Below, piece after piece: positions 1 through 64,000 of a stretch of 64,000 bases of DNA. The DNA is from Candidatus Gastranaerophilales bacterium (GTDB taxonomy: Bacteria; Cyanobacteriota; Vampirovibrionia; Gastranaerophilales; Gastranaerophilaceae): contig CALUYZ010000005.1 of the NCBI GenBank assembly GCA_944325175.1, positions 15,484 through 79,483 on the forward strand. Reading direction: 5' to 3'. The position numbers and the translations under genes were made by a program. Position 1 is the stretch's first letter. Each line of letters begins with the position of its first letter. The notes beneath the pieces were generated by a model, which made no database searches, was not told where the DNA came from, and saw only the letters and a program-made list of their open reading frames with translations.

Positions 1-954
1 AATCTTTATCAAGATGAAAATTTCACCCATTATACCGTCATGTTAAATGAGGCGGTTGATTTTTTAAATATTGAAAATAATCCGGATGCTGTTTATATAG
101 ATGCCACTTTGGGCGCAGGCGGTCATAGCGAGCTTATTTTACAAAAATTATCGGATAAAGGCAGACTTATTTCATTTGATGTTGATAAAGATGCAATTTC
201 TGCTGCTTCAAAAAGGCTTCAAATATATAAAAATTTAACAATTATAAATAGAAGTTATACTGAAATTAAAGAAGTTTTATCCGAACTTGGAATTGAAAAA
301 ATTACAGGTGGTGTAATTTTTGATTTAGGCGCAAGTTTTCATCAGTTGACCAAAGGTGACAGGGGTTTTAGTTTCAATAAAGATGCCCCTTTAGATATGC
401 GCTTTAATCAAGAGCAAAAGTTTTCAGCTTATGATGTTGTGAATAGATATAGTGCAGAAAAACTTGTTGAAATTTTTTCAAAATATGGTGAAGAACATTT
501 TTCAAAAAGAATTGCAAAAGCCATTGTAAATTCACGCCCTATTAATACAACTTTACAATTATCAAATTTAATTGTATCTTCTACACCCAAAGTTAAAACT
601 TCAATTCACCCCGCTACAAGGGTGTTTCAGGCAATAAGAATTGAAGTTAATCAAGAGTTGTTAAATTTTGAAAATACATTAAAAGATGTGCTTACTTTAT
701 TATCCTTAGGTGGTATAATTAGTATTATCAGTTTTCATTCTTTAGAAGACAGAATTGCTAAGCATTTTTTGAAGGAATATTCTAAAAAGTGCAGATGCAA
801 AAAAGAACAACCCGTTTGTTCTTGTGGCGGTCAGGTTCTTGAATTACTTACAAAAAAACCTGTTATGGCAAAGGATGATGAGGTAAAAAACAACCCGCCT
901 TCACGAAGCGCAAAACTGAGGGCTGCAAAGAAAATATCTGATGTTGGAGTTTAA
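1..954 (+). CDS. rsmH: 16S rRNA (cytosine1402-N4)-methyltransferase RsmH/MraW; 5' end probably off-window
   Basis: SAM-binding motif DATLGAGGHS. The RsmH-type N-terminal HYTVMLNEAV starts upstream of the first ATG at 40 and the frame is open to base 1. Followed by ftsL-like and ftsI genes as in dcw clusters. Confidence 0.9.
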   Translation, partial: NLYQDENFTHYTVMLNEAVDFLNIENNPDAVYIDATLGAGGHSELILQKLSDKGRLISFDVDKDAISAASKRLQIYKNLTIINRSYTEIKEVLSELGIEKITGGVIFDLGASFHQLTKGDRGFSFNKDAPLDMRFNQEQKFSAYDVVNRYSAEKLVEIFSKYGEEHFSKRIAKAIVNSRPINTTLQLSNLIVSSTPKVKTSIHPATRVFQAIRIEVNQELLNFENTLKDVLTLLSLGGIISIISFHSLEDRIAKHFLKEYSKKCRCKKEQPVCSCGGQVLELLTKKPVMAKDDEVKNNPPSRSAKLRAAKKISDVGV

Positions 955-957
955 AAT

Positions 958-1536
958 TTGAATTCTTTTGATTTTAACAATAAGAACAATCAAAATGTTC
1001 CATATAGCTCAAACGATGGGATTAAACCCGGCATTGGGGGTGATATGCAAAAGTCTTCTTTGGGTTCAAATATGCTTGGTGCAAGAAGCATTAAAAATCC
1101 TTATCATGACAATATGCAAAATAATAAAAACAATGCCAGAATTCCCCAAAATGCAGGCAACCCTGTAATTAGCGGTTATTTTGTTAAGGAAAAATCATAT
1201 AAAGAAATTATTATTTCAAGAATTAACACCGTCTTGTGCGGCATTTTAGGTTGTTTGGTTTTGGTTTGCTTGGTAAGCTATTATTTTGTTGTTCAAAATG
1301 AAATCGAGCTTAGGAAATTAAGCAAAGAAACAATCGCCCTTAATTATGACAATGTAGATATGCAAAACAAATTAGACAATCTTCAGTCTTTTTCAAATGT
1401 TGATTTTGCGGTTACTAAATCAAACACTTTAACAAGAGCAAAAAAAGTAATAGAACTTTCTGCTGCTAATGTTCCCAGTGTTAACTATGATAAAAAGAAA
1501 AATGAAGGGCTTACAAACAGATACTTGGGTTATTAA
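958..1536 (+). CDS. FtsL-like cell-division protein (single TM helix plus coiled coil); TTG start
   Basis: Lies between rsmH and ftsI. One hydrophobic helix (VLCGILGCLVLVCLVSYYFVV) is followed by a heptad-like region. No motif-level identity, so the call rests on context and architecture. Confidence 0.5.
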   Translation: MNSFDFNNKNNQNVPYSSNDGIKPGIGGDMQKSSLGSNMLGARSIKNPYHDNMQNNKNNARIPQNAGNPVISGYFVKEKSYKEIIISRINTVLCGILGCLVLVCLVSYYFVVQNEIELRKLSKETIALNYDNVDMQNKLDNLQSFSNVDFAVTKSNTLTRAKKVIELSAANVPSVNYDKKKNEGLTNRYLGY

Positions 1537-1561
1537 TTATACACAGAGGCATTAGGGGAAG

Positions 1562-3289
1562 TTGAACAGAGAATTTCATAAACAATTTGAAAAAAGGGTT
1601 GGTTGTTTGCAACTTTTGTTTAACTTGTTTGTTGTTCTTCTTTTGGCATATCTTTTTTTGGTTCAGGTTTTTGATATAAGAGGCTATCGTGACAGGGCAA
1701 AAACCCAAAGAGCTTCTACCCCCTTTGTTTTAAGAGGTGAAATTGTTGACAGAAACAATGTAAAACTTGCAACTGATGATACTTCTTTTAACGTTTATGC
1801 TCATCCTCTTTATTATGATAATTCGCCGGATGAACTTGCGGAAAAATTATCTTCCCTTTTAAATATGGATAAAAAAACACTGGCTTCAAGGTTTGCAAAA
1901 GATGAGAATGTAATTCTTATTAAAAAAGGAATTTCAAGAAAAACCGCAGAAAAAATAAAAGCACTAAAATTGAGAGAAATTTCTCTTGAAGCAAAAAACA
2001 AAAGAATATATCCTCAAGGCAGTTTAGCTGCACATATTTTAGGCTATTATAATGCAGATGCAGATATGGCAGGGGGTATTGAATATGTTGCAAGTGATTA
2101 TCTTAAATATATAGATAAATCTATTAAATATGAAAAAATGCCCAATGGCGATATTATATACAATTTATCGGTGGACCCTGAAGATGTTATAAACCCCACC
2201 AAAGGTAAAACTTTAAAATTAACAATAGATTCTCCAATTCAGCATATTTGTGAAAAATATTTATATCAAATGGTTCAAAAAACAGATGCATACAGAGGTG
2301 CTGCTATTGTTATGGAACCTAAAACAGGTGAAATTTTAGCCATGGCTGAATATCCCTACTATGACCCAAACAACTACCAAAAGCACTCTTTAATTGAAAT
2401 GAAAAACTGGGCGCTTACAGATGTTTATCCCCCCGGTTCAACTTTTAAAATTATTACAATCGCATCTGCCATGTTGAATAATAAAATTAACAAAAACACA
2501 AAAATTATGGACACGGGAAAAATGAAAGTCGGCTGGTGGGAAATAACCAATTACGATTATCGTGAAAAAGGCGCCCCCGGCTTAATTGACCTTGTTTATC
2601 TGTTCCAACATTCAAGCAATATTGCAAGTGTTAAGGTTGCTCAAATGATGACGCCTGAAGAATATTATGATGCGCTTCAATTATTTGGTTTTGGGCAAAG
2701 GACAGGAATTGATCTTCCGGGTGAATCTACAGGGTTGCTTCCTAAAGCTTCAACTTGGGACATTTCAACCCATGCTTCAATGGCATACGGCTATGGTGCT
2801 TCAGTTACTGCAATACAAATGATTTCTGCCGTAAATGCTATAGCAAATGACGGTGTTTGGATAACACCTCATGTTATTAAATATTCTGATGCAGTTGCCG
2901 AGAAGAAAGTTATAAAACGCCGTATAATGACGCATGAGCAAGCGCAAGAAATAACAGAACTTCTTGTAAAATCAATCGAAGCGGGTCATTCCATGGGCAA
3001 AATGGAAGGCTACACGGTAGCTGCAAAAACAGGTACATCAAGGCGACCAAACGACAAAGGTACGGGTTATTCCAATAAGTTATACACATCTATGATTGGT
3101 TTTCTTCCTGCATCCAACCCAAAAGTAACCATTTATGTCGTAATTGACTCTCCTCAAGGTGGCGGATTATGGGGTTCGACTGTTGCAGGGCCCGTGTTTA
3201 AAGATATTGCAACAGAAATTGTAAGAATTTTGAATATTAATCCGGATAAGACACAACCCGATGAAAATAAAAGTGTAAAGATAAATTAA
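1562..3289 (+). CDS. ftsI: Penicillin-binding protein, class B transpeptidase (FtsI/PBP3-like)
   Basis: N-terminal TM anchor. Transpeptidase motifs STFK (SxxK), SSN (SxN) and KTGT (KTG). dcw-cluster position. Confidence 0.9.
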   Translation: MNREFHKQFEKRVGCLQLLFNLFVVLLLAYLFLVQVFDIRGYRDRAKTQRASTPFVLRGEIVDRNNVKLATDDTSFNVYAHPLYYDNSPDELAEKLSSLLNMDKKTLASRFAKDENVILIKKGISRKTAEKIKALKLREISLEAKNKRIYPQGSLAAHILGYYNADADMAGGIEYVASDYLKYIDKSIKYEKMPNGDIIYNLSVDPEDVINPTKGKTLKLTIDSPIQHICEKYLYQMVQKTDAYRGAAIVMEPKTGEILAMAEYPYYDPNNYQKHSLIEMKNWALTDVYPPGSTFKIITIASAMLNNKINKNTKIMDTGKMKVGWWEITNYDYREKGAPGLIDLVYLFQHSSNIASVKVAQMMTPEEYYDALQLFGFGQRTGIDLPGESTGLLPKASTWDISTHASMAYGYGASVTAIQMISAVNAIANDGVWITPHVIKYSDAVAEKKVIKRRIMTHEQAQEITELLVKSIEAGHSMGKMEGYTVAAKTGTSRRPNDKGTGYSNKLYTSMIGFLPASNPKVTIYVVIDSPQGGGLWGSTVAGPVFKDIATEIVRILNINPDKTQPDENKSVKIN

Positions 3290-3415
3290 CTCTCTTGATT
3301 TTATAATTGTTTTTGTTAAAATTTTCATGAGATAAGTTAATTTCGAGTGTAGTTCCTTACTTAGTTTCACATTTAAGATTTTAACTTTTTTTGTAGTTGG
3401 TGACATAGAATTATT

Positions 3416-6400
3416 GTGAAATACAATTTTAACAACAGTTTTATTAAAGAACAAGCTAAACCCGGCAGCTGGCGCAGGGGTTATGAATGTTTTCAAAAAA
3501 ATTTAGTTAGCGATGTTACAATTAAAGATGCCGTTATTTCAGGCAAAGTAAAAGGCAATTTTAAAGATCACTATGATGTTTCGATAAAATTTAATAAAAC
3601 ATCCGCTAAACCTTCTTGTTCTTGCCCTCTTGATGAACCTTGGTGCAAGCATGTTGTTGCTTTGGGTTTATCTGCAATTAAAGAGCATCAGGTTGATGAA
3701 TTGATGTATGAAAAATATAATATTGAGCCAACAATAGTGGATGAAAATATTCCCATGACGGAAAATCCTAAAGGCGGCTATATTTTTCACTTTAACCCCA
3801 AAAGAAGGCAAAATTTCTTTTCAATTCTTGTAATGGACAGAAACACAAAAAGAGTTATAAGAGATTTAGAAGCAATTTTTAAAGCCGTTTTGGAAATGCA
3901 AAAAAACGACCCCGATTTTAAGCTGAACGAAGTACAAAAGCTCGAAGCGATGATGTTTTCAATGCTTTTAAAACAATCAAGGCTGGATAAAAAATCAGGT
4001 TGGTATGATGTTCAAATTAATAAATTTGATGACTTCTTTAAAATGCTCTCTAAAATGGAAGATGTAATAGATGCTAAAACACATAAGAAAATTTTATTTA
4101 CATCCGATGTTTGGAATTTGTGCTTGTCCGTTAATGTTTCTTATGTCGGAAATGTTTTATTGTCTTTATATTGGAAGCGCCCTGACGGGAATGAAATTTA
4201 TCCTTTCGAAGAAATCAGATATTTTTCAAGAGGTCTAAAATGGGGCAGATATAAAGATAGAATTTTCCAAACGGATGTAATGGTTTCTGTTCTTCCGCAA
4301 AACCTTATTAAGGCTTCTTTTACAGATATTAAAGATGCCGAGGGCGGTAAATTCATTTATGAAGAACTTCCTGAATTAAGAAAAGTCATGACAGTTGAAT
4401 TGTCGGAAGAAATGGAAAAACTTTCATTTGAAAAAAGAGACCCTAAATGTGTAGTTGAACTTGGCATTGATTATGATCAATCCCTAAAAGCATCTTTGGA
4501 ATTTGAATATGACGGAGTTAGGGTTCCTTATACAAAAAATCCGAAAACGCCCTATATTACAATTAAAGACCCTGAAAAAGATTTATTATATTGGGTTAAA
4601 AGAGATTCAAATTATGAGCAAAGAGCCTATCAAATGCTTCTTGCTTGCCGTTTTGCACCAATGCAAACTAACAATTTAGCCCTTGAAAAAGAAAATGCTA
4701 TTGATTTTTACAACTATTATATAAATCAAGCAGGCTCAAATTGGGAATTTATAGAAAAAGACGATATGTCCATGTATAAATTAACAAAAAAAGAGCTTAC
4801 CTTGTGCGCTGAAATTGATTTTGCATCAGATACAACAGATAAATTTGAAATTGAAATGTACGCAGAAGCAGAAGGCGAGCGCATTGAATTTGAAAAGGTT
4901 CAAGAATTAGTCTATGACGGGCAAAGATATTATCAATCCGTTGGCAAAGGGCAGAGTTTAATACCTGTAGATAACGTATTTACACTGTTAAAATCATTTA
5001 ATACATACGATGTTTACAAAAATGATGAAGATAAATATATCGTAAAAACATACCGTGCAGGTGTAGTTTCCGAAATGGAAAATATGAAGGTTAAAATGAA
5101 AATGTCCAGAAAATTTTCTAAATTCTGGAAAGAAATTTCTACATTTTCAAATATGGAAAATACGGCATTGCCAAAATCAACCGTTGCAAATCTTCGTGAA
5201 TATCAACAAAAAGGCTACAGTTGGTTATGGTTTTTGTATAAATACGGGCTTAATGGAATTTTAGCAGATGATATGGGTCTTGGTAAAACTCTTCAAACTT
5301 TAACCTTGTTACAAAAGGCAAAAGAAAAAGACGGTAAAGAGCCAACCCTTGTAATTTGCCCGACCTCAGTTGTTTTTAACTGGGAAAATGAAATTGAAAA
5401 ATTTGCCCCCAATCTAAAATTTTTAACTCTTTCAGGGTCTGAAAGAAAAGCAAACTTTAAAAATATTCCAAAATTTGATGTCATTATTACAAGCTATGCT
5501 CTTATCAGGCGTGATATTGAACAGCTAAAAAAATATGATTTCAGATACATTATTTTAGATGAATCTCAAAATATAAAAAATGCACAAAGTCAAACTTCAA
5601 AAGCGGTTAAAACCCTAAAAGCTAAGCACAAATTGGCACTGTCAGGCACCCCTATTGAAAATAGGCTTGAAGAATTATGGAGTGTATTTGATTTTCTTAT
5701 GCCCGGTTTCTTGTTTGATTCTAATGAATTTAATAACAGATACGTATATCCAATCGTAGAAAAAGAAGATAAACAAGTGGAAAGGCGCTTAAAATCGCAA
5801 ATTTTCCCATTTATTTTAAGACGTATGAAAAGGGATGTTGCAAAAGATTTGCCTGATAAAATTGAAGCCGTTGCATATTGCGAACTTACACCCGAGCAAA
5901 AAGACTTATATTTGCAAGTTCTTGATTCTACTAAAGAAGAATTGTTTAAATCAATCGAAACAGTTGGCTTGGAAAAATCCAGAATGTCTATTTTCTCTGC
6001 CCTTCTACGTTTGCGTCAAATCTGCTGTCATCCGAGATTGTACGACAAAGAAGGCATGTTAAATATTAATGAATCAGGTAAGTTTGAGCATTTGCAATCA
6101 ATGCTTGAGGAAATCATATCTGAAGGTCATAGAATTTTATTATTCAGCCAGTTTGTAGGCATGCTTGATATAATTAAAGTGTGGCTTGAAAATAAAGGTA
6201 TTAAGCATGAATACCTATCCGGTGCCACCAAAAACAGACAAGAGGTTGTAGAAAGGTTTAATTCCGACCCTACAATTCCTATCTTCCTTGTTTCCTTGAA
6301 AGCAGGCGGAACAGGCTTGAATTTAACAGGTGCCGATTATGTAATTCACTATGACCCATGGTGGAACCCTGCCGTTGAAGATCAGGCAACAGACAGGGCT

Positions 6401-6583
6401 TACCGTATCGGGCAAACCAAAAAAGTTTTTGTTTACCGCTTAATTACAAAAGGAACGGTTGAAGAAAAAATTCAAAGGTTGAAATCTAAAAAACGTTCGC
6501 TTGTAGATTCTGTAATATCAGTTGACAGAAACATTGCAAAAACTCTTACATATCAAGATATTAAAGATATTTTCTCGGTTTAA
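3416..6583 (+). CDS. SNF2-family helicase/ATPase with N-terminal SWIM zinc finger (RapA-like)
   Basis: SWIM-type CSCPLDEPWCKH. Helicase motifs DDMGLGKT (I), DESQNIKN (II), SGTPIENRL, LKAGGTGLNLT and QATDRAYRIGQ (VI). Confidence 0.9.
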   Translation: MKYNFNNSFIKEQAKPGSWRRGYECFQKNLVSDVTIKDAVISGKVKGNFKDHYDVSIKFNKTSAKPSCSCPLDEPWCKHVVALGLSAIKEHQVDELMYEKYNIEPTIVDENIPMTENPKGGYIFHFNPKRRQNFFSILVMDRNTKRVIRDLEAIFKAVLEMQKNDPDFKLNEVQKLEAMMFSMLLKQSRLDKKSGWYDVQINKFDDFFKMLSKMEDVIDAKTHKKILFTSDVWNLCLSVNVSYVGNVLLSLYWKRPDGNEIYPFEEIRYFSRGLKWGRYKDRIFQTDVMVSVLPQNLIKASFTDIKDAEGGKFIYEELPELRKVMTVELSEEMEKLSFEKRDPKCVVELGIDYDQSLKASLEFEYDGVRVPYTKNPKTPYITIKDPEKDLLYWVKRDSNYEQRAYQMLLACRFAPMQTNNLALEKENAIDFYNYYINQAGSNWEFIEKDDMSMYKLTKKELTLCAEIDFASDTTDKFEIEMYAEAEGERIEFEKVQELVYDGQRYYQSVGKGQSLIPVDNVFTLLKSFNTYDVYKNDEDKYIVKTYRAGVVSEMENMKVKMKMSRKFSKFWKEISTFSNMENTALPKSTVANLREYQQKGYSWLWFLYKYGLNGILADDMGLGKTLQTLTLLQKAKEKDGKEPTLVICPTSVVFNWENEIEKFAPNLKFLTLSGSERKANFKNIPKFDVIITSYALIRRDIEQLKKYDFRYIILDESQNIKNAQSQTSKAVKTLKAKHKLALSGTPIENRLEELWSVFDFLMPGFLFDSNEFNNRYVYPIVEKEDKQVERRLKSQIFPFILRRMKRDVAKDLPDKIEAVAYCELTPEQKDLYLQVLDSTKEELFKSIETVGLEKSRMSIFSALLRLRQICCHPRLYDKEGMLNINESGKFEHLQSMLEEIISEGHRILLFSQFVGMLDIIKVWLENKGIKHEYLSGATKNRQEVVERFNSDPTIPIFLVSLKAGGTGLNLTGADYVIHYDPWWNPAVEDQATDRAYRIGQTKKVFVYRLITKGTVEEKIQRLKSKKRSLVDSVISVDRNIAKTLTYQDIKDIFSV

Positions 6584-6610
6584 AAACCCCCTTAATTTTA
6601 AGGGGTTTAA
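6584..6610. terminator. Hairpin between convergent SNF2 and hydG genes
   Basis: aaaaccccc-ttaatttta-aggggttt inverted repeat flanked by A/T runs. Confidence 0.6.
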
Positions 6611-6616
6611 ATTTAT

Positions 6617-8029
6617 CTAAAATTTTAAATCTCTTATTCCTTTTTCAATATTTTCAAGGTTTTTAATTACTTCTTCTTTTAAAATAGGGTTATCGATGTT
6701 TAAAAGCTCTTGTTTTATTAATTTTTCCCCTGCAAGTTTTGTTTCATTTGAAGCGTAATCAATCAAATATTCTTTTAATGTCATAATGGCGTTTGGTGCG
6801 CAGAAATTATGAATTTGTTCTTTTTTGCAAATTTCCATAAAATCTGAACCTATTCTTCCTTTTCTATAGCAAGCTGTACAAAAACTTGGCATATAATCCA
6901 TTTGAATAAGCCATCTTACGACTTCATCCAAAGTTCTAAGGTCTGAAACATTAAATTGAGATGAATCTTCTTTTTCAGGCTTTGCATAGCCGCCAACGCT
7001 TGTTTTAGAACCGCCTGAAATTTGTGTTATTCCCACATGAAGGCTTCTTTTTCTAACATTAACATTTTCTCTTGTTGAAACAATCATGCCTGTATATGGC
7101 ACAGCAAGCCTTAAAACAGCTATTATTTTTTCAAAAGTATCATCATCAATACCATTATCAAAGCTATTTGGGTCAATATCATCAGCTTTTCTTATTCTTG
7201 GAACTGAAATTGTATGAGGACCAACGCCAAAATTAGCTTCTAGGTGTTCTGCATGCATTATAAGCCCGACAAGTTCATAACGATATAAGCTTAAACCAAA
7301 TAAAACTCCAAGCCCAACATCTTCTATGCCGCCTGTCAAGGCTCTGTCCATTGCTTCAGTGTGGTATTTATAGTTGCTTTTTGGCCCTTTCGGGTGAAGG
7401 TTTTCATAGTTTTTCTTGTGGTATGTTTCTTGAAACAGTATATATGTGCCAATTTCAGCTTCTTTTAATTTTTTATAATTATCCACCGTTGTTGCTGCAA
7501 TATTGACGTTAACCCTTCTTATAGAGCCATTTTTGTGTTTTGTATTATAAATTGTGTTGATTGATTCTAAAATGTATTCAATGGGGTTATGAACAGGGTC
7601 TTCGCCGGATTCAATCGCAAGCCTTTTGTGCCCCATATCTTGAAGTGCTATAACTTCTTGTTCAATTTCTTCTTGTGTTAATTTTTTTCTTGGTATGTGC
7701 TTGTTTGTATAATGATACGGGCAATATACGCAACCGTTTACGCAATAATTTGAAAGATAAAGGGGTGCAAATAAAACAATTCTGTTGCCGTAAAAATCTT
7801 TTTTAATTTTTTCTGCAAGCGCAAAAATTTCATTATTTTTTTCATCAATGGTGCAATCCAATAAAATTAATGCTTCTCTATGGGTTAAGCCCTTTTTTTC
7901 TTTAGCTTTTTGGATTATATCGTCAATTAATTTTTCATTATTTTTATTAGCTTCAGCCCATTTAAGCGTTTCTATAATTTCGTCGTGGTTGATAAAATTT
8001 GTTGCATCAAAAGATTTAATATCATACAT
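6617..8029 (-). CDS. hydG: [FeFe]-hydrogenase maturase HydG (radical SAM tyrosine lyase)
   Basis: Radical SAM CVNGCVYC (Cx3Cx2C) in the LYLSNYC context typical of HydG/ThiH. The C-terminal CTAC-x22-C motif matches the HydG-specific Cx2Cx22C cluster. Start placed at the internal ATG (MYDIKSF) preceded by agaaagg; the ORF extends to 8083. Confidence 0.85.
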   Translation of the reverse strand: MYDIKSFDATNFINHDEIIETLKWAEANKNNEKLIDDIIQKAKEKKGLTHREALILLDCTIDEKNNEIFALAEKIKKDFYGNRIVLFAPLYLSNYCVNGCVYCPYHYTNKHIPRKKLTQEEIEQEVIALQDMGHKRLAIESGEDPVHNPIEYILESINTIYNTKHKNGSIRRVNVNIAATTVDNYKKLKEAEIGTYILFQETYHKKNYENLHPKGPKSNYKYHTEAMDRALTGGIEDVGLGVLFGLSLYRYELVGLIMHAEHLEANFGVGPHTISVPRIRKADDIDPNSFDNGIDDDTFEKIIAVLRLAVPYTGMIVSTRENVNVRKRSLHVGITQISGGSKTSVGGYAKPEKEDSSQFNVSDLRTLDEVVRWLIQMDYMPSFCTACYRKGRIGSDFMEICKKEQIHNFCAPNAIMTLKEYLIDYASNETKLAGEKLIKQELLNIDNPILKEEVIKNLENIEKGIRDLKF

Positions 8030-8095
8030 AATTGCTTGCCTTTCTGATTTAATAATGTTAACTCTTAAAAAATATTCAGGCAAGAAAAATAAATT

Positions 8096-9262
8096 TTAAC
8101 CTAAGGTATCAAACACAACTTTTGAAACTTTTTGTATAAGTTCTCTTGCACCATAGTCGTTATGGGGGCGTTTAACCATAATAACCATAATATATTTTTT
8201 GCCGTTTGGAGAATAAATCACTCCGGCATCACCAAGCATTTTTCCAATATCGCCTGTTTTGTGCATAATTACGGCTTCAGGCGGTAATTGTGATTTAATC
8301 AATGTTCTGTTTTCAACATGGCTCATATATTCTTTTATATTTGCAGCAGATTGAATCGGAACAAATTTTTGATTGTCGATATTATACAGCATTGTTGCTA
8401 TATCGTAAGGAGTTGTAGTGTTTGTTCCTTTCAAATCAGGCAGCCAAGATGTTATTTGTGTTTTTGAAAAACCCCAGTGCCTTAATGCGGAATTTAGTTC
8501 ATTAATGCCGCCAATTTCTTCTATTAGCATATTTGTGGCAGAATTGTCCGATTTTGTAATCATTATTTTTGCCAAATAATCAATAGTGTAATCTACATTG
8601 GCACTTTTAAACTGTAAATTTCCTGAACCTTCTGTTCTGTGCGCTTCCGTAAAGGTTAATTTTTTTTCTAAGCTTATGGGACTAAAACCTTCTTTTTCAA
8701 GGTCTTTGTTGCGGTTGAAAAAATCTAAAAGAACCGGAATTTTAATTATACTTGCAGCAGGAAAAATCTTATCTTTATTTATATCTACGGTTTTTCCCGT
8801 TTTGTAATCATAGATAAAAATGCCTGCATGAAGGTTTTTGTAGTTTTCAAGAATCGGCAAAATATTATTTTTAAGCGCGGTTAATTCTCCAACAGAATTA
8901 ATTGTAAGCATTTTTTCACGCCCTTTGTTTGGAACGCCCGTTAAAATGTTTGTATTTAAAAAGCTTAAATTGTTTACATAATTAAGTGTTGGTGCATAAA
9001 TTGCCTTTGCGTCAAAATTAAGCTTTGCATTATTTATTCTGTTTAAATATACAGGCTCTAAAAAATTTGGCTTGTTTATTGAAAATGCTCCCAATAAAAT
9101 TGTTGCCCAAACCATTGCAGCTATAGCAATTCTTGCTTTTGGCGCTTTCTTTCTTGTTTGTCTGCAAGTTTGCCTGTAATTAGCGCTTTTTAAACTGTCT
9201 GTTGCGCTATAATTATATTGTAATTTTTGTTTCGGATAATTTTTGTATTGTAAATTTTGCAT
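8096..9262 (-). CDS. Class A beta-lactamase-like serine hydrolase, membrane-anchored or secreted
   Basis: SxxK (ASIIK), SDN (KSDNSATN) and KTG (HKTGDIG) motifs in the canonical order. N-terminal hydrophobic segment. Confidence 0.7.
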   Translation of the reverse strand: MQNLQYKNYPKQKLQYNYSATDSLKSANYRQTCRQTRKKAPKARIAIAAMVWATILLGAFSINKPNFLEPVYLNRINNAKLNFDAKAIYAPTLNYVNNLSFLNTNILTGVPNKGREKMLTINSVGELTALKNNILPILENYKNLHAGIFIYDYKTGKTVDINKDKIFPAASIIKIPVLLDFFNRNKDLEKEGFSPISLEKKLTFTEAHRTEGSGNLQFKSANVDYTIDYLAKIMITKSDNSATNMLIEEIGGINELNSALRHWGFSKTQITSWLPDLKGTNTTTPYDIATMLYNIDNQKFVPIQSAANIKEYMSHVENRTLIKSQLPPEAVIMHKTGDIGKMLGDAGVIYSPNGKKYIMVIMVKRPHNDYGARELIQKVSKVVFDTLG

Positions 9263-9374
9263 AAATTCAATATAACAAATTTTATAATTCAGGGCTTTAA
9301 TGTAAAAAAAATTTAATTTTTTTAAAAGATATAAAATTGTTAACTTGTATGAAAAAATATGATATACTCAACTT

Positions 9375-9728
9375 ATGAAATTTTTATATATATTTATTTT
9401 ACTGATTTTATTCTCTTTTCTTCCCGTTTATGCTAAAGATACGGTACAGACATCCGATATGCTTCTTACGGGTAAAATTTCTTCTTATGTTGACGGCCTT
9501 GTCAAAATAAACAAAAATGGCATGGAATATACCTTTACAAGGTCAAAAAATATAGATTATTTTGGCGACTTTGTGCAATATAGGGAGAATCCTTTCAAAA
9601 AAGCTTTAACTGATGCAAATTGTCGTGTTATTTATATTGACCTTTATAAAGTTGTATTTGAACTTCCGACTTCAAGAATTCAAGTTCCAAGATACAGGGT
9701 TAAAAACATTGTTTTAAATGCTGATTAG
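9375..9728 (+). CDS. Small secreted hypothetical protein
   Basis: Signal-peptide-like N-terminus MKFLYIFILLILFSFLPVYA. No recognisable motif. Confidence 0.45.
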   Translation: MKFLYIFILLILFSFLPVYAKDTVQTSDMLLTGKISSYVDGLVKINKNGMEYTFTRSKNIDYFGDFVQYRENPFKKALTDANCRVIYIDLYKVVFELPTSRIQVPRYRVKNIVLNAD

Positions 9729-9738
9729 GAGATAAAAA

Positions 9739-10611
9739 ATGAACGTAGTTATTTATTCAGATAACAATACCGATGAACTCAAAAATATTTTAGAAGATAT
9801 TAATGATATTAATTTAAGGTTTGAGCCTTCAGACAGCTTGCCTCATTATAAAGACATTAATGCATCAGTTATTATTTTAGATATGCCTCTTGATAAAATT
9901 AAAGAAAAGGCTGCTGTTACAAAATTTGATGCAGGTGTTTTAATTTTGACGGATGAAATTCCTGAAATGACTGTTAGAGCGATTGTTCATGATTTTATCA
10001 AACGTCCGATTAATCCTATTGAGCTTAAAGTTAGAACTGAAGCTTTAATGAAGGCTGTTCATTACAAACATTCTTTAAGCAAAGTTTCAATAACAGATGA
10101 ACTTACAGGTCTTTACAACAGAAAATATCTCCATGCCAGATTAGACGCAGAAATTTCTCGTGCAAAAAGATATGGTACCGACCTTTCTTGCCTTTTGATA
10201 GATATTGACTTCTTTAAAACCGTTAATGATATGTATGGCTATGATTGGGGCGATGTTTTATTGAAAAAAGTTGCCGAAATGCTCAGCGCATTAATAAGAA
10301 AAGAAGATATTTTAACAAGATACGGTGATGAAGAATTTCTTTTAATTCTTCCAAACACATCCGAACAACAAGCTTTCATTTTTGCAGAACGTTTTAGACG
10401 TGATATTGAAAAAATGGAATTTATTCCGGCACAAGAAGAAGAACGTCATCCGATTACCATTTCAGGCGGCATTTCAAGCTATCCTTTCTTGGAAAATGTT
10501 GAAGAAAATTCAAATTCTCTGATAAGATACGCTGAACATGCTCTCTACAATGCAAAACAAAGCGGTAAAAATCAAATTGTTCAGTTTTCAAGAATTAATT
10601 TAGGATTCTAA
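9739..10611 (+). CDS. Receiver-like domain fused to a GGDEF-family domain (degenerate GDEEF site, RxxD I-site present)
   Basis: GGDEF-domain hallmarks (DELTGLYNRKY, DIDFFKTVND). The active-site position reads RYGDEEF instead of GG(D/E)EF. RKED lies five residues upstream. Confidence 0.8.
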   Translation: MNVVIYSDNNTDELKNILEDINDINLRFEPSDSLPHYKDINASVIILDMPLDKIKEKAAVTKFDAGVLILTDEIPEMTVRAIVHDFIKRPINPIELKVRTEALMKAVHYKHSLSKVSITDELTGLYNRKYLHARLDAEISRAKRYGTDLSCLLIDIDFFKTVNDMYGYDWGDVLLKKVAEMLSALIRKEDILTRYGDEEFLLILPNTSEQQAFIFAERFRRDIEKMEFIPAQEEERHPITISGGISSYPFLENVEENSNSLIRYAEHALYNAKQSGKNQIVQFSRINLGF

Positions 10612-10612
10612 A

Positions 10613-11389
10613 ATGATAAAAAACGGTCCTTGTAAGAGAATTATCCCTTGCCTTGACGTTAAAGACGGTCAAACCGTAAAAGGGGTAAACTTTGAAAACT
10701 TAAAATATGCAGGTAACTGTATCGAACTTGCAAAAAAATACTCAAACGAAGGTGCTGATGAGCTTGTATTTCTTGATATTACAGCGACAAATGAAAAAAG
10801 AAAAACAGTAGTTGAGCTTGTCCATAAGGTTGGGAAAAATGTCTTTATACCCTTTACAGTTGGTGGCGGCATATCCGATATTGATGATATAAGGTGCATT
10901 TTACAGGCGGGTGCAGATAAGGTATCTATCAATTCTGCTGCTGTTAAAAATCCTGATATTATTTCAAAATGCGCTGAATATTTTGGCTCTCAATGCATTG
11001 TAATTGCGATTGATGCCAAAAGAGTCGATGATGATTTTTACGTCTTTATAAATGCAGGCAAAAAGAACTCCGGAAAAAAACTTTTAGATTGGTCAAAAGA
11101 AGTTGAAGAAAAAGGTGCCGGCGAAATTTTATTAACAAGTATGGATTTTGACGGTACACAAAAAGGGTTTGACATTGAAATGCTAAAACAGGTTTCTCAG
11201 GCGGTTAATATACCAGTTATTGCCTCAGGTGGCGCCGGTGCCTACAGTCAGCACTTTATTGATGTCTTTAAGAAAACAAATGTAGATGCCGCTTTGGCTG
11301 CTTCAATTTTTCATTTTAATACTTTGCCTGTATGTGAACTCAAAAAACAATTATTTGATGCAGGCGTTGAAACAAGAAGAATTATTTAA
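10613..11389 (+). CDS. hisF: Imidazole glycerol phosphate synthase cyclase subunit HisF
   Basis: RIIPCLDVKDG...VKGVNF start and (beta/alpha)8 HisF motifs (SINSAAV, LLTSMDFDGT, ASGGAG). Confidence 0.92.
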   Translation: MIKNGPCKRIIPCLDVKDGQTVKGVNFENLKYAGNCIELAKKYSNEGADELVFLDITATNEKRKTVVELVHKVGKNVFIPFTVGGGISDIDDIRCILQAGADKVSINSAAVKNPDIISKCAEYFGSQCIVIAIDAKRVDDDFYVFINAGKKNSGKKLLDWSKEVEEKGAGEILLTSMDFDGTQKGFDIEMLKQVSQAVNIPVIASGGAGAYSQHFIDVFKKTNVDAALAASIFHFNTLPVCELKKQLFDAGVETRRII

Positions 11390-11401
11390 TTTTATTGCAA
11401 T

Positions 11402-11429
11402 AAAAAAGCCGCATATTTTGCGGCTTTTT
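11402..11429. terminator. Bidirectional rho-independent terminator
   Basis: gccgca-tattt-tgcggc stem-loop flanked by an A-run and a T-run, between convergent hisF and the 11447-12301 gene. Confidence 0.75.
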
Positions 11430-11446
11430 CTTTATTAAATTTGGAT

Positions 11447-12301
11447 TTAGCTGAAATACTGGAACGTTCTTTCGATATTTGATTGGATGATTGAATCGAC
11501 TGATTCCATTTCTTGTTCTACTGCTTTTTTCTGTGTTTCGATTTGATTTAATTTATTTTCAAGGCGGGTATCTAATGTGTTAACTTTTGCCATTGCTGTG
11601 TTGTATTCAGCTTGGGCAGCTGCGTCATCTTCCGTATAATATCTGGATGTTACGGTTGATAATGATTCAGGGGTTTTTCTTACGTAAAATTCATCGTTTA
11701 CTTTTAATTCGCCTTCATCATTAGTAACAGTTGAAACTATATGGCTTGTTGAATTAGTATTGTCTGTGTCTGAATTGTCTTGTGTCCATAATTGATATGA
11801 GCCGTTTGCAATGCCGTATTGAATTGGTGTATTGGAGCCGTTTGTATTCATTGCTTCAATTACATTTTGATAATATTTATACAATGCGGGGTTTTCATTT
11901 TTTAAATCATCATTAAATGGCTTTAATTCGCCGCCTACTTCAACTTCATAAGTCATTCCATAGGTTGAATTTCCGTCATCATCACCTGAAGCTGTAGCGG
12001 TTGCCTTTACAATAGGTGTTCCGTTTGAATCTGCAATAATAATGCTTGCAGAGCCAACTCCACCTGTTTGTGCTTTCGCAAGTGCATCAAGTGTCATTGT
12101 TTGTTGCTGTGTTTCACCATTTTCAAATACACGACAGGTATAGATTGTGTTTGTCGTTTTGTCAGAATATTCCTGAGCAATAGTTTCTTGTTCCTGAGCA
12201 AGTAGCAAACGTTCCTGTTCTACATTTTGTGCTTGTAGTTCAAGAGCGTCATTTTTTGCTGTCAGTAATAATAGTCTTGCTTGTGATGCTGCTAAACCCA
12301 T
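11447..12301 (-). CDS. Uncharacterised coiled-coil protein, long member of a three-gene family with conserved termini and an inserted Gly/Thr-rich core
   Basis: The N-terminus MGLAASQARLLLLTAKNDALELQ..QE...LA aligns with MGW..LSLRKM.L.QR...LE.RL...SQE of ORFs 60646 and 61185. The C-terminal LE....IETQ..A...E..S.D...QS also aligns. GGTGG RBS upstream. Confidence 0.7.
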   Translation of the reverse strand: MGLAASQARLLLLTAKNDALELQAQNVEQERLLLAQEQETIAQEYSDKTTNTIYTCRVFENGETQQQTMTLDALAKAQTGGVGSASIIIADSNGTPIVKATATASGDDDGNSTYGMTYEVEVGGELKPFNDDLKNENPALYKYYQNVIEAMNTNGSNTPIQYGIANGSYQLWTQDNSDTDNTNSTSHIVSTVTNDEGELKVNDEFYVRKTPESLSTVTSRYYTEDDAAAQAEYNTAMAKVNTLDTRLENKLNQIETQKKAVEQEMESVDSIIQSNIERTFQYFS

Positions 12302-12370
12302 TTTATACCACCTTTATATTATGTTAATTCTTTTCTTTTAAGGACATATATAGTAATAAAAACTATTTTT

Positions 12371-12420
12371 ATATACGAAATACATAATTTCTATATATTG
12401 TTACATTACTTTACATTTTG
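12371..12420. promoter_or_regulatory. Conserved non-coding block, copy A (matches 60493-60540)
   Basis: Manual ungapped alignment gives about 40 of 48 identical positions, including TATATACGAA and TGTTACATT. Lies 70-120 nt from the start of the 11447-12301 gene. Confidence 0.5.
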
Positions 12421-12641
12421 TTTTTATACCTTTTTTATCCTTACTGCACTATTTTGATACTTTTGTCGTTTTCTTGGTATTGTTAACGACAAAATTTAAA
12501 AAAAACTTTAATCTGATGTTTTTTAGCTTAATATTTTGTAACATCTCTATAATTAATTAAGTCTGATTTACCTAATTCACATAATTGCATGAACTGTTTT
12601 ATTTGAATTATAATAATACTGATATTTTTTATGAGGTGTTT

Positions 12642-13829
12642 ATGTCATCAAAGAAACGTAACATAATTACAATTTTATGTATTTTAGGACTTATTTTAAG
12701 TATAGATTTAGTTTATATATATATAAAAACAAGCTTTTTATCAGGCGCCCCGAAAAGTTTTTGTTCAATTAACAGTTTTATAGACTGTGACGGTGTAGCG
12801 CAGACTGATAAAGCCTTCTTTCTCGGTATTCCTCTTGCCATTTGGGGTGTTATTTTATATATGCTTTTTCTCTTTTTAAATTATGTTGATAAAATTAGAG
12901 AAAAAATTAATTTCCCTTTATTAAATGTTTTTAAAAACCCAAGTTCATATATTGCAAGTATTGGATTATTTTCTTTTTGCATTTCTGTTTCTCTTGCTTG
13001 CGTTTCCCTTTTTAATATTCACAAAATTTGTATTCTTTGTTTTATGACATATTTTATAAATTTCTTTATAGCACTTGTAGCTGTTAAAAAAGACTTTTTT
13101 GTTTCAGATGTCAAAAATACTGTTTTTGATTTTATTCAAGGGGTTAAAGAGTATACCACACTGTTTTTAGTTGTGCTTCTTTTTGGTGTATTGACGCTTG
13201 GATATTTTCAACAGTCTTTAATATTGGCACCTATTGTTAAAGCTAATAAATCCTTAAAAGAATTTAGTGAGCTAAAAAGCAATATTTATGCAACTTCAGG
13301 AAACACTTTAGGTAACCCCGAGGGTGATGTTTCCATATTTGTTTACGGAGATTTTATGTGTCCTTTCTGTAAGGTCATGAATATCATGCTTCATAAACTT
13401 GTTATTGATGATAAAAATGTAGCTGTGTATCATGTTAATTTTCCTCTTGATTCAGCTTGCAACCCTACTGTTAAAGTTCAGGTGCATCCCGGTTCTTGCA
13501 TTTTATCTAAATATGCATTGGCTGCTCAAAATCAAGGAAATTATTGGGGCATGGTTTCAGGTATATATAACACATTGCCTAACAATGAGAAAGAAATTAT
13601 TCAAATTGGTAAATCAATCGGTTTAGATACCAAAAAACTATACAACGATGCTCATTCTAAACAAATTGACGAATATCTTGAAAATCAAGTTTACAGAGGT
13701 ATTAATGAAAAATTAGTCGGAACGCCTACTATTATTATTGACGGTATTCCTCATTCTGAAGTTATGCCTTATTTTAAAATTCAAGAGCTTGTTAAACAAT
13801 CAAGAGAACGTCATGCCAAACAAAAATAA
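12642..13829 (+). CDS. VKOR (vitamin K epoxide reductase-like) membrane domain fused to a DsbA/thioredoxin-like domain
   Basis: VKOR loop cysteines CSINSFIDC and the CILC active site lie within a multi-TM N-half. The C-half has thioredoxin-fold CPFC. Start moved to the ATG preceded by GAGGTG; the ORF extends to 12585. Confidence 0.8.
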   Translation: MSSKKRNIITILCILGLILSIDLVYIYIKTSFLSGAPKSFCSINSFIDCDGVAQTDKAFFLGIPLAIWGVILYMLFLFLNYVDKIREKINFPLLNVFKNPSSYIASIGLFSFCISVSLACVSLFNIHKICILCFMTYFINFFIALVAVKKDFFVSDVKNTVFDFIQGVKEYTTLFLVVLLFGVLTLGYFQQSLILAPIVKANKSLKEFSELKSNIYATSGNTLGNPEGDVSIFVYGDFMCPFCKVMNIMLHKLVIDDKNVAVYHVNFPLDSACNPTVKVQVHPGSCILSKYALAAQNQGNYWGMVSGIYNTLPNNEKEIIQIGKSIGLDTKKLYNDAHSKQIDEYLENQVYRGINEKLVGTPTIIIDGIPHSEVMPYFKIQELVKQSRERHAKQK

Positions 13830-14355
13830 CATTTTGGTTCATGCCTGCTGCGGTGTTTGTTTTTCTTATCCGTTAATTCTTTTGAGAGAATTAGGGTATG
13901 AACCTATAGTGTACTTTGCTAATCCTAATATATACCCTGAAGATGAGTTTCAAAGGCGGTTTTTAGAACTTGAAAAATATTGTAAGGCTAATAATGTTCA
14001 GCTTGTGAAAGAGGAATATTCTCATAATACTTTTTTAAATGCCATAAAGGGGCTTGAAATGCTGCCTGAAAAAAGCGAAAGATGCAAAAAATGCTTTTAT
14101 TTAAGGCTTTCAAGCGCTGCCATATTTGCCAAAAAAAGCGGTATAGATAAAGTTACAACAACTTTATCCGTTTCGCCTCATAAAATATCAAAAGATATAT
14201 TTGAAATGGGAAAAAAGGCATGTTTATTATATGGGGTCGAGTTTTTGGAATTTGACTTTAAGAAAAAAGACGGCTTTAAAAAAACTTCTAAAATTGCTTA
14301 TGAGTTTGGAATGTATCGCCAGAGATATTGTGGCTGCGAATTTAGTTTAAGATAA
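13813..14355 (+). CDS. queH: Epoxyqueuosine reductase QueH (DUF208)
   Basis: Conserved cysteines HACCGVC, CKKCFYLR and YCGCEFS, typical of QueH. ATG at 13813 overlaps the upstream stop by 17 nt. Confidence 0.8.
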   Translation: MPNKNNILVHACCGVCFSYPLILLRELGYEPIVYFANPNIYPEDEFQRRFLELEKYCKANNVQLVKEEYSHNTFLNAIKGLEMLPEKSERCKKCFYLRLSSAAIFAKKSGIDKVTTTLSVSPHKISKDIFEMGKKACLLYGVEFLEFDFKKKDGFKKTSKIAYEFGMYRQRYCGCEFSLR

Positions 14356-14548
14356 AAAATTTGTATATAATTTTTGTTTCTGTTATTATAATTTAGCTAA
14401 AGGTTTGAAGCAAAAAAATTGTTTCACGTGTTTTAACAATTTACTTCAAACACGATCTGTCGGTTAGAGAATACATTAGAGAATATTTTTTGAATTAGAG
14501 AATATTAAACAAGTTTATTTTTTCATACTACAATTTTCTTTTCGTTAC

Positions 14549-14577
14549 GACGCTTGAACAATCCCAAGCGTCTTTTC
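14549..14577 (+). terminator. Rho-independent terminator (plus-strand polarity)
   Basis: gacgcttg-aacaatcc-caagcgtc followed by TTTTCTT. The T-run overlaps the comEC stop on the other strand. Confidence 0.65.
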
Positions 14578-17127
14578 TTATTTATACTCTACAAATTTTT
14601 CATTCTGAAAAATATAAGGGGTTATTTTATCTTCTTTAATTTTAAACTTAATTGCGCCCGTTTCTTTTGTGTTAAGAACTTTAGAATAATTTCTATAAAG
14701 GTCTACGGTTTCTTTGTTTGGATGATTATAAGGATTTTTTCCCGTTAAAATTACCGTATATTTTGGCTTTAATCTATTGAGCATTTTTCTGTCTGCCGTT
14801 CGTTTTGCACCATGGTGAGATGCTTTTAGAATGTCTATATTTTTGGGCATAAACTTTTCGATTGAATGAAAACTTTTGGTCGGCACATCTGCAAGAAATA
14901 AAAATTTTAAATTTCCGTATTTTACAAAAGTCACAGTCGATGAATCATTTTTTGACAGTTTGTTTTCAGATTTTGGAACATAATTTACAATTTCAACATC
15001 TTTGTATGAAAATTTCTGTTTTGTATATGGAATTATGTAGTTAACTTTATTTTTCTCTATGTAATTTTTAATATTGCAAGAATTTTTGGAATTACATTCA
15101 AGTTTTGGTATAACAAGCTTGTTAACTTTTATTTCTTCCAATAAATTAATTAAACCGCCCGAGTGGTCTGCATCGTAGTGGGTTACGATTAAAAGTTCTA
15201 TTTCTTTTATATTTTTGTCGTAAAGATATTCCAATGTTATTCTTTTTGCACTCGAAGAATCAGGATAGATAAACCTTCCCGTATCAATCATTATGTATTT
15301 ATTGTCTTTTGTTTTAATTAAACAATTATCTGCATTGCCTGAATCGAAGAATATAATTTCACCATTATTGCAGTCAAATTTTGCAAGCGAAAATGTAAAT
15401 ATTATAAAAACTATTATTAATAATTGATTCAAATATTTATTTTTAAACAAATGTTTTATTGAAACAAAAAGAACGGTTATAAAAAGATAATAAAAAATTA
15501 TTTGTACAATATCGGGTGACGGAACTTTTATTATTGAATTATTTAGTGAAGAAAAATAATTTGAAATATTTAAAATTATCTGAATCATAAAATTTAAAAT
15601 AATGTCAAAAATCGGTATTATATAATCTGAAACAATCGGTATAAAACAAAAGGCGGAAGATATAAACCCTAAAAAGCTTACTATTCCTATAAATGGCACC
15701 ACTGCTATGTTTGCTAAAATTGAATATATTGAAAAAGTGTTAAAATAATACGCCTGCAATGGCGATGCCCAAATTTGCGCAACAAAAGGCACCATTATAA
15801 TACAAGTAACAGAAATTGGCGAAAACATCATAAGAAAATATTTAACAATTTTATTATAAGGTTTTATCTTTTTGATATATTTTCTTTCTTTTTCTTCAAG
15901 ATTTTTAGTTAAGCTCGGAATACATATTAATAAACCAAGTGTTACAAGAAATGAAAGCTGAAATGCTACATCATTTATAAATTCCGGTTTAAAAATTAAA
16001 ATAAGCAAGCCTGCCATAAATATTAAAGAAATGCCGTTTGCTTCTCTGTAGATAAATTTACCGATTAAAATAAGAATAAGCATAACGGATGCTCTTACAA
16101 TAGAGGGTGGAAAACCTGTCATCATCATATATAGCATAACAATAAAAAGACCTGATAAAATCTTTAATCTGTAGTGAATATTTATAAAATGCACTACATA
16201 AAGCCACATAGAAAGAATTAATGCCACGTTTAAACCCGAAGCTGCAAGTAAATGCAGCAAACCTGAATTTATAAAAGATTCCCTTACTTCATCCGGCGGG
16301 TTTATTGCGTCATCTCCAAAAACAATTCCGCCCAAAATTTCTAAATTAGGCGAGCGAACGTATTTGCCATGGGTTTGTATGATTTTATCCCTTAAATCGT
16401 TCATATTTCTTGTAAAGCACAAGTTGAAATAATTTAATTTGTTTATAAAGCCTTCTTTTCTTCTAAGTTCTTTTATGTTGGGAGATTGAATTAAACTGTA
16501 TTCTTTTGCATAAAAAGTTTTTAAAATTCCCTTGTTGTTTAAGAATTTTTGATAATTAAATTGCGAGGGGTTTGTTGCTTTTGTTGGTGTTGTTAATATG
16601 CCGTTTGCTTTTATTTTGTCCCCGTATTTTGGAATATAGTTATCTTTATTAACTTTTATTGTTGCAAGAATTTTTGTTTTCTCAATTTTGTATGTTTTAC
16701 CTTGTATATCAATTTTTTCCACATCAAGAGGAAACTTGCAGCTTTTATTCTTTTCTTTGCAAGTTGGAATATTTGCAACCGTGCCGTTTATTTCCGTATT
16801 CTTAACAGTTTCTATTCCGTAAAAATCGTCATAAACCGTATAATTTGACTTTGCGCAAAGAAATCCGAAACAAAATAAGAAGTATATAAAAACAATAAAA
16901 GTGGAAGAAATGTATCTCTTGTTCTCTTTTAAAAATAATTGAAAAATTAAAATTAAAAGAATTAAAGCCGTAAATATATTAGCTATAATTAATTTTTCAC
17001 CCGAATAAAAAGCAATTAAACCCATTGTGTAAGATGTAAATAAGACAATACAAATTAAGGGCTTATTTTCTTTTAGGTTAAGTAAAAAATCTTTCAGCAT
17101 AAAATATTTATCCCATATCAATGCCAC
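14578..17127 (-). CDS. comEC: DNA internalisation competence protein ComEC/Rec2 with C-terminal metallo-beta-lactamase domain
   Basis: Polytopic membrane core with the LLAASGLNVALI competence-domain motif. C-terminal MBL motif HYDADHSGG and SHHG. Confidence 0.88.
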   Translation of the reverse strand: MALIWDKYFMLKDFLLNLKENKPLICIVLFTSYTMGLIAFYSGEKLIIANIFTALILLILIFQLFLKENKRYISSTFIVFIYFLFCFGFLCAKSNYTVYDDFYGIETVKNTEINGTVANIPTCKEKNKSCKFPLDVEKIDIQGKTYKIEKTKILATIKVNKDNYIPKYGDKIKANGILTTPTKATNPSQFNYQKFLNNKGILKTFYAKEYSLIQSPNIKELRRKEGFINKLNYFNLCFTRNMNDLRDKIIQTHGKYVRSPNLEILGGIVFGDDAINPPDEVRESFINSGLLHLLAASGLNVALILSMWLYVVHFINIHYRLKILSGLFIVMLYMMMTGFPPSIVRASVMLILILIGKFIYREANGISLIFMAGLLILIFKPEFINDVAFQLSFLVTLGLLICIPSLTKNLEEKERKYIKKIKPYNKIVKYFLMMFSPISVTCIIMVPFVAQIWASPLQAYYFNTFSIYSILANIAVVPFIGIVSFLGFISSAFCFIPIVSDYIIPIFDIILNFMIQIILNISNYFSSLNNSIIKVPSPDIVQIIFYYLFITVLFVSIKHLFKNKYLNQLLIIVFIIFTFSLAKFDCNNGEIIFFDSGNADNCLIKTKDNKYIMIDTGRFIYPDSSSAKRITLEYLYDKNIKEIELLIVTHYDADHSGGLINLLEEIKVNKLVIPKLECNSKNSCNIKNYIEKNKVNYIIPYTKQKFSYKDVEIVNYVPKSENKLSKNDSSTVTFVKYGNLKFLFLADVPTKSFHSIEKFMPKNIDILKASHHGAKRTADRKMLNRLKPKYTVILTGKNPYNHPNKETVDLYRNYSKVLNTKETGAIKFKIKEDKITPYIFQNEKFVEYK

Positions 17128-17170
17128 TTTTGATAAGGTTTGTTAATTTTTGTTAACTTATTTTTTTTAA

Positions 17171-17244
17171 AAAAGTCAATTTTATATAAAGTATATACTT
17201 TATATATGTAACGAGAGATAATTTTTTACCAGAGGAGAGTAAAA
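17171..17244 (+). promoter_or_regulatory. Conserved promoter/leader block, copy 1 (matches 60551-60645)
   Basis: AAAAG(T/G)CAATTTTA..AAAGTATAT..TTTATATA..TGTA(A)CGAGAGAT shared with the region upstream of ORF 60646. About 42 identical positions over ~50 nt with three short gaps, then a TTACnAnAGnAGAG-like leader. Confidence 0.6.
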
Positions 17245-18729
17245 ATGACACATGTAAGTACTATTAAAACAAATACCCAAACAATGACGCCTGAAGCTTT
17301 GCAAGAAGCTATAAGAAACGGCAGCATTGATTCAACCAAAATAACAGATGTTTCAGTATTTTCACAATCAGCCGATACTTCACAATGTTCTGACGGCAAA
17401 GATGACGGTAAAATCGGCTTCTTTGATGCACTCGGAAGCACTTTAAAAGGTGCTGTGGATGGCGTTGTAAACGGTATCAAAGGTTGCTTTTTTGATGAAA
17501 ACGGTAACTTTAGCTTAGGTAACACTTTAAAAACAGCTTTAACCGTTGGCGCATGCTTTATCCCCGGTGTTGGTCCTGTTATTGCAACCGGTTTATGTGC
17601 CTATGGTGCAGTCAAAGGCGGTGTTGGAATTGCTAAAGGTGTTGCAGCTGCTGCAAGTGCCGAAACAGACGCTGAAGCAAAAGCAGCATTTGAATCAATC
17701 GGTGCAAACGGTGTTGCTACAGCTGCATCAGCAGTTGGTCTTAAAGCCTCTGCAAGTGCGTTGGCATCAAATGTAACAGGCAGCGCTACAGGCAGCACTC
17801 TTAAAAACTTAGGTTCTGTTAAAAATGCAGTAACAAAATCATTTAAAACAGGAAACGGCATTACGGATAAATTAGCAAATGCAGCTGATACACTGACAGG
17901 CGGCTACTATGGCTCAGCTTGGAATAGTGCAACAGGCTCTACAGTTCAAAAATTAGGTCAAGTTGCTCAATCTTCTCTAAAAGATACAGGCGCAAATATC
18001 TATAAAGCTTATGATGTAACTAAAAATACAATAAAAGATAAAACAGCTAAAATTACCAAAAAGAAAACTGATTCAAATCTTACTTCAGAAACGGTAATTA
18101 CTGATAGCTCAGCTAATGCAAAAACGACTACAAAAACAAAAAATGTTTCAGATTTACCTGAAGATATTCAACAATCAATTAAAGACGGAAACTCAACCGG
18201 TCATATAGACAATAATACGACTTACAAAACTGTTGGTGACGGCAAAGTTGAAGTTACAACAACAACTCCCGGAAAAGTAAAAACAACTTATAATACAGAA
18301 TTACTTAAAGACCAATCTAAAGCAGTTCAAAAAGAAGTTGGCAAACTTTCAGCCGGTCAATCAACAAACATTAAGGGTAAAACATATACAAACTTAGGTG
18401 ACGGATATGTTGAAATTACAACTTCAAAAAATCTTGGTCTTGCCGGCGAAACGCTTTATAATCTTGAAAACGCTGCAACGGTAAATGGTTATCAAGGTTT
18501 AACTTCAAATGGCGGAAATGTTAAAGCTGCTGTTGGTGCATTATCTTCAAACGCTCTTAATAATTCTGCGGATGAAATTGAAAATCAAATTCCTTATGCA
18601 TCTCAAACATTTGCGACGGTTGATATTCAATCAGGTTATGAATATGACTTACAAGATTACACAATAATGGATGAAGATCAAGTTAACGAAAGCTATTCTC
18701 AAATTATGGCAAATGCATACGGGCTGTAA
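17245..18729 (+). CDS. Gly/Ala/Thr/Ser-rich hypothetical protein with a glycine-zipper-like hydrophobic segment
   Basis: GGAGAG RBS and a long open frame. Residues ~95-135 (ALTVGACFIPGVGPVIATGLCAYGAVKGGVGIAKG) are small-residue rich. Internal duplicated TYKTVGDGKVEVTTT / TYTNLGDGYVEITTS. No family recognised. Confidence 0.65.
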   Translation: MTHVSTIKTNTQTMTPEALQEAIRNGSIDSTKITDVSVFSQSADTSQCSDGKDDGKIGFFDALGSTLKGAVDGVVNGIKGCFFDENGNFSLGNTLKTALTVGACFIPGVGPVIATGLCAYGAVKGGVGIAKGVAAAASAETDAEAKAAFESIGANGVATAASAVGLKASASALASNVTGSATGSTLKNLGSVKNAVTKSFKTGNGITDKLANAADTLTGGYYGSAWNSATGSTVQKLGQVAQSSLKDTGANIYKAYDVTKNTIKDKTAKITKKKTDSNLTSETVITDSSANAKTTTKTKNVSDLPEDIQQSIKDGNSTGHIDNNTTYKTVGDGKVEVTTTTPGKVKTTYNTELLKDQSKAVQKEVGKLSAGQSTNIKGKTYTNLGDGYVEITTSKNLGLAGETLYNLENAATVNGYQGLTSNGGNVKAAVGALSSNALNNSADEIENQIPYASQTFATVDIQSGYEYDLQDYTIMDEDQVNESYSQIMANAYGL

Positions 18730-18755
18730 TTTAAAATATACTCTCCTCATAAATT

Positions 18756-18785
18756 AACAGGGCTTAAATTAAGCCCTGTTTTTTA
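18756..18785 (+). terminator. Rho-independent terminator
   Basis: aacagggctta-aat-taagccctgtt followed by TTTT. Confidence 0.8.
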
Positions 18786-19616
18786 ATCTATGATAGTAAC
18801 CGTTGCGCCGCCGTTTGAACCATATCTTCCTTCGTATCCGTAGCCGTTTTGATAATCTCCTGCGCTTGTACCGTTGTTATCATCAAATAAATTTATTGTT
18901 TTACTTGAGTTATTTGGCGCATTGTTGTAATTTCCGTTTACAATTCCGTTGTTTGGCGGTGTTGGAACGGTAGAATAGTATGGGTCATTGTTTTCATCAT
19001 CTTTTTTAAATACATTTTTTATCTTATCTACGATGCTTTCTCTGTAATAGTAGTTTGGATTATTGTAAATACCGTTTGTGTAGCCATAGTTGTTGTAATA
19101 ACTATACCCTACAGGCGGTGTAAATCCTGTGATTGTGCCGTATGGTCTTCTGTTCCAAAAGCGGTTATTATACCACCTGTTACAGCCGCAGTTATGCCTG
19201 TGGTATCTGCCATAGCCTCTATAACCTCTATAACCCCCATAATAGCCGCCATACGACGGTCCGAAACCGCCAACACCCATATTTACTACGCCTATACCGG
19301 CTGCAATAAGGCATTTATTTGAATATTTATTTATCATATCCATTCTTTTTGAAAAGCTGCCCGATTGAATTGCGCCGAATATTTTTGCTTCAATTCTTGA
19401 TAGTCTTATATCTGTTGAATCATCCTTGAAAATTTTCCCAAGAATTTTATATTCTGCTTTTTCTAAATTTTTAATATCTATTTTATCTACGGCGTTTTTA
19501 CAGGTGAAATCATTGTATCCGTCTTTTACCTTGTAATTTGCATCTATAATGTTATTCTCTGCCATTGCAGGAATAATGCTTAAAATTAACCCTAAAATTA
19601 TAATGTATTTTTTCAT
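18783..19616 (-). CDS. Secreted hypothetical protein with Gly/Tyr/Arg/Asn-rich low-complexity C-half
   Basis: Signal peptide MKKYIIILGLILSIIPAMA. YGGYYGGYRGYRGYGRYHRH and N/Y-rich tracts. Confidence 0.55.
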   Translation of the reverse strand: MKKYIIILGLILSIIPAMAENNIIDANYKVKDGYNDFTCKNAVDKIDIKNLEKAEYKILGKIFKDDSTDIRLSRIEAKIFGAIQSGSFSKRMDMINKYSNKCLIAAGIGVVNMGVGGFGPSYGGYYGGYRGYRGYGRYHRHNCGCNRWYNNRFWNRRPYGTITGFTPPVGYSYYNNYGYTNGIYNNPNYYYRESIVDKIKNVFKKDDENNDPYYSTVPTPPNNGIVNGNYNNAPNNSSKTINLFDDNNGTSAGDYQNGYGYEGRYGSNGGATVTIID

Positions 19617-19677
19617 AATTTTAAGATAATACGGGTTGATTTTTTTTAAACCCTATAAAAAGATATTAGCTTATTGT

Positions 19678-20505
19678 TTAATAATTTAATTGTCTTATGG
19701 CAAAAATTGTTTTATCAAGCTCTGCTAAAAGCTTCATATCTTCTTTTAAAATGTTTTCAGGGTCATATTTAGTGCCCATAACGGGCGAAAATTTTGAATA
19801 GTAGTTTGCATCAAATTTTAAATTGCCTAAAACTTTTGCCTTATAGCTTAAATCCAATAAAAGCCAGTAAGAAGGGCTCATTCCTTCAGGTTTATCTTTA
19901 TAAAGTTTTTCAATTCGCCTTGCATGAAGATCTAATAAATTTACATTTGCATTGAATTTTTGAATATTTTCATGGTTTTCAATTACAACTCTAAAGCTTT
20001 CTAAGAATTTCATAATGCGCATCATATCGACCACATAGTTAGATGGTTTTTCTTTTTTTAGAATAACATCAAGAAACAGAGGGTCATTAACTTTTGATTC
20101 TTGAAATTCTTCAGGAAAATATTCATCGGCTGTTTTGCCGTTGTTTTTAACATTGGTTGTTTTTGGTTTTTTGTATTGATATTCTGATTTTATGTTGGGT
20201 ATTGTTCCAAAATAGCCGGATTGTACCGTATCAAATTGGGGTTGTTGCTTTTTGTTTCTGTTAAATAATTTTTTGAAAAAGCCTATTATTCCGCCTTCTT
20301 CATTTTTTGTTTGAATGGAATAATCTGATTGATTATTTACTTTAACTTCATTTGATGAGCCTTGTTTAATTTTATATTCATTATATTTTGGCACCTGAAA
20401 AGAAACATCTGGCGGAAGGTCAAGGTCATACATTGAATCAGCCCAAGCGCCAACATTTGTTAAGAAAAAAAGTATTAACGATAGAAAAAATAAAGCAATT
20501 TTCTT
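19678..20505 (-). CDS. Secreted hypothetical protein
   Basis: Signal peptide MKKIALFFLSLILFFLTNVGAWA from the internal ATG. No recognised motif. Confidence 0.5.
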   Translation of the reverse strand, partial: KKIALFFLSLILFFLTNVGAWADSMYDLDLPPDVSFQVPKYNEYKIKQGSSNEVKVNNQSDYSIQTKNEEGGIIGFFKKLFNRNKKQQPQFDTVQSGYFGTIPNIKSEYQYKKPKTTNVKNNGKTADEYFPEEFQESKVNDPLFLDVILKKEKPSNYVVDMMRIMKFLESFRVVIENHENIQKFNANVNLLDLHARRIEKLYKDKPEGMSPSYWLLLDLSYKAKVLGNLKFDANYYSKFSPVMGTKYDPENILKEDMKLLAELDKTIFAIRQLNY

Positions 20506-20555
20506 CATAATTAAATTATAATGATGAATTTGCAAAATGTAAAAAATATAAAGTT

Positions 20556-21110
20556 TTATATGTGGTTTTTATTATATTTTTCCTGAAGTTTTTGCATGTC
20601 AAGATTAAGCCAATCAACTGCGGCATTTGCTGCAATGTCTAAAACTTTGTTTAAGTTTTCTGTTTCATTTTTAGCAAAATTTTCAAGAACAAATTTTTCA
20701 GACGGACAATTTTTTGGTTGGGGACCAATTCCAAATTTTAATCTGTCAAAATCTTTTGAACCCGTTTCTTTGATGATTGATTTTATGCCGTTATGACCGC
20801 CATCCGAGCCGTTTTGTCTAAATCTGAGCGTGCCTAGGGGAAGAGAGATGTCGTCATATACAACTAAAATGTCTTTTATATCTAATTTATAAAAATTCAT
20901 GGCTTCAACTATTGCAAAACCCGATAAATTCATATAAGTTTGAGGTAGTAAATAAATAACATCGGAATCTTTTACAAAAAAAGATTTGAATTTCTCTTGA
21001 AGCTTTAAATTCTTTTTGCCAAGAATTCTATCCAACACCATAAAGCCTGAATTGTGTCTTGTATTTATATATTTTATATCGGGGTTGCCAAGCCCTATTA
21101 TCAACTTCAT
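20556..21110 (-). CDS. pth: Peptidyl-tRNA hydrolase
   Basis: MKLIIGLGNP...TRHNSGF and GHNG motifs. Confidence 0.92.
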   Translation of the reverse strand: MKLIIGLGNPDIKYINTRHNSGFMVLDRILGKKNLKLQEKFKSFFVKDSDVIYLLPQTYMNLSGFAIVEAMNFYKLDIKDILVVYDDISLPLGTLRFRQNGSDGGHNGIKSIIKETGSKDFDRLKFGIGPQPKNCPSEKFVLENFAKNETENLNKVLDIAANAAVDWLNLDMQKLQEKYNKNHI

Positions 21111-21236
21111 AATTTTTTTCCTTTCAATTTTAATTATAATACAAATTATCTTACTAGCTATTTATATGTGGAATAAAAAAATGACAACTAAGGGTTAATT
21201 TCAAAATAATCAAATTTTTTTTGGAGTATATAAAAC

Positions 21237-21818
21237 ATGAAGCAAACAAATAAAGATGAAAAAAATATAAAAAGTTCTAAAAAAGTAAGTGATTTTTTAG
21301 AAAAAAATAATCTTCACAAAAAAGATTTTGCGCAAATGATAGGTGTGACTTTGTCTTATGTATATAATATTATTGACGAAAACATCCCTTTTTCCACTCG
21401 CTCTACAACAATAGAACGTATTGCAACCGTTATGGATGTTATGCCTGAAGATTTTGAAGAATATATTATTGAAGACGATCCGACGCCATTTAATAAAAAT
21501 CTTCAAACCATAAAAGAATATATTAAAAAGAATAATTATAAAGTTGTTGATTTTCTAAAACTTTTTGAAAGAAAAAAGAGATTAAAAGTTGTTGATATTT
21601 TAAGAGGCCATGAGCCTTTACCGATTGATTATTTTGAGCTTTTATCGTTTAAAGAAATCTTAAAAATGAATGATGTTGATTTTTTTGAACTATGGAAAAA
21701 TATCATGCTTGATTATTTGCAAAAAGGCGGTCTTGATATTGAAAAAAATAAGCCATTGCTAGATAGTATGTTTATGTCAGCTAAAGAATATTTGAATAAT
21801 CAAACTAGACATATGTAA
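21237..21818 (+). CDS. XRE-type helix-turn-helix DNA-binding protein
   Basis: HTH-like segment KKDFAQMIGVTLSYVYNIIDEN near the N-terminus. Confidence 0.55.
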   Translation: MKQTNKDEKNIKSSKKVSDFLEKNNLHKKDFAQMIGVTLSYVYNIIDENIPFSTRSTTIERIATVMDVMPEDFEEYIIEDDPTPFNKNLQTIKEYIKKNNYKVVDFLKLFERKKRLKVVDILRGHEPLPIDYFELLSFKEILKMNDVDFFELWKNIMLDYLQKGGLDIEKNKPLLDSMFMSAKEYLNNQTRHM

Positions 21819-21902
21819 TATTTCTTAATGACAAAAAGTTAATTTTCTTGCCAACTTCACATGTTTAAATTAGTATGAAACAATAGGAAGGATTTTGGCA
21901 AT

Positions 21903-22466
21903 ATGAAAAGTTCCACATTACACAGATCAAATCTTTCGAGAGAAAGAATGGCGATGATAGAAAATGTTAAACCTCAAAGTTATAACAGCTCTGTCTCAGA
22001 TGTTAATCAGTATATGAAATTTCAAAGAAAACCTGAACTTGATGTTTTGTGGAGAGATTTTGAAAAAAGTGTTCAATCGAAATCAAAAACCAAAGCTCCT
22101 GTCGTTTATGCAGGAATTGGTTTTGTTTTAGGTCTTTTGTTTGCTCTTGGTATTGCAGTCATTATAGGGCTTTCAATGTATTCTGATACACAAAAGCCCG
22201 AGTTTGGTCAACAAGCAATTAAATTAGAAACAGGCAATGCTCCCGTTTCAATCGTTCCTTCCGCTACAAATGAAGATTCTCAGGTTCAAACAAATGCAGG
22301 CGAAGAAAAATATACGGTAAAAGCCGGTGATACTTTGGATAAAATTGCATTCAGATTTTACGGCAAGTATGACCCCGAAAAAATTAACCGTATAATGAAG
22401 CTTAACAATATTAAAGATGAAACAACAATTCAAATAGGGCAAGTTTTAATCATTCCTTTGGATTAA
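21903..22466 (+). CDS. Membrane-anchored LysM domain protein
   Basis: Central TM helix. C-terminal LysM (YTVKAGDTLDKIAFRFYG...IQIGQVLIIP). Confidence 0.75.
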   Translation: MKSSTLHRSNLSRERMAMIENVKPQSYNSSVSDVNQYMKFQRKPELDVLWRDFEKSVQSKSKTKAPVVYAGIGFVLGLLFALGIAVIIGLSMYSDTQKPEFGQQAIKLETGNAPVSIVPSATNEDSQVQTNAGEEKYTVKAGDTLDKIAFRFYGKYDPEKINRIMKLNNIKDETTIQIGQVLIIPLD

Positions 22467-22516
22467 TCATCTCTAATTTATGCATATTAAAGAATAGTAA
22501 AGAGGAAGAAGTATTT

Positions 22517-24067
22517 ATGCCTACTATGCTTATGGCTTGTTTTGCCTTGTTGTGTGCTCTAAGTCAAGCAGCATGTGCCGCAAGCATTGATGAACAAATT
22601 GATAAATATTTTGCGCCATTTTCGGATGCATTTTCAAAAGTTGTATTTTTTTCAATCAATGTTGGTGAAGCAAAAGTTCCTTTATTAATTTTACTTTTAA
22701 TAACAGCAAGTTTTATTTGTACTTTTTATTTAAGAGGCATAGGTATTTGGGGCTTTAAATACTCAATTAAGCAAATATTTGGCAGAAAACAAGAATTTAA
22801 TGAATCAAAAAATGATAAAGACGGAGAAGTTTCTTCTCTTGGCGCTCTTGCTACGGCATTATCCGGAACTGTCGGCTTAGGAAGTATTGCAGGCGTCGCT
22901 ATTGCAATATCGGTTGGTGGCCCCGGTGCTATGTTTTGGATGTGCGTTGGTGCTGTTTTTGCTATGGCGCTTAAATTTTGTGAAGTAACTTTGGCGCTTA
23001 AATACAGACGTTTTAATGCAGACGGCTCTGTTTCAGGCGGTCCTATGTTCTATATTGCTCACGGTCTTACAAGAAAAGGTCTTAGATGGCTTGGACAGCC
23101 TATGGCATTGCTTTTTGCCATAATGTGTGTTCCGGGCGCTCTTGGCGGTGGTTGCATGCTGCAAGTAAATCAGGCAACAAGGCAGATGATAAGCATTACA
23201 GGCGGTGAAAACAGCTTTTTTGAAGCTCATGCTTGGGTTTTTGGCTTGATTGTTGCTATTTTGGTAGGTTTAACAATAGTAGGCGGTATTAAAAGTATTG
23301 CAAACGTTACATCTAAAATAGTTCCTGCCATGTGCGGTTTATATATTCTTTCTGCATTAATTATAATTATCTTAAATTTTCAAAATATTCCAAATTGCTT
23401 TGTAACTATTGTGCAACAGGCTTTCTTTCCTGATGCTGTTACAGGTGGCATTATTGGCACAATCGTTATGAGTATGAGAAGGTCAATTCAATCTAATGAA
23501 GCCGGCTCAGGCTCAGCTCCTATTGCTTATGCTGCGGTTAAAACAAAAGAACCTGTTTCTCAAGGGTTTGTTTCTTTGATAGAACCCTTTTTTGTAACAG
23601 CTGTAATTTGTTCTATGACTGCACTTGTAATTGTTATAACGGGTCAATATCTTCATTATCAAGACGGCATGACAGGTGTTGAGTTAACCTCATCTGCCTT
23701 TGCTTCCGTATTTTCATTTTTCCCGTTTATATTGGCTGTAGTTATTGTTCTTTTTGCAATTTCAACAATAATATCTTGGGCTTATTACGGTCAAAAAGCT
23801 TGGAACTATATGTTTGGTGAAGGTTTTAAACGCACTAAAGTTTATCAAATTATGTTCTGCTGTTTTATTGTAATCGGTTCAAGCATGAATTTAAACAGCG
23901 TAGTAGATTTTACGGATGCAACCATGCTTGCAATGGCGCTTCCAAACTTAACTGCAATCTTTATTCTTTTAAAAGAAATTCGTTCAGACCTTATTTTGTA
24001 CTGTAAAAAGCATGGAATAAAAAGCAAATTAATAGAACCTTGGTTTAGAGATGACTTCCAAAATTGA
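22517..24067 (+). CDS. Alanine/glycine:cation symporter (AGCS family)
   Basis: AGCS signatures GGPGAMFWM and NEAGSGSAPIAYAA in a polytopic protein. Confidence 0.88.
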   Translation: MPTMLMACFALLCALSQAACAASIDEQIDKYFAPFSDAFSKVVFFSINVGEAKVPLLILLLITASFICTFYLRGIGIWGFKYSIKQIFGRKQEFNESKNDKDGEVSSLGALATALSGTVGLGSIAGVAIAISVGGPGAMFWMCVGAVFAMALKFCEVTLALKYRRFNADGSVSGGPMFYIAHGLTRKGLRWLGQPMALLFAIMCVPGALGGGCMLQVNQATRQMISITGGENSFFEAHAWVFGLIVAILVGLTIVGGIKSIANVTSKIVPAMCGLYILSALIIIILNFQNIPNCFVTIVQQAFFPDAVTGGIIGTIVMSMRRSIQSNEAGSGSAPIAYAAVKTKEPVSQGFVSLIEPFFVTAVICSMTALVIVITGQYLHYQDGMTGVELTSSAFASVFSFFPFILAVVIVLFAISTIISWAYYGQKAWNYMFGEGFKRTKVYQIMFCCFIVIGSSMNLNSVVDFTDATMLAMALPNLTAIFILLKEIRSDLILYCKKHGIKSKLIEPWFRDDFQN

Positions 24068-25196
24068 ATTTTATCAAGAAAAGCTTGAGCAATTAAAAAA
24101 AGACTCTAATTTAAGATGCCTTAGAAATATTTCGCAAGAGGGCAAATATTTATTTCTTGATAATTCAAAACTTTTGAATTTGTCATCTAATGATTATCTT
24201 GGAATAAGCATTGATGAAAACATTAAAGATAATTTTTTATCTGCTTATAAGGGAAAAATTGAAAATCCTTCAGCAAGGCTTTTAAGCGGTTCAAACAAGG
24301 TTTTTTTGGAGCTTGAAAATTTAATTAAAAACGAATTAAAGGTTGAAGATGTTCTTCTTTTTAATTCAGGCTACCATGCAAATGTCGGAATATATTCTTC
24401 TCTTTTGAATAAAGATGATGTTGTTTTTATTGATAGATTAAACCATGCAAGCATTATTGACGGTATTCATTTGTCGGGCGCAAAATTAATTCCTTTTAAT
24501 CATCTTGATTATTCTGACCTTGAAATTAAGTTAAAAAAATACAGAAACCAATTTAAAAATGCAATAATTTCTTCTGAAACACTTTTTAGCATGGACGGTG
24601 ACTTTGCAGACATCAAAAAGTTGGTTGAGCTTAAAAATAAATATAACGCTCTTTTTATTGCGGATGAAGCACATTCTTTCGGTGTTTTTGGATGTGGCAG
24701 AGGATATTGTTACGGTTTAAATTTGACTAATGAAATTGACCTTATCATGGGAACTTTCGGTAAGGCAGTCGGCTCTTATGGTGCCTTTGTTGCAGGCAAA
24801 AAAATTCTTATTTCTTATTTAATTAATTTTGCTCGCTCTTTTATTTTCTCAACTTCTTTGCCTGAAATTACAGTTTCTTTTTCAAAATATGTTTTGGAAA
24901 ATTACATCTTTAGCTCGAATAAACTGCAAAACAAGCTTTTTGATATTACAAAATATGTTCATCAAAAATTAAACGGATTAAATGTTTTATCTGACAGTTA
25001 TATTGTTCCTGTTGTATTGGGTGAAAATTCCCTTGCTGTTTCTCTTTCAGATAAATTAATTCAAAACGGTTTTTATGTATTGCCAATCAGATATCCTACA
25101 GTGAAAAAAGGCAGCGCAAGAGTAAGAATTTCTCTAAATCCATTTATTGAAAAGTCTGAAATTGATTCTTTGGCTGAAATTATAATTCCTGTTTAA
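24051..25196 (+). CDS. bioF: PLP-dependent alpha-oxoamine synthase (8-amino-7-oxononanoate synthase BioF/Kbl family)
   Basis: NDYLGIS, SGYHANVG, DEAHSFG and the lysine motif GTFGKAVG. The symbol is tentative within the family. Confidence 0.75.
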   Translation: MTSKIEFYQEKLEQLKKDSNLRCLRNISQEGKYLFLDNSKLLNLSSNDYLGISIDENIKDNFLSAYKGKIENPSARLLSGSNKVFLELENLIKNELKVEDVLLFNSGYHANVGIYSSLLNKDDVVFIDRLNHASIIDGIHLSGAKLIPFNHLDYSDLEIKLKKYRNQFKNAIISSETLFSMDGDFADIKKLVELKNKYNALFIADEAHSFGVFGCGRGYCYGLNLTNEIDLIMGTFGKAVGSYGAFVAGKKILISYLINFARSFIFSTSLPEITVSFSKYVLENYIFSSNKLQNKLFDITKYVHQKLNGLNVLSDSYIVPVVLGENSLAVSLSDKLIQNGFYVLPIRYPTVKKGSARVRISLNPFIEKSEIDSLAEIIIPV

Positions 25197-26037
25197 TTTC
25201 TTCTTTCATTTTGGATAAGGGACCATTTATAGGGTTTCTTAAAATTTTGAAATAGTTTTTAAAATATACAACGGGAAATTTTGGCAGCCAGCCGATTTTC
25301 ATAAAAATTGAAACTGCCTCTGCGCCTTGAGAGAGCATTAATTCGTCTATTGTGGCTTCATAAGCGGGAGAAATTGATGAAAAAACTTTAATTGAGTAAT
25401 CAGCAGTTGTTACAAGCGAATATTTTGATGCTGCAACCGGACTTGTAATAAGCTTGGTAATTTTAAATTCATCATTTTCTTTGATGTTTTTGACATCGCT
25501 TGGTAAGGTTAGAGTGCTGGCTGAAACTTGTTCAATTTCATACCATTCGTTATTGTATTTTACCCTCATTACGTTTGGTTTTGGCATATAAATATCGTCT
25601 GCAACATAGTCTATAAGCTGTTTGCCGTTTTTATCCACAACGCCGTATTTATAGTTTTTGTTTACAAGAAACATGCCCCCAAATAAAAGCTCAATCGAAT
25701 CTTTATCTTGAGATATAATAGTTTCACCAAATTCATTGTATAAGCCATAGCCTTTATTGTTCTTTAATTTGACATATTTGCCCAAGACTCTTGAAGCATG
25801 GGAAAACTTAAAGCACAACAAGGTTTTTCCTTCTTTGTCAACCACGCCATATTTGCTTCCTTTAAGCGCTATAAAAGCGTTTTCCCCGAGGCGAATTAAT
25901 TTTTTATATTTAGCTTCTAAAATTATTTCTTCATTATTTTTTAATCCGAATTTGTTTTTCTCTTGGTATATTTCAACCCCTAAAGAAGAACCCATTGTAA
26001 TTAAAAAAATAAAGAAAAATATTATTAACTTTTTCAT
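25180..26037 (-). CDS. Secreted WG-repeat (KWG-like) protein
   Basis: Signal peptide. Repeated KYGVVDK.GK..I / KGYGLYN.FGE motifs. Confidence 0.65.
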   Translation of the reverse strand: MKKLIIFFFIFLITMGSSLGVEIYQEKNKFGLKNNEEIILEAKYKKLIRLGENAFIALKGSKYGVVDKEGKTLLCFKFSHASRVLGKYVKLKNNKGYGLYNEFGETIISQDKDSIELLFGGMFLVNKNYKYGVVDKNGKQLIDYVADDIYMPKPNVMRVKYNNEWYEIEQVSASTLTLPSDVKNIKENDEFKITKLITSPVAASKYSLVTTADYSIKVFSSISPAYEATIDELMLSQGAEAVSIFMKIGWLPKFPVVYFKNYFKILRNPINGPLSKMKEEIKQEL

Positions 26038-26081
26038 AGTTTAAATAATAACATAAAATTTTATGTTATTATCTTTTTGTT

Positions 26082-28886
26082 ATGACAAATAAACCTTTCC
26101 AACTAACCAAAAAAAGAAAAATAATTTTAGCTTCAACGGTCGCATTAATTTGTGCAATTTTAGCTTTATATATCTTTGTTTTACCTTTTGTATTGACAAG
26201 CAAAGTTTTCATAAATAGTGTGCATAATTTTGTATTAAAAACAACGGGTGCAAATTTAGAAATTGTAAATCCTGTTGTTAAAACAAGCATTACACCTAAA
26301 ATTTTTATTTCATTTGACAAGCTTTCATTAACAAAAGAAAACGAAAAACTTTTAAATATAGATAAGTTTATCACTGCTTTTTATTTTGACCCCTTGTTTA
26401 AAAAAGAACTCAAATTCAAGGTTTTGGGCATAAATAAAATCTCTCTTAATGCTTCCAAACTTATTGAAATTCTTCCAAAACAGCAAGAAAATAATAAAAA
26501 ACAAGAAAAACTTCCTTTTAAAATAAATATTTTTGATTCCGTGTTTTTTGTAAACGAATGTAGTGTAAAATCTAATCTTATTAATGGCGCTAAATTAACC
26601 TTGAATGGTAAAAACCTTTTGATTGAGAGTGAAAAAAATCCAAAATACATAAGGTTTATTTTTGATGTATTAATTGAAAACGGTAAAGAAAATACTAAAA
26701 TCAGATTTACGGATAATAATAAATTTTACATTAAAGATAGAACATTAATTGCAGATGATTGTCCTTTATATATTAATAAATCTAAAATTCTTATTCAATC
26801 TCTTTCAAATGAGGGCTCTTTTGCTTTTATTTTAAAATCAAGGGGCTTTAAAATAAATGATGGCGCTTCGCTTTTGGGGCTTAACATTTTTATTAATAAC
26901 GGTTCTGATATTATAAGAGAATTAACCGATATAAAAGGAACTTCAGATCTTTATGTCAGACTTGATAAAGAAGGGCTTAAAGGCGGAGTTAGAGTTAATA
27001 AAAGTTCTTTTAAATTAAAATCTTTGGCAAATTTGCCTGTTTTTGTAAATGGCGGAATTATTAAAATAGAGCCTGATTTAATTACTTTGAAAAACTTTAG
27101 CGGTTTTTACGGCTCAGGTAAAAATAACAAACTCTCATTAGAGGGTACTGTTGCTGACTATTATAATTCCGTGGATACAAAAATAGCTATAAATACGGTT
27201 ATGACCGATGATTTTACAAGAAATTATTTGTCAAAATTAATTGGTTGCACAGTGACAATGACGGGCGAAAAACCCGCAGGAACAAGAATTGAAATTTATT
27301 CTAAGTTTAATAATATCGACATTATCTATATGGCCAAAGTTGATTCAGGCAACGATATATTAATTGAAAATTTATCTTTTAGCCCGCCAACTTACGATAG
27401 AGCAATAAAATGCGATATGCACATCAAAGGAAACATTCTAAACATAGAAAGTTTGAAATATTATATTGCAAAAGAAATTACTAAAAATTCCAAAGGTAAA
27501 ATTAAGCCTATAATAACTATGGAAGGTAATGTCGATTTAGCAAACAATTCAAAAATTTTGGATTTTGGTTTTGAAATTCCAAAGCCCTTGCCAAGTGAAT
27601 TTTTAAACATTTTTGTCGGACCCAAAACCTTTAAAAAGGGTCAAATTTCAGGCGGAATAAAATGGCTAAACAGAGGCAAGGTTCCAAAATTAATGGGTCA
27701 TCTTGCCATGAATAAGGTTATAATTCCTTCTCAAAGGCTTTATATAAAAGAAGGCACTTTTTCGACAGACCGGAATTACTTAAATTTCAATTCAACGGGT
27801 TATTTCAGGCGCTCAAAATATGACCTAAAAGGGCAAATTTCAAACTCTATTGTTTTTCCGATAATCGTTGATAATTTCAATTTAACTCTTGATTATATTG
27901 ATATTGAAAGGCTTCTAAAATCTCAAACAACCGCAGTAAATGTTAAAGATAAAGTAAGCGAAGAAGAATATATAAAAGCTGTAGAAACAAGCAATGTTAG
28001 TGCTTATGACGACTCTGCACCCGCTTTTGTACCAAACTTAATTGAAATTAAAAACGGCGAATTTAATCTGTTAAAAGGCAAATATAAAGAAATTGAATTT
28101 GCAAATGTAAAAGCCAAAATTTCATTAGATAGAAACGGCAATTTGAATATTAATTCAAACAGATTTGATTTTGCAAAGGGTCATTCTTCAGCCAAAGTGA
28201 TATGTAACTTGGTTGATAATAAATTCAGAGTGATATTGGGCGCAAAACAAATTGATTCAGATGTTATAGCAACTGCTCTTTTAAATTTAAAAAGGGAAAT
28301 TACCGGTCTTGCAAGCGGTATAATTGATATTAATACCGATGAAACTCTTGCACTAAACGGTATTATAAAGTTTGATATTAATAATGGCACAATCGAAAAA
28401 ATGGGACTTGTTGAATACGCCCTTAATTTTGTTTCGTTTTTCAGAAATCCTATGGCAATGATTAGCCCCTCTACTATTTTTGACCTTGTTAATATTCCTG
28501 AAGGCAATTTCGATAGAATTTGGGGTAATATTTCAATTAAAAATAATGTTGTTAACAAAATGATAATTAAAACAACTGCCCCTGAATTAGCAACTCTTAC
28601 TATGGGCAGATTTGACCTTGTTACAAGAGATGCTTCTCTTAGAATTTATACAAAATTTTCAAATAAAAATAAAGGCTTTACAGGCTTTTTAAGAGGTATT
28701 TCACTAAACAGTCTGGCAAATGTAGGTTCGTTTGGCATGAAAAATGATATTAACTACTATTCTGCCGAGCTTTCTTTAATTCCCAAGCTAAAAGTAGATG
28801 AAGAAAACAGTCAAATATTTTTAACTACAGTGGATGGAGATGTTGAACGTAATAATTTCTTATCTGCATTAAAAAAGATTAAGTAA
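26082..28886 (+). CDS. Large N-terminally anchored envelope protein, AsmA/TamB-like (tentative)
   Basis: 934 aa with a single N-terminal TM helix and long beta-rich repetitive sequence. The call is by architecture only. Confidence 0.35.
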   Translation: MTNKPFQLTKKRKIILASTVALICAILALYIFVLPFVLTSKVFINSVHNFVLKTTGANLEIVNPVVKTSITPKIFISFDKLSLTKENEKLLNIDKFITAFYFDPLFKKELKFKVLGINKISLNASKLIEILPKQQENNKKQEKLPFKINIFDSVFFVNECSVKSNLINGAKLTLNGKNLLIESEKNPKYIRFIFDVLIENGKENTKIRFTDNNKFYIKDRTLIADDCPLYINKSKILIQSLSNEGSFAFILKSRGFKINDGASLLGLNIFINNGSDIIRELTDIKGTSDLYVRLDKEGLKGGVRVNKSSFKLKSLANLPVFVNGGIIKIEPDLITLKNFSGFYGSGKNNKLSLEGTVADYYNSVDTKIAINTVMTDDFTRNYLSKLIGCTVTMTGEKPAGTRIEIYSKFNNIDIIYMAKVDSGNDILIENLSFSPPTYDRAIKCDMHIKGNILNIESLKYYIAKEITKNSKGKIKPIITMEGNVDLANNSKILDFGFEIPKPLPSEFLNIFVGPKTFKKGQISGGIKWLNRGKVPKLMGHLAMNKVIIPSQRLYIKEGTFSTDRNYLNFNSTGYFRRSKYDLKGQISNSIVFPIIVDNFNLTLDYIDIERLLKSQTTAVNVKDKVSEEEYIKAVETSNVSAYDDSAPAFVPNLIEIKNGEFNLLKGKYKEIEFANVKAKISLDRNGNLNINSNRFDFAKGHSSAKVICNLVDNKFRVILGAKQIDSDVIATALLNLKREITGLASGIIDINTDETLALNGIIKFDINNGTIEKMGLVEYALNFVSFFRNPMAMISPSTIFDLVNIPEGNFDRIWGNISIKNNVVNKMIIKTTAPELATLTMGRFDLVTRDASLRIYTKFSNKNKGFTGFLRGISLNSLANVGSFGMKNDINYYSAELSLIPKLKVDEENSQIFLTTVDGDVERNNFLSALKKIK

Positions 28887-28941
28887 CACCTTTTAAAAAA
28901 TTATTTTGTGATATAGTTGTCTTATAGGAAGCTTAACAACT

Positions 28942-30507
28942 ATGCAAAATATTTCTACAAAAGTTAGTGAAAAACCAATTAATCCTTATATTACAGCTTT
29001 TGTGATTTTGCTTCCGGGGTTTATTTCCCTTGTGGCTTCTTCTGCTACAAACACATGTCAAAATCACATTGCAGGATACTTTGCTGCTACACCGTATGAA
29101 ACAAATTCAGTTATTACGGCTTATATGATTGCAGCTGGTGTTACTTTGCCTGTTTTTGGCTGGCTTGTTGGAATATACGGAAAGAAAAACGTTGCATATT
29201 TTAGCTTAATATTATTTGCACTGGGTGCGCTTATGTGTATTTTGGTGCATGATCTTTATTTGCTTATAATTGCAAGGGTTATTCAAGGTGTAGGAAGCGG
29301 TTGCCTTTTGCCATTAGCTCAACAAGTTCTTTTAGAGGTTTTTCCGCCTGAAAAAAAATCTGTTGCTATGGGCTTGTTTGGTTTTGCTGCAATGTTTGCA
29401 CCTCTTGCAGGTCCTGCCATAGGCGGTTTTTTGACAGATAATTATTCCTGGCAATGGGTTTTTATTATAAATATACCCTTGGCGCTAATTTCCATTCCTT
29501 TGGTTAAATATTTTGTTCCCGATTCTCATAAAAAAGGTGATTCAAAGAAAAAAGAAATTCATGTTGATATTCCGGGGTTATTAGGAATTATAATCGGCAT
29601 GGGATGTTTGCAGATGGTATTAGACAAGGGTGAACAATATAATTGGTTTGACACACCTTGGATATATTGGTGTACAATGGCTTCTGTTGTTGCCTTTGTA
29701 TTTTTCTATGTTTGGGAATTAGAATATAAACACCCGATTGTTAAGATAAGGGTTTTTAAAAATATAAATTTTTTGGTTGGCACCACAATTAGTGCATTTA
29801 TTAATATTTTACTATATTCTACTTTGCTCTTAATACCAATGTTTGTGCAAAATATTTTGGGCTATTCGCCTTCTCTTGCAGGGCTTTCTGTTTTTCCTAG
29901 AGCCATTTCTTGCTTAATTGGACTTTTTGTTTTTGGCGAGGTTGCAAGGTATGTTGAAAACAGAGTTTTAACGGTAATAGGGTTTTTGATTTTGTCTTAT
30001 TCTGTTTTTATGTTTTCGTCATTAAATAGTGAGGCTTCAATGGCTGCTGTTATTATTCCTAATATTTTGCTTGGAATTGGCATCTCATGCGCTTTTGTGC
30101 CTATCACGGCTCTTTCTTTTTTGACTTTGAAAAAAGATATGGTTGCAGATGCAGCCGGCATGCATGCTTTCTTTAAAAATATAGTAACCGCCGGTTCAAC
30201 AGCTTTGTCTTCTACTTTTATATCAAGAGTTTCAGAAGTTCACCAAAACTACTTGGTTGAAAATTTGTCAAGGTTTAATTTAACTTTTCAACATCATCTT
30301 GCTGTTTTGCAATCAAAATTTGGAATTTATTTTTCCCCATACATTGCATCCAAAAAGGCAAACGGGTTATTATATAAAGAAATGATTTATCAATCTAAAA
30401 TGAGCGCATTTTATGATATTTTCCAACTTTTATCATTATTGTGCTTGCTTATAATTCCGTTAATTTTGTTTATCAGAGTTCCAAAAAAGCCTTCAAAAGC
30501 TGAATAA
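28942..30507 (+). CDS. MFS transporter, DHA2 (EmrB/QacA-like, 14-TMS) family
   Basis: About 14 hydrophobic segments. MFS motif-A-like region and DHA2-like length. Confidence 0.75.
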   Translation: MQNISTKVSEKPINPYITAFVILLPGFISLVASSATNTCQNHIAGYFAATPYETNSVITAYMIAAGVTLPVFGWLVGIYGKKNVAYFSLILFALGALMCILVHDLYLLIIARVIQGVGSGCLLPLAQQVLLEVFPPEKKSVAMGLFGFAAMFAPLAGPAIGGFLTDNYSWQWVFIINIPLALISIPLVKYFVPDSHKKGDSKKKEIHVDIPGLLGIIIGMGCLQMVLDKGEQYNWFDTPWIYWCTMASVVAFVFFYVWELEYKHPIVKIRVFKNINFLVGTTISAFINILLYSTLLLIPMFVQNILGYSPSLAGLSVFPRAISCLIGLFVFGEVARYVENRVLTVIGFLILSYSVFMFSSLNSEASMAAVIIPNILLGIGISCAFVPITALSFLTLKKDMVADAAGMHAFFKNIVTAGSTALSSTFISRVSEVHQNYLVENLSRFNLTFQHHLAVLQSKFGIYFSPYIASKKANGLLYKEMIYQSKMSAFYDIFQLLSLLCLLIIPLILFIRVPKKPSKAE

Positions 30508-30545
30508 AATATGTTATAATCTCTGATATTTTCTATCTGGCTTTA

Positions 30546-31736
30546 ATGTTGAATAAATTCCTAAAAGTTATTTTTTGTTTTTTATTTTTTTCTTCCCCCG
30601 CATTTTCGGTTGTGGATGAATCTTCTTCTGAATTAACGAAACCAAAAATAAAACATTATCAAGGCGAAATTTTAGCAGATGAGATAATAAAGCTTGATGA
30701 TACAATCGATGGCGATTCTGTCGAAGGTGTTGATTTTTTTGATGACGATAAGCTTGATTTTAAATTATTTTCTGAATATACCTTTGCAAAGAAGAAAAGC
30801 ATTAAGTTTAATACAGGTCCTATTGATGAGCTTTCAGGTGAATTAAGATTTAAGGGAATTAATTCTTTTGAAAATATAGATGATTCAATGACATCTACAT
30901 ATCCTTTTGACATTAATGCGGTTATTGAATCAAAATTTTATGAAAACAAATTCAGATTTTTTACTGAATATGCTTTTACAAGGGATACGTCTAATCTTGA
31001 CTATGAATTTTTCGGCAAATTTTCAAATCTATTTATAGAAACTAACTTTTCTGATGCTCATAAAATGAGAATAGGTACATCTCGTGCGCCAATCGGCTTA
31101 GAAGGCTCTATGAGTTCGTTTTCTCTTCCTTTAATAAACCGAGCGCAAATTTCAAGAAATTTTGGAGACGCTATAGCAACAGGGGTTTCATTTTTAGGTA
31201 ATTCAAAAGGGTTTGAATATAATATTGGCGGATATTCCTCAGAAAGATTTACACAAGGCTTTAGTGACGGAGTTGAACTTATAGGCAGAATTGGCTATCA
31301 GCCTTTTTATAAAAGCGAAGGCAGCTATTTTAGAGATTTGACATTTTATACAGGTGCAGACATAGGACACAGGCAAAGTGATTATCAGGTGTATTCTGCT
31401 GCCATAAATTATGAATATAAAAAATTATTAATGAATTTTGAATATGCTTATGCAAACGGTTCAAACGGTGATTATTTTGTTCCTGATAAACGACAAGGTT
31501 TTTTTACAACTCTTGGTTGGAATTTTAACCCCAAAGTGCAATTATTGTTAAGATATGATTGTTTTGACCCAAATGTAAATAAATCGGGCGATTTTAACCA
31601 TGAGTATACGGTTGGTCTTAACTATTTTATATTTAAACAAAGGCTGAAATTTGCAGTTAACTATGTTTTTAAAGATAATCGTGCAATTAATTCTCAAACG
31701 GGCGCTATTTATTTCTTGACTCAATTTTATATTTAA
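30546..31736 (+). CDS. Outer-membrane beta-barrel porin-like protein
   Basis: Signal peptide, alternating beta-strand pattern and an aromatic C-terminus (TQFYI). Confidence 0.45.
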   Translation: MLNKFLKVIFCFLFFSSPAFSVVDESSSELTKPKIKHYQGEILADEIIKLDDTIDGDSVEGVDFFDDDKLDFKLFSEYTFAKKKSIKFNTGPIDELSGELRFKGINSFENIDDSMTSTYPFDINAVIESKFYENKFRFFTEYAFTRDTSNLDYEFFGKFSNLFIETNFSDAHKMRIGTSRAPIGLEGSMSSFSLPLINRAQISRNFGDAIATGVSFLGNSKGFEYNIGGYSSERFTQGFSDGVELIGRIGYQPFYKSEGSYFRDLTFYTGADIGHRQSDYQVYSAAINYEYKKLLMNFEYAYANGSNGDYFVPDKRQGFFTTLGWNFNPKVQLLLRYDCFDPNVNKSGDFNHEYTVGLNYFIFKQRLKFAVNYVFKDNRAINSQTGAIYFLTQFYI

Positions 31737-31793
31737 CAAATTTGTCACAGGATGCTATGTTTGCTATAATTGATTATCTTTTAAGGAGTTTTT

Positions 31794-33098
31794 ATGGAAG
31801 GTAGTAAAAGACCCACTTGGAGTTCTTATATAAGTTTTATTATTGCCGCAATAGGCAGCGCTGTCGGTTTGGGAAATATCTGGCGTTTTCCTTATGTTAC
31901 AGGTAAATATGGCGGTGCTGTATTTTTAATTACTTATCTTTTAATAATTCTTTTTATTTGCGCAATTCCGTTGTGTTTAGAGCTTGCTTTGGGCAAATAC
32001 TATAAGATAGATACTATTTCTTGTTACGAGGCAATATCACCTAAATTAAAATGGTTTGGAATTTTAAATCTTATAACGGCTGTTTTAATTCCCGCATTTT
32101 ATTTTGTTGTAGGCGGTTGGATTATAAATTATATCTGGGTTTTTTTAACAAATAATATTCCGTCTGATTTTTCTGTTTATTTTTCCACTCTTAATTCAAA
32201 CCCTTATATACCTTGTATTTTAACATTTTTATTTTTGTTTATTGTGGCAATTTTCCCATTTAGAGGTGTTAATAAGGGAATTGAAAAAGCAAACAATTTT
32301 ATGATGCCAATGCTGGCTTTTGCGCTAATATTATTGGCTTTTGTTTCTGTTTCTTTGCCCGGTGCAAAGCAGGGCTTAGAATTTATGTTTAAGCCGGATT
32401 TTTCAAAGTTTAGTTATGAGCTTATTTTAACTGCACTTGGACAAGCACTTTTTACATTAAGCATTGGCATGGGCGCTATGGTTACTTATGGCAGCTATTT
32501 GAATAAAGAAGTTAAAATAAGAAAATCTGCATATACATTAATATTTTTTGATACTTTGGTTTCTGTTTTGGCAGGTGTGATGATATTTCCCGTTGTGTTT
32601 ACTTATGGAATTGAACCTACGGCAGGCGCATCTTTAGCTTTTATTTCCTTGCCTCAAATATTTTTAAATATGCCATTTAGTATTCCTTGCGCAATTTTGT
32701 TTTTCTTATTATTGTTTTTTGCGGCGGTTACATCCGGCATAAGTTTAATGGAAACATCTGTTGCCTCTTTTGTTGATAATTTTAAATTTTCAAGAAAAAA
32801 GGCAGTATGTATTCTTTCTTTAATAATAGGATTATTAAGTATACCATCATCTCTTTCATTTGGTATTTTAAACAACTTTAAAATCATGGGAAAAACCATT
32901 TTTGATTTTTTAGATTTTCTGACCTCTACAATTTTGTTACCGTTTAATACGCTTTTAATATGTATTATCTGCGGTTGGTTTGCTTCTAATATTGTTAAAG
33001 AGGCGTTTGGCGAGGGTAAATTTGCTTCTTTGCTCACTTTTTTATTAAAATTTGTTTTACCTGTTGTATTTAGTTATGCCCTTTTTGTTGGTTTGTAG
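31794..33098 (+). CDS. Sodium-dependent transporter, NSS/SNF family
   Basis: GSAVGLGNIWRFPY signature in a polytopic protein. Confidence 0.9.
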   Translation: MEGSKRPTWSSYISFIIAAIGSAVGLGNIWRFPYVTGKYGGAVFLITYLLIILFICAIPLCLELALGKYYKIDTISCYEAISPKLKWFGILNLITAVLIPAFYFVVGGWIINYIWVFLTNNIPSDFSVYFSTLNSNPYIPCILTFLFLFIVAIFPFRGVNKGIEKANNFMMPMLAFALILLAFVSVSLPGAKQGLEFMFKPDFSKFSYELILTALGQALFTLSIGMGAMVTYGSYLNKEVKIRKSAYTLIFFDTLVSVLAGVMIFPVVFTYGIEPTAGASLAFISLPQIFLNMPFSIPCAILFFLLLFFAAVTSGISLMETSVASFVDNFKFSRKKAVCILSLIIGLLSIPSSLSFGILNNFKIMGKTIFDFLDFLTSTILLPFNTLLICIICGWFASNIVKEAFGEGKFASLLTFLLKFVLPVVFSYALFVGL

Positions 33099-33159
33099 GT
33101 ATACAATTCTTATTTAAAATAGTGTAAAATGTAAGTATCAAAGATTAAAGGCAATTAAA

Positions 33160-33969
33160 ATGAGATCTCAAAAAGAAAAAATTGTTGAAGCTAAATTATT
33201 TGAAAGGGTTTCAAAATATCCCGTTTGTAAAAAGTTGCTTGAGGCTATTTTGTCTGATGAAGAGCTTCATGAGATGCAAGATTATGCAAACAATGTTTCT
33301 ATAAAAAGACTTGGTTTTAATGACCATGGTCCTGTTCATATGCGCCAAGTTACAAAAAACGCTATTAAAATGCTTGAAATTCTTCATGAGGCAGGCATTA
33401 AAACTTCGCTTGAACAAGAGGATATGGGCAGTTTTGAAGATTCCATGTGCGCTTTAATTTTAGCCGGCATGTGCCATGATATTGGCATGATGATTGGCAG
33501 ACAGGGGCATGAAGAAATGTCTGTTATGCTTTCTTTGCCTTTGATTGAGCGAATTTTAAAGTCTGTTTTTAAGGATGATCTTAAAAAAAGAGTTATAATA
33601 AAATCTTTGGCAACTGAGGCTATAATAGGTCACATGACAACAAGAAAAATCCACTCTTTTGAAGCAGGAATTTTACTTGTGGCTGATGGTTGCGATATGA
33701 CAAAAGGCAGGGCAAGAATACCTTTGGCTATTCATAGTGCAACGCCAAGAATTGGTGATATTCATATTTATTCAGCCAATGCAATAGAAAGAGTCAGTAT
33801 AAGAAGAGGCACAAATAAACCACTAAGGGTTGAAGTTGAAATGTCGAGTGAAGTTGGATATTTTCAAATTGAAGAAGTTTTGCTTGCTAAAATCAACTCA
33901 AGTCCGGCAAAAATATTTATTGAAGTTTATGCAGGTGTTAAAGGGCAAGAAAAGAAGTGCTACTTATAA
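33160..33969 (+). CDS. HD-domain metal-dependent phosphohydrolase
   Basis: H...HD motif (GPVHMRQV..., CHDIGM). Confidence 0.65.
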   Translation: MRSQKEKIVEAKLFERVSKYPVCKKLLEAILSDEELHEMQDYANNVSIKRLGFNDHGPVHMRQVTKNAIKMLEILHEAGIKTSLEQEDMGSFEDSMCALILAGMCHDIGMMIGRQGHEEMSVMLSLPLIERILKSVFKDDLKKRVIIKSLATEAIIGHMTTRKIHSFEAGILLVADGCDMTKGRARIPLAIHSATPRIGDIHIYSANAIERVSIRRGTNKPLRVEVEMSSEVGYFQIEEVLLAKINSSPAKIFIEVYAGVKGQEKKCYL

Positions 33970-34971
33970 GCCTTTTTTAAAATTGGCAATTTCCCATTTG
34001 TAGGCTGTTAAAATTCCTTCCTCAAGGGTTTTTTCGGGCTGCCAATTTAATATTTCTTTTGCCTTTTTGTTATCTGCAATTAAAATGGCAGGGTCACCTT
34101 CTCTTTTTTCTTTAATTGTGTAATTTATTTTTTGACCTGTGATATTTTCCGCTGTTTTTAATATTTCAAGAACGGTATTGCCTTCTTTTGTGCCAAGATT
34201 AAAATAGTCTGTTTTGCCGCCATTTTGCAAATATTTAAGCGCTTTTATATGCGCATTAATTAAATCATCTATAACAATATAATCACGAACACAGGTGCCG
34301 TCTTTTGTATTATATGTGTTTCCGTATATTTCAAAAACTTTATTTTTATCGTTAATGCTTTTTAAAATGTTTGGAACAAGATGTGTTTCTATATCATGCC
34401 ATTCGCCTGTTCTTTGAAATTTGTCTGCTCCAATTACATTAAAATATCTGAGTCTTACACTTTTGATATTATAAGCTTTTGAATAATCATCCATTAAAAA
34501 TTCAAGCGCAAGCTTTGTATTGCCGTATGAATTTATCGGTTTTTGCGGATGCTGTTCATCTATTGGTGTGTATAAAGGTTCTCCGTAGGTTGCTGCAGTA
34601 GATGAAAAAATTATTTTATCCGTGCCAAATTTTTTCATAGCATCAAGAAGATTTTTTGTGCCTGTAAAGTTATTTTCCCAGTATTTATGCGGATTTTTGG
34701 CTGATTCAGACACAATGGAAAAAGCCGCAAAGTGAAAAACTGCTTCAATTTTATATTTTGAAAAAACAGCCTCAATATCATTAAGATTTCTAAGATCACC
34801 TTTTATAAAATCAACAACTTTTCCCTTTAAATTAAGGGTTTTTAGCTTGTCGACAATTTTTTGATGTCCTGTTGAAAGATTATCAAAAATAACTATATCT
34901 TCGCCCGATTCTAATAATTTCAGAGCTAAGTTTGAACCAATATAACCCGCTGCACCCGTAACTAAAAACAA
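33964..34971 (-). CDS. galE: UDP-glucose 4-epimerase GalE (TTG start)
   Basis: TGAAGYIGS Rossmann motif and YGNTK (YxxxK). GalE-like throughout. GAGG RBS before the TTG. Confidence 0.88.
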   Translation of the reverse strand: MFLVTGAAGYIGSNLALKLLESGEDIVIFDNLSTGHQKIVDKLKTLNLKGKVVDFIKGDLRNLNDIEAVFSKYKIEAVFHFAAFSIVSESAKNPHKYWENNFTGTKNLLDAMKKFGTDKIIFSSTAATYGEPLYTPIDEQHPQKPINSYGNTKLALEFLMDDYSKAYNIKSVRLRYFNVIGADKFQRTGEWHDIETHLVPNILKSINDKNKVFEIYGNTYNTKDGTCVRDYIVIDDLINAHIKALKYLQNGGKTDYFNLGTKEGNTVLEILKTAENITGQKINYTIKEKREGDPAILIADNKKAKEILNWQPEKTLEEGILTAYKWEIANFKKGL

Positions 34972-35070
34972 AAGAACCTCACTTAACAGTTATTTAAGGC
35001 AAAAATTTTATTAAACGCCAATGCTATATGTTTTAAATTTTAATTCAGCCTTATTTTCTTGCCGGAAACA

Positions 35071-35278
35071 GTTTGGGCGAGAAGACTCTGCCGAGGGAAA
35101 AGTTGACTAAATGTCAAGTTTTTCCGAGAGGGAAGAACCCTTTGGGTTCGAGTCTTGTTACCCTTATAAACTAAGTTTGGGCGAGAAGACTCTGCCGAGG
35201 GAAAAGTTGACTAAATGTCAAGTTTTTCCGAGAGGGAAGAACCCTTTGGGTTCGAGTCTTGTTACCCTTATAAACTAA
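35071..35278. repeat. Two perfect tandem 104-bp units abutting the 3' end of tRNA-Leu
   Basis: Units 35071-35174 and 35175-35278 read identically. Each starts (plus strand) with GTTTGGGCGAGAAG, the same 14 nt that span the tRNA 3' end at 35279-35292. Confidence 0.9.
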
Positions 35279-35281
35279 GTT

Positions 35282-35363
35282 TGGGCGAGAAGGGACTCGA
35301 ACCCTTACACATCGCTGCGCTAGATCCTAAATCTAGTGCGTCTACCAATTTCGCCACTCGCCC
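35282..35363 (-). tRNA. tRNA-Leu (anticodon UAG), class II with long variable arm, CCA not encoded
   Basis: The reverse complement GGGCGAGTGGCGAAATTGGTAGACGCACTAGATTTAGGATCTAGCGCAGCGATGTGTAAGGGTTCGAGTCCCTTCTCGCCCA folds as a cloverleaf. Acceptor GGGCGAG/CTCGCCC, anticodon stem CTAGA/TCTAG, loop TTTAGGA, T-arm AAGGG-TTCGAGT-CCCTT. Confidence 0.93.
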
Positions 35364-35469
35364 AAAATTGATTTACTATTAAATTATTAAATAAGTCTGA
35401 CTACAAGTCAAGTATATAATAAAAATATTCTTTATGGTATTATTTTTTTATATTTTAGGAGTTTTTTCC

Positions 35470-36402
35470 ATGAAGAGAATATTGGTTACAGGCGGCGCAG
35501 GCTTTATAGGTTCACATCTTTGTTGTGAGTTGCTAAAGCGTGGAAATGATGTAATTTGCCTTGATAATTTTTTTACAGGCTCTAAAGATTCTATTAGGCA
35601 TCTTTTGTCTGATAGTCATTTTGAACTTGTAAGGCATGATATTACTAAGGAATATTTTATTGAAGTTGATGAAATTTATAATCTGGCATGCCCGGCTTCT
35701 CCGCCTCATTATCAATATAACCCCATAAAGACGGCAAAAACTTCTGTTTTGGGCATAATTAACATGCTTGGGCTTGCAAAAAGGTGTAAGGCAAAAATTC
35801 TGCAAGCTTCAACTTCTGAAGTATATGGTGACCCGTTTGTTCATCCTCAAAAGGAAACTTATTGGGGAAATGTTAATCCAATCGGTATTAGAAGCTGCTA
35901 TGATGAAGGCAAAAGAATGGCGGAAACTCTGATGTTTGACTATAACAGGCAAAATAATGTAGATATTAGAGTTGTCAGAATTTTTAATACCTATGGTCCG
36001 AATATGGATAAAAACGACGGCAGAGTTGTTTCCAATTTTATTGTGCAAGCGCTTCAAAATAAGGATATTACAATATATGGTGACGGTTCTCAGACACGTT
36101 CTTTTTGTTATGTATCTGATTTAGTTTCAGGCATGATTAAAATGATGGAAAATAATTCAGGGTTTATTGGACCTGTTAATTTAGGCAACCCTGTCGAAAC
36201 TTCAATTTTAGATTTTGCAAAATATATAATAAATTTGACAAATTCAAAGTCAAAAATTGTTTTTCTGCCCCTTCCTTCAGATGATCCTACGCAAAGAAAA
36301 CCTGATATTACTTTGGCGAAAGAAAAATTAAACTGGGAGCCAAAGGTTGATGTTAAAGAGGGTTTGCTAAAGACTATTGAATATTTTAAGCAAGTGATTT
36401 AA
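35470..36402 (+). CDS. UDP-glucuronate decarboxylase (UDP-xylose synthase-like SDR)
   Basis: [17 protein letters not shown] and YDEGK (YxxxK). UXS-like throughout. AGGAG RBS before the ATG at 35470. Confidence 0.85.
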
Positions 36403-36407
36403 GGAGA

Positions 36408-37730
36408 GTGGAATTGAAAATTTGTGTTATAGGCACCGGTTATGTTGGTTTAGTTGTTGGAACTTGTCTTGCTGAAATGGGCAACAGTGTTATTTGTGTT
36501 GATTCCGATTTAAAAAAGCTTGAATTACTTGAGCGTGGCATTATTCCTATATATGAACCGGGTTTAGAAGAGTTAATTATTTCAAATGTAAAAGAAAAAA
36601 GGCTTACATTTACATCAAATACCGAATATGCGGTAAAAAATTCAACAGTATGTTTTATTGCCGTAGGTACTCCGCAAGATGAAGACGGCAGCGCTGATTT
36701 AAAATATGTTTATCAGGTAGCAGATGAGATAGGTAAAGCTCTAAACGGGTATAAAGTTATTGTAGATAAGTCTACGGTGCCTGTCGGAACAGCTGATGAA
36801 GTTTCTAAAATAATTAGAAAAAATACGGAATTTGAATTTGATGTTGTGTCAAACCCTGAGTTTTTAAAGCAGGGCGCTGCTGTTGAGGATTTTTTAAAGC
36901 CCGATAGGGTTATAATCGGTTCAAATTCTCGCCATGCGACAGAAATTATGCAAGAATTATACGCTCCTTTTATGAGAACCGGAAACCCTGTAATTATAAT
37001 GGATGTTAAATCTGCCGAAATGACAAAATATGCTTCAAATTCATTTTTAGCGGTCAAAATTTCATACGCTAACGAAATTGCAAATATTTGTGAAAAAGTC
37101 GGTGCTGATGCTGAAATGGTGAGAATTGGCATGTGTGCAGATAAAAGAATAGGTCAACAATTTTTATTCCCGGGGCTTGGATATGGCGGTAGCTGTTTTC
37201 CAAAAGACGTAAAAGCTTTAATTAAAACCGCAGCAGATAATGATTGTGATTCTAAGCTTTTAGAGGCTTGTGATATTGTAAATAAAAAACAGCGTCTTTT
37301 GTTTGTAGATAAAATTTTGAAATTTTATAATAACGATATTAAAGATAAAACTTTTGCGGTATGGGGTCTTTCATTTAAGCCAAAAACCAATGATATGAGG
37401 GAAGCGCCTTCTATTACCATTGTTAATGCTTTATTGTCTTTAGGCGCAAAAATTAAAGCTTACGACCCTAAGGCATTTGAACTTGCAAGAACTATTTTTA
37501 AAGATGATATTGAATATTCAAAAGATGCTTATTCTGCCCTTGAAGCTTCTGATGCACTTTTGGTTTTAACGGAATGGAATGAATTTAAACGCCCTGATTT
37601 TGATAAAATTAAATCTTTGTTAAAAACTCCGTTAATTTTTGACGGAAGAAATATATATAATTCTGATAAATTAATTAAAAGAGGCTTTATGTATTTTTGC
37701 ATTGGTAAAAACACAAATATTAAGGGTTAA
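36408..37730 (+). CDS. ugd: UDP-glucose 6-dehydrogenase
   Basis: KICVIGTGYVGLV Rossmann motif and catalytic GGSCFPKD. The start may be TTG at 36414, which has better spacing from AAGGAG. Confidence 0.9.
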   Translation: MELKICVIGTGYVGLVVGTCLAEMGNSVICVDSDLKKLELLERGIIPIYEPGLEELIISNVKEKRLTFTSNTEYAVKNSTVCFIAVGTPQDEDGSADLKYVYQVADEIGKALNGYKVIVDKSTVPVGTADEVSKIIRKNTEFEFDVVSNPEFLKQGAAVEDFLKPDRVIIGSNSRHATEIMQELYAPFMRTGNPVIIMDVKSAEMTKYASNSFLAVKISYANEIANICEKVGADAEMVRIGMCADKRIGQQFLFPGLGYGGSCFPKDVKALIKTAADNDCDSKLLEACDIVNKKQRLLFVDKILKFYNNDIKDKTFAVWGLSFKPKTNDMREAPSITIVNALLSLGAKIKAYDPKAFELARTIFKDDIEYSKDAYSALEASDALLVLTEWNEFKRPDFDKIKSLLKTPLIFDGRNIYNSDKLIKRGFMYFCIGKNTNIKG

Positions 37731-37733
37731 CTT

Positions 37734-38327
37734 ATGAACGAAAAAGAAAAAATGCTAAACGGTTTTTTATATGATGCTGATAATAATCCGCAATTAAAAA
37801 AAGAGCGAGATTATGCAAAAGATTTGTGCTTTGAATTTAACCACACAAAACCCTCTGATGAAGTTAAAAAAGCTGAAATAATTAAAAAACTGTTTGGAAA
37901 AGTTGAAGGCAGATTTTTAATTCAGCCCGATTTTTGGTGTGATTACGGATATAATATTGAAATTGGCGATAATTTTTTTGCAAACCATGGGCTTGTTATC
38001 TTAGATTGTGCTAAGGTTAAATTTGGTAAAAATGTTTTAATTGCCCCAAATTGCGGTTTTTACGCAGCCGGTCATCCACTAGATGTTGAAGATAGAACAA
38101 ATTGGCTTGAATATGCATACCCAATAACAGTTGGTGACAATGTTTGGTTTGGCGGAAACGTTGTTGTGTGCCCAGGGGTTACAATAGGCAATAATTCTGT
38201 TATTGCAGCCGGTTCTGTTATTGTTAAAGATATTCCCGATAATGTTTTAGCAGGTGGTGTTCCTTGCAAGGTTATAAGAAAAATAACTCCTGAAGATAAA
38301 CTTAAATATAAAAGATTTGAAGAATAA
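37734..38327 (+). CDS. maa: Maltose/galactoside O-acetyltransferase (hexapeptide-repeat, LacA/Maa family)
   Basis: N-terminal Mac-like region (MLNGFLYDA..., ...L) and left-handed beta-helix hexapeptide repeats. Confidence 0.82.
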   Translation: MNEKEKMLNGFLYDADNNPQLKKERDYAKDLCFEFNHTKPSDEVKKAEIIKKLFGKVEGRFLIQPDFWCDYGYNIEIGDNFFANHGLVILDCAKVKFGKNVLIAPNCGFYAAGHPLDVEDRTNWLEYAYPITVGDNVWFGGNVVVCPGVTIGNNSVIAAGSVIVKDIPDNVLAGGVPCKVIRKITPEDKLKYKRFEE

Positions 38328-38356
38328 AAAATGAGCCTTAAATTAAGGCTCATTTT
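38326..38356. terminator. Bidirectional terminator
   Basis: aaaaatgagcctta-aatt-aaggctcatttt between convergent maa and the ferritin gene. Confidence 0.75.
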
Positions 38357-38371
38357 ATTTTGGTTTAAAAA

Positions 38372-38890
38372 TTAACCGATAACAGGCTGAACAAACGTTC
38401 TTGTTGCAAGTTCTTTATCAAGTGCATAAAGTGCGTTTGGGTCTGTTCCAATCATTTTTAATTGTGCTAAAACGCCGCCTACATTTGCTTCTTCTTCTAC
38501 TTGTTCTTTTAGATACCAATTTAAAAATATCATTGCAGCCCTGTCTTTTGTTTCTTCTGCAACATCCATAAGTGCATTAATTCTTGATGTTACGTATTCT
38601 TCATGTTTTAAAACTGCTTCAAAAACAGCTAAGGGCGAATCCCATTCGAAATCAGGCTTATCTATTGCATAAAGTTCAACTTTACCGCCTCTTTCGATGA
38701 CATAATCATACATACCCATAGCATGTGCATGTTCTTCTTGAACTTGCACATCCATCCAGTTTACAAAGCCGTTTAAATTCAGATTTGCAAAATATGCCTT
38801 CATTGATAAATAAAGATATTCAGAATACAATTCTGCGTTTATTTGTTCCAAAAACGCTTTTTCCATTTCTTTTGAAATCATTTTGAGCAT
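38372..38890 (-). CDS. ftn: Non-heme ferritin
   Basis: Ferroxidase-centre residues in INAELYSEYLYLSM and QEEHAHAM. ~170 aa. Confidence 0.88.
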   Translation of the reverse strand: MLKMISKEMEKAFLEQINAELYSEYLYLSMKAYFANLNLNGFVNWMDVQVQEEHAHAMGMYDYVIERGGKVELYAIDKPDFEWDSPLAVFEAVLKHEEYVTSRINALMDVAEETKDRAAMIFLNWYLKEQVEEEANVGGVLAQLKMIGTDPNALYALDKELATRTFVQPVIG

Positions 38891-38968
38891 CCTCCATTAA
38901 TTATTCAGCTATTATTATAGCAAATAAAAGTTAGAGCATGAATTTTGTAATTTCAAAATTGATTGGTT

Positions 38969-40477
38969 TTATTGCTTTGGATTAATGATGATATTTCCGT
39001 TAATTGTTATTGTTGAATTATCACCCATTATTATGACATATTTTGCATTGTCTGCAAGAAGATCTGAATCAAGGGTAATTTTTTTGCCGTCAACATTAAT
39101 TACCTTGTTTTCAGGAACAGGTGCTACCGTTTTTTGCTTTCTTGGTTGTGCAACTATGTCATCAATGTATTTTTCGTCTTGTTTGCTCAAATACGCACTT
39201 TTGAAAATCTTAACACCGTCTTCTTTTGCTTTTTCAATTAACCCTTTTACTAAGTTACGTATTTTTTCAGTAAACGGTTTGCTTCTGTCGCTTGATATCG
39301 ATATTGATTTGCAGCCTACCTCTTTAACGACATTATAAAAGCCGTAAACATCAGCCTCATTGTCATTTACTCCTTCTAAGAATATATATTTTAAGCGCAA
39401 ATTTGCATTTTCGAGAGGATATTTTTTAAGATTTTCTACTACTTTATTGAAACAATCTACTTTTTTAATTTTTAAAAATGTTTCAGGCGTTCCGCTGTCA
39501 AGAGATGTTAAGACATTTACAGTTCTTCCTGTTTTTAAAAATTCTGCAAATTTTTCATTGTATATGGTCATATTTGTAACAAATCTTACTTTCCATTTTG
39601 TACTGAAAAGTATGTCAAAAATTTCATTGCAGTTTTTATTTGCGCACAACTCACCGTTTGAGAGTTCTATTGTTGTATTTGAATTGTTATATTCAGGTAT
39701 TTCCGAAAGTTGTTTTAATGTCTCATAGGTTGTTAAACCTTCAGGATTTTCTTTGAATTTTTGAAATCTGTTTTGTACAAAACAATACGAACATCTTAAA
39801 TTACAAACATCGCCGGGGTGATTTGTTGCAAAACAAAAGTAATCAAGTTTAATGTCACGAGGGTAAAAACCTTCTTTTAGATATTTACAACTGTCGCATG
39901 CGGTGGGTACGCCATTTTTAATGTCTTCTAACAATTTGACTGTATAATTTTCCCAATGTGCTATTCTTTCTTGAACAGTACCTGATGTTTTAACGGATGG
40001 GTGTTTACCTATACAGCATGGTGAAAAATTATCAACACGATAATCTATAAAATGCCCTATAAAACCGCAACTCAATTTATATTCTAAATTTGCTTCAAAA
40101 AAGTGAATCTTTTTGGGGTCATAGTGTTTAGCTAGTTTCTTTGCAGTTGTATTAGCTATTTTATAGGTTACCCAAATATCGTTTTCCGGATACTGCTTTA
40201 GAACTTCTGCTAATGGCATGACTTTATATTTGTTTAAGTATGGCCTGTTCTTGTATTTTTCAACTTCTTCTTCGCTGCCTGTAAAAACAACAGGTTCACC
40301 TGCAATAGATATGTATTTGCTCATTGAATTGGGAACATGTGCAGGAATACCATAAAATACCGGTGCCAAGTCTTTTTTATCTTGTGAGTCGTCTTTTTTG
40401 TCTTGTGAGTCGTCTTTTTTGTCTTGTGAATTTTGAAATAAATTTGCTATGTTGAATTCCATTGTATTTAACTCCAA
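38969..40477 (-). CDS. Radical SAM protein of unknown function with an uncharacterised N-terminal domain and an acidic/basic tandem repeat
   Basis: CNLRCSYC (Cx3Cx2C). Additional Cys-rich stretch (CC...C..C) upstream of the core. N-terminal (DSQDKKD)x3. GGAG RBS. Confidence 0.75.
   Translation of the reverse strand: MELNTMEFNIANLFQNSQDKKDDSQDKKDDSQDKKDLAPVFYGIPAHVPNSMSKYISIAGEPVVFTGSEEEVEKYKNRPYLNKYKVMPLAEVLKQYPENDIWVTYKIANTTAKKLAKHYDPKKIHFFEANLEYKLSCGFIGHFIDYRVDNFSPCCIGKHPSVKTSGTVQERIAHWENYTVKLLEDIKNGVPTACDSCKYLKEGFYPRDIKLDYFCFATNHPGDVCNLRCSYCFVQNRFQKFKENPEGLTTYETLKQLSEIPEYNNSNTTIELSNGELCANKNCNEIFDILFSTKWKVRFVTNMTIYNEKFAEFLKTGRTVNVLTSLDSGTPETFLKIKKVDCFNKVVENLKKYPLENANLRLKYIFLEGVNDNEADVYGFYNVVKEVGCKSISISSDRSKPFTEKIRNLVKGLIEKAKEDGVKIFKSAYLSKQDEKYIDDIVAQPRKQKTVAPVPENKVINVDGKKITLDSDLLADNAKYVIIMGDNSTITINGNIIINPKQ
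40370..40432. repeat. 3 x 21-bp in-frame tandem repeat inside the radical SAM gene
   Basis: gtcttttttRtcttgtgagtc repeated three times, last copy diverged. Encodes SQDKKDD repeats on the minus strand. Confidence 0.85.
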
Positions 40478-40595
40478 TTTATACTAATTACACCAATTAT
40501 AATTTGATTTTTGGCAAAAACTGCTTTATTTTTGATAAATACAGTATATGATTGACATTTATCAAAAAATATATTTTATTTGTTTTGCAATTTTG

Positions 40596-41177
40596 TCAGA
40601 TTAAATTTACAAGCCCTGTCGAGTGGTCGAAGTGGCACTTTGCGATTAAAAGTTTATTTTCTTTTACTGCTTCTTTTACTATTTTTGATTTTTCAAGAAG
40701 AGTTTCTTCTACCCATTTTGTGTGCTCTTGAGCAAAATAATTGTGGCATTTTATGTCTTCTTTTTTATCTAAAACGGGGTAAACGCATTTCATGATTGAT
40801 TGAAAATTTTCTGTCATATTGGGATAGTGCTCTTTTGCATATTTCATAACTCCGCAATCATCGTGCCCAAGCAAAATTAACAACGGGACATTTAATTTTT
40901 TTACAGCATATTCAATGCTTTCAACAACATTTGGACCCAATGTAATTCCTGCAACTCTAATTACAAAAAGTTCGCCTATTCCGCAGTCAAAAATAATTTC
41001 AGGTACTACCCTTGAATCGGAACAGCTTAAAACAGCAGCGTATGGTTCTTGATGAAATGCGAATTTTTTTAACGTGTCAAGGCACATATTGCTTGCCGTT
41101 AAATTTCCTTTTACAAAGTTTTTATTTCCTTCAAGAAGCCTTGTTAATTCGTTTTTTCCAAGTTGGTTTTCTGTCAT
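40596..41177 (-). CDS. Beta-class carbonic anhydrase
   Basis: Zinc-ligand motifs CSDSR and GHDDCG. Confidence 0.88.
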   Translation of the reverse strand: MTENQLGKNELTRLLEGNKNFVKGNLTASNMCLDTLKKFAFHQEPYAAVLSCSDSRVVPEIIFDCGIGELFVIRVAGITLGPNVVESIEYAVKKLNVPLLILLGHDDCGVMKYAKEHYPNMTENFQSIMKCVYPVLDKKEDIKCHNYFAQEHTKWVEETLLEKSKIVKEAVKENKLLIAKCHFDHSTGLVNLI

Positions 41178-41236
41178 TTTTTCTCCAAAAATTATTATAT
41201 TTTCTTTGTTATTTTTTGTAAAATTGTAAATTTTTT

Positions 41237-41267
41237 AAAGGCAAAAGTTATAAATACATTTGCCTTT
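41237..41267. terminator. Hairpin downstream of the 41315-42676 gene
   Basis: aaaggcaaa-N13-tttgccttt. The U-run on the relevant (minus) strand is poor, so the call is weak. Confidence 0.4.
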
Positions 41268-41314
41268 TATTAAGTTTAATTCCTCTTAATTGTAATAATT
41301 TTAACCGTTGTTTT

Positions 41315-42676
41315 TTAAGAATTTTTTATAAAAACATGATACTGTGTTCCGTAATTTGTGGTTTGTTTTTGGATATGATCAGATGCTTCTCTTCCGTCAC
41401 CAAGAGCTATTGAAATGTGACCATGGGGGTGATTTGATGAATTTTCCCAAACTACAATAGCGCCTTCAGGAAGATTGACAAGTTCGGATGCATTTTCGTA
41501 TTGATTTGTAACTTCAACAAAATCGCTTCTGGATTGTAAAGCAGGTATTGCTTGATAAGCGCTGTTATAGCTTAAACGAAAACCATAAACTTTTTCCAGC
41601 GTATTATTAACTCCTTTTAAGCACCAACCGGTTGTGCCCATTGAATTTGCAGTTTGTTCGGCGGCAGATGCCAATGTGCTGTTTGAAGGTAAGTTTCCTG
41701 TATAGGTTGTTGTTCCTGTTGAATATGTTGGTGTTGTGCTTGATATATTTTGTTTTGCACTTTGCTCTTTTATGGCTTTTACTTGAACTAAAAGCTCGAT
41801 ATCGTTTGTAAGTTTTAGAGTGTTTGTTGTTAGCTGAATTTCAGCCTGTTCTATGTTTGATTCAAGATTTTCAATTTGCGATTTCAAGGTTGAATCTTCA
41901 TATACCCTATCTTCCATTGTGTGGGTTTGATAGTATTCATTCATTAAATTTGTCATTAGCCCGCTTTGGCTGTCTGTTAAGCTTGAATTATCGGCCTCAA
42001 GCTCTTTGTTGCTATTTTCCGCTGTTTTTATATTTTTATTCGCATTTGTAATTAAGTAATTTAATTTTGTTATTTCACCATTTAATTTTTCTATTTCTTT
42101 TTGAAGTTCGTTAATTTTATCTGCATCTTGATTTGATGATTTTTGAAGTGTTTCAATTTCTTCTTCTTTTTCTTTAATTTCTTTTTCTTTTAGTTCAATT
42201 TCTTCTTTGGCTTCTTCTATTGATATTTTATTTTCTGTAATTATGCTTAAATTTTCTTGAATAGTGCCTGTGTTAAGAGCTATATTTGATATTATATTTT
42301 TAAGCTCTTCATCATATTTTTTCTGTACTTCTTTTGGAATAACATCTGTGCCGTTTGCAAAAATTGCTTCTATTGCATTTTTGCAAGTTTCAATATATGC
42401 ATCAGTTTCTGTTTGTTTATCTTTAATTTCTTGTTGTTTTTCTTCTATTTCTTTTTGAATATCTTCCGTTGTTTTAGAACTTGAAAGCATTTCTTCATAG
42501 CTTGTTTCACTTGTTTCATTTAATTCTACAAGTTCATCTTCAAGTGTTTGATAGTATGCTTCTTTTATTTTACTAACGCCGTATGTACCTGATGTTTCAG
42601 CTTTTTTTACTGTTTCGCTGCCTGAAATTGCACCGGTTATTTTTTTTAGTATTGAATTTATGTAGTTATAGCTCAT
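41315..42676 (-). CDS. Coiled-coil protein with C-terminal papain-like Cys/His hydrolase domain (CHAP/NlpC-P60 superfamily-like); no signal peptide
   Basis: About 300 aa of E/K/Q-rich heptad sequence. The C-terminal ~120 aa have GWCLKGV (candidate nucleophile Cys) and HPHGHISIALGDG (candidate His), spaced as in CHAP/amidase folds. The N-terminus is hydrophilic. Confidence 0.65.
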   Translation of the reverse strand: MSYNYINSILKKITGAISGSETVKKAETSGTYGVSKIKEAYYQTLEDELVELNETSETSYEEMLSSSKTTEDIQKEIEEKQQEIKDKQTETDAYIETCKNAIEAIFANGTDVIPKEVQKKYDEELKNIISNIALNTGTIQENLSIITENKISIEEAKEEIELKEKEIKEKEEEIETLQKSSNQDADKINELQKEIEKLNGEITKLNYLITNANKNIKTAENSNKELEADNSSLTDSQSGLMTNLMNEYYQTHTMEDRVYEDSTLKSQIENLESNIEQAEIQLTTNTLKLTNDIELLVQVKAIKEQSAKQNISSTTPTYSTGTTTYTGNLPSNSTLASAAEQTANSMGTTGWCLKGVNNTLEKVYGFRLSYNSAYQAIPALQSRSDFVEVTNQYENASELVNLPEGAIVVWENSSNHPHGHISIALGDGREASDHIQKQTTNYGTQYHVFIKNS

Positions 42677-42690
42677 TCACTTTATCCTTA

Positions 42691-45573
42691 TTATTTTTCT
42701 TCGTCTTCAAAATCAAGTTCATAATCATATCCGTCTTCGCCTTCGATTATGGTGGTTGAACTTGAAGAACTTTCATTGGATTGAATTTGCATGGTGCTTT
42801 CTTGTTCGATGTTATCTTCTTTTATTTCGTCATTTGTTTCTTCGCTTGTTAAGCCTGATTCTTTGTCATTTTGTGTTTCTATAAAGCTGTTTGAATTATC
42901 AACTTTTACAAAGTCTTCTTCTTCGCATGGAATATCTTCTGTTTTATCGTCAACTGTTTCATCAGGAATTTTTTCAGGCTCATTTTCTTCTGTTGTTACC
43001 TCTTCATTGCTTGTTTCAGGAGCCTTATCAATAATTATTGTTTCTTTGTCTTCATTTGTTTCTGATGTTGTTTGTTCGGGTTCTTGAGTTTTTAGAGGTA
43101 TGTCATTTGCTGTTTCTTCCTGTTTTGGTTCTGTTATTTCTTCCGTTGTTTCTTGGTCTTGAATTGGGGGTTCAATATTTGGATTATCGGGAATGACATC
43201 ATCCTCTGGTTCACATGGTTTTTTGTCAATAATTGTTGTATCTTCATCTTTGTTCATTTTATCAAGAATTTCTTGAAGAATATCTTCAATTTTGCTTGTA
43301 TCTACATTGTTGTTTACGTTGGTTGAATTATCAATACTTCCTATATTCGTGGAATTATCCGTATTGTTATTTGTTGTTGAATTATCTTGATAAATATTGG
43401 TTGTTGAATTATCAGTATAATTGTTGCTGTTATTTATTGAATTATCAGTAGAATTATTACTGTTTGATACTGAATTATCGTTTGTAATATCCGTATTGGT
43501 TGTTGTGTTATTTTGAGTATTGTTACTGTTTGTTGTTGTATTGTTATTTGTTATGTTATTTTCAGGATTTTTAGATGTTTCTTCTTCTTTTATTTCATTC
43601 AATTTTTGATTTAATATGATTAAAACTTGTTGGTATCCGCTTACATCACAACCTATGCTTTGCGATGTTTGAATATCTGTTTGAATTTTGCTTATGATTG
43701 AATAAATTTCATCTAATGATGTTGCTTTATCTGCATTGCTGATATAAATTTGTACTTTAGAATTTATTGCTGCCTCTTCACGACGTTTTAGCGTTTCAAT
43801 AAGAGATTGCGCACCTGAAACACTTACTGAAATGGAAGAATATTTTGATATCATAGAGCTTATTTCGCTCAATAATTGACGTCTTTCAGAACTTGTAGTT
43901 GCGCTATTAACTCTGTTTTCAAATGCTTTTATTTCTTCATCTACAAGAATTTGTTGAGTTTGCCTGATTTCTTTTAATTTTGCTTCAAGTCTGCTGCAAT
44001 CAAGCCCTTCTATTTGCTTTAATTCTTCATAATTTGCACTAAGTTCAATGTAAAGCTCTTCAAGCTCAAAAACAGAAAGGTTTGCAAGACTTATGCTTTG
44101 TACGTAGCTGTCTAACTCTTTTTGCGCTTCAGATTTTAGTGTTTCTGATGTTTTATTTATATCATCTGTGCTTGTCTCATATTGTGTTGAATTTTTATCT
44201 ACTTGTTGCGCAGTTGTTGCTGCTTGATTGCTTCCATTGACAAGACCTTGTACGGTTCCTGTTATGCCGTTATTTGCACTGTTTCCTGTTGTATAGGTGT
44301 TAAGCATTGTTTCAGCTGTTGTGTCAGCTTCTTTTTGGTTTGTTTCCTGTATTTTTTCAAGCAACTTTTCTAATTTCGATGTATCAAGACCTTTGCCTTC
44401 TGCATCTTTAATTAATGTTGAAATATCTTCATACAAGGTATTAAGGGTTGTTGTATCAGATATTACTTCATCGGTTACATCTAAACTTACTTGTTGTGCG
44501 TATGAATCAAGATATTCTTGTGCATATTTAAGGCTGTCATCTCCTGTTCCTAATTTTGTCATCAGTTCATTCAAGCCTTCAATCTCGATGCCGTATGTTT
44601 TACTAACCTCATAAAAAGGTTCTAATTTTGTTTGTGCTTCTATAATTTTATCTATATTTTCTGTAATGCTTCCTACATCTGTTATATCGTCAAAGTTAAA
44701 TTCGCTGTCAAGCAGCCCTTTTAAGTCGCTATTAACCTCATCTACTACTGTTTTTCCGCCATTTTGAAGTTTTTCTGCTGCCAAATTCCATGAATTATCG
44801 AGTCTGTCTGCTGTGTTTGTTATATTTTGTTGTAATTCAGCTAATTTTCTTTCCATTTCTTCATTCTGTTTAGATGAAGTGTATGCCCAAATTCCTGCGC
44901 CTACTGCTACAATTCCTGCTATTCCGGCCACTACCCAACCTGCAACCGGAACTGCAGCTGCAACTGCTGCTACCGTGCCTGCACCGCTTGTTACTGCAGC
45001 TGCTGATATTGCTGCAGCCGAAGAGGCTATGCAATATGCCGGAACCACAACTGCTACTGCGCCTGCAACGCCTGACGTTACAGCCTTTCCAACAACTCCG
45101 TTTTTCTCAAATTCAACGCCTGCCGCTTTTCCAAGTTCGCCTATTGCAATAGACATATTCGTCATATCTGCAAGAACTGCTGCAATTTCATCAGGATTAT
45201 CTTCATCCAATGATGCAATTTTTTTATCCAGTTCATTTACTTCATCTTCAATTTTTTCAAATATTGCAATAAGGTCATCAAGGCTGCTGTCTTCTGTCAG
45301 CTTGCTTATACCTGTTGAATTTGCATAAATTTTATAACTGTCGTAGTCAAAACCTTCAGGATATTCCTCTTCACCCTGAACTTCGCCTTCTTCGCCCAGT
45401 TGTATTTCTTGGTATTCGTCTTCGTTTATTTGTTCTGCCTTATTGCTTGCTATATAATTTGAAATAATTTCTTGCTTTTCTGATGTAGTTGATGCATTGT
45501 TTATTTCATTTAAAATAGCCTGTGAGTTAACCCTGTAGTATTTCCCGCTAATTTCCACTGAATATTCGCTCAT
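42691..45573 (-). CDS. Giant (~960 aa) hypothetical protein: soluble N-domain, Gly/Ala-zipper membrane core, about five helical repeats, Asn/Thr-rich DNS-repeat tract, highly acidic tail
   Basis: AAGGAAGG RBS before the ATG at 45573. Hydrophobic small-residue region at nt 44881-45096. Repeats share a ..LDSY.Q..SL....LY..IS.....G.D.S.LE.L..I pattern. 14-nt gap to the downstream hydrolase gene suggests an operon. Confidence 0.7.
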   Translation of the reverse strand: MSEYSVEISGKYYRVNSQAILNEINNASTTSEKQEIISNYIASNKAEQINEDEYQEIQLGEEGEVQGEEEYPEGFDYDSYKIYANSTGISKLTEDSSLDDLIAIFEKIEDEVNELDKKIASLDEDNPDEIAAVLADMTNMSIAIGELGKAAGVEFEKNGVVGKAVTSGVAGAVAVVVPAYCIASSAAAISAAAVTSGAGTVAAVAAAVPVAGWVVAGIAGIVAVGAGIWAYTSSKQNEEMERKLAELQQNITNTADRLDNSWNLAAEKLQNGGKTVVDEVNSDLKGLLDSEFNFDDITDVGSITENIDKIIEAQTKLEPFYEVSKTYGIEIEGLNELMTKLGTGDDSLKYAQEYLDSYAQQVSLDVTDEVISDTTTLNTLYEDISTLIKDAEGKGLDTSKLEKLLEKIQETNQKEADTTAETMLNTYTTGNSANNGITGTVQGLVNGSNQAATTAQQVDKNSTQYETSTDDINKTSETLKSEAQKELDSYVQSISLANLSVFELEELYIELSANYEELKQIEGLDCSRLEAKLKEIRQTQQILVDEEIKAFENRVNSATTSSERRQLLSEISSMISKYSSISVSVSGAQSLIETLKRREEAAINSKVQIYISNADKATSLDEIYSIISKIQTDIQTSQSIGCDVSGYQQVLIILNQKLNEIKEEETSKNPENNITNNNTTTNSNNTQNNTTTNTDITNDNSVSNSNNSTDNSINNSNNYTDNSTTNIYQDNSTTNNNTDNSTNIGSIDNSTNVNNNVDTSKIEDILQEILDKMNKDEDTTIIDKKPCEPEDDVIPDNPNIEPPIQDQETTEEITEPKQEETANDIPLKTQEPEQTTSETNEDKETIIIDKAPETSNEEVTTEENEPEKIPDETVDDKTEDIPCEEEDFVKVDNSNSFIETQNDKESGLTSEETNDEIKEDNIEQESTMQIQSNESSSSSTTIIEGEDGYDYELDFEDEEK

Positions 45574-45758
45574 AAAATACCTTCCTTTTTTTAAGACACA
45601 CTTCATTAAATCGGTTTTTATATTTTTTTTCTTTAGGAAAAAAATTATTTCTTAACAAACTTGTTACATTTAAGTTAATTTTTGTAAAATAATTTTTCTT
45701 TTTTGAAATTTCGCTGTCTATATATACTTTTTACATATATTCTGGAGAAAAATTCGCT

Positions 45759-47807
45759 ATGATTTCTGAATCTTTTGATTTATACCTTTTGAAAAATTCT
45801 GTCACCGTCAATTCTTTGGATGACACTAATTTAGATTTGAAAAGCGCACAAAATGAACAAGGTAAAAAAACAAATTCTACAGATGATGCCTCTGAGGATG
45901 AGTATCTTGAAGTTGATATAAAAGATGATGCCGATGATGAAACTGTTTTATCGGAAGATTTACCTTTAGTAAAAGAAGATGATTCAGATTCTTCAACGGA
46001 TGTTAAAAGCGATGAAAATGCATCTTTCGCATCGGATACCAAGCTTGATTCTTCTTTAGAAACAGAAAATGAAAAAGATGATGCTCAAGGCATAGATATA
46101 AAAGAATTCAAAAATATCATATCCGAAAATTCCAAAAAAGATGAGCTTATGGCAGAATATGGCTATGATAAGATATTTGACTATATCGATGAAAATAATG
46201 ACGGTCAAATTTCAGATGAAGAAATTAAAAATTTAGGTTTTGATATTACCGATATAAAAAATTTAACCGTTGAAAACATTCAAGAGTTGGCTAAACTTGC
46301 AGGTTTGCCTGTTGTGAGCCTTGAAGATGACAATGAAGATAAAAATAAAGATGATTCAATAGGGCTTACTCCTGAACTTTTGGAAAAATTAAAAAAGGCT
46401 TTTAGCGAAGATGACAATTCAAATGTTTTAAGCGAGCAAACAGTTAATACAGCATCACCTGTTAATTATAGTTATACACCCGCTAATACAGGCGTTTCCG
46501 GCGGAAATATTTCAAGTGCAAATTATTCAAATTCAAACGCTTCATCTAAAGCTCAGCCGGATGAAATGTCTATGGATGAGCTTTTAGATGAAAAGCAAAC
46601 AAAACAAAATGCGCTTTCAGATGCAAATTCTAAAGTTGCAGATGTTATGTCTAATAATGACGTTGAAGTTAAAGCAGCAATCGAAAATTCTGATAATAAG
46701 CAAGAAGAATATGAAAAATGCCTTAAAGAAGATGAAAAAATTTCAGATGAGCTAAAAGAAAGGCAAGAAAACAATCAAAAAGATATTGAAAGTAAAGAGA
46801 AAGCTATTTGTGACAAAGAAACTGAAATTGTAGAAGCTGAAGCAAAAATTCAAAATTTAGATAGCGAAATTTCTTTAATCGATAATAAAATTAGCGCACT
46901 TAATGCTTCATTGGCTGCATTGCCAGATAAAACAGAAGATAATCAATCAAGACATTCTGAAATTGATGCTCAAAAAGCAAATATTGAAAGTCAAATTGCA
47001 GATGCAAAGAACGACAAACAAGCAAAAGAAGATGAAAAATCTGAAATTAAAGATAAAAAAAACGATAATGAAAAAGAGCTTGAAGAACTGAAAGATGAAC
47101 TTAAAGAACTTGAAGATGAACGAGCTGATATTGAAGATGAAATTTTAAATTCTTGTTCAAATGAAACCAAACAAAAGCTTGAAGCTTGGCAAGATGCAAG
47201 AGAAAATATAGAAACCGTTAAAAATGAAAGACTTGCGCTTTTTAAAGAGGAAGTCCAAACGGCACAAGATGAACTCGATGAAGTTAATTCTTCAATTATG
47301 GAGCTTGAAAATATGCAAATTCAACTTCAAAATCGTGTTGGTGATGAAGGCGAAGATGTTGTTGATTTTGCAACAAAACTTGATGGTCTGAGTGCATCTG
47401 AAATGAAACAAATTATGCAAGCTGCCGGTTGCAGATTTGACGATGGCGCTTGGTGTGCTGATTTTGTTACCTATGTTACAAAACAAATTTATGGAAATGA
47501 TTCCACCCCCGGCAATTTTGCAAACAGTTGTTCCAATACGGCATCTTGTACAACGATAGGTGCTTGGGCAGATGCTAACGGTATTTTAACAACCGATTCA
47601 AGTCAAGTTGAACCGGGTGATTTTATCTTGTATCCAAAAAACGGTTCTTATGGACATATCGGAATAGTAACTTCAGTAAATGCAGATGGTACCGTTAATA
47701 CGGTTGAAGGTAATACAAGTTATGATAACGGCAGCTATAATGGCGGTGTTGTCAATCAATGGACGGGAAGAACCGGCTCTTATGTTTTGATGCATAAGCT
47801 GGCATAG
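45759..47807 (+). CDS. Acidic N-region plus EF-hand-like loop plus long coiled coil plus C-terminal CHAP domain protein; no signal peptide
   Basis: CHAP motifs WCADFVTYV (Cys) and YGHIGIVTSV...TVEGNTS (His, polar). DENNDGQISDEE fits the 12-residue EF-hand loop. About 250 aa E/K-rich coiled coil. Confidence 0.8.
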   Translation: MISESFDLYLLKNSVTVNSLDDTNLDLKSAQNEQGKKTNSTDDASEDEYLEVDIKDDADDETVLSEDLPLVKEDDSDSSTDVKSDENASFASDTKLDSSLETENEKDDAQGIDIKEFKNIISENSKKDELMAEYGYDKIFDYIDENNDGQISDEEIKNLGFDITDIKNLTVENIQELAKLAGLPVVSLEDDNEDKNKDDSIGLTPELLEKLKKAFSEDDNSNVLSEQTVNTASPVNYSYTPANTGVSGGNISSANYSNSNASSKAQPDEMSMDELLDEKQTKQNALSDANSKVADVMSNNDVEVKAAIENSDNKQEEYEKCLKEDEKISDELKERQENNQKDIESKEKAICDKETEIVEAEAKIQNLDSEISLIDNKISALNASLAALPDKTEDNQSRHSEIDAQKANIESQIADAKNDKQAKEDEKSEIKDKKNDNEKELEELKDELKELEDERADIEDEILNSCSNETKQKLEAWQDARENIETVKNERLALFKEEVQTAQDELDEVNSSIMELENMQIQLQNRVGDEGEDVVDFATKLDGLSASEMKQIMQAAGCRFDDGAWCADFVTYVTKQIYGNDSTPGNFANSCSNTASCTTIGAWADANGILTTDSSQVEPGDFILYPKNGSYGHIGIVTSVNADGTVNTVEGNTSYDNGSYNGGVVNQWTGRTGSYVLMHKLA

Positions 47808-47843
47808 AAATATAAATTTACAGAAACAGCATAGCGATTTTTT

Positions 47844-47875
47844 GGCGTCTTATTGATATGAGGCGCCTTTTTTTA
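47844..47875 (+). terminator. Rho-independent terminator
   Basis: ggcgtct-N10-aggcgcc followed by T7. A second hairpin at 47878-47911 may serve the convergent minus-strand gene. Confidence 0.75.
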
Positions 47876-47931
47876 TGTAATAAGAGCCGGCATGGTGACC
47901 GGCCCTTATTATCCTTTGTTTATTTGTAACC

Positions 47932-48390
47932 TTAGCCTTGAATTGTTCCGTTAAATGTTTCAAAAGGGTTTTTTGCTAATTGTGCTTCTTCTTTTGGTTC
48001 TGCTTGCTCAAGCGCTTGCATCTCGGGTTGAATGACTGTTGGCTCCATTTCTTTGATTGCTTGAGGAATGTCGTTTGCTGTTTCGTTATTATTTTCTGCT
48101 TGCGCTTGTTTGTCGTTGTTTTTGTTAAATAATCCAACGGCTTTATCTTTAATTGCAATAAATTCTTCTTTTTTTAGGCTTAATAAGGTTGTAGCTGCTG
48201 CGGCAAAAACACCTGCGATGCCTGCTTTTAAAATTCTTTTGCTTGTTTTCATGCCGTTAACCGCATCTTTTGCGGGTTTTGTTGCTAAAAATGCGCTTCC
48301 GGCTGAAAGCACTGTAGCAGCTCCAATGTATTTTGCTCTTGTTCTGTTTTCTTTATCTTGAAAAGCTGTTTGTATTGAATTTATTTGCAT
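47932..48390 (-). CDS. Small membrane protein (two small-residue-rich helices), paralog of 48404-48685
   Basis: A(F/Y)Q.KEN...I.AA...LS.G..LA..K....K..AGI..V pattern shared with the upstream gene. Acidic/Gln-rich tail. Confidence 0.6.
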   Translation of the reverse strand: MQINSIQTAFQDKENRTRAKYIGAATVLSAGSAFLATKPAKDAVNGMKTSKRILKAGIAGVFAAAATTLLSLKKEEFIAIKDKAVGLFNKNNDKQAQAENNNETANDIPQAIKEMEPTVIQPEMQALEQAEPKEEAQLAKNPFETFNGTIQG

Positions 48391-48403
48391 TTGTTTCCCC
48401 TTT

Positions 48404-48685
48404 TTAACCTTGATGTGTAAACAGTTTTCCTGCTTCTTTGTCGTATGCTGTCTGATTATCCGTATTTTTGTTTTTAAGTTTACTTACACCTGCTCTTATT
48501 GTGTCGATAACAACTGAAATTCCCGCCACAATTAAACCAACTTTGAGGGCATTTTTCGGGTTTTGTCCTTTATTAAAAGCTAAAGTTAAACCTGTGCTTA
48601 GTACTGCACTGCTTGCTGCATTTATTGCTACTTGTTTTGCATTTTCTTTTTGATATGCATTTGTGTATGAACCTTCTATGCGCAT
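48404..48685 (-). CDS. Small membrane protein, paralog of 47932-48390
   Basis: Same pattern as above. Start placed at MRIEGSY after AGGAAGG; the ORF extends to 48721. Confidence 0.55.
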   Translation of the reverse strand: MRIEGSYTNAYQKENAKQVAINAASSAVLSTGLTLAFNKGQNPKNALKVGLIVAGISVVIDTIRAGVSKLKNKNTDNQTAYDKEAGKLFTHQG

Positions 48686-48834
48686 TTTACACCCAACCTT
48701 CCTGTTGTAATTATAAAACATAAAATAAAATTTTTTTGCTATTATACCTTATTGCATTAGTTCTTATGTGCAATTTTTACATTTGTTAACTTTTAATAAA
48801 ATGCTTATGCTTGAGTATTTATGGGCGGTGTTTT

Positions 48835-49674
48835 ATGAAAAATGTATTAATCTTACTATTATTTGCACTTTTAACAGGTAGTCTTATTTATTTTGACAGC
48901 AGCAACAAAAATGATGTGGTTGTTGAATTTGAAAAGCTTAGACCCGTGAATGAAAAAATTAATGTTTACTATAATGGGTATAAAATAGGGCACTCAAGAA
49001 GATTTTTTCCTTGTGAAAATTCAAAAAGCATTTGTTTACTTATAAGTTTGAATAAAAATGCAATGTTTTTACCTGAAAATATTACTGCAAAAATGAAGCA
49101 GAAAAAAATTCATGACAGAAAATATGAAGATTATTTAGAAATTGTATACCCAAATGTTCCGTCAGATAAACCAATACGAGATGATATGGTAATTAAAGGC
49201 GAGCTTGCAAGCGGTTTTCATAATTATTTAAACGAAGAAGTTAATTTTTCTGATATGGAAGAATTAAAGCTTTCTCTCTCAAATTCTGTTCAAAATATAG
49301 AAAAAATGACAGCTTCCCTTGTTGATATTATGCAAAACATCGAAAGAACAACAAAAAAATCTGAATCCAATCTTGAAAACGCTTTTCAAAATGTTGATTC
49401 CACTACCAAAAATCTCTCCGACATAAGCAGCAAAATTAATTCATCCATAAATGAAACCTCCATGCAAGATATTATTCAAAATTTAGACGGCATCATGGGT
49501 AATATAAACGAATTTACAGCCGATTTTAACGATTCATCTTCCGACATTGGCGAAACCATAAGCTCAATCGAATCTATCACAAGAAACACAGATGAAATAA
49601 TTCAAGGTGTAAATTGCACTTTGAGAAAACCTTTCGGTGGTTTTCGGCTAATGTTTGGAAAAGTTGTAAGATAA
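48835..49674 (+). CDS. MlaD/MCE-domain-like protein with N-terminal anchor and helical C-terminal repeats
   Basis: N-terminal TM helix. MCE-like beta segment (VVVEFEKLRPVNEKINVYYNGYKIGHS). C-terminal N/S/T-rich helical repeats as in MCE proteins. No MlaE/MlaF partners adjacent. Confidence 0.5.
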   Translation: MKNVLILLLFALLTGSLIYFDSSNKNDVVVEFEKLRPVNEKINVYYNGYKIGHSRRFFPCENSKSICLLISLNKNAMFLPENITAKMKQKKIHDRKYEDYLEIVYPNVPSDKPIRDDMVIKGELASGFHNYLNEEVNFSDMEELKLSLSNSVQNIEKMTASLVDIMQNIERTTKKSESNLENAFQNVDSTTKNLSDISSKINSSINETSMQDIIQNLDGIMGNINEFTADFNDSSSDIGETISSIESITRNTDEIIQGVNCTLRKPFGGFRLMFGKVVR

Positions 49675-49797
49675 TACACACACTTTTGCATTTTTGTTGG
49701 TTCTTTATATTAAAGGTACATATTGTCTGTCTAAAATACTTTTTACCTTAATTGCTTACAAGTAGTGCCACTTTTTAAGTGGCACAAAGCTAAATTT

Positions 49798-50769
49798 CTA
49801 TTTTTTTACACAACGTACGAGATATAATTCTGATCGGGGACGCTTTCCTCGGTCGCCATTTACAAAAGCCTGATACCAAGCCATACCGGAATTGCCTGAT
49901 GATACGGTTGTGCTTGACCAGTATCTGCTTTTGCTTTCACTTAAATTAATTAATGGTGCATTTACAAATAAAGATGTCAGTTCATCTTTATCAGGTAGCC
50001 TTAAATTTTCTGCCATATTTTTGCACGCTGTTGGCGCATCGATTGTTTCTTTGTTTTCTGAATAGTGAGGCACTGTTGAAGCGTAATCTTTGTCATAAGG
50101 AACAGGTGCTACAACTACAGGGTTTTTATTGTAGAGTGCTGTCATAAACCCAATATCTTTACCTATTTCATTAGGTCCTTCTTTACCATTTAGGTCGTAT
50201 AAAAAATTTACACACATATTGTTTTGTGGATAGTGATTGATTGACACACTTGATGAACACATAGGATTATAGTAAACAGCGATAGATTCACCATTTACCG
50301 TTTCAAAAGCAGCAGCTTTAGTATCAACCACGCTTCCTTTTTCTCCGTCCACATGAAGCCCGTTTAATAATTGGCTATTTAACTCGCTCATTTTAGTTGG
50401 AAAACTAATTTCAGAAACTGCATCTAGTGTTGCAACTTTACTTGGAATACCGCAAGATGAAAGCTTATCAGGACCACAAACATTGTTTATTTTATAAACC
50501 TTTGATAATGCATCCAAAATAAAGCTTTCAGCTGCCGTATCTTCTGTTGCGGTTCCTTCTTCATTGGTTTCAAATGTTCCATATCCACCCAACGTATTCA
50601 TCTGCCCAATCGCTTGCGCCATTCTGGCATGAAGCGCTTTCCTCTGTGCATCCCATGCTTTTTCGTTAACATTTACAAGTAAACTAGGCAACGTAATTGC
50701 AGCCACAATGCCAATAATTGCCAAAGTAATTAAAACTTCAGCAAGCGTAAAGCCTCTTGTCTTTTTCAT
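49798..50769 (-). CDS. Prepilin-type N-terminal cleavage/methylation domain protein with DUF1566-like C-terminal domain (paralog P1)
   Basis: MKKTRG|FTLAEVLITLAIIGIVAAITLP (G-1, F+1, E+5). C-terminal RLPDKDEL.SLF....YWSST....AWYQ.F..G....VRCV pattern. Confidence 0.82.
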   Translation of the reverse strand: MKKTRGFTLAEVLITLAIIGIVAAITLPSLLVNVNEKAWDAQRKALHARMAQAIGQMNTLGGYGTFETNEEGTATEDTAAESFILDALSKVYKINNVCGPDKLSSCGIPSKVATLDAVSEISFPTKMSELNSQLLNGLHVDGEKGSVVDTKAAAFETVNGESIAVYYNPMCSSSVSINHYPQNNMCVNFLYDLNGKEGPNEIGKDIGFMTALYNKNPVVVAPVPYDKDYASTVPHYSENKETIDAPTACKNMAENLRLPDKDELTSLFVNAPLINLSESKSRYWSSTTVSSGNSGMAWYQAFVNGDRGKRPRSELYLVRCVKK

Positions 50770-50790
50770 ATCATTCTATCCTTTCAACTT

Positions 50791-50817
50791 TGCACCAATT
50801 TGAGCTAATTTGATGCA
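50791..50817. promoter_or_regulatory. Proximal 27-bp palindromic site upstream of P1
   Basis: TGCACCAA-N11-TTGATGCA. Confidence 0.6.
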
Positions 50818-50934
50818 AGGGGTTATATCCTTTATTGTTAGAGGGTTTTGTGGATTATAGAAATAAAAAATATTAAGGTTTATTGGTCTTGAATTAATAG
50901 TGAAACAATGATATATTGAGAAAAAGAAGTTAAA

Positions 50935-50961
50935 TGCACCAATATAGCTCATTTTGGTGCA
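50935..50961. promoter_or_regulatory. Distal 27-bp palindromic site upstream of P1
   Basis: TGCACCAA-N11-TTGGTGCA, with arms extendable to 11 bp. Confidence 0.6.
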
Positions 50962-51093
50962 TTTTTTGTGTATTTAAAAAATAGTGGGGTAATGGGGGTT
51001 AGATATAAAGGCTTTTTGAGATGAAGGGGTGAAGAAGTTGTTAAGAAATATGAGAAGTTTGCAATTTTTTATATTTTCCGGGTTTAAGAAGAT

Positions 51094-52734
51094 ATGAAAA
51101 TAAATGGTTTTAAAAATGATGTAAATTTTAAAGGTGCTACTATTAATATAAATGCATTATCAGATACTCATGGCAATTTAGAGCTTGCTGACAGAGGGTA
51201 TCAGACAATGATAAAGCATGAAAAAGATGTTTTCGAAAAGGAAGAAAAAGGGAAAGCTAATTTCTTGATAATTGGTGGTGATTGGTTTATATCAGGCGGG
51301 AAAACAGGATATTTAACAGACCCAAACAAGCCTTTGATGAAATTTCAAGGGGAAATGCTAAATAAATTTATTGGCAAAATTAAGGAAAAGTATCCAATGA
51401 CAAAAAGCATTTTTGTTCCTGGAAACCATGAAACAGATGGCGGAATTGAAATTTTTAGTCAAGCAATTAGGAATATTGATGCTGATGTGATTATAACAAA
51501 TATGGATTTTGAAAATTCTTTTCTTATGAAAGATGCCATAGACGAAGGAAGGGTAGTAGCCGAAAAAATAACGGTTGTTTCTGATGATAAGGACCCTGAA
51601 AAAAGCTATCCTGTATTAAATTTAGGAATCATGCCCGTAAACTTAGAATTTTATCTAAATGACCATACAGGCTTAGAATTAGTTGAAAATTGCAAAGTTC
51701 CCCAAAAATATGTAAGTTCAAATCAAACCCAAAAGACAAGAGCGCTTGTAAAAGCCAGAATTGAAGAATTTAAAGAAGAAAATCCAAACGGTATTGTTAT
51801 TTTAACTTGTCATACGGGTGTTAATTTAGCTGATAATCTTGCAAAAGAAACTCAAATTGACCTTGCTTTTGATGCGCATGAACATAAAGATGAAGTAAGA
51901 TATGTTAATGGAACTCCAATCGTGGCGCTTTCGCAAAATTTTCAAAAAATTGCTAATGCTAAAATAAAAATTGATGATGACGGAAAAAAAGAAATTACAA
52001 TTAAAGAACTAAGACCTACTGAGGGGCAATTTCAGCAAGGCGAGCTTGCTAAATTTTATAAAACACTTTTTGAAAAAGATGTGGCCCCGCAGTATTCAAT
52101 TACATCTGACGGAATAACTTCACTTTCTGTTGATAACATAAGAAACAGAAATAATCATTTAGCCAATTTTGTACTGGATTCAATTAGAGAAGAAATAAAA
52201 GAATACGACCCCGATGTTCAAATTTTTGCTCTAAATGCAAGCGCAATAAGATCCGGATTTAAAATTTCAAAAAATGAACCAAAAACTTCCCCTATAGAAA
52301 TTGCAAACTGTTTGGTTGGAATTAATCATAAAGTTGCAAATGTCGTTGTAAACAATGTTACAGGCAGGGAATTATCTTTTATGGTTTTAGATAATCTTTT
52401 ATTCAACAGGCTTGATACAGAGAAAAATCCTCTTATACATTATTCAGGCTTAAAAGTTGATAAAACAGGGCTTTTAGCTGCTTATGATAAAGGAATTATT
52501 GGTGAAGAACTTTGCAAATTTATAACTTTATCAGATACAGGCGAAACAATTAACCCTGATGAAAAATATAGAATTGCAAATGTTGAAAAATATTTTAATA
52601 AGTCCGTAAACGAAAAGATTAAGGAACTATACAGTGCATCTGAGCCTTTAAACATAAATATTCATGACCTGTTGAAAGAACATTTCAGAAAGCATCCAAA
52701 TATTCACTATACACCTGAAAACAGGCTATATTAG
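51094..52734 (+). CDS. Bifunctional metallophosphatase/5'-nucleotidase-like protein
   Basis: Calcineurin-like motifs SDTHGN, GGDWF and GNHE plus a C-terminal 5'-nucleotidase-like half. Confidence 0.65.
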   Translation: MKINGFKNDVNFKGATININALSDTHGNLELADRGYQTMIKHEKDVFEKEEKGKANFLIIGGDWFISGGKTGYLTDPNKPLMKFQGEMLNKFIGKIKEKYPMTKSIFVPGNHETDGGIEIFSQAIRNIDADVIITNMDFENSFLMKDAIDEGRVVAEKITVVSDDKDPEKSYPVLNLGIMPVNLEFYLNDHTGLELVENCKVPQKYVSSNQTQKTRALVKARIEEFKEENPNGIVILTCHTGVNLADNLAKETQIDLAFDAHEHKDEVRYVNGTPIVALSQNFQKIANAKIKIDDDGKKEITIKELRPTEGQFQQGELAKFYKTLFEKDVAPQYSITSDGITSLSVDNIRNRNNHLANFVLDSIREEIKEYDPDVQIFALNASAIRSGFKISKNEPKTSPIEIANCLVGINHKVANVVVNNVTGRELSFMVLDNLLFNRLDTEKNPLIHYSGLKVDKTGLLAAYDKGIIGEELCKFITLSDTGETINPDEKYRIANVEKYFNKSVNEKIKELYSASEPLNINIHDLLKEHFRKHPNIHYTPENRLY

Positions 52735-52739
52735 CAATA

Positions 52740-53564
52740 TTAATCTTCAAATTTTAAATTCAGATAATCTTTCAGTGCAAGTTTCCAATCTCTTAACATT
52801 TTGCCGTTATCCATAACAGAATATTTAGGTCGCACTGCGGGCCTTTTAAATTCTTCTGTTGTGCAAGGTTTAAGATTAACATCTAAATTGCTTAGTTCAA
52901 AAATTGTTTTTGCAAAATTATACCAAGTGGTGGGTTTTCCGCCGCCTGAGAGATGATATATTCCATAAGGCTTATTTAATAATGTCATAATTGCACCGGC
53001 TAAATCCATTGTCCAAGTAGGCGTTCCCCATTGATCGTCAACAACTTTTAATTCATCTTTATCTTTAAGAGAAAGCATAGTATCAACAAAGTTTTTGCCA
53101 TACATGCCATAAAGCCAGCTTGTTCTTGCTATATAGTATTTTTTGCAATGTTTTTTTACAAGTTCTTCCCCTTGTAGTTTGGTTTTGCCGTATACGTTTA
53201 TTGGATTTGTTGCATCTGTGGGCAGATATGGAGAATTCTTTTCTCCGTCAAAAACGTAATCTGTTGAAATGTAGATGATAGGAATATCAATTTTGCTTGC
53301 GCTAAGAGCAATATTTTCCGTTCCTATAACATTAATAAGCTCGGCTTTTTCTTTTTCTTCTTCAGCTTTATCAACATTTGTGTATGCTGCAAGATGAATA
53401 ATTAAATCAGGGTGAGCTTTTAGAACAAATTCCTCAACTTCTTCTTTTTTTGTAATATCTAAATTATCAATATCTGTTTCTATTAGAAAACAACCTAAAT
53501 CTTCCAGTGTTGGGCAAAGATCTTGCCCTAACATGCCTTTTGCGCCTGTTATTAAAACTTTCAT
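52740..53564 (-). CDS. rfbD: dTDP-4-dehydrorhamnose reductase
   Basis: MKVLITGAKGMLG and STDYVFDG...Y...K. RmlD-like throughout. Confidence 0.88.
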   Translation of the reverse strand: MKVLITGAKGMLGQDLCPTLEDLGCFLIETDIDNLDITKKEEVEEFVLKAHPDLIIHLAAYTNVDKAEEEKEKAELINVIGTENIALSASKIDIPIIYISTDYVFDGEKNSPYLPTDATNPINVYGKTKLQGEELVKKHCKKYYIARTSWLYGMYGKNFVDTMLSLKDKDELKVVDDQWGTPTWTMDLAGAIMTLLNKPYGIYHLSGGGKPTTWYNFAKTIFELSNLDVNLKPCTTEEFKRPAVRPKYSVMDNGKMLRDWKLALKDYLNLKFED

Positions 53565-54118
53565 AATAAATCCTCTTTATTTATTTCAGCAATAGTTTTT
53601 GCAATTTTATCTTTTTCTGATAATTTTGGTTCAAAATCAATATCCCAGTCTATGTTTATGTCTTTGTCGCACCATAAGATGCTCATCTCGTCTTTTGGGC
53701 TATAATCGCCTGAAACTTTATACATAACTTCAACAGTTTCAGAAAGCGCAACAAAACCATGAGCAAAACCTTTGGGAATAAAAAGCTGATGTTTGTTTTC
53801 CTCGGTTAATTTCTTTTTTGTCCATTTTAAAAATGTAGGTGAATTAACCCTTATATCAACCGCAACGTCTATTATTTCACCTTTTGTGCAGCGAACGAGT
53901 TTTGCTTGCGGGTTTGGATTTTTTTGATAATGTAAACCTCTTAAAACCCCAAAAGATGATTTTGAGTGGTTATCTTGAATAAAAATTTCATTAATTCCGA
54001 TATCTTTAAAATCTTTTTCTTTATAGGTTTCAAGAAAAAACCCTCTTGTATCGCCAAAAACCTTTGGTTTAACTAAAATAACGCCGTCTAATTCTGTTTT
54101 TTCAAATTCAAAAGGCAT
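53561..54118 (-). CDS. rfbC: dTDP-4-dehydrorhamnose 3,5-epimerase
   Basis: FGDTRGFFLETY, LRGLHYQ and GFAHGF motifs. 4-nt overlap with rfbD. Confidence 0.9.
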   Translation of the reverse strand: MPFEFEKTELDGVILVKPKVFGDTRGFFLETYKEKDFKDIGINEIFIQDNHSKSSFGVLRGLHYQKNPNPQAKLVRCTKGEIIDVAVDIRVNSPTFLKWTKKKLTEENKHQLFIPKGFAHGFVALSETVEVMYKVSGDYSPKDEMSILWCDKDINIDWDIDFEPKLSEKDKIAKTIAEINKEDLL

Positions 54119-54199
54119 TTAAAAACCCCCAAATAATTATTTATAAAAAGTATACACTTAAAATAAGTTATTTTCAAAATTTTATTGTAAACTTAATTT

Positions 54200-54982
54200 A
54201 TGACAATAAAACAAATTATAATTTCTTTAATTTTATTATTGGCAATTTACGGATTTTTAATAGAGCCTAATTTGATTATGGTTAAAAAATTAACCATAAA
54301 ATCTGATGATATTAAAAATTTTAAAATAGTCTTTGTTTCAGATTTTCACCTCTCAAAACAAGCAAAATTGAGGCTTAATAGGATTGTTAAAAAAGTTAAC
54401 GAACAAAAACCGGATGTCGTTATTTCAGGCGGTGATTATGTCATTATGCATAATGCAAAATTTTCAATGGATATGAACTATGCCGCAGAAAAATTAGCTG
54501 AAATTAATTCAAGGTATGGCATTTACTCTGTTATGGGCAACCATGACTATCATAAAGATAATAAATATATAAAAAATGCCCTAACAAACCATGGAATAAA
54601 AGTTTTAGAAAATGAAAACGCAAAAATTATTCACAACGACAAACCAATTTACATTGCAGGCATTTCTGACATGCAAACAACCTTTTATGACCTTGATAAG
54701 GCACTAAAAGGAACAAAACTTCCTATTATTTTGGTTTCTCACTCGCCTGACATAACCCCAAAAGCAAAAGGCAGAGTAAACCTTGTTTTATCGGGGCATA
54801 CCCATGGCGGGCAAGTAAGAATTCCCTTCATAGGTCCAATTATAGTGCCTTCTAAATATGGCGATAAATATGCATCAGGTTTTATTGATAACTTTACATA
54901 CACAACAAAAGGTCTCGGCACAAGCATTTTACACCTGAGATTTAATTGCGCACCTGAAATTTTAGTTGTTGAATATAAATAA
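54200..54982 (+). CDS. Membrane-anchored metallophosphoesterase (YkuE/YaeI-like)
   Basis: SDFHL, GGDY, GNHD and GHTHGGQ motifs. N-terminal TM helix. Confidence 0.8.
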   Translation: MTIKQIIISLILLLAIYGFLIEPNLIMVKKLTIKSDDIKNFKIVFVSDFHLSKQAKLRLNRIVKKVNEQKPDVVISGGDYVIMHNAKFSMDMNYAAEKLAEINSRYGIYSVMGNHDYHKDNKYIKNALTNHGIKVLENENAKIIHNDKPIYIAGISDMQTTFYDLDKALKGTKLPIILVSHSPDITPKAKGRVNLVLSGHTHGGQVRIPFIGPIIVPSKYGDKYASGFIDNFTYTTKGLGTSILHLRFNCAPEILVVEYK

Positions 54983-55146
54983 TCTGAATTAATTATCCTT
55001 TAACCTAAGCTATATATTCTATAATCTCAATTAATTTACACTGTAATCATTTTTATGGAATAAAAAAGCGTTGCTTTATATAACAACGCCTGATTGTGAT
55101 AAATTATGCATAATATAAAAATATTTTTTCTTCTGTAATATCAATT

Positions 55147-56118
55147 TTATTTCTCAACACAACGTACATAATGCGTATCTGAACGTTTGCCACGGGAAAG
55201 ATGCCCAACATTGAAGTTTTGGTACCATGCCAAACCGGACGACCCAAGTGAAATTACAGAACCTGACCAATAGCCACTTATACTTTTATTTAGTTCAATA
55301 AGTGGGGAGTTAATAAAAAGCGATGCCAGTTCATCTTTATCAGGAAGTCTTAAATCTTCTGACATAGTTTTGCAAACAGCTTGTGCATCAACCGCCTCTG
55401 TTTCTGTTGAATATTGTTGCACAGTCGATTTATAATCAGTACTGTAGGGAATAGGTGCCACAACTATAGGGCTCTTATTATTAAAAGCTGTTATGAAACC
55501 AATATCTTTTCCTACTTGATTAGGACCTTCGCTACCATTTAAGTCATAAACAAAATTAACACACATTCTGTTTTTGCTGTAGTGATCAAAGGTTTTATCA
55601 GAGCTGCATAGTGGATTATAAAAAACTGCTATTGATTCCCCATTTACTGTTTCAAAAGCAGCCGCTTTTGTATCAGCAACATCACCTTCTTCGCCTTCAT
55701 AACGTTGTCCGTTTAACAATTTATCATTCAGTTCACTCATCTTTGTCGGAAAAGTAAGCTCAGATGTTCCGTTTAAAGTTGTAATTTTACTTGGAATACC
55801 GCAAGATGAAAGTTTATCGGGTCCGCAAACATTGTTAATCTTATAAACCTTTGACAATGCATCTAAAATAAAACTCTCAGCTGCCGTATCAACCGTTGCG
55901 GTTCCTTCTTCATTGGTTTCAAATGTTCCATATCCACCTAATGTATTCATCTGCCCTATTGCTTGAGCTAATCTTGCATGAAGAGCTTTTTTCTGTGCAT
56001 CCCATGCTTTTTCGTTAACATTTACAAGTAAACTAGGCAAAGTAATTGCTGCTACAATACCAATAATTGCTAACGTAATCAAAATTTCAGCTAAAGTAAA
56101 CCCTGTTTTCTTTTTCAT
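55147..56118 (-). CDS. Prepilin-type/DUF1566-like protein (paralog P2)
   Basis: MKKKTG|FTLAEILITLAIIGIVAAITLP. The first ~110 aa are near-identical to P1/P3 and the C-terminus has diverged. Start moved to the ATG after AAAGG; the ORF extends to 56178. Confidence 0.8.
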   Translation of the reverse strand: MKKKTGFTLAEILITLAIIGIVAAITLPSLLVNVNEKAWDAQKKALHARLAQAIGQMNTLGGYGTFETNEEGTATVDTAAESFILDALSKVYKINNVCGPDKLSSCGIPSKITTLNGTSELTFPTKMSELNDKLLNGQRYEGEEGDVADTKAAAFETVNGESIAVFYNPLCSSDKTFDHYSKNRMCVNFVYDLNGSEGPNQVGKDIGFITAFNNKSPIVVAPIPYSTDYKSTVQQYSTETEAVDAQAVCKTMSEDLRLPDKDELASLFINSPLIELNKSISGYWSGSVISLGSSGLAWYQNFNVGHLSRGKRSDTHYVRCVEK

Positions 56119-56282
56119 CAAAATTACCTTTCTTTTATCAGCAAATTTAAAAAAATGTATAATGAAGCAATACTTCACATATAGTTATATTATCATCTTT
56201 TCACCTTGGCTTCAATGTATGAATTATAAATTATTATTTTAGCTTTTTGTACCACTATTACGGAATTATATTGCAACAAAAA

Positions 56283-56309
56283 TGCACCAAAATGAGCTAT
56301 CTTGGTGCA
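56283..56309. promoter_or_regulatory. Distal 27-bp palindromic site upstream of P3
   Basis: TGCACCAA-aatgagctatc-TTGGTGCA. Confidence 0.6.
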
Positions 56310-56426
56310 TTTAACTTCTTTTTCTCAATATATCATTGTTTCACTATTAATTCAAGACCAATAAACCTTAATATTTTTTATTTCTATAATCCACAAAACC
56401 CTCTAACAATAAAGGATATAACCCCT

Positions 56427-56453
56427 TGCATCAAATTAGCTCAAATTGGTGCA
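56427..56453. promoter_or_regulatory. Proximal 27-bp palindromic site in the P3 leader
   Basis: TGCATCAA-attagctcaaa-TTGGTGCA. The asymmetric core TAGCTC is the reverse complement of the distal-site core GAGCTA. Confidence 0.6.
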
Positions 56454-56474
56454 AAGTTGAAAGGATAGAATGAT

Positions 56475-57449
56475 ATGAAAAAGTTTAAAGGCTTTACGCT
56501 TGCTGAAGTATTAATTACTTTAGCTATTATTGGCATTGTGGCTGCAATTACGTTGCCTAGTTTGCTTGTAAATGTTAACGAAAAGGCATGGGATGCACAG
56601 AGGAAAGCACTTCATGCAAGAATGGCGCAAGCTATAGGGCAGATGAATACGTTGGGTGGATATGGAACATTTGAAACCAATGAAGAAGGAACCGCAACGG
56701 TTGATACGGCAGCTGAAAGCTTTATTTTGGATGCATTGTCAAAAGTTTATAAGATAAACAATGTCTGTGGTCCTGATAAGCTTTCATCTTGCGGTATTCC
56801 AAGTAAAGTTGCAACGTTGAACGGGGTATCAGAAATTAATTTTCCGACAAAGATGAGCGAGCTGAATTCATTTCTTTTGAATGGATTACACAAGATAAAT
56901 GAAGATGGAAATATTGTTGATACAAAGGCTGCTGCATTTGAAACGGTTAATGGTGAATCGATTGCGGTTTTTTACAATCCGCTTTGTGGCTCGGATAGCT
57001 CTGCAAGTCATTATGTTCAAAACAAAATGTGTGTAAATTTTATCTACGACCTAAATGGAAGTGAAGGTCCTAATGAAGTGGGCAAAGATGTCGGATTTAT
57101 GACTGCATTGTATAATAAAAATTCATCTGTTGTTGCGCCTTTTCCGTATAAGGTTAATTATAAAACAAAGGCAGTGTCATACTCTGATAGTTTAGATACA
57201 AAAGATGCATCAGAAATTTGTAAACTTCAAAATGAAGGGCTTAGATTGCCAAACAGAGATGAATTGGCATCATTATTTATTAATAGCAGGCTTATTAACA
57301 TTGTCGGGGACGGTTCAGGCGGGTATTGGTCGGGCTCAATTATTTCGGGTGGTACTAACGGTTTAGCATGGCATCAATATTTTAATGACGGAATTAGAGA
57401 AACGAGTTTACGTTCTACGGAAAGATATATAAGATGTCTTTATAAATAG
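56475..57449 (+). CDS. Prepilin-type/DUF1566-like protein (paralog P3)
   Basis: MKKFKG|FTLAEVLITLAIIGIVAAITLP. C-terminal RLPNRDELASLF...YWSGS...AWHQ.F..G...IRCL. Confidence 0.82.
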   Translation: MKKFKGFTLAEVLITLAIIGIVAAITLPSLLVNVNEKAWDAQRKALHARMAQAIGQMNTLGGYGTFETNEEGTATVDTAAESFILDALSKVYKINNVCGPDKLSSCGIPSKVATLNGVSEINFPTKMSELNSFLLNGLHKINEDGNIVDTKAAAFETVNGESIAVFYNPLCGSDSSASHYVQNKMCVNFIYDLNGSEGPNEVGKDVGFMTALYNKNSSVVAPFPYKVNYKTKAVSYSDSLDTKDASEICKLQNEGLRLPNRDELASLFINSRLINIVGDGSGGYWSGSIISGGTNGLAWHQYFNDGIRETSLRSTERYIRCLYK

Positions 57450-57462
57450 TTCAAAAAATATA

Positions 57463-57499
57463 ACATAAAGCCTTTAGTCACGCTAAGGGCTTTATGTTT
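57463..57499. terminator. Strong hairpin between convergent P3 and proC
   Basis: aacataaagcctttag-tcacg-ctaagggctttatgtt (16-bp arms, one mismatch). Confidence 0.75.
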
Positions 57500-57511
57500 A
57501 AGAATTAAATT

Positions 57512-58318
57512 TTAATTATCTTTACCCAATTCAACTGCACGAAGGCAAGTTTTTTCGATAGTTTCGAAAAGAACTTTTTCTATGTCTGATTCGATTAGAA
57601 CTTTATTTCCTTCATAGGTTGTTCCGTTTGGAGTTGTAACTGCTGTGATTAAATCTTGCGGAGTTTGATTTGTTTGCATAATCATTTTAGAAGCGCCAAG
57701 GGCAGTTTGGGCTGATAGTTTAAGTGATGTTTTATAATCAAGACCTAATATTTCTCCTGCACGAGCAATTTTATCAATTATATAGTAATAAAAAGCCGGT
57801 CCGGAACCGGAAACAGCCGTAACAGCGTTAATTTGTGTTTCATCTAAAGAAATTGCTTCGCCCAGTTTTGAAAACATATCAAGAACGAATTGAACATCAT
57901 TATCTGTAGATTTATTTCCTCTGCAAACAACACTCATGCCTTCATTAACCATTGCGGGAGTGTTTGGCATAACTCTTACTACTCTTGAATTTTCAAGGGT
58001 ATCTTCATATTTTTTAATTGGAATACCTGCAAGAATTGAGATAATCAACTTGTTGTCCGCATATTCTTTTAAATTTGATAAAACGTCGTTAACAACAAAA
58101 GGTTTTGTAGCAATTAAAATATTAGATACATTTTTTGCTAACTGTTCAATATTATGAACAGGATTAATTTTAAGCTCTTTTGCGGTTGAATTCAAATGCT
58201 CAAAATTAACATCGTAAGCATAGATGTTTTCAGGTTTAATAAAGCCTGAGTTAATAACGCCTCTGCAAATTGCGCCTGCCATTTTTCCAAAACCTATAAA
58301 CCCAAGATTATTAACCAT
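57512..58318 (-). CDS. proC: Pyrroline-5-carboxylate reductase
   Basis: LGFIGFGKMAGAI Rossmann motif and a ProC-like C-terminal dimerisation region. Start at the ATG after AAGGAG; the ORF extends to 58435. Confidence 0.88.
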   Translation of the reverse strand: MVNNLGFIGFGKMAGAICRGVINSGFIKPENIYAYDVNFEHLNSTAKELKINPVHNIEQLAKNVSNILIATKPFVVNDVLSNLKEYADNKLIISILAGIPIKKYEDTLENSRVVRVMPNTPAMVNEGMSVVCRGNKSTDNDVQFVLDMFSKLGEAISLDETQINAVTAVSGSGPAFYYYIIDKIARAGEILGLDYKTSLKLSAQTALGASKMIMQTNQTPQDLITAVTTPNGTTYEGNKVLIESDIEKVLFETIEKTCLRAVELGKDN

Positions 58319-58412
58319 AGCACATTTCTCCTTATATAACTTGACAGCTGTTTTTGTCTCATTTATCATAATAAATACCGTAGTAAAAATCAATATCAAG
58401 GAGTAAAATATA

Positions 58413-58565
58413 ATGCGTCGCACATTAGAAGGCACAAAAAGAAAAAGACAAAAAGTTTCAGGTTTCAGAGCTAGAATGGCTACTCCGGAAGGTCAAAAAA
58501 CAATTAACAGACGTCGCGCTAAAGGTCGTCATAAAGTAGCTATTGTTGCAAAAAACCGTGCTTAA
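58413..58565 (+). CDS. rpmH: 50S ribosomal protein L34 (absent from the supplied ORF track because it is under 60 aa)
   Basis: Manual translation gives MRRTLEGTKRKRQKVSGFRARMATPEGQKTINRRRAKGRHKVAIVAKNRA, with the L34 signature GFRARMAT...RRRAKGR. AAGGAG RBS. Directly precedes rnpA. Confidence 0.92.
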   Translation: MRRTLEGTKRKRQKVSGFRARMATPEGQKTINRRRAKGRHKVAIVAKNRA

Positions 58566-58923
58566 TAAAAGAAACAGATTAAAAACAAACTCATCATTTA
58601 AAGCAACATACTGCCAAAACAGAGTTGTATCTGATGAGTTTTTTGTTTTGTTTGCCGGTAAAAATAAACAACAAGATGATGTTGAAACAAGAATCGGGTT
58701 TGTTGTAAGCAAAAAAATTGACAAAAGAGCGGTTGTAAGAAATAAAATTAAACGAAGAATGAGAGAAAGTTTTAGGGTTTACCTGAAAGACAGGAAAATT
58801 CCCTACATGAGCCTTATTTTAACCGCAAAGGAAGCTTCTAAAAATGCCAATTTAGAAATTACATTAAAAAGTGTTTACAAATTGATGGATAAAATGGCAA
58901 ACAAATTTATTCAGGAGTATTAA
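58543..58923 (+). CDS. rnpA: Ribonuclease P protein component
   Basis: RNR-like basic motif KRAVVRNKIKRRMRE. Classic rpmH-rnpA arrangement. The start is uncertain (TTG 58543 or GTG 58558). Confidence 0.85.
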   Translation: MLQKTVLNKRNRLKTNSSFKATYCQNRVVSDEFFVLFAGKNKQQDDVETRIGFVVSKKIDKRAVVRNKIKRRMRESFRVYLKDRKIPYMSLILTAKEASKNANLEITLKSVYKLMDKMANKFIQEY

Positions 58924-58933
58924 TAAAATCATA

Positions 58934-59803
58934 ATGAACGCTTTAATTGAAACATACAATATAAAAAATAGTAACGAAAAGCTGCAAAAGCCTAATTTTG
59001 ACACTAAAATAGGCAGAGAATTTTTGGCATTTTATCTTCAGACAAAATTTAAGCAAATACTAAATTTTGACAAGAAAAATGAGGAACATCTATTTTTAGA
59101 AGTTCGTGACGATTTTATTCCAAACTTTCTTAACCGTTTGGTAAATTACCCCAATATGAAGATTTTAATTGGAATTACCGGCGAATCAGCCTCAGGCAAA
59201 TCTTCAATATGCAATGAAATTCAAAAAATAATCGACAAATTTAATATGCCAATCACCATAATAAATGCCGATAATTATTTTAGAGATATTTCCGATTTAA
59301 TAAAAAAATATGGCACTTTTGATAATTTAAGAGATAACGGGCATGATGTTGATGCGCCTGAAAATTTTAGGCTGGATTTACTTAAAGAGCATGCCTACGA
59401 CTTAAAAAACGGCAAAAATATCATGGCGCCAAAATATTTAACAAACGGCACAGGTGTTTCTGTATTAAATGCAAATGAAGTTAAAACAAACAAAATTGTT
59501 GTAATTGAAGGCATGGCAACAATGTTTGAACCCGTAAGAAGCCTGTTTGACATAAAAATTTATGTAGAAACAACCAGAAAAACAAGAAGAAAAAGATTCT
59601 TAGACAGAGCCGAAGAAAGAAATCAAGACAGAGAAAATGCTCTAAAGCACTGGGACTACGTTGAAAAAGCCGGCGCTAAATACATAAAACCTGCAAAAAG
59701 TTTCTCAGATATTGTTGTTAACGGCGAATGTAGCTTAGAATATTTTACGCAAATTATAGAATTTATAAACCACATTACAAATTGCTTTAGAGAGGCTGAA
59801 TAA
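58934..59803 (+). CDS. Uridine kinase/phosphoribulokinase-family P-loop kinase
   Basis: Walker A GITGESASGKSS. PRK/Udk-like downstream region. Confidence 0.6.
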   Translation: MNALIETYNIKNSNEKLQKPNFDTKIGREFLAFYLQTKFKQILNFDKKNEEHLFLEVRDDFIPNFLNRLVNYPNMKILIGITGESASGKSSICNEIQKIIDKFNMPITIINADNYFRDISDLIKKYGTFDNLRDNGHDVDAPENFRLDLLKEHAYDLKNGKNIMAPKYLTNGTGVSVLNANEVKTNKIVVIEGMATMFEPVRSLFDIKIYVETTRKTRRKRFLDRAEERNQDRENALKHWDYVEKAGAKYIKPAKSFSDIVVNGECSLEYFTQIIEFINHITNCFREAE

Positions 59804-60317
59804 GTTTTTCTTTTAGAAAATCAATTAAGGGCAAAATATTTTCTTTTAATTCCTCATAATTGCCATTATTATTTAATATATAATCAAAGCCACTGTAGCT
59901 ATCAAGCTCTGTTTCGGTTAAATCGTTTGTATTTGTAATTGTTCCGCGTTTATTTCTTGTTTCATAACTTGCTTCAACCCTTATTAAAATTGCACCTGCG
60001 TTTTTAAAAACTTCAGCTTCGTGCAACAATCTGACATCAGGAACAATAACATTTTTATCTTGTTCAATAATCTTATTAAGCCAAAAATCAGGATGGATAT
60101 TTCTGCCTTCATTGCCAAGCTCAATAAGCCCCGTTCTATACTTGCCTTTATTGTTTTCTATTTCCAAAAAAGTTAAATTATTTCTTTTTCCATATTCAAG
60201 CTTTATTGCATCTGCAATACCGATTCTTATAAATTGCGGAAAAGCATCTAATATAAGCTTTGCAGCCGTGTCTTTACCTGAATATTGTTTTCCTGAGAAG
60301 CAAATTATATTTTTCAT
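59787..60317 (-). CDS. dNMP kinase-like P-loop protein (phage T4 gp1 / phosphomevalonate-kinase-like family)
   Basis: FSGKQYSGKDT P-loop, IVPDVRLLHEAE and LNNNGNYEEL segments parallel the T4 dNMP kinase layout, recalled from memory and not searched. Confidence 0.55.
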   Translation of the reverse strand: MKNIICFSGKQYSGKDTAAKLILDAFPQFIRIGIADAIKLEYGKRNNLTFLEIENNKGKYRTGLIELGNEGRNIHPDFWLNKIIEQDKNVIVPDVRLLHEAEVFKNAGAILIRVEASYETRNKRGTITNTNDLTETELDSYSGFDYILNNNGNYEELKENILPLIDFLKEKLIQPL

Positions 60318-60351
60318 ATACAAATTATATCAAAATATATACATAAAGAAA

Positions 60352-60375
60352 AATCGCAATTAATAAATTGCGATT
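60352..60375 (-). terminator. Hairpin with U-run on the minus strand
   Basis: aatcgcaat-taataa-attgcgatt. On the minus strand it is followed by TTTTCTTT. Confidence 0.5.
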
Positions 60376-60492
60376 AATGCCTTTTTCTCTATAAGTCCCA
60401 AAGCCATAGTAGCGGCTTTTATAAAATTCTTGATTATTCTTTCATAGCAAGGGTTTTGGTTCGTTTGCCTTACATTATAATTAAAACATTTT

Positions 60493-60540
60493 ATATATAC
60501 GAATTTCATATTTTATATATACTGTTACATTTCTTAATAT
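60493..60540. promoter_or_regulatory. Conserved non-coding block, copy B (matches 12371-12420)
   Basis: See 12371-12420. Lies 105-155 nt upstream of ORF 60646. Confidence 0.5.
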
Positions 60541-60550
60541 TAAGAAATTA

Positions 60551-60645
60551 AAAAGGCAATTTTAAAAAGTATATTTTTTTTATATACATGTACGAGAGAT
60601 CAAAAGTTACAAAAGAGAGACTAAACAGAAATGGAGTAAAGACCA
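60551..60645 (+). promoter_or_regulatory. Conserved promoter/leader block, copy 2 (matches 17171-17244)
   Basis: See 17171-17244. Confidence 0.6.
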
Positions 60646-61134
60646 ATGGGCTGGGTAACACTGTCACTCAGAAAAATGGTTTTGACTCAAAGAGTATCAC
60701 AATTAGAAAACAGATTACTTCATTTGAGTCAAGAACAACAATCATTAGCAAATAGTTCTTCATACACAGAAAGAGCTATAGGTCTTGAAAAACAAGAAGC
60801 TTATTCTTCTCTTATGAACAATTACTCTGGCAACCTGAACAATATATCAGACTTTGTATCAAGCGGAAACGCAAGCGACCCTGCAAGCTTAATTCAATAT
60901 CAAGCAGAACTGCAACAACAACAGCTTGATTACATGTACAACAAAATGATAATTGATTCAGTGTTTACACAAAAAGAACAATCACTACAAGATGAAATAA
61001 ACAACAAACAAACTTACTTATCACTGGAACAAGAACAAGTAGAAACCCAATTAGAAGCAGCAAGAGCTGAACTTGAACAAATGGATGAAGCATGTTCACA
61101 AGATATTCAATCAAGTACAATTAGCTTAGTATAA
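60646..61134 (+). CDS. Uncharacterised coiled-coil protein, short family member 1
   Basis: MGWVTLSLRKMVLTQRVSQLENRL... and ...LEQEQVETQLEAARAELEQMDEACSQDIQSSTISLV. Paralog of 61185 and 11447. GGAG RBS. Confidence 0.7.
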   Translation: MGWVTLSLRKMVLTQRVSQLENRLLHLSQEQQSLANSSSYTERAIGLEKQEAYSSLMNNYSGNLNNISDFVSSGNASDPASLIQYQAELQQQQLDYMYNKMIIDSVFTQKEQSLQDEINNKQTYLSLEQEQVETQLEAARAELEQMDEACSQDIQSSTISLV

Positions 61135-61184
61135 CGGATTAAAACGATAAACACCACAAACAAAGGAAAAAGGAGAAACACACT

Positions 61185-61670
61185 ATGGGCTGGGCAGCAT
61201 TATCATTAAGAAAGATGACGCTCAAACAAAGAATCAACAACTTGGAACAAAGGCTTGTAAATATAAGCCAAGAACTCCAATCAATGTACGATTCGTCATC
61301 TTACGCACAACAAGCATTGGGCGTTGAAAAATCAAACGCACTTGCAAACTTACAACAAACATATTCAAACAATACATCAACATTAGCCGGTACATACCAA
61401 GGCGCAACAGATACATCTGCATTAAATGAATACAACACGGCATTGCAACAAGAACAACTTTCTTTAATGTATAATCAAATGATTCAAAACTCATTATTTA
61501 CAGCAAAAGAATCAGCAATGCAAGATTCAATCAACCAAGCAGAAACTCAATTACAATTAGAACAAGAACAAGTTGAAACACAATTAGAAGCAGCAAGAGC
61601 TGAATATGATTCACTCGATCAAGCTTGCTCACAAGATATTCAATCAGGCGCTATAAGCTTGGTATCATAA
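61185..61670 (+). CDS. Uncharacterised coiled-coil protein, short family member 2
   Basis: MGWAALSLRKMTLKQRINNLEQRL... and ...LEQEQVETQLEAARAEYDSLDQACSQDIQSGAISLVS. AAGGAG RBS. Tandem with 60646. Confidence 0.7.
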   Translation: MGWAALSLRKMTLKQRINNLEQRLVNISQELQSMYDSSSYAQQALGVEKSNALANLQQTYSNNTSTLAGTYQGATDTSALNEYNTALQQEQLSLMYNQMIQNSLFTAKESAMQDSINQAETQLQLEQEQVETQLEAARAEYDSLDQACSQDIQSGAISLVS

Positions 61671-61716
61671 AACCAATTAATTAGCAAAACTTGTATGTTT
61701 AAACTATAATCAGAAT

Positions 61717-63081
61717 ATGAAAATAGTTGATGAGTTTAAAAATGCAGGTATAGAGGTTCTGTATGAAAAAGCAGATATATTTCCTTATGCTTTTGATACA
61801 GCCCCAATAAAAGAAGAAATCATTCTTCCGCTTTTGGTTCTATTTCCAAAATCAACAAAAGAAGTTCAAGAAATTGTAAAAATATGCAATAAAAACAATT
61901 TAAAAATAATTTCAAGAGGAGCAGGCACCTGTCATACATCAGGCTGCAAACCTACTAAAAATTCAGTTGTAATACATTTTAGTAAAATGAATAAAATTCT
62001 TGAAATTAATAAAGAAAATTTAACAGCAATAGTGGAATCCGGTGTTATCGTCGGTCAACTTCAAAGTGAGGTTGGCCGTTTTGGTTTGTTTTTTCCGCCT
62101 GACCCATCAAACCTTAAAGTTTCAACAATAGGGGGCGCAATTTCCCTATCTTCAGGCGGCGCAAGAGCTTTTAAATACGGCACCACAAAAGACTACATTT
62201 TAAATTTAGAAGTAGTTTTAGCAGACGGCTCTGTCATTGAAACAGGAAAAAATGTTGCAAAAAATGTAACAGGGTATAATTTAACCCAATTATTTGTAGG
62301 TTCCGAAGGCACCTTAGGTATAATCACAAAAGCAACGCTAAAGTTAATACCGAAACCGGAAACATCACTTGTTACAATGGCATATTTTAACAGCCTTGAA
62401 GAAGCTGCACAAGCCGTTAATAACATAATTAACTCCCTTCTTATGCCATCCACCATAGATTTAATTGACAAAAACACAATAGAAACCATTGAAAGGTTTA
62501 ATCCTTCAGGGTGGCTTTCTTATGAAGCAATGCTTTTAATTGAACTTGACGGCAATTTGAATGAAATAAAAACAAAAAATGAAAAATTAAAGCAAGTTTT
62601 AAACGAATCTAATGCCGATAAAATTGTTCAAGCAAAAGATGAAAAAGAAAGCGAAAAAATTTGGAACGCAAGAAGAAGCGCATTTGCTTGCACGGCAAAG
62701 CTTAAACCTAATGTTGTGACAGAAGATGTTGTTGTTCCAAGAAATTATATTGTCCCGCTTATAAACGAAATTAAAAAAATGTGCAATGAAAATCAAATAA
62801 CGGTGTGCATTATGGGTCATGCGGGAGATGGTAATATTCATCCTAATTTTGCACTTGATTTTTCAGATAAAGACGAAATGAAAAGGTTTAAAATCGTCAA
62901 AGATAAACTTTTTAAGCTTGCAGTTCAAATGGAAGGAACACTTTCAGGCGAACATGGGATAGGCTCTGAGAAAAAAGAATATCTTGACATTGCCTTAAAT
63001 AAAACAAGTTATTTATATATGAAAAAAATTAAAGAAGTTTTTGATAAAAATAATTTGCTGAATCCGGAGCTTATGTTTTAA
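61717..63081 (+). CDS. FAD-linked oxidase (glycolate oxidase GlcD / D-lactate dehydrogenase family)
   Basis: FAD_binding_4-like N-half (RGAGTCHTSG, GGAISLSSGG) and C-terminal GEHGIG motif. Confidence 0.82.
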   Translation: MKIVDEFKNAGIEVLYEKADIFPYAFDTAPIKEEIILPLLVLFPKSTKEVQEIVKICNKNNLKIISRGAGTCHTSGCKPTKNSVVIHFSKMNKILEINKENLTAIVESGVIVGQLQSEVGRFGLFFPPDPSNLKVSTIGGAISLSSGGARAFKYGTTKDYILNLEVVLADGSVIETGKNVAKNVTGYNLTQLFVGSEGTLGIITKATLKLIPKPETSLVTMAYFNSLEEAAQAVNNIINSLLMPSTIDLIDKNTIETIERFNPSGWLSYEAMLLIELDGNLNEIKTKNEKLKQVLNESNADKIVQAKDEKESEKIWNARRSAFACTAKLKPNVVTEDVVVPRNYIVPLINEIKKMCNENQITVCIMGHAGDGNIHPNFALDFSDKDEMKRFKIVKDKLFKLAVQMEGTLSGEHGIGSEKKEYLDIALNKTSYLYMKKIKEVFDKNNLLNPELMF

Positions 63082-63082
63082 A

Positions 63083-64000
63083 ATGAATTTTTTAACCTTT
63101 AAAAAATACTTAAAAGAATTATTAATTCTTGCTTTGCCTATATTAGCAGGCAACATTGGGCAAATGCTTATAAATATTGGAGATGTTTATGTTGCAGGGC
63201 ACTTTAACACAAACACTCTTGCTGCAATAAGTGTTGCAAGTGCAATTTTTATGACATTTGTTATCCCGGGCATCGGTCTTTGCGCCGGAGTTACGCCTGT
63301 TTTATCCAACTATAGGGGAGAAAGAAAGCCTGTTAAAAAATTGTTTGGAATAACTATAGTTTTTTCGCAAGTTTTAGCTGCTTTTTTCTTTATTCTTTTA
63401 TGGCTAATTATTCCCTTAGTATATAAAATTGGTTTATCTAATGAAATTATTCAAGATACGGTTGATTATTTGAAAATATCTTCTTTTTCGGTTTTTGCAA
63501 TATTTCTATATTCAGCACTAAAAGAATTTTTACAATCGCATGAAATAGTTCTTTTTCCTAATGTTATGATGGGTTTGTGCGTTTTTATTAACGTTGCACT
63601 AAATTTTATACTAACCTTCGGATACGGGTTCATTCCTTCATTAGGGACAATAGGGCTTGCCATTGCAAGCTTGACTGTCAGATTTATTCTTGCCATAGCT
63701 GTCTTTATATATTGCATGGGCTTTTTAAAAAGAAGCAAATTCAGCAATATAAAACGCTATGCTAAAGATTTAATCAAAGTTGGGCTACCTATTGCAGGGG
63801 CAATGTTTATTGAATTTTTGGGCTTCAATTTTGTTGCGGTTTTTGTTGGTAAATTCGACCCAATGTATGCAGCTTGTCACAATATTATTATATCTATTAC
63901 AAGTTTAGCTTATATGATACCATTTTCAGTTTCAAGTGCACTGTCTGTTAAAGTCGGCTATGCTAACGGAAGCAAAAATATTCAAGATATAAAAAAATAT
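63083..64000 (+). CDS. MATE-family efflux transporter (3' end off-window)
   Basis: The frame is open from the ATG at 63083 to the window end (checked manually). LPILAGNIGQMLINIGDVYVAGH start and polytopic hydrophobic pattern typical of NorM/MATE. Confidence 0.8.
   Translation, partial: MNFLTFKKYLKELLILALPILAGNIGQMLINIGDVYVAGHFNTNTLAAISVASAIFMTFVIPGIGLCAGVTPVLSNYRGERKPVKKLFGITIVFSQVLAAFFFILLWLIIPLVYKIGLSNEIIQDTVDYLKISSFSVFAIFLYSALKEFLQSHEIVLFPNVMMGLCVFINVALNFILTFGYGFIPSLGTIGLAIASLTVRFILAIAVFIYCMGFLKRSKFSNIKRYAKDLIKVGLPIAGAMFIEFLGFNFVAVFVGKFDPMYAACHNIIISITSLAYMIPFSVSSALSVKVGYANGSKNIQDIKKY

Follow-up and report, generated by a model that had tools for sequence, protein, structure and literature searches.

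Pilin-like genes and paired repeats

The DNA analyzed here, hereafter called the window, is a 64,000-nucleotide stretch of a Candidatus Gastranaerophilales contig, with a G+C content of 32%. It is essentially identical to BRZ_DN NODE_552, from an ENA assembly of the human-gut type. Among named relatives, MAGs of Gastranaerophilales/Melainabacteria are the nearest. Gut members of the Gastranaerophilales, which are non-photosynthetic relatives of cyanobacteria, have not been brought into culture, and to our knowledge almost nothing is known about their interaction with the host. Three genes in the window—P1, P2, and P3—encode pilin-like proteins, which combine a prepilin-type N-terminal methylation motif with an Lcl_C/DUF1566 C-terminus. 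The start codon of P2 is the ATG at 56118, as the original prediction had it, rather than the GTG at 56178 of the mechanical ORF list. Upstream of P3 and P1, two 27-bp sites—the distal site D and the proximal site P—bracket a short segment, and together they form what we call a module. The features, in window coordinates, are as follows.

49798-50769, minus strand: P1, pilin-like gene, N_methyl and Lcl_C domains (Pfam), 323 aa
50791-50817: proximal site P of the P1 module
50818-50934: putative invertible segment of the P1 module, 117 bp, identical to the P3 segment
50889-50917, plus strand: conserved promoter predicted for the P1 module (TTGAAT-17-TATATT, plus TG), directed to D and away from P1 (OFF)
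50935-50961: distal site D of the P1 module, centre as in the P3 module, one substitution, in a flanking dinucleotide
50377-50966 (left arm) and 56278-56867 (partner): 590-nt inverted duplication, 94% identical, comprising the module plus 393 nt from the 5′ end of P1 or P3
55147-56118, minus strand: P2, divergent pilin-like paralog, N_methyl and Lcl_C domains (Pfam), without a proximal site
56215-56210 (−35, TTGAAG) and 56192-56187 (−10, TAATAT), minus strand: P2 promoter-like element, conserved in P2-type genes, a conservation that suggests a promoter role
56270-56322, minus strand: predicted OFF-state transcript end, D-site hairpin of −16.6 kcal/mol followed by UUUUUG (z = −3.7), putative terminator
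56283-56309: distal site D of the P3 module, TGCACCAAAATGAGCTATCTTGGTGCA, with arms TGCACCAA and TTGGTGCA, flanking dinucleotides AA and TC, and the 7-nt centre TGAGCTA
56310-56426: putative invertible segment of the P3 module, 117 bp, expected to flip along with the inner arms of both sites, as judged from the homologous locus L089
56355-56327, minus strand: predicted conserved sigma-70-type promoter of the P3 module, −35 TTGAAT (56355-56350), 17-nt spacer, TG (56335-56334), and −10 TATATT (56332-56327), an extended −10 promoter
56427-56453: proximal site P of the P3 module, TGCATCAAATTAGCTCAAATTGGTGCA, with inner arm TGCATCAA (one mismatch), centre TAGCTCA, and outer arm TTGGTGCA
56454-56474, plus strand: leader that joins the P site to the P3 start codon and contains the Shine-Dalgarno-like AAGTTGAAAGGATAG, conserved throughout the canonical modules
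56475-57449, plus strand: P3, pilin-like gene, N_methyl and Lcl_C domains (Pfam), 324 aa, the gene that the module would switch

The two 27-mers, the 117 bp between them, and a TATAAT at 56385-56390 were all found where the original prediction had located them. On a re-count, the 27-mers match better as inverted repeats (22/27) than as direct repeats (18/27), and the P centre of the P3 module is the reverse complement of its D centre. The palindrome of D is lengthened by AAA/TTT to 56280-56312. The P site ends 21 nt 5′ of the P3 start codon, and a distance of 144 bp separates the centres of the two sites. A second copy, at 50791-50961, lies in the opposite orientation; as predicted, it differs by one substitution in 174 nt. 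The 590-nt duplication that contains both copies ends 5 bp past the distal site, with the module forming its end. Four occurrences of the motif TGCAYCAA-N9-13-TTGRTGCA were counted in the window, as compared to zero in 100 dinucleotide-preserving shuffles. The D/P module is a real feature and is not due to chance.

Paralogous modules and their site logic

The P3 family is very large: the protein search returned 4584 matches, and more than 100 paralogs with 55-75% identity to P3 lie on the same few long contigs. A scan of GTDB genomes with P3 peptides found distant relatives only, with identities of at most 44%, and the upstream regions of the three closest (L003-L005) are without a comparable inverted-repeat architecture. 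The paralogous loci fetched from several assemblies yielded 20 unique modules of the same layout. The segment measures 115-117 nt among these modules, with a poorly conserved middle, and the P site of the canonical modules lies at −48 to −52 from the start codon. At least 18 paralogous genes in the sampled DNA carry such a predicted switch.

Being short (about 171 bp), present in many copies, and bounded by terminal inverted repeats of 27 bp, the module could also be a miniature mobile element, of the MITE or REPIN-like kind, inserted upstream of the pilin genes. The constant spacing from the start codons of a single gene family argues against such an element, as do the duplication of the module along with the 5′ end of the gene, the conserved promoter that it carries, and the fact that none is found elsewhere in the 64-kb window. 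We consider this explanation extremely unlikely.

How are the two sites of one module related to each other? The arms TGCACCAA and TTGGTGCA are near-invariant in the 20 modules and vary at the fifth base only. Eight distinct versions of the 7-nt centre, all following TG-NNNN-A, occur (TGAGCTA, TGAGCAA, TGAGTAA, TGAGTGA, TGAATGA, TGAACGA, TGTTTTA, and TGTTTAA), and the canonical sites can be read as 11-7-11. The reverse-complementary cores described in the original prediction extend to the whole family: the D centre is the exact reverse complement of the P centre in 19 of the 20 unique modules. We examined this covariation in the 17 distinct D/P pairs. Positions 13-16 of D are Watson-Crick complementary to their P partners in 67/68 cells, with 31 double changes and not a single G-U pair. 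Beside the centre, the outer-side positions 9-10 are complementary in 0/17 pairs, and the two positions on the inner side are usually non-complementary. None of 500 shuffles reached the observed covariation score, and sliding the partner columns lowered the pairing from the observed 85% to 28-38%.

Conserved inverted arms around a short, asymmetric, partner-matched centre constitute the signature of a recombinase core site, for which the spacer rules of lox sites (PMC1479339) serve as comparison; neither an RNA stem nor an operator would be expected to look like this. The compensatory changes of the D and P centres, with their neighbours still mismatched, indicate ongoing selection for pairwise identity. 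Judged by their sequence, the 27-bp sites are tyrosine-recombinase-type core sites, with inverted arms and a partner-identical asymmetric centre. Protein would bind to the arms, and strand exchange would take place in the centre, the overlap region. One centre can be shared by more than one module of a genome (TGAGCTA in both window modules, and TGAGCAA twice in L035), and the insulation between loci is incomplete because identical centres recur within one genome.

Predicted promoter and terminator

The only conserved block within the segment in the module alignment is the promoter block, about 50 nt beside D. The pattern TTGAAT/TTGAAC-17-TGnTATATT is found in 15/15 unique module variants, with TATATT in 14 of them and TATAGT in one, and a consensus scan of the window found the promoter at both copies. 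The predicted promoter faces D in 19 of the 20 modules and faces the gene in L089. The pilin gene is without a conserved promoter of its own in the same alignment. Both window copies are read as OFF, for P3 and for P1, because the conserved promoter points away from the gene. The original prediction had regarded the window copy as ON for P3, from the TATAAT at 56385-56390. This hexamer is present, but it is not conserved as a P3-facing promoter (the paralogs have TTTAAT, GAGTGG, and others), and the conserved promoter lies on the opposite strand, which reverses the assigned state.

In the OFF direction, the D hairpins across the modules have predicted energies of −13.6 to −16.6 kcal/mol and are followed by U5-6, corresponding to an A-run 5′ of every D site on the gene-sense strand. 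When the segment is flipped in silico, the predicted promoter reads through the P hairpin (−11 kcal/mol, without a U-run) into the leader and the start codon. Promoter and terminator are elements predicted from consensus and fold, respectively. The idea that the switch toggles between P3 and P2 is doubtful, because D in the outward direction is a hairpin with a U-run and because P2-type genes carry their own conserved promoter-like element, which falls below the threshold of the promoter consensus scan. Stop codons lie close to the site, and N-terminal extension peptides specific to the ON orientation are therefore too short to serve as database queries.

These folds also allow the module to be read at the RNA level, with hairpins in one transcript whose loops kiss, as the original prediction had considered, or with a D:P duplex that controls the translation or stability of the pilin mRNA. 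The loops are indeed complementary and covarying, and D and P pair with each other in the sense-strand fold of minimum free energy (z = −2.9). However, G-U pairs are absent from the double changes, the arm sequences are invariant beyond what pairing would conserve, the mismatches next to the centre are conserved, and variants of the P arm yield A-G, C-A, or A-A mismatches. Moreover, D and P are not co-transcribed from the conserved promoter, because this promoter, the only conserved one, is located between them and directed along the other strand. An Rfam search of the whole window detected only a tRNA, and the module region is without a match. In its Rfam result, G-U pairing, and conserved mismatches, the module does not resemble a structured cis-regulatory RNA. 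Furthermore, the inversion is directly seen in the DNA at L089, as described below. An RNA-level mechanism is highly improbable, and the invertible-promoter reading is preferred.

Natural inversion at a paralogous locus

One paralogous locus, with a gene of 318 aa that is 71% identical to P3, is present in three samples. The module has the OFF orientation in L088 (SAMEA6814608) and L090 (BRZ_CH). In L089 (SAMEA6814603), the 117-nt segment with both inner arms is the exact reverse complement of that in L088 and L090, and the predicted promoter, TTGAAC-17-TGcTATATT, is directed at the gene. When L088 is inverted in silico between D position 18 and P position 10, the result agrees with L089 at every position from D up to 60 nt beyond P. 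Another 1017 nt downstream are identical between L088 and L089, and the downstream coding sequence is the same in the ON and OFF alleles. The six differences in the 291-nt comparison all lie more than 20 nt upstream of D. Between L088 and L089, the outer dinucleotides AA and TC are unmoved and a G/T SNP in the inner arm has switched sides; the crossover is therefore placed within the 12-nt stretch TGTTTAAGTTTG, which includes the 7-nt centre. Thus, both orientations occur in nature at a paralogous locus, with breakpoints in the repeats, and the inverton-like architecture recognized in the original prediction has a homologue that differs by an exact inversion between samples. By homology, the same inversion would take place at the two window copies.

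The flipped orientation was found once among about 20 unique modules. The two copies in the window and in L001 and the near-identical modules in L042 and L043 all have the OFF orientation, and so do the gene calls that reach upstream into the module, when read as DNA (P0002, P0049, P0068, P0070, and P0100). Contig ends in or near the sites (L002, L039, L040, L041, and L073), considered as assembly-graph bubbles, are explained by repeats of at least 80 nt common to the paralogs. In JGI metagenomes, a collection that does not contain this organism and is therefore uninformative on this point, the predicted ON-state junction had no match, and the 21 matches of the general proximal junction were all chance matches in unrelated DNA.

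Is the module, then, a static one? It might consist of a fixed divergent promoter and a terminator, with the inverted repeats as a by-product, and L089 might be a rare rearrangement by template switching or short-repeat recombination. The single flipped instance is consistent with this explanation, as is the single orientation in the other assemblies and in the upstream-reaching protein calls. However, the inversion in L089 is both exact and conservative, its crossover maps to the 12-nt stretch that includes the 7-nt centre, and repeated compensatory changes hold the D and P centres matched next to mismatched neighbours. A fixed orientation would also leave the gene without a conserved promoter. 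We regard the static module as improbable; a rare evolutionary inversion is the remaining serious rival.

The inversion and the centres also bear on the paired operators for a dimeric DNA-looping repressor that the original prediction had named as an alternative. Palindromic, invariant arms at sites 144 bp apart would suit such a repressor, which gives no reason for module-specific, reverse-complementary 7-nt centres, covarying as they do, and leaves the exact inversion in L089 unexplained. We give this possibility hardly any credence. The inversion in L089 and the covariation of the centres support the original prediction's central claim that the promoter element is invertible and that its recombinase lies elsewhere in the genome.

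Candidate recombinase

Which enzyme would invert the segment? In the window, a Pfam search of all 57 ORFs of at least 120 aa found no recombinase, in line with the original prediction. Among the fetched loci of this species, a single Phage_integrase-family gene is listed, which encodes a Xer-like tyrosine recombinase of 289 aa (L072:7602-8471). It belongs to the same assembly as the window contig (coverage 31x) and lies on BRZ_DN NODE_345, which has a coverage of 33x. Its stop codon is 13 nt from the D site of a module. The protein scores 302.5 against the NCBIfam tyrosine recombinase subfamily model, above the cut-off of 279, and falls below the equivalog cut-offs for XerD (312.5 vs 329.6) and XerC (289.5 vs 335.15). 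The best solved structure is XerD (1a0p, E = 9.5e-51).

In a sister species, the recombinase is 92% identical, and a site follows 4 nt past its stop codon in 13/13 strains, with or without a pilin cassette next to it. The orthologous module beside this gene has the centre ATGTTCA in L074 and L097 and ATATTCA in L078 and L081, with D and P both altered. No such site follows the gene in a more distant genus (recombinase 74% identical). Compared with E. coli dif, the site of the sister species, ATGCCCCATAA-TGTTCA-TTATGTTGCAT, agrees at 19/28 positions, including 9/11 in the XerD arm, and a variant site of the window species, ATGCACCATAA-TGAATA-TTATGGTGCAT, agrees at 18/28. The XerD-arm match of the variant sites is 8-9/11, and 2 of the 127,946 28-mers of the window reach 19 matches (dif sequences for comparison from PMC3025954). 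Only the variant sites and the xer-adjacent site of the sister species are dif-like.

A Xer-family tyrosine recombinase encoded outside the window is most likely the catalyst and is the best candidate; we infer its action on the module sites from these sequence relationships. The Xer-like gene may also be purely a housekeeping dimer resolvase, with its adjacency to a site being coincidental. A role in housekeeping alone fits the high conservation of the gene equally well and is in keeping with the missing adjacent site in the distant genus.

Other enzyme and site types were considered and rejected. For a serine invertase of the Hin/Gin type, the covarying centre has the wrong length, 7 nt rather than 2, and a Resolvase-family Pfam match was found neither among the window ORFs of at least 120 aa nor among the listed genes of the fetched loci of this species. 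A shufflon does not fit a non-coding inverted segment with identical downstream coding sequence in the ON and OFF alleles. A plain Xer/dif site does not fit sites that are multi-copy, arranged in inverted pairs, and mostly built around a 7-nt centre.

Proposed switching mechanism

We propose that each module is very probably, at the family level, a site-specific invertible promoter (inverton) that turns the adjacent pilin-like gene ON and OFF. For the two window copies individually, our confidence is somewhat lower. The switch would operate as follows.

Site recognition: Each site would consist of two inverted binding arms, of about 8-11 bp each, around a 7-bp crossover region. The crossover region would have to match between the partner sites, and its asymmetry would set their relative orientation. 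The module-specific centres should limit recombination between loci.

OFF state: In the assembled state of the window, the internal extended −10 promoter would fire away from the gene and into D, and the transcription would probably end at the D hairpin and its U-run.

Inversion: Recombination in the 7-bp centres would invert the 117-bp segment together with both inner arms. The catalyst is most likely the Xer-family tyrosine recombinase of the genome.

ON state: The promoter would now read through the P hairpin, which is without a U-run, into the AAGTTGAAAGGA leader and the gene.

More tentatively, a housekeeping and probably single Xer might have been co-opted for many independent promoter invertons. 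The sites would then be derived from dif (11-6/7-11), and their centres would have diversified pairwise into natural “heterospecific” sites, each promoter being flipped independently without scrambling the chromosome; the site abutting xer might double as dif. We regard this scenario as possible, though rather unlikely as a whole.

Implications

The literature that we searched contains no paper linking Gastranaerophilales or Melainabacteria to promoter inversion or phase variation, and the sole mention of an inverton concerns one hsdS locus. With many pilin-like surface proteins, each under its own switch, these bacteria would vary antigenically or in their adhesion, in a way comparable with Bacteroides or mycoplasmas. 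In combining invariant arms with 7-bp centres specific to each pair, the sites resemble a natural form of the heterospecific lox sites of genetic engineering, by which one enzyme can carry out several recombination events independently. The modules may also show a route by which a dimer-resolution recombinase gets recruited for gene regulation. The conserved arms also offer a simple motif with which to find and score such switches in metagenomic reads.

Comparison with known systems

Invertible promoters are already known from fimS, the Bacteroides capsule loci, and especially mpl. What is new here is the lineage, the pilin-like family, the dif-like sites with pair-specific centres, and the predicted orientation-dependent terminator. 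The mpl element is 135 bp long with 12-bp inverted repeats, and we know of no report of pair-specific crossover centres or dif-like 11-6/7-11 sites in this system. As in mpl, a multigene family of surface proteins would have one invertible promoter per gene. In contrast, mpl belongs to another phylum, its products are lipoproteins rather than N_methyl and Lcl_C pilin-like proteins, and sequence homology is absent. According to the passage on this family in PMC2268961 (citing Horino 2003), most of the 38 genes for the mpl (P35) lipoproteins of M. penetrans have their own invertible promoter and are switched independently. The same passage describes the family as scattered over the chromosome and Xer-like tyrosine recombinases as the candidate catalysts (PMC2268961). 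In Bacteroides, one recombinase acts globally on many dispersed loci (PMC2268961).

With fimS/FimB-FimE and the capsule and surface invertons of Bacteroides, the modules share a short promoter segment between inverted repeats, the flipping of which by a site-specific recombinase phase-varies a surface structure there and would do so here. The fimS element occurs as one locus of 314 bp, has inverted repeats of 9 bp, and lies beside its recombinase genes. The Mpi protein of B. fragilis, a serine recombinase, recognizes one inverted-repeat consensus common to its sites. The modules, in contrast, occupy many loci, with conserved arms and diversified 7-bp centres, and most of these loci are without an adjacent recombinase gene.

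The loxP site, from phage P1, has the layout 13-8-13, and its heterospecific spacers are engineered. In lox sites, spacer identity strongly favours recombination, and differing spacers are largely incompatible (PMC1479339). The modules resemble Cre/loxP in their inverted arms around an asymmetric spacer, with pairwise-matched centres; they differ in that the spacer diversity is natural, and the incompatibility between modules is what this diversity would predict.

The dif site occurs once per chromosome and serves resolution rather than inversion. The Xer/dif systems, including the single-recombinase XerH/difH and XerS/difSL, are similar in that the variant sites are laid out as 11-6-11, with dif-like inner arms of the CATAA...TTATG type, and that a site abuts the xer gene. 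The difH site of a single-Xer system likewise has palindromic arms (PMC3325230). The module sites differ from dif in being multi-copy and in inverted pairs, mostly with a 7-bp centre and AAAA/TCTT inner arms.

The R64 shufflon (Rci/sfx) varies the type IV pilus adhesin PilV by means of a tyrosine recombinase that acts on several inverted sites, each with a 7-bp spacer. It reassorts coding C-terminal segments via one shared spacer. In the pilin-like modules, by contrast, a promoter would be flipped with the coding sequence untouched, and the spacers differ from module to module.

Possible block inversion between the two modules

The two modules of the window, in each of which a distal and a proximal 27-bp recombination site enclose a 117-bp segment before a pilin-like gene, are inverted copies with the common centre TGAGCTA, and they delimit a 5.3-kb block:

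50377-50966, repeat arm carrying the first module
50967-56277, intervening block
56278-56867, inverted repeat arm carrying the second module

The block encodes a 546-aa Metallophos protein, RmlD, a dTDP-sugar epimerase, a 260-aa Metallophos protein and P2, the divergent paralog that lacks a proximal site. Since the distal sites of the two modules are inverted relative to each other, inversion of the entire block is conceivable in principle, through homologous recombination or through the recombinase acting on the modules. The four-gene block (Metallophos, RmlD, epimerase and Metallophos) immediately adjoins xer, the gene for a Xer-like tyrosine recombinase, in the sister species.

The products of P2-type genes begin with MKKKTGFTLAE, and the long leaders of these genes contain a separate promoter-like element that is conserved among them, TTGAAG-17-TGaTAATAT. 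The shared distal site of the window is adjoined by AGTGGTACAAAAAGCTAAAA, a degenerate relic of a proximal-site outer arm and leader.

P2-type leaders
Window 56119-56282, upstream of P2
L035 7947-8077
L069 8839-8967

Possibly disabled switches and the upstream hairpin

Two switches are possibly disabled. The outer arm of the distal site at L035 9810-9835 carries a 1-nt deletion (TGCAC-AA), and the centres of the L065 module (12507-12533 and 12651-12677) are one base apart, TGTTTTA versus TGTTTAA. The centres of the orthologous pair in L072 are matched.

In the tandem pilin arrays, a conserved GC-rich hairpin, GTTGGGCTGAAAGCCCAAC, lies ~30-50 nt 5′ of the distal sites, and probably terminates transcription of the gene before it. 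The window lacks this hairpin.

Occurrences of the hairpin
L035 6859-6877, 9755-9773 and 11142-11160
L039-L041, L065-L068 and L088-L094, further loci
L005 2981-2999, a distant Gastranaerophilales MAG

Sequence variation around xer in related genomes

The sister-species strains at L075-L077, L079, L080, L095, L096, L098 and L099 lack the pilin cassette and keep one site, located 4 nt 3′ of the xer stop codon. The right half of this single site is of the distal inner type, TTATGTTGCA, in L077, L080 and L096, and is ATTTGTTGTA or ATTTGTTGCA in L075, L076, L079, L095, L098 and L099. The latter two are the reverse complement of the proximal inner arm, the type expected after inversion. The downstream flank is the same across all of these strains, with either right half. 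The pattern is not explained by one inversion or by one deletion.

Among other strains of the sister species, a block of 250-280 nt, located within the leader that separates the proximal site from the roughly 250-aa pilin-like gene, occurs in opposite orientations (85-87% identity, opposite strand):

L097 about 3625-3902, one orientation
L074 about 5093-5340, opposite orientation
L078 about 5088-5363, opposite orientation

A separate inverted repeat, about CCTTTTAAAATCATCTGT, apparently flanks the block, and this arrangement may represent a second, unrelated inversion within the same leader.

In the more distant genus (L082-L085), a 32-nt unit, about AAAACTCCCTCGAAAAAATGTAAAATTTCTC, is present in two or three tandem copies 3′ of the xer gene (about 4875-4960). 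In L084, Cas1, Cas2 and an HNH-domain protein are also encoded nearby.

Other machinery with a possible link to the pilin-like proteins

L072, the locus in the same assembly that carries the xer gene, also contains a diversity-generating retroelement signature, composed of the bAvd accessory protein and an RVT_1 reverse transcriptase (16133-18638). The immediate neighbour of the signature is a 206-aa protein that matches N_methyl faintly, and further pilin-like genes lie within 2 kb. The retroelement may provide a second mechanism for diversifying pilin-like proteins. The species with the pilin-like switches also encodes a prepilin peptidase (Peptidase_A24; L092 16727-17716) and a secretin (T2SS-T3SS_pil_N and Secretin; L040 10147-10981), and a processing and export route for the pilin-like proteins is therefore plausible from its gene content.

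Follow-up and report, generated by a model that had tools for sequence, protein, structure and literature searches.

Several described systems offer points of comparison for the tandem gene products analyzed here, which we refer to as A1 and A2. The axial subunits of type III secretion systems (T3SS), namely FliC, SctF (MxiH/PrgI) and EspA, have no signal, pair their N- and C-terminal helices in antiparallel orientation and direct a variable middle outward. They are encoded by stand-alone, highly expressed genes, with several paralogs of different middles per genome, and their composition is poor in Lys and rich in S/T/N/Q/A. A1/A2 appear to be alike in all of these respects, but no sequence or structural homology with the axial subunits was found, and their export is speculative. 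Type III signals are usually disordered and not conserved in sequence, whereas the N-terminus of A1/A2 is invariant and predicted to be helical. The arms of A1/A2 comprise ~75 residues, as against ~35 in the needles and the four-helix D0+D1 arrangement in flagellin, and the pair is unlinked to T3SS genes.

WXG100 proteins, of which EsxA-EsxB is an example, are also helix-turn-helix hairpins without a signal that are encoded by adjoining paralogous genes, and a heterodimer is plausible for A1/A2 as well. However, A1/A2 have a length of 160 aa instead of ~100, show neither the WXG turn nor the C-terminal YxxxD/E, and belong to a family that has no nearby T7SS ATPase and occurs in one to three copies. 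Members of the PspA/Vipp1 (IM30)/ESCRT-III group resemble A1/A2 in having an MG-hydrophobic helix at the start and a long alpha-hairpin after it, and they share the abundance and self-assembly that we propose for A1/A2. Vipp1 is a hallmark of the photosynthetic cyanobacteria, the sister lineage. In contrast to this group, A1/A2 have no alpha3-alpha5, and insertions at the tip are tolerated in their family. Finally, crescentin, FilP/Scy, the cyanobacterial CCRPs and LfiA/LfiB are, like A1/A2, lineage-specific coiled coils without enzymatic domains; LfiA/LfiB of Anabaena are encoded as a tandem pair and co-polymerise. These proteins are long parallel dimers with stutters, unlike the 160-aa hairpins of A1/A2, with which no homology was detected, and the composition of A1/A2 departs from that of the cytoplasmic proteins of their own genome.

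Gastranaerophilales, uncultured symbionts that are widespread in the gut, are enriched in non-industrialised humans and conserved across primates, and ~75% of their genomes lack a full flagellum but retain flhB, fliI and flgG (bioRxiv 10.64898/2026.04.24.720558). A secretion role has been postulated for these retained flagellar genes (bioRxiv 10.64898/2026.04.24.720558; Soo et al. 2014, PMC4040986). Here, we describe the gene pair A1/A2 in a stretch of 64,000 nucleotides from a Gastranaerophilales bacterium (hereafter, the 64-kb window).

Results

The tandem gene pair

The two genes and their ribosome-binding sites (RBSs) are arranged as follows.

60633..60636, plus strand: GGAG, RBS of A1, 9 nt 5' of the ATG (read from the sequence)
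60646..61134, plus strand: A1, helical-hairpin protein of 162 aa with the almost invariant N-terminus MGWVTLSLRK
61170..61175, plus strand: AAGGAG, RBS of A2, 9 nt 5' of the ATG (read from the sequence)
61185..61670, plus strand: A2, paralog of A1, 161 aa (54% identity)

An earlier note on this DNA had described two tandem ORFs with a 50-nt spacer and an RBS each, and this arrangement was recovered when the sequence was read; both RBSs are strong. The paralogy that it had claimed was borne out by BLASTP (54% identity, E = 2e-58). The alignment also showed the common N-terminus (MGW..LSLRKM.L.QR...LE.RL...SQE), the nearly identical C-terminus (18 of 20 residues at 123-142) and the divergent middle of ~60 residues that the note had pointed out. 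A1 contains an Arg ladder (R9/R16/R23), and its C-terminal helix, LEQEQVETQLEAARAE...SQDIQ..ISLV, is conserved. Neither A1 nor A2 was found to contain a signal peptide or TM segment upon reading of the sequences, as had also been stated. Given that a promoter/terminator scan detected neither type of signal in the 50-nt spacer, A1 and A2 are probably carried on one transcript.

Next, we considered codon usage and amino acid composition. With ~160 residues and ~30 informative codons per gene as the basis of these arguments, A1 and A2 ranked first and second among the 54 window genes for two-fold codons ending in C (0.47 vs a median of 0.23), showed the strongest codon bias in the window, and had the lowest Lys content (2.5-3.1% vs a median of 9.0%). 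Their S/T/N/Q/G/A share was among the highest in the window, and they share this tail of the composition with prepilins, a porin and transporters. From the codon bias and the RBSs, we infer that A1/A2 are highly expressed.

Promoter, leader and terminator

The regulatory features of the pair, together with a second copy of the promoter/leader, are listed below.

60352..60375, terminator-like on both strands: bidirectional terminator-like hairpin (A-tract, stem-loop, T-tract)
60534..60608, plus strand: promoter and 5' leader of the pair (nhmmer E = 1e-11 to 1e-17 in orthologous loci; promoter scan)
60548-60575, plus strand: sigma-70-like TTAAAA-16-TATATT within this element (promoter scan)
60550-60564, plus strand: AAAAAGGCAATTTTA box within this element
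60589-60600, plus strand: TGTACGAGAGAT leader box within this element
17170..17219, plus strand: second promoter/leader copy, AAAAAGTCAATTTTA ... TGTAACGAGAGAT, ahead of ORF 17245-18729

The earlier note spoke of a conserved promoter, and the element at 60534-60608 is indeed kept even where the orthologous proteins are only 44% identical, but the pair is not alone in having it. Within the window, the highest-scoring match other than the element itself is located upstream of ORF 17245 (score 22.5; the null maximum over 30 simulations was 18), and TGTA(A)CGAGAGAT occurs twice vs 0 expected, in agreement with the claim that the pair and this ORF have a promoter in common. By nhmmer alone, the similarity between the two upstream regions is weak (E = 0.69). 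Related promoter/leader copies are also present in L021/L032. ORF 17245-18729 encodes a protein of 494 aa that has no signal, contains a glycine-zipper segment (FIPGVGPVI) and is not homologous to A1/A2; judging from its promoter/leader copy, it is co-regulated with them. In another lineage, the same promoter drives unrelated small glycine-zipper proteins. Therefore, the promoter appears to mark a regulon rather than a single machine.

The hairpin at 60352..60375 shows compensatory changes in four other species. Rfam contained no family for the hairpin or the upstream region, and a bidirectional terminator is the best interpretation of the hairpin. On this reading, it separates the unit of the pair from a divergent DNMK-like gene and from the upstream rpmH-rnpA-PRK operon.

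Several other candidate features were rejected. A third promoter box, at 3550, falls within the CDS of an SNF2 helicase and was attributed to chance. When the upstream elements were inspected by eye for a sigma-28 (FliA) promoter, the spacing did not fit TAAA-N15-GCCGATAA. For a conserved RNA structure in the 5'-UTR or a nucleotide constraint on the first codons, no convincing alifold structure was obtained, and distant lineages use GGA and not GGC. The candidate small gene upstream of the pair, a minus-strand ORF of 49 aa, is not intact in any other species, and the Rfam search for an upstream riboswitch was empty.

Family A: distribution and selection

A1 and A2 match the HMM of a family, here called family A, with 217 and 195 bits, respectively. 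For family A, 72 close homologs were found, and its 299 representative clusters span lengths of 145-556 aa; the named members are all from Gastranaerophilales and all annotated as "hypothetical". The features that define the family are present in A1/A2: the N-terminus M-G-W-x-T-L-x-L-R-K, paired hairpin helices with an optional turn insert, and the C-terminal helix ..E.EQ..[IV]ETQ[LM]EA...E.......S..I...[ST]I.L. In long members, the profile matches in two stretches that correspond to the N- and C-terminal helices, and the variable middle at the hairpin tip takes inserts of 0 to ~400 aa in relatives. Some of these inserts are rich in beta structure and in S/T/N/G, one consists of a module of the EF-hand/dockerin type, and those of P0087 and P0178 are charged and helical.

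The family A alignment shows little or no variation at R9, R16 and R23, and the first 10 residues are conserved on every helix face (~61 effective sequences). A coil of two helices within one chain would require less than this, so the conservation of the decapeptide points to intermolecular contacts. The dN/dS ratio is ~0.1 for the pair; that of A1 (0.095) is similar to those of neighbouring genes, and diversifying selection was not seen. These ratios show that purifying selection on A1/A2 is strong and equal to that on the housekeeping neighbours. The family genes are located at conserved chromosomal sites among housekeeping genes, with synteny kept across lineages and a fixed site in every lineage examined, and a mobile-element origin was rejected after tblastn gave no match among phages or plasmids. 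Comparative evidence of this kind (the 72 close homologs, the 299 clusters, the low dN/dS and the kept synteny) confirms A1/A2 as genuine genes and not chance ORFs.

Orthologs of the A1 type and of the A2 type both occur in L001, L002 and L003, other genera included, and A2 is 91.9% identical to its L003 ortholog. The duplication is supported as ancient, with both copies maintained. P0327 is a natural A1-A2 fusion (n = 1). Copy number is variable: L009 and L011 each have three paralogs, with different tips, many lineages have either a single copy, as for the L006-type proteins, or three that differ widely in size. Gene conversion was rejected as the source of the identical C-termini, since L001 keeps the 18/20 identity with only 14 of 27 identical codons, so that a constraint at the protein level suffices. 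The window lineage shows a local excess of identical C-terminal codons (23/27), and recent gene conversion is possible there.

Predicted fold and relationship with family B

AlphaFold2 (AF2) predicted a single two-helix hairpin for the pair protein (H2-73/H79-161, pLDDT 83), with the lowest pLDDT at the termini of the monomer model and a short turn in the 160-aa forms. Together with the family alignment, this model agrees with the previous description of a helical hairpin whose terminal helices are conserved and whose middle varies. The window contains one further relative.

11447..12301, minus strand: family-B relative, 284 aa, with N-terminal helix MGLAASQARLLLLT... and C-terminal helix ...LENKLNQIETQKKAVEQEMESV...NIERTF

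In this protein, a ~170-aa beta-rich domain is inserted at the hairpin tip (AF2 model: H2-49, beta domain, H226-283; pLDDT 82), and its gene carries its own, separate conserved upstream element. Pairwise BLAST between A1/A2 and ORF 11447 gave E = 0.001-0.01. This ORF had been called a long paralog of the pair; hhalign between families A and B (90% probability, E = 1.5e-6, over the C-terminal helix) and reciprocal HMM matches (4e-8 and 1e-7) indicate that it is related, but as a distant relative and not a close paralog. The N-terminal HMM gave a modest signal between the families (median 7.8 bits vs a shuffled 95th percentile of 4.7). Motifs common to A and B are the C-terminal LE..L.Q[IV]ETQ..A.E.E.ES and the N-terminal MG[WL]...R9...L20-E21. 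We conclude with moderate confidence that A and B, including ORF 11447-12301, form one superfamily.

Genomic context and database searches

No T3SS, T7SS or flagellar genes were found in the 64-kb window. No secretion or flagellar genes adjoin the family in L001-L012 and L015-L020. Among the 8 lineages compared with that of the window, the sole exception is a FliS/FliT-like pair in L013/L014, where fliS and a FliT-like gene are located at a distance of 6 kb from a family-B gene. In all contexts examined, the family genes are stand-alone units and never part of a fliHIJ-type operon. The earlier note had also suggested looking for co-occurrence with a cluster at 41-49 kb; a link between the pair and this cluster was not supported, as the two have neither a promoter nor homology in common, and share composition and codon bias alone. 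To call the genes a 'major/minor subunit' pair, or a 'structural gene set' of a single assembly, is conjecture.

We also searched Pfam, NCBIfam, PHROGs, PADLOC, a PDB sequence profile and Foldseek (PDB and BFVD), and obtained no match to a known family at cutoff. In particular, no profile matched a known cytoplasmic family, so the claim of a structural role was not refuted on this ground. By these searches, family A is a new, lineage-restricted family without a database name or known relatives. The T3SS needle family (PF09392) matched A1 with 17.1 bits (E = 0.006; gathering score 29.4 bits), over residues 64-93 only. A2 gave no match, and neither did all but one of the 91 divergent members; the match falls in the least conserved part, and hhalign against MxiH gave a probability of 0.35%. 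We regard it as a chance match. Identity with SctF was rejected as well, because SctF is a helix-turn-helix of ~80 aa compared with 160 aa, and no T3SS cluster was present in the window or in 18 related loci. The likeness to needles and secreted hairpins that the earlier note had drawn is thus left with this sub-threshold Pfam match as its sole needle link. Flagellin (PF00669/PF00700) did not match A1/A2 at E <= 10 and was not recurrent among the 91 members; Foldseek returned flagellar filament structures for the family-B model only (E = 0.12-0.19, TM 0.27-0.33).

Discussion

We propose that A1/A2 represent an abundant self-assembling structural hairpin, which we consider fairly probable; the full chain, in which such a hairpin is also exported, is tentative. 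In this proposal, A1 and A2 would have arisen from an ancient duplication and serve, without redundancy, as subunits of an abundant structural protein confined to gut and environmental melainabacteria (Gastranaerophilales and relatives). Each chain is predicted by AlphaFold2 to form a single antiparallel two-helix hairpin of ~110 Å, the closed 'base' of which would consist of MGWVTLSLRK, the Arg ladder R9/R16/R23 of helix 1 and the Glu/Gln-rich C-terminal helix. The base may act as the assembly interface, and base-to-base or side-by-side packing would give homo-oligomers, A1/A2 hetero-oligomers or a fibre. The hairpin turn would face outward, be free to vary and carry the extra domains in paralogs. 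The genes would form an insulated unit with a strong, conserved, regulon-type promoter/leader and high translation.

The most likely site of such a protein would be outside the cytoplasm, speculatively in a surface or envelope fibre. Export would then be non-Sec, and the flagellar type III export core, which most non-flagellated Gastranaerophilales have kept, is the obvious, albeit speculative, candidate for it. The low Lys content, the S/T/N/Q/G/A-rich make-up, the beta-rich tips and the multiple tip paralogs are hints of an extracytoplasmic location, as are the retained flhB/fliI/flgG and the FliS/FliT-like genes near family B. However, the invariant and predicted helical N-terminus of A1/A2, unlike usual type III signals, argues against export. 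The pair also evolves no faster than the adjoining enzymes, unlike typical surface antigens, and the tip of the 160-aa forms, being merely a short turn, leaves little to display. An extended version of the proposal, which we consider rather improbable, is that A and B represent the cargo so far missing for the orphan flagellar type III apparatus. They would then be a new class of T3SS-exported hairpin, unrelated to flagellin and needle sequences, that forms a surface fibre with a swappable tip (absent, beta-rich or Ca-binding), and MGWVTLSLRK would be a new conserved export/assembly signal.

We also considered the possibility that A1/A2 form a cytoplasmic or inner-membrane-associated coiled-coil scaffold, either cytoskeleton-like or a membrane-shaping lattice. 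The amphipathic N-terminus would bind the membrane or a partner, and the tip inserts would act as adaptors, similar to PspA/Vipp1 hairpin polymers or coiled-coil-rich proteins. Taken alone, this is doubtful, albeit almost as likely as export. It is consistent with the lack of a signal peptide, TM segment or nearby export machinery, with purifying selection as strong as that on housekeeping neighbours, and with the conserved position among housekeeping genes. The helical MG[WL] start recalls alpha0 of PspA/Vipp1, heptads rich in Q/E/R are a typical feature of coiled coils in the cytoplasm, and the charged, helical inserts of P0087 and P0178 also fit a scaffold. However, A1/A2 are extreme outliers among the cytoplasmic proteins of their own genome (lowest Lys, highest S/T/N/Q/G/A), and other tips are beta-rich and S/T/N/G-rich, one of them of the dockerin/EF-hand type. 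Membership of PspA/IM30/ESCRT-III (PF04012) was rejected: there was no Pfam match, hhalign gave 0.18%, no PspA or Vipp1 entry was among the best 50 Foldseek matches, and the AF2 model has two helices only. Moreover, the cytoskeletal coiled coils known in bacteria are long parallel dimers, unlike single hairpins.

Non-structural roles of the hairpin are quite improbable. FliJ/SctO-like ATPase stalks, prefoldin/Skp-like holdase tentacles and GreA/DksA-like factors were considered. FliJ/SctO is an antiparallel coiled coil of ~147 aa, and A1/A2 fit it in size and fold; fliI is retained in the lineage, and Pfam SPAM (SctO) matched 2 of the 91 members (best E = 7e-4), as did Prefoldin_2. Nevertheless, these Pfam matches are as rare as other coiled-coil noise, and hhalign against Salmonella FliJ gave 0.12%, so that FliJ/SctO (PF02050, PF02090) was rejected. 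Signs of high expression, multiple paralogs and tips that reach 400 aa cannot be reconciled with a stalk inside an ATPase ring, and the genes do not have a fliHIJ-type operon placement.

The least likely alternative, and a very unlikely one, is a secreted heterodimer like WXG100/EsxA-EsxB or LXG-Lap, in which a four-helix bundle of A1 and A2 at 1:1 would act as a substrate or targeting adaptor, perhaps escorting glycine-zipper proteins of the ORF 17245 type: the tandem paralogous hairpins without a signal, the promoter/leader common to glycine-zipper proteins in two lineages, the A1-A2 fusion P0327 and the Foldseek entry 8gmh (TelA-LXG/LapA3/LapA4, only E = 1.2) fit it, but WXG (missing from the turn) and YxxxD/E are absent, Pfam gave no match to WXG100/Esx (PF06013), LXG or DUF3130 and a single DUF3958 match in 1 of 91 members, no FtsK/SpoIIIE-type ATPase lay near any member in the contexts examined, and the single copy or three copies of unequal size in many lineages do not fit an obligate 1:1 pair. 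In addition, T7SS is not known in this diderm lineage, which also stands against such a heterodimer.

Thus, the abundant self-assembling hairpin is the reading that we prefer. Family A is of interest as a lineage-restricted family, unnamed in databases, whose genes are apparently among the most expressed of the region. If its members form a surface fibre, these gut symbionts would have in it a major antigen or adhesin, and the retention of a partial flagellar export machinery would be explained. If they form an internal scaffold, the sister group of the photosynthetic cyanobacteria would have a new bacterial cytoskeletal element. Either way, the hairpin offers a well-defined and potentially engineerable design, with an invariant base and a tip that accepts 0-400 residues, and the promoter/leader provides a first handle on a Gastranaerophilales regulon.

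Structure and distribution of the A1/A2 family

The two tandem ORFs reported in an earlier note, separated by a 50-nt spacer, are paralogs that share 54% identity over their full length (BLASTP, E = 2e-58). The pair and its flanking elements are as follows.

Features of the A1/A2 locus (positions in the window)
60352-60375, both strands: conserved bidirectional terminator-like hairpin, A-tract and T-tract flanks, compensatory changes in four other species
60534-60608, +: conserved promoter element, 75 nt
60633-60636, +: GGAG, RBS before the A1 start codon
60646-61134, +: A1, 162 aa
61170-61175, +: AAGGAG, RBS before the A2 start codon
61185-61670, +: A2, 161 aa

As the note had described, each ORF has its own RBS, the termini are alike (MGW..LSLRKM.L.QR...LE.RL at the N-terminus; 18 of 20 positions identical at residues 123-142) around a divergent middle, and both proteins lack a TM segment and any hydrophobic signal at the N-terminus. 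A1 and A2 are genuine genes from a gut melainabacterium. At residues 103-142 (60952-61071 versus 61488-61607), the same codon encodes 23 of the 27 identical amino acids in the window genome, compared with 14/27 in L001, one of the related loci (L numbers) from other genomes; this may be a sign that A1 and A2 underwent local gene conversion recently in the window lineage.

AlphaFold2 predicted A1 to be one antiparallel hairpin (helix 2-73, turn 74-78, helix 79-161), with a mean pLDDT of 83, a minimum at both termini and 33 sequences in the underlying alignment. In a profile search across 1.8 billion representatives, A1 and A2 fell into a family (family A) of 299 clusters of 145-556 aa at E <= 0.001. 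Long members match the profile in two stretches, the N-terminal and C-terminal helices, so the turn of the predicted hairpin is an insertion site tolerating 0 to about 400 residues. The inserts at this tip in long members are mostly novel; one of them (P0262) is an EF-hand/dockerin-type module. At the base, which holds both termini, the ten N-terminal residues (MGWVTLSLRK) hardly vary on any helix face (about 61 effective sequences); R9, R16 and R23 form an Arg ladder with heptad spacing, and the C-terminal helix is rich in Glu/Gln (LEQEQVETQLEAARAE). Conservation outside the a/d core positions suggests inter-chain or partner contacts.

All 72 close homologs of A1 (160-166 aa) are unnamed; the only name given by the sources is "hypothetical protein", from Gastranaerophilales or an unclassified MAG, and a genome scan found 73% identical copies in Candidatus Galligastranaerophilus. 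The family-A site is constant, lying after a divergent DNMK-like kinase gene downstream of rpmH-rnpA-PRK, and this synteny is kept in L003-5 (close), L006-8 (44% relative), L011/12 (distinct lineage) and L020 (environmental sample). Relative to the L003 orthologs, A1 is 90.7% identical (dN/dS = 0.095) and A2 91.9%; the neighbouring housekeeping genes show 84-92% identity and dN/dS of 0.05-0.11. Given that distinct A1-type and A2-type orthologs occur in L001, L002 and L003, the duplication is old, with both copies retained. Both copy number and tip size vary widely across the family, with one copy in the 44% relative and three in L011. The latter (L011:8073-11758, and likewise L012) are tandem members of 552, 279 and 209 aa at the DNMK-adjacent site, and L009:290-5785, from another lineage, holds three (276, 403 and 330 aa) inside 6 kb, adjoining an EF-hand protein. 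On a 1.2-kb ENA contig, the 313-aa protein P0327 consists of an A1 shortened near its C-terminus and, joined to it directly, an entire A2; this could be a natural Rosetta-stone fusion or else an artefact of assembly or deletion.

Comparison with known proteins and family B

We found no match to A1 or A2 at cutoff in Pfam or NCBIfam, and scanning 91 divergent members singly gave no Pfam family in more than three. PHROGs, PADLOC and the PDB sequence profile were all negative, tblastn gave no match in phages or plasmids, and Foldseek with A1 returned only generic coiled-coil hairpins (best E = 0.23). A T3SS needle identity was rejected, since T3SS_needle_F scored 17 bits where the cutoff is 29.4, in one member and in its least conserved segment. 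Kinship to FliJ, PspA or MxiH was likewise rejected (hhalign probabilities below 1%, against manually entered reference sequences). The earlier filament- or needle-type interpretation is partly supported: the similarity of design stands, whereas every test for membership in those families was negative. The family is unannotated, and its design principle is already known.

The 'long paralog' of the earlier note is probably a distant relative of the pair, but it belongs to a separate family (family B) and matches A1 and A2 only weakly by pairwise BLAST.

11447-12301, −: family-B member

Family B comprises 102 matches in Gastranaerophilales (189-494 aa), with conserved termini, a variable middle and a conserved site between VKOR-DsbA/queH and hisF-GGDEF. 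The C-terminal helices of the two families align at 90% hhalign probability (E = 1.5e-6), their HMM matches are reciprocal (4e-8 and 1e-7), and their N-termini score above composition-matched shuffles. The AlphaFold2 model of the window member (pLDDT 82) has a stalk of helices 2-49 and 226-283 with a beta-rich domain at the tip; Foldseek against PDB and BFVD gave nothing significant. We conclude with moderate confidence that families A and B form one superfamily. In L013 (14092-17405) and L014, genes for an orphan FliS and a weak FliT match come after 82-aa and very acidic 723-aa unknowns, 4-6 kb from the family-B gene; this 20-kb locus has no recognisable flagellin or FliD.

Promoter, leader and probable terminator

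The promoter element at 60534-60608 recurs ahead of orthologous genes with as little as 44% identity (nhmmer E = 1e-11 to 1e-17), as the earlier note's conserved promoter would have it. Its best non-self match in the window is upstream of ORF 17245 (score 22.5 versus a null maximum of 18), and TGTA(A)CGAGAGAT is present twice where 0 copies are expected; by nhmmer alone this shared similarity is weak (E = 0.69). A metagenome leader-motif scan detected the composite element in a further lineage, ahead of small glycine-zipper proteins arranged in tandem. Because the same element precedes these and ORF 17245, we regard it as a regulon-type promoter/leader common to unrelated genes. The tandem proteins (L021:991-2060, and L032) are of 124-262 aa and end in a glycine zipper (…FIPGVGTVIGGVVGG…). 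ORF 17245 (17245-18729, +; promoter copy at 17170-17219) encodes a signal-less, S/T/N/G/A-rich protein of 494 aa whose segment FIPGVGPVI is of the same FIPGVGxVI type; together they are a candidate co-regulated glycine-zipper protein family. Family B has a different conserved upstream element of its own. An exact promoter-box copy, AAAAGGCAATTTTA at 3550-3563, lies inside a SWIM/SNF2 helicase CDS (3416-6583) and was attributed to chance, which cautions against reading short AT-rich boxes as promoters.

The hairpin at 60352-60375, between the divergent DNMK-like gene and A1/A2, is best read as a bidirectional terminator and would insulate the pair from its neighbours. No Rfam family matches it or the adjoining region, of which about 130 nt (60376-60510) are also conserved among 73-91% orthologs. 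A 49-aa minus-strand ORF (60360-60509) was rejected, being broken in all other species. The A1-A2 spacer contains no terminator or promoter.

Composition and genomic context

In this window of 32% GC, A1 and A2 have, in that order, the two highest shares of C-ending two-fold codons among 54 genes (0.47 versus a median of 0.23), without raised GC3. Their Lys content is the lowest of the 54 proteins (2.5-3.1% versus a median of 9.0%) and their S/T/N/Q/G/A content among the highest. The family-B protein is fourth lowest in Lys, and transporters, prepilins and a porin make up the remaining low-Lys tail. Adjoining ORF 17245, a 277-aa protein (18783-19616, −) has a signal peptide, a Gly/Tyr/Asn/Arg-rich low-complexity C-terminal half (…GYYGGYRGYRGYGRYHRH…) and the fourth-highest C-ending codon bias in the window.

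The rest of the window is housekeeping (mraW, PBP, hisF, queH, pth, rml genes, proC, rnpA and others), together with ComEC and the following loci.

Other loci in the window
41315-48721: unannotated signal-less cluster
49798-50769 (−), 55147-56178 (−), 56475-57449 (+): three prepilin-like N_methyl+Lcl_C paralogs of about 320 aa (N-terminal methylation motif, Lcl C-terminal domain)

The prepilin-like genes are interleaved with rmlC/rmlD and metallophosphoesterase genes. One protein of the cluster, of 453 aa, is a coiled coil whose C-terminus is Cys/His peptidase-like (NlpC/CHAP-like). Another, of 971 aa, combines Asn/Thr-rich low-complexity regions with a long hydrophobic segment rich in Gly/Ala, and a third, of 682 aa, has EF-hand, coiled-coil and CHAP regions. 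Two small paralogs of 152 and 105 aa contain hydrophobic segments and show elevated codon bias. The cluster shares neither homology nor a promoter with A1/A2. The single 'structural gene set' for one assembly proposed earlier is still conjectural.

No flagellar or secretion-system genes lie within the 64-kb window, and the related loci show no such linkage except for FliS and the weak FliT match 6 kb from the family-B gene in L013/L014. Complete flagellar sets have been reported in only about 25% of Gastranaerophilales genomes (bioRxiv 10.64898/2026.04.24.720558; Soo et al. 2014, PMC4040986); about 75% are reported to retain flhB, fliI and flgG although a full flagellum is absent, and a secretory role has been proposed. 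In the environmental relative L020 (12101-16659), a putative set for type I secretion or bacteriocin export (a TolC-like OEP, a C39-peptidase ABC exporter and an AprE/HlyD-type adaptor) is located 1.5 kb downstream from the family-A gene, with small ORFs in the interval; this arrangement was not seen in other lineages.

Possible roles of A1/A2

The supported core is that A1/A2 represent a new lineage-restricted helical-hairpin protein whose base is invariant and whose tip is permissive, maintained here as two paralogs that are probably abundant. They would self-assemble via the base with tips pointing outward, likely as a hetero-oligomer, and the fusion P0327 is a weak hint of such a heteromer. 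The composition, the kinds of tip domain, the multiple paralogs and the orphan flagellar export genes lead us tentatively towards an exported fibre, with rather low confidence in the whole chain. A cytoplasmic or membrane scaffold inside the cell is only slightly less probable; it would agree with the lack of an export signal or of linkage to export genes, with an N-terminus that is invariant and predicted helical, and with evolution like that of housekeeping genes. Minor rivals share the remaining probability. Should the family turn out to be cargo of the residual flagellar export system, the finding would gain interest.
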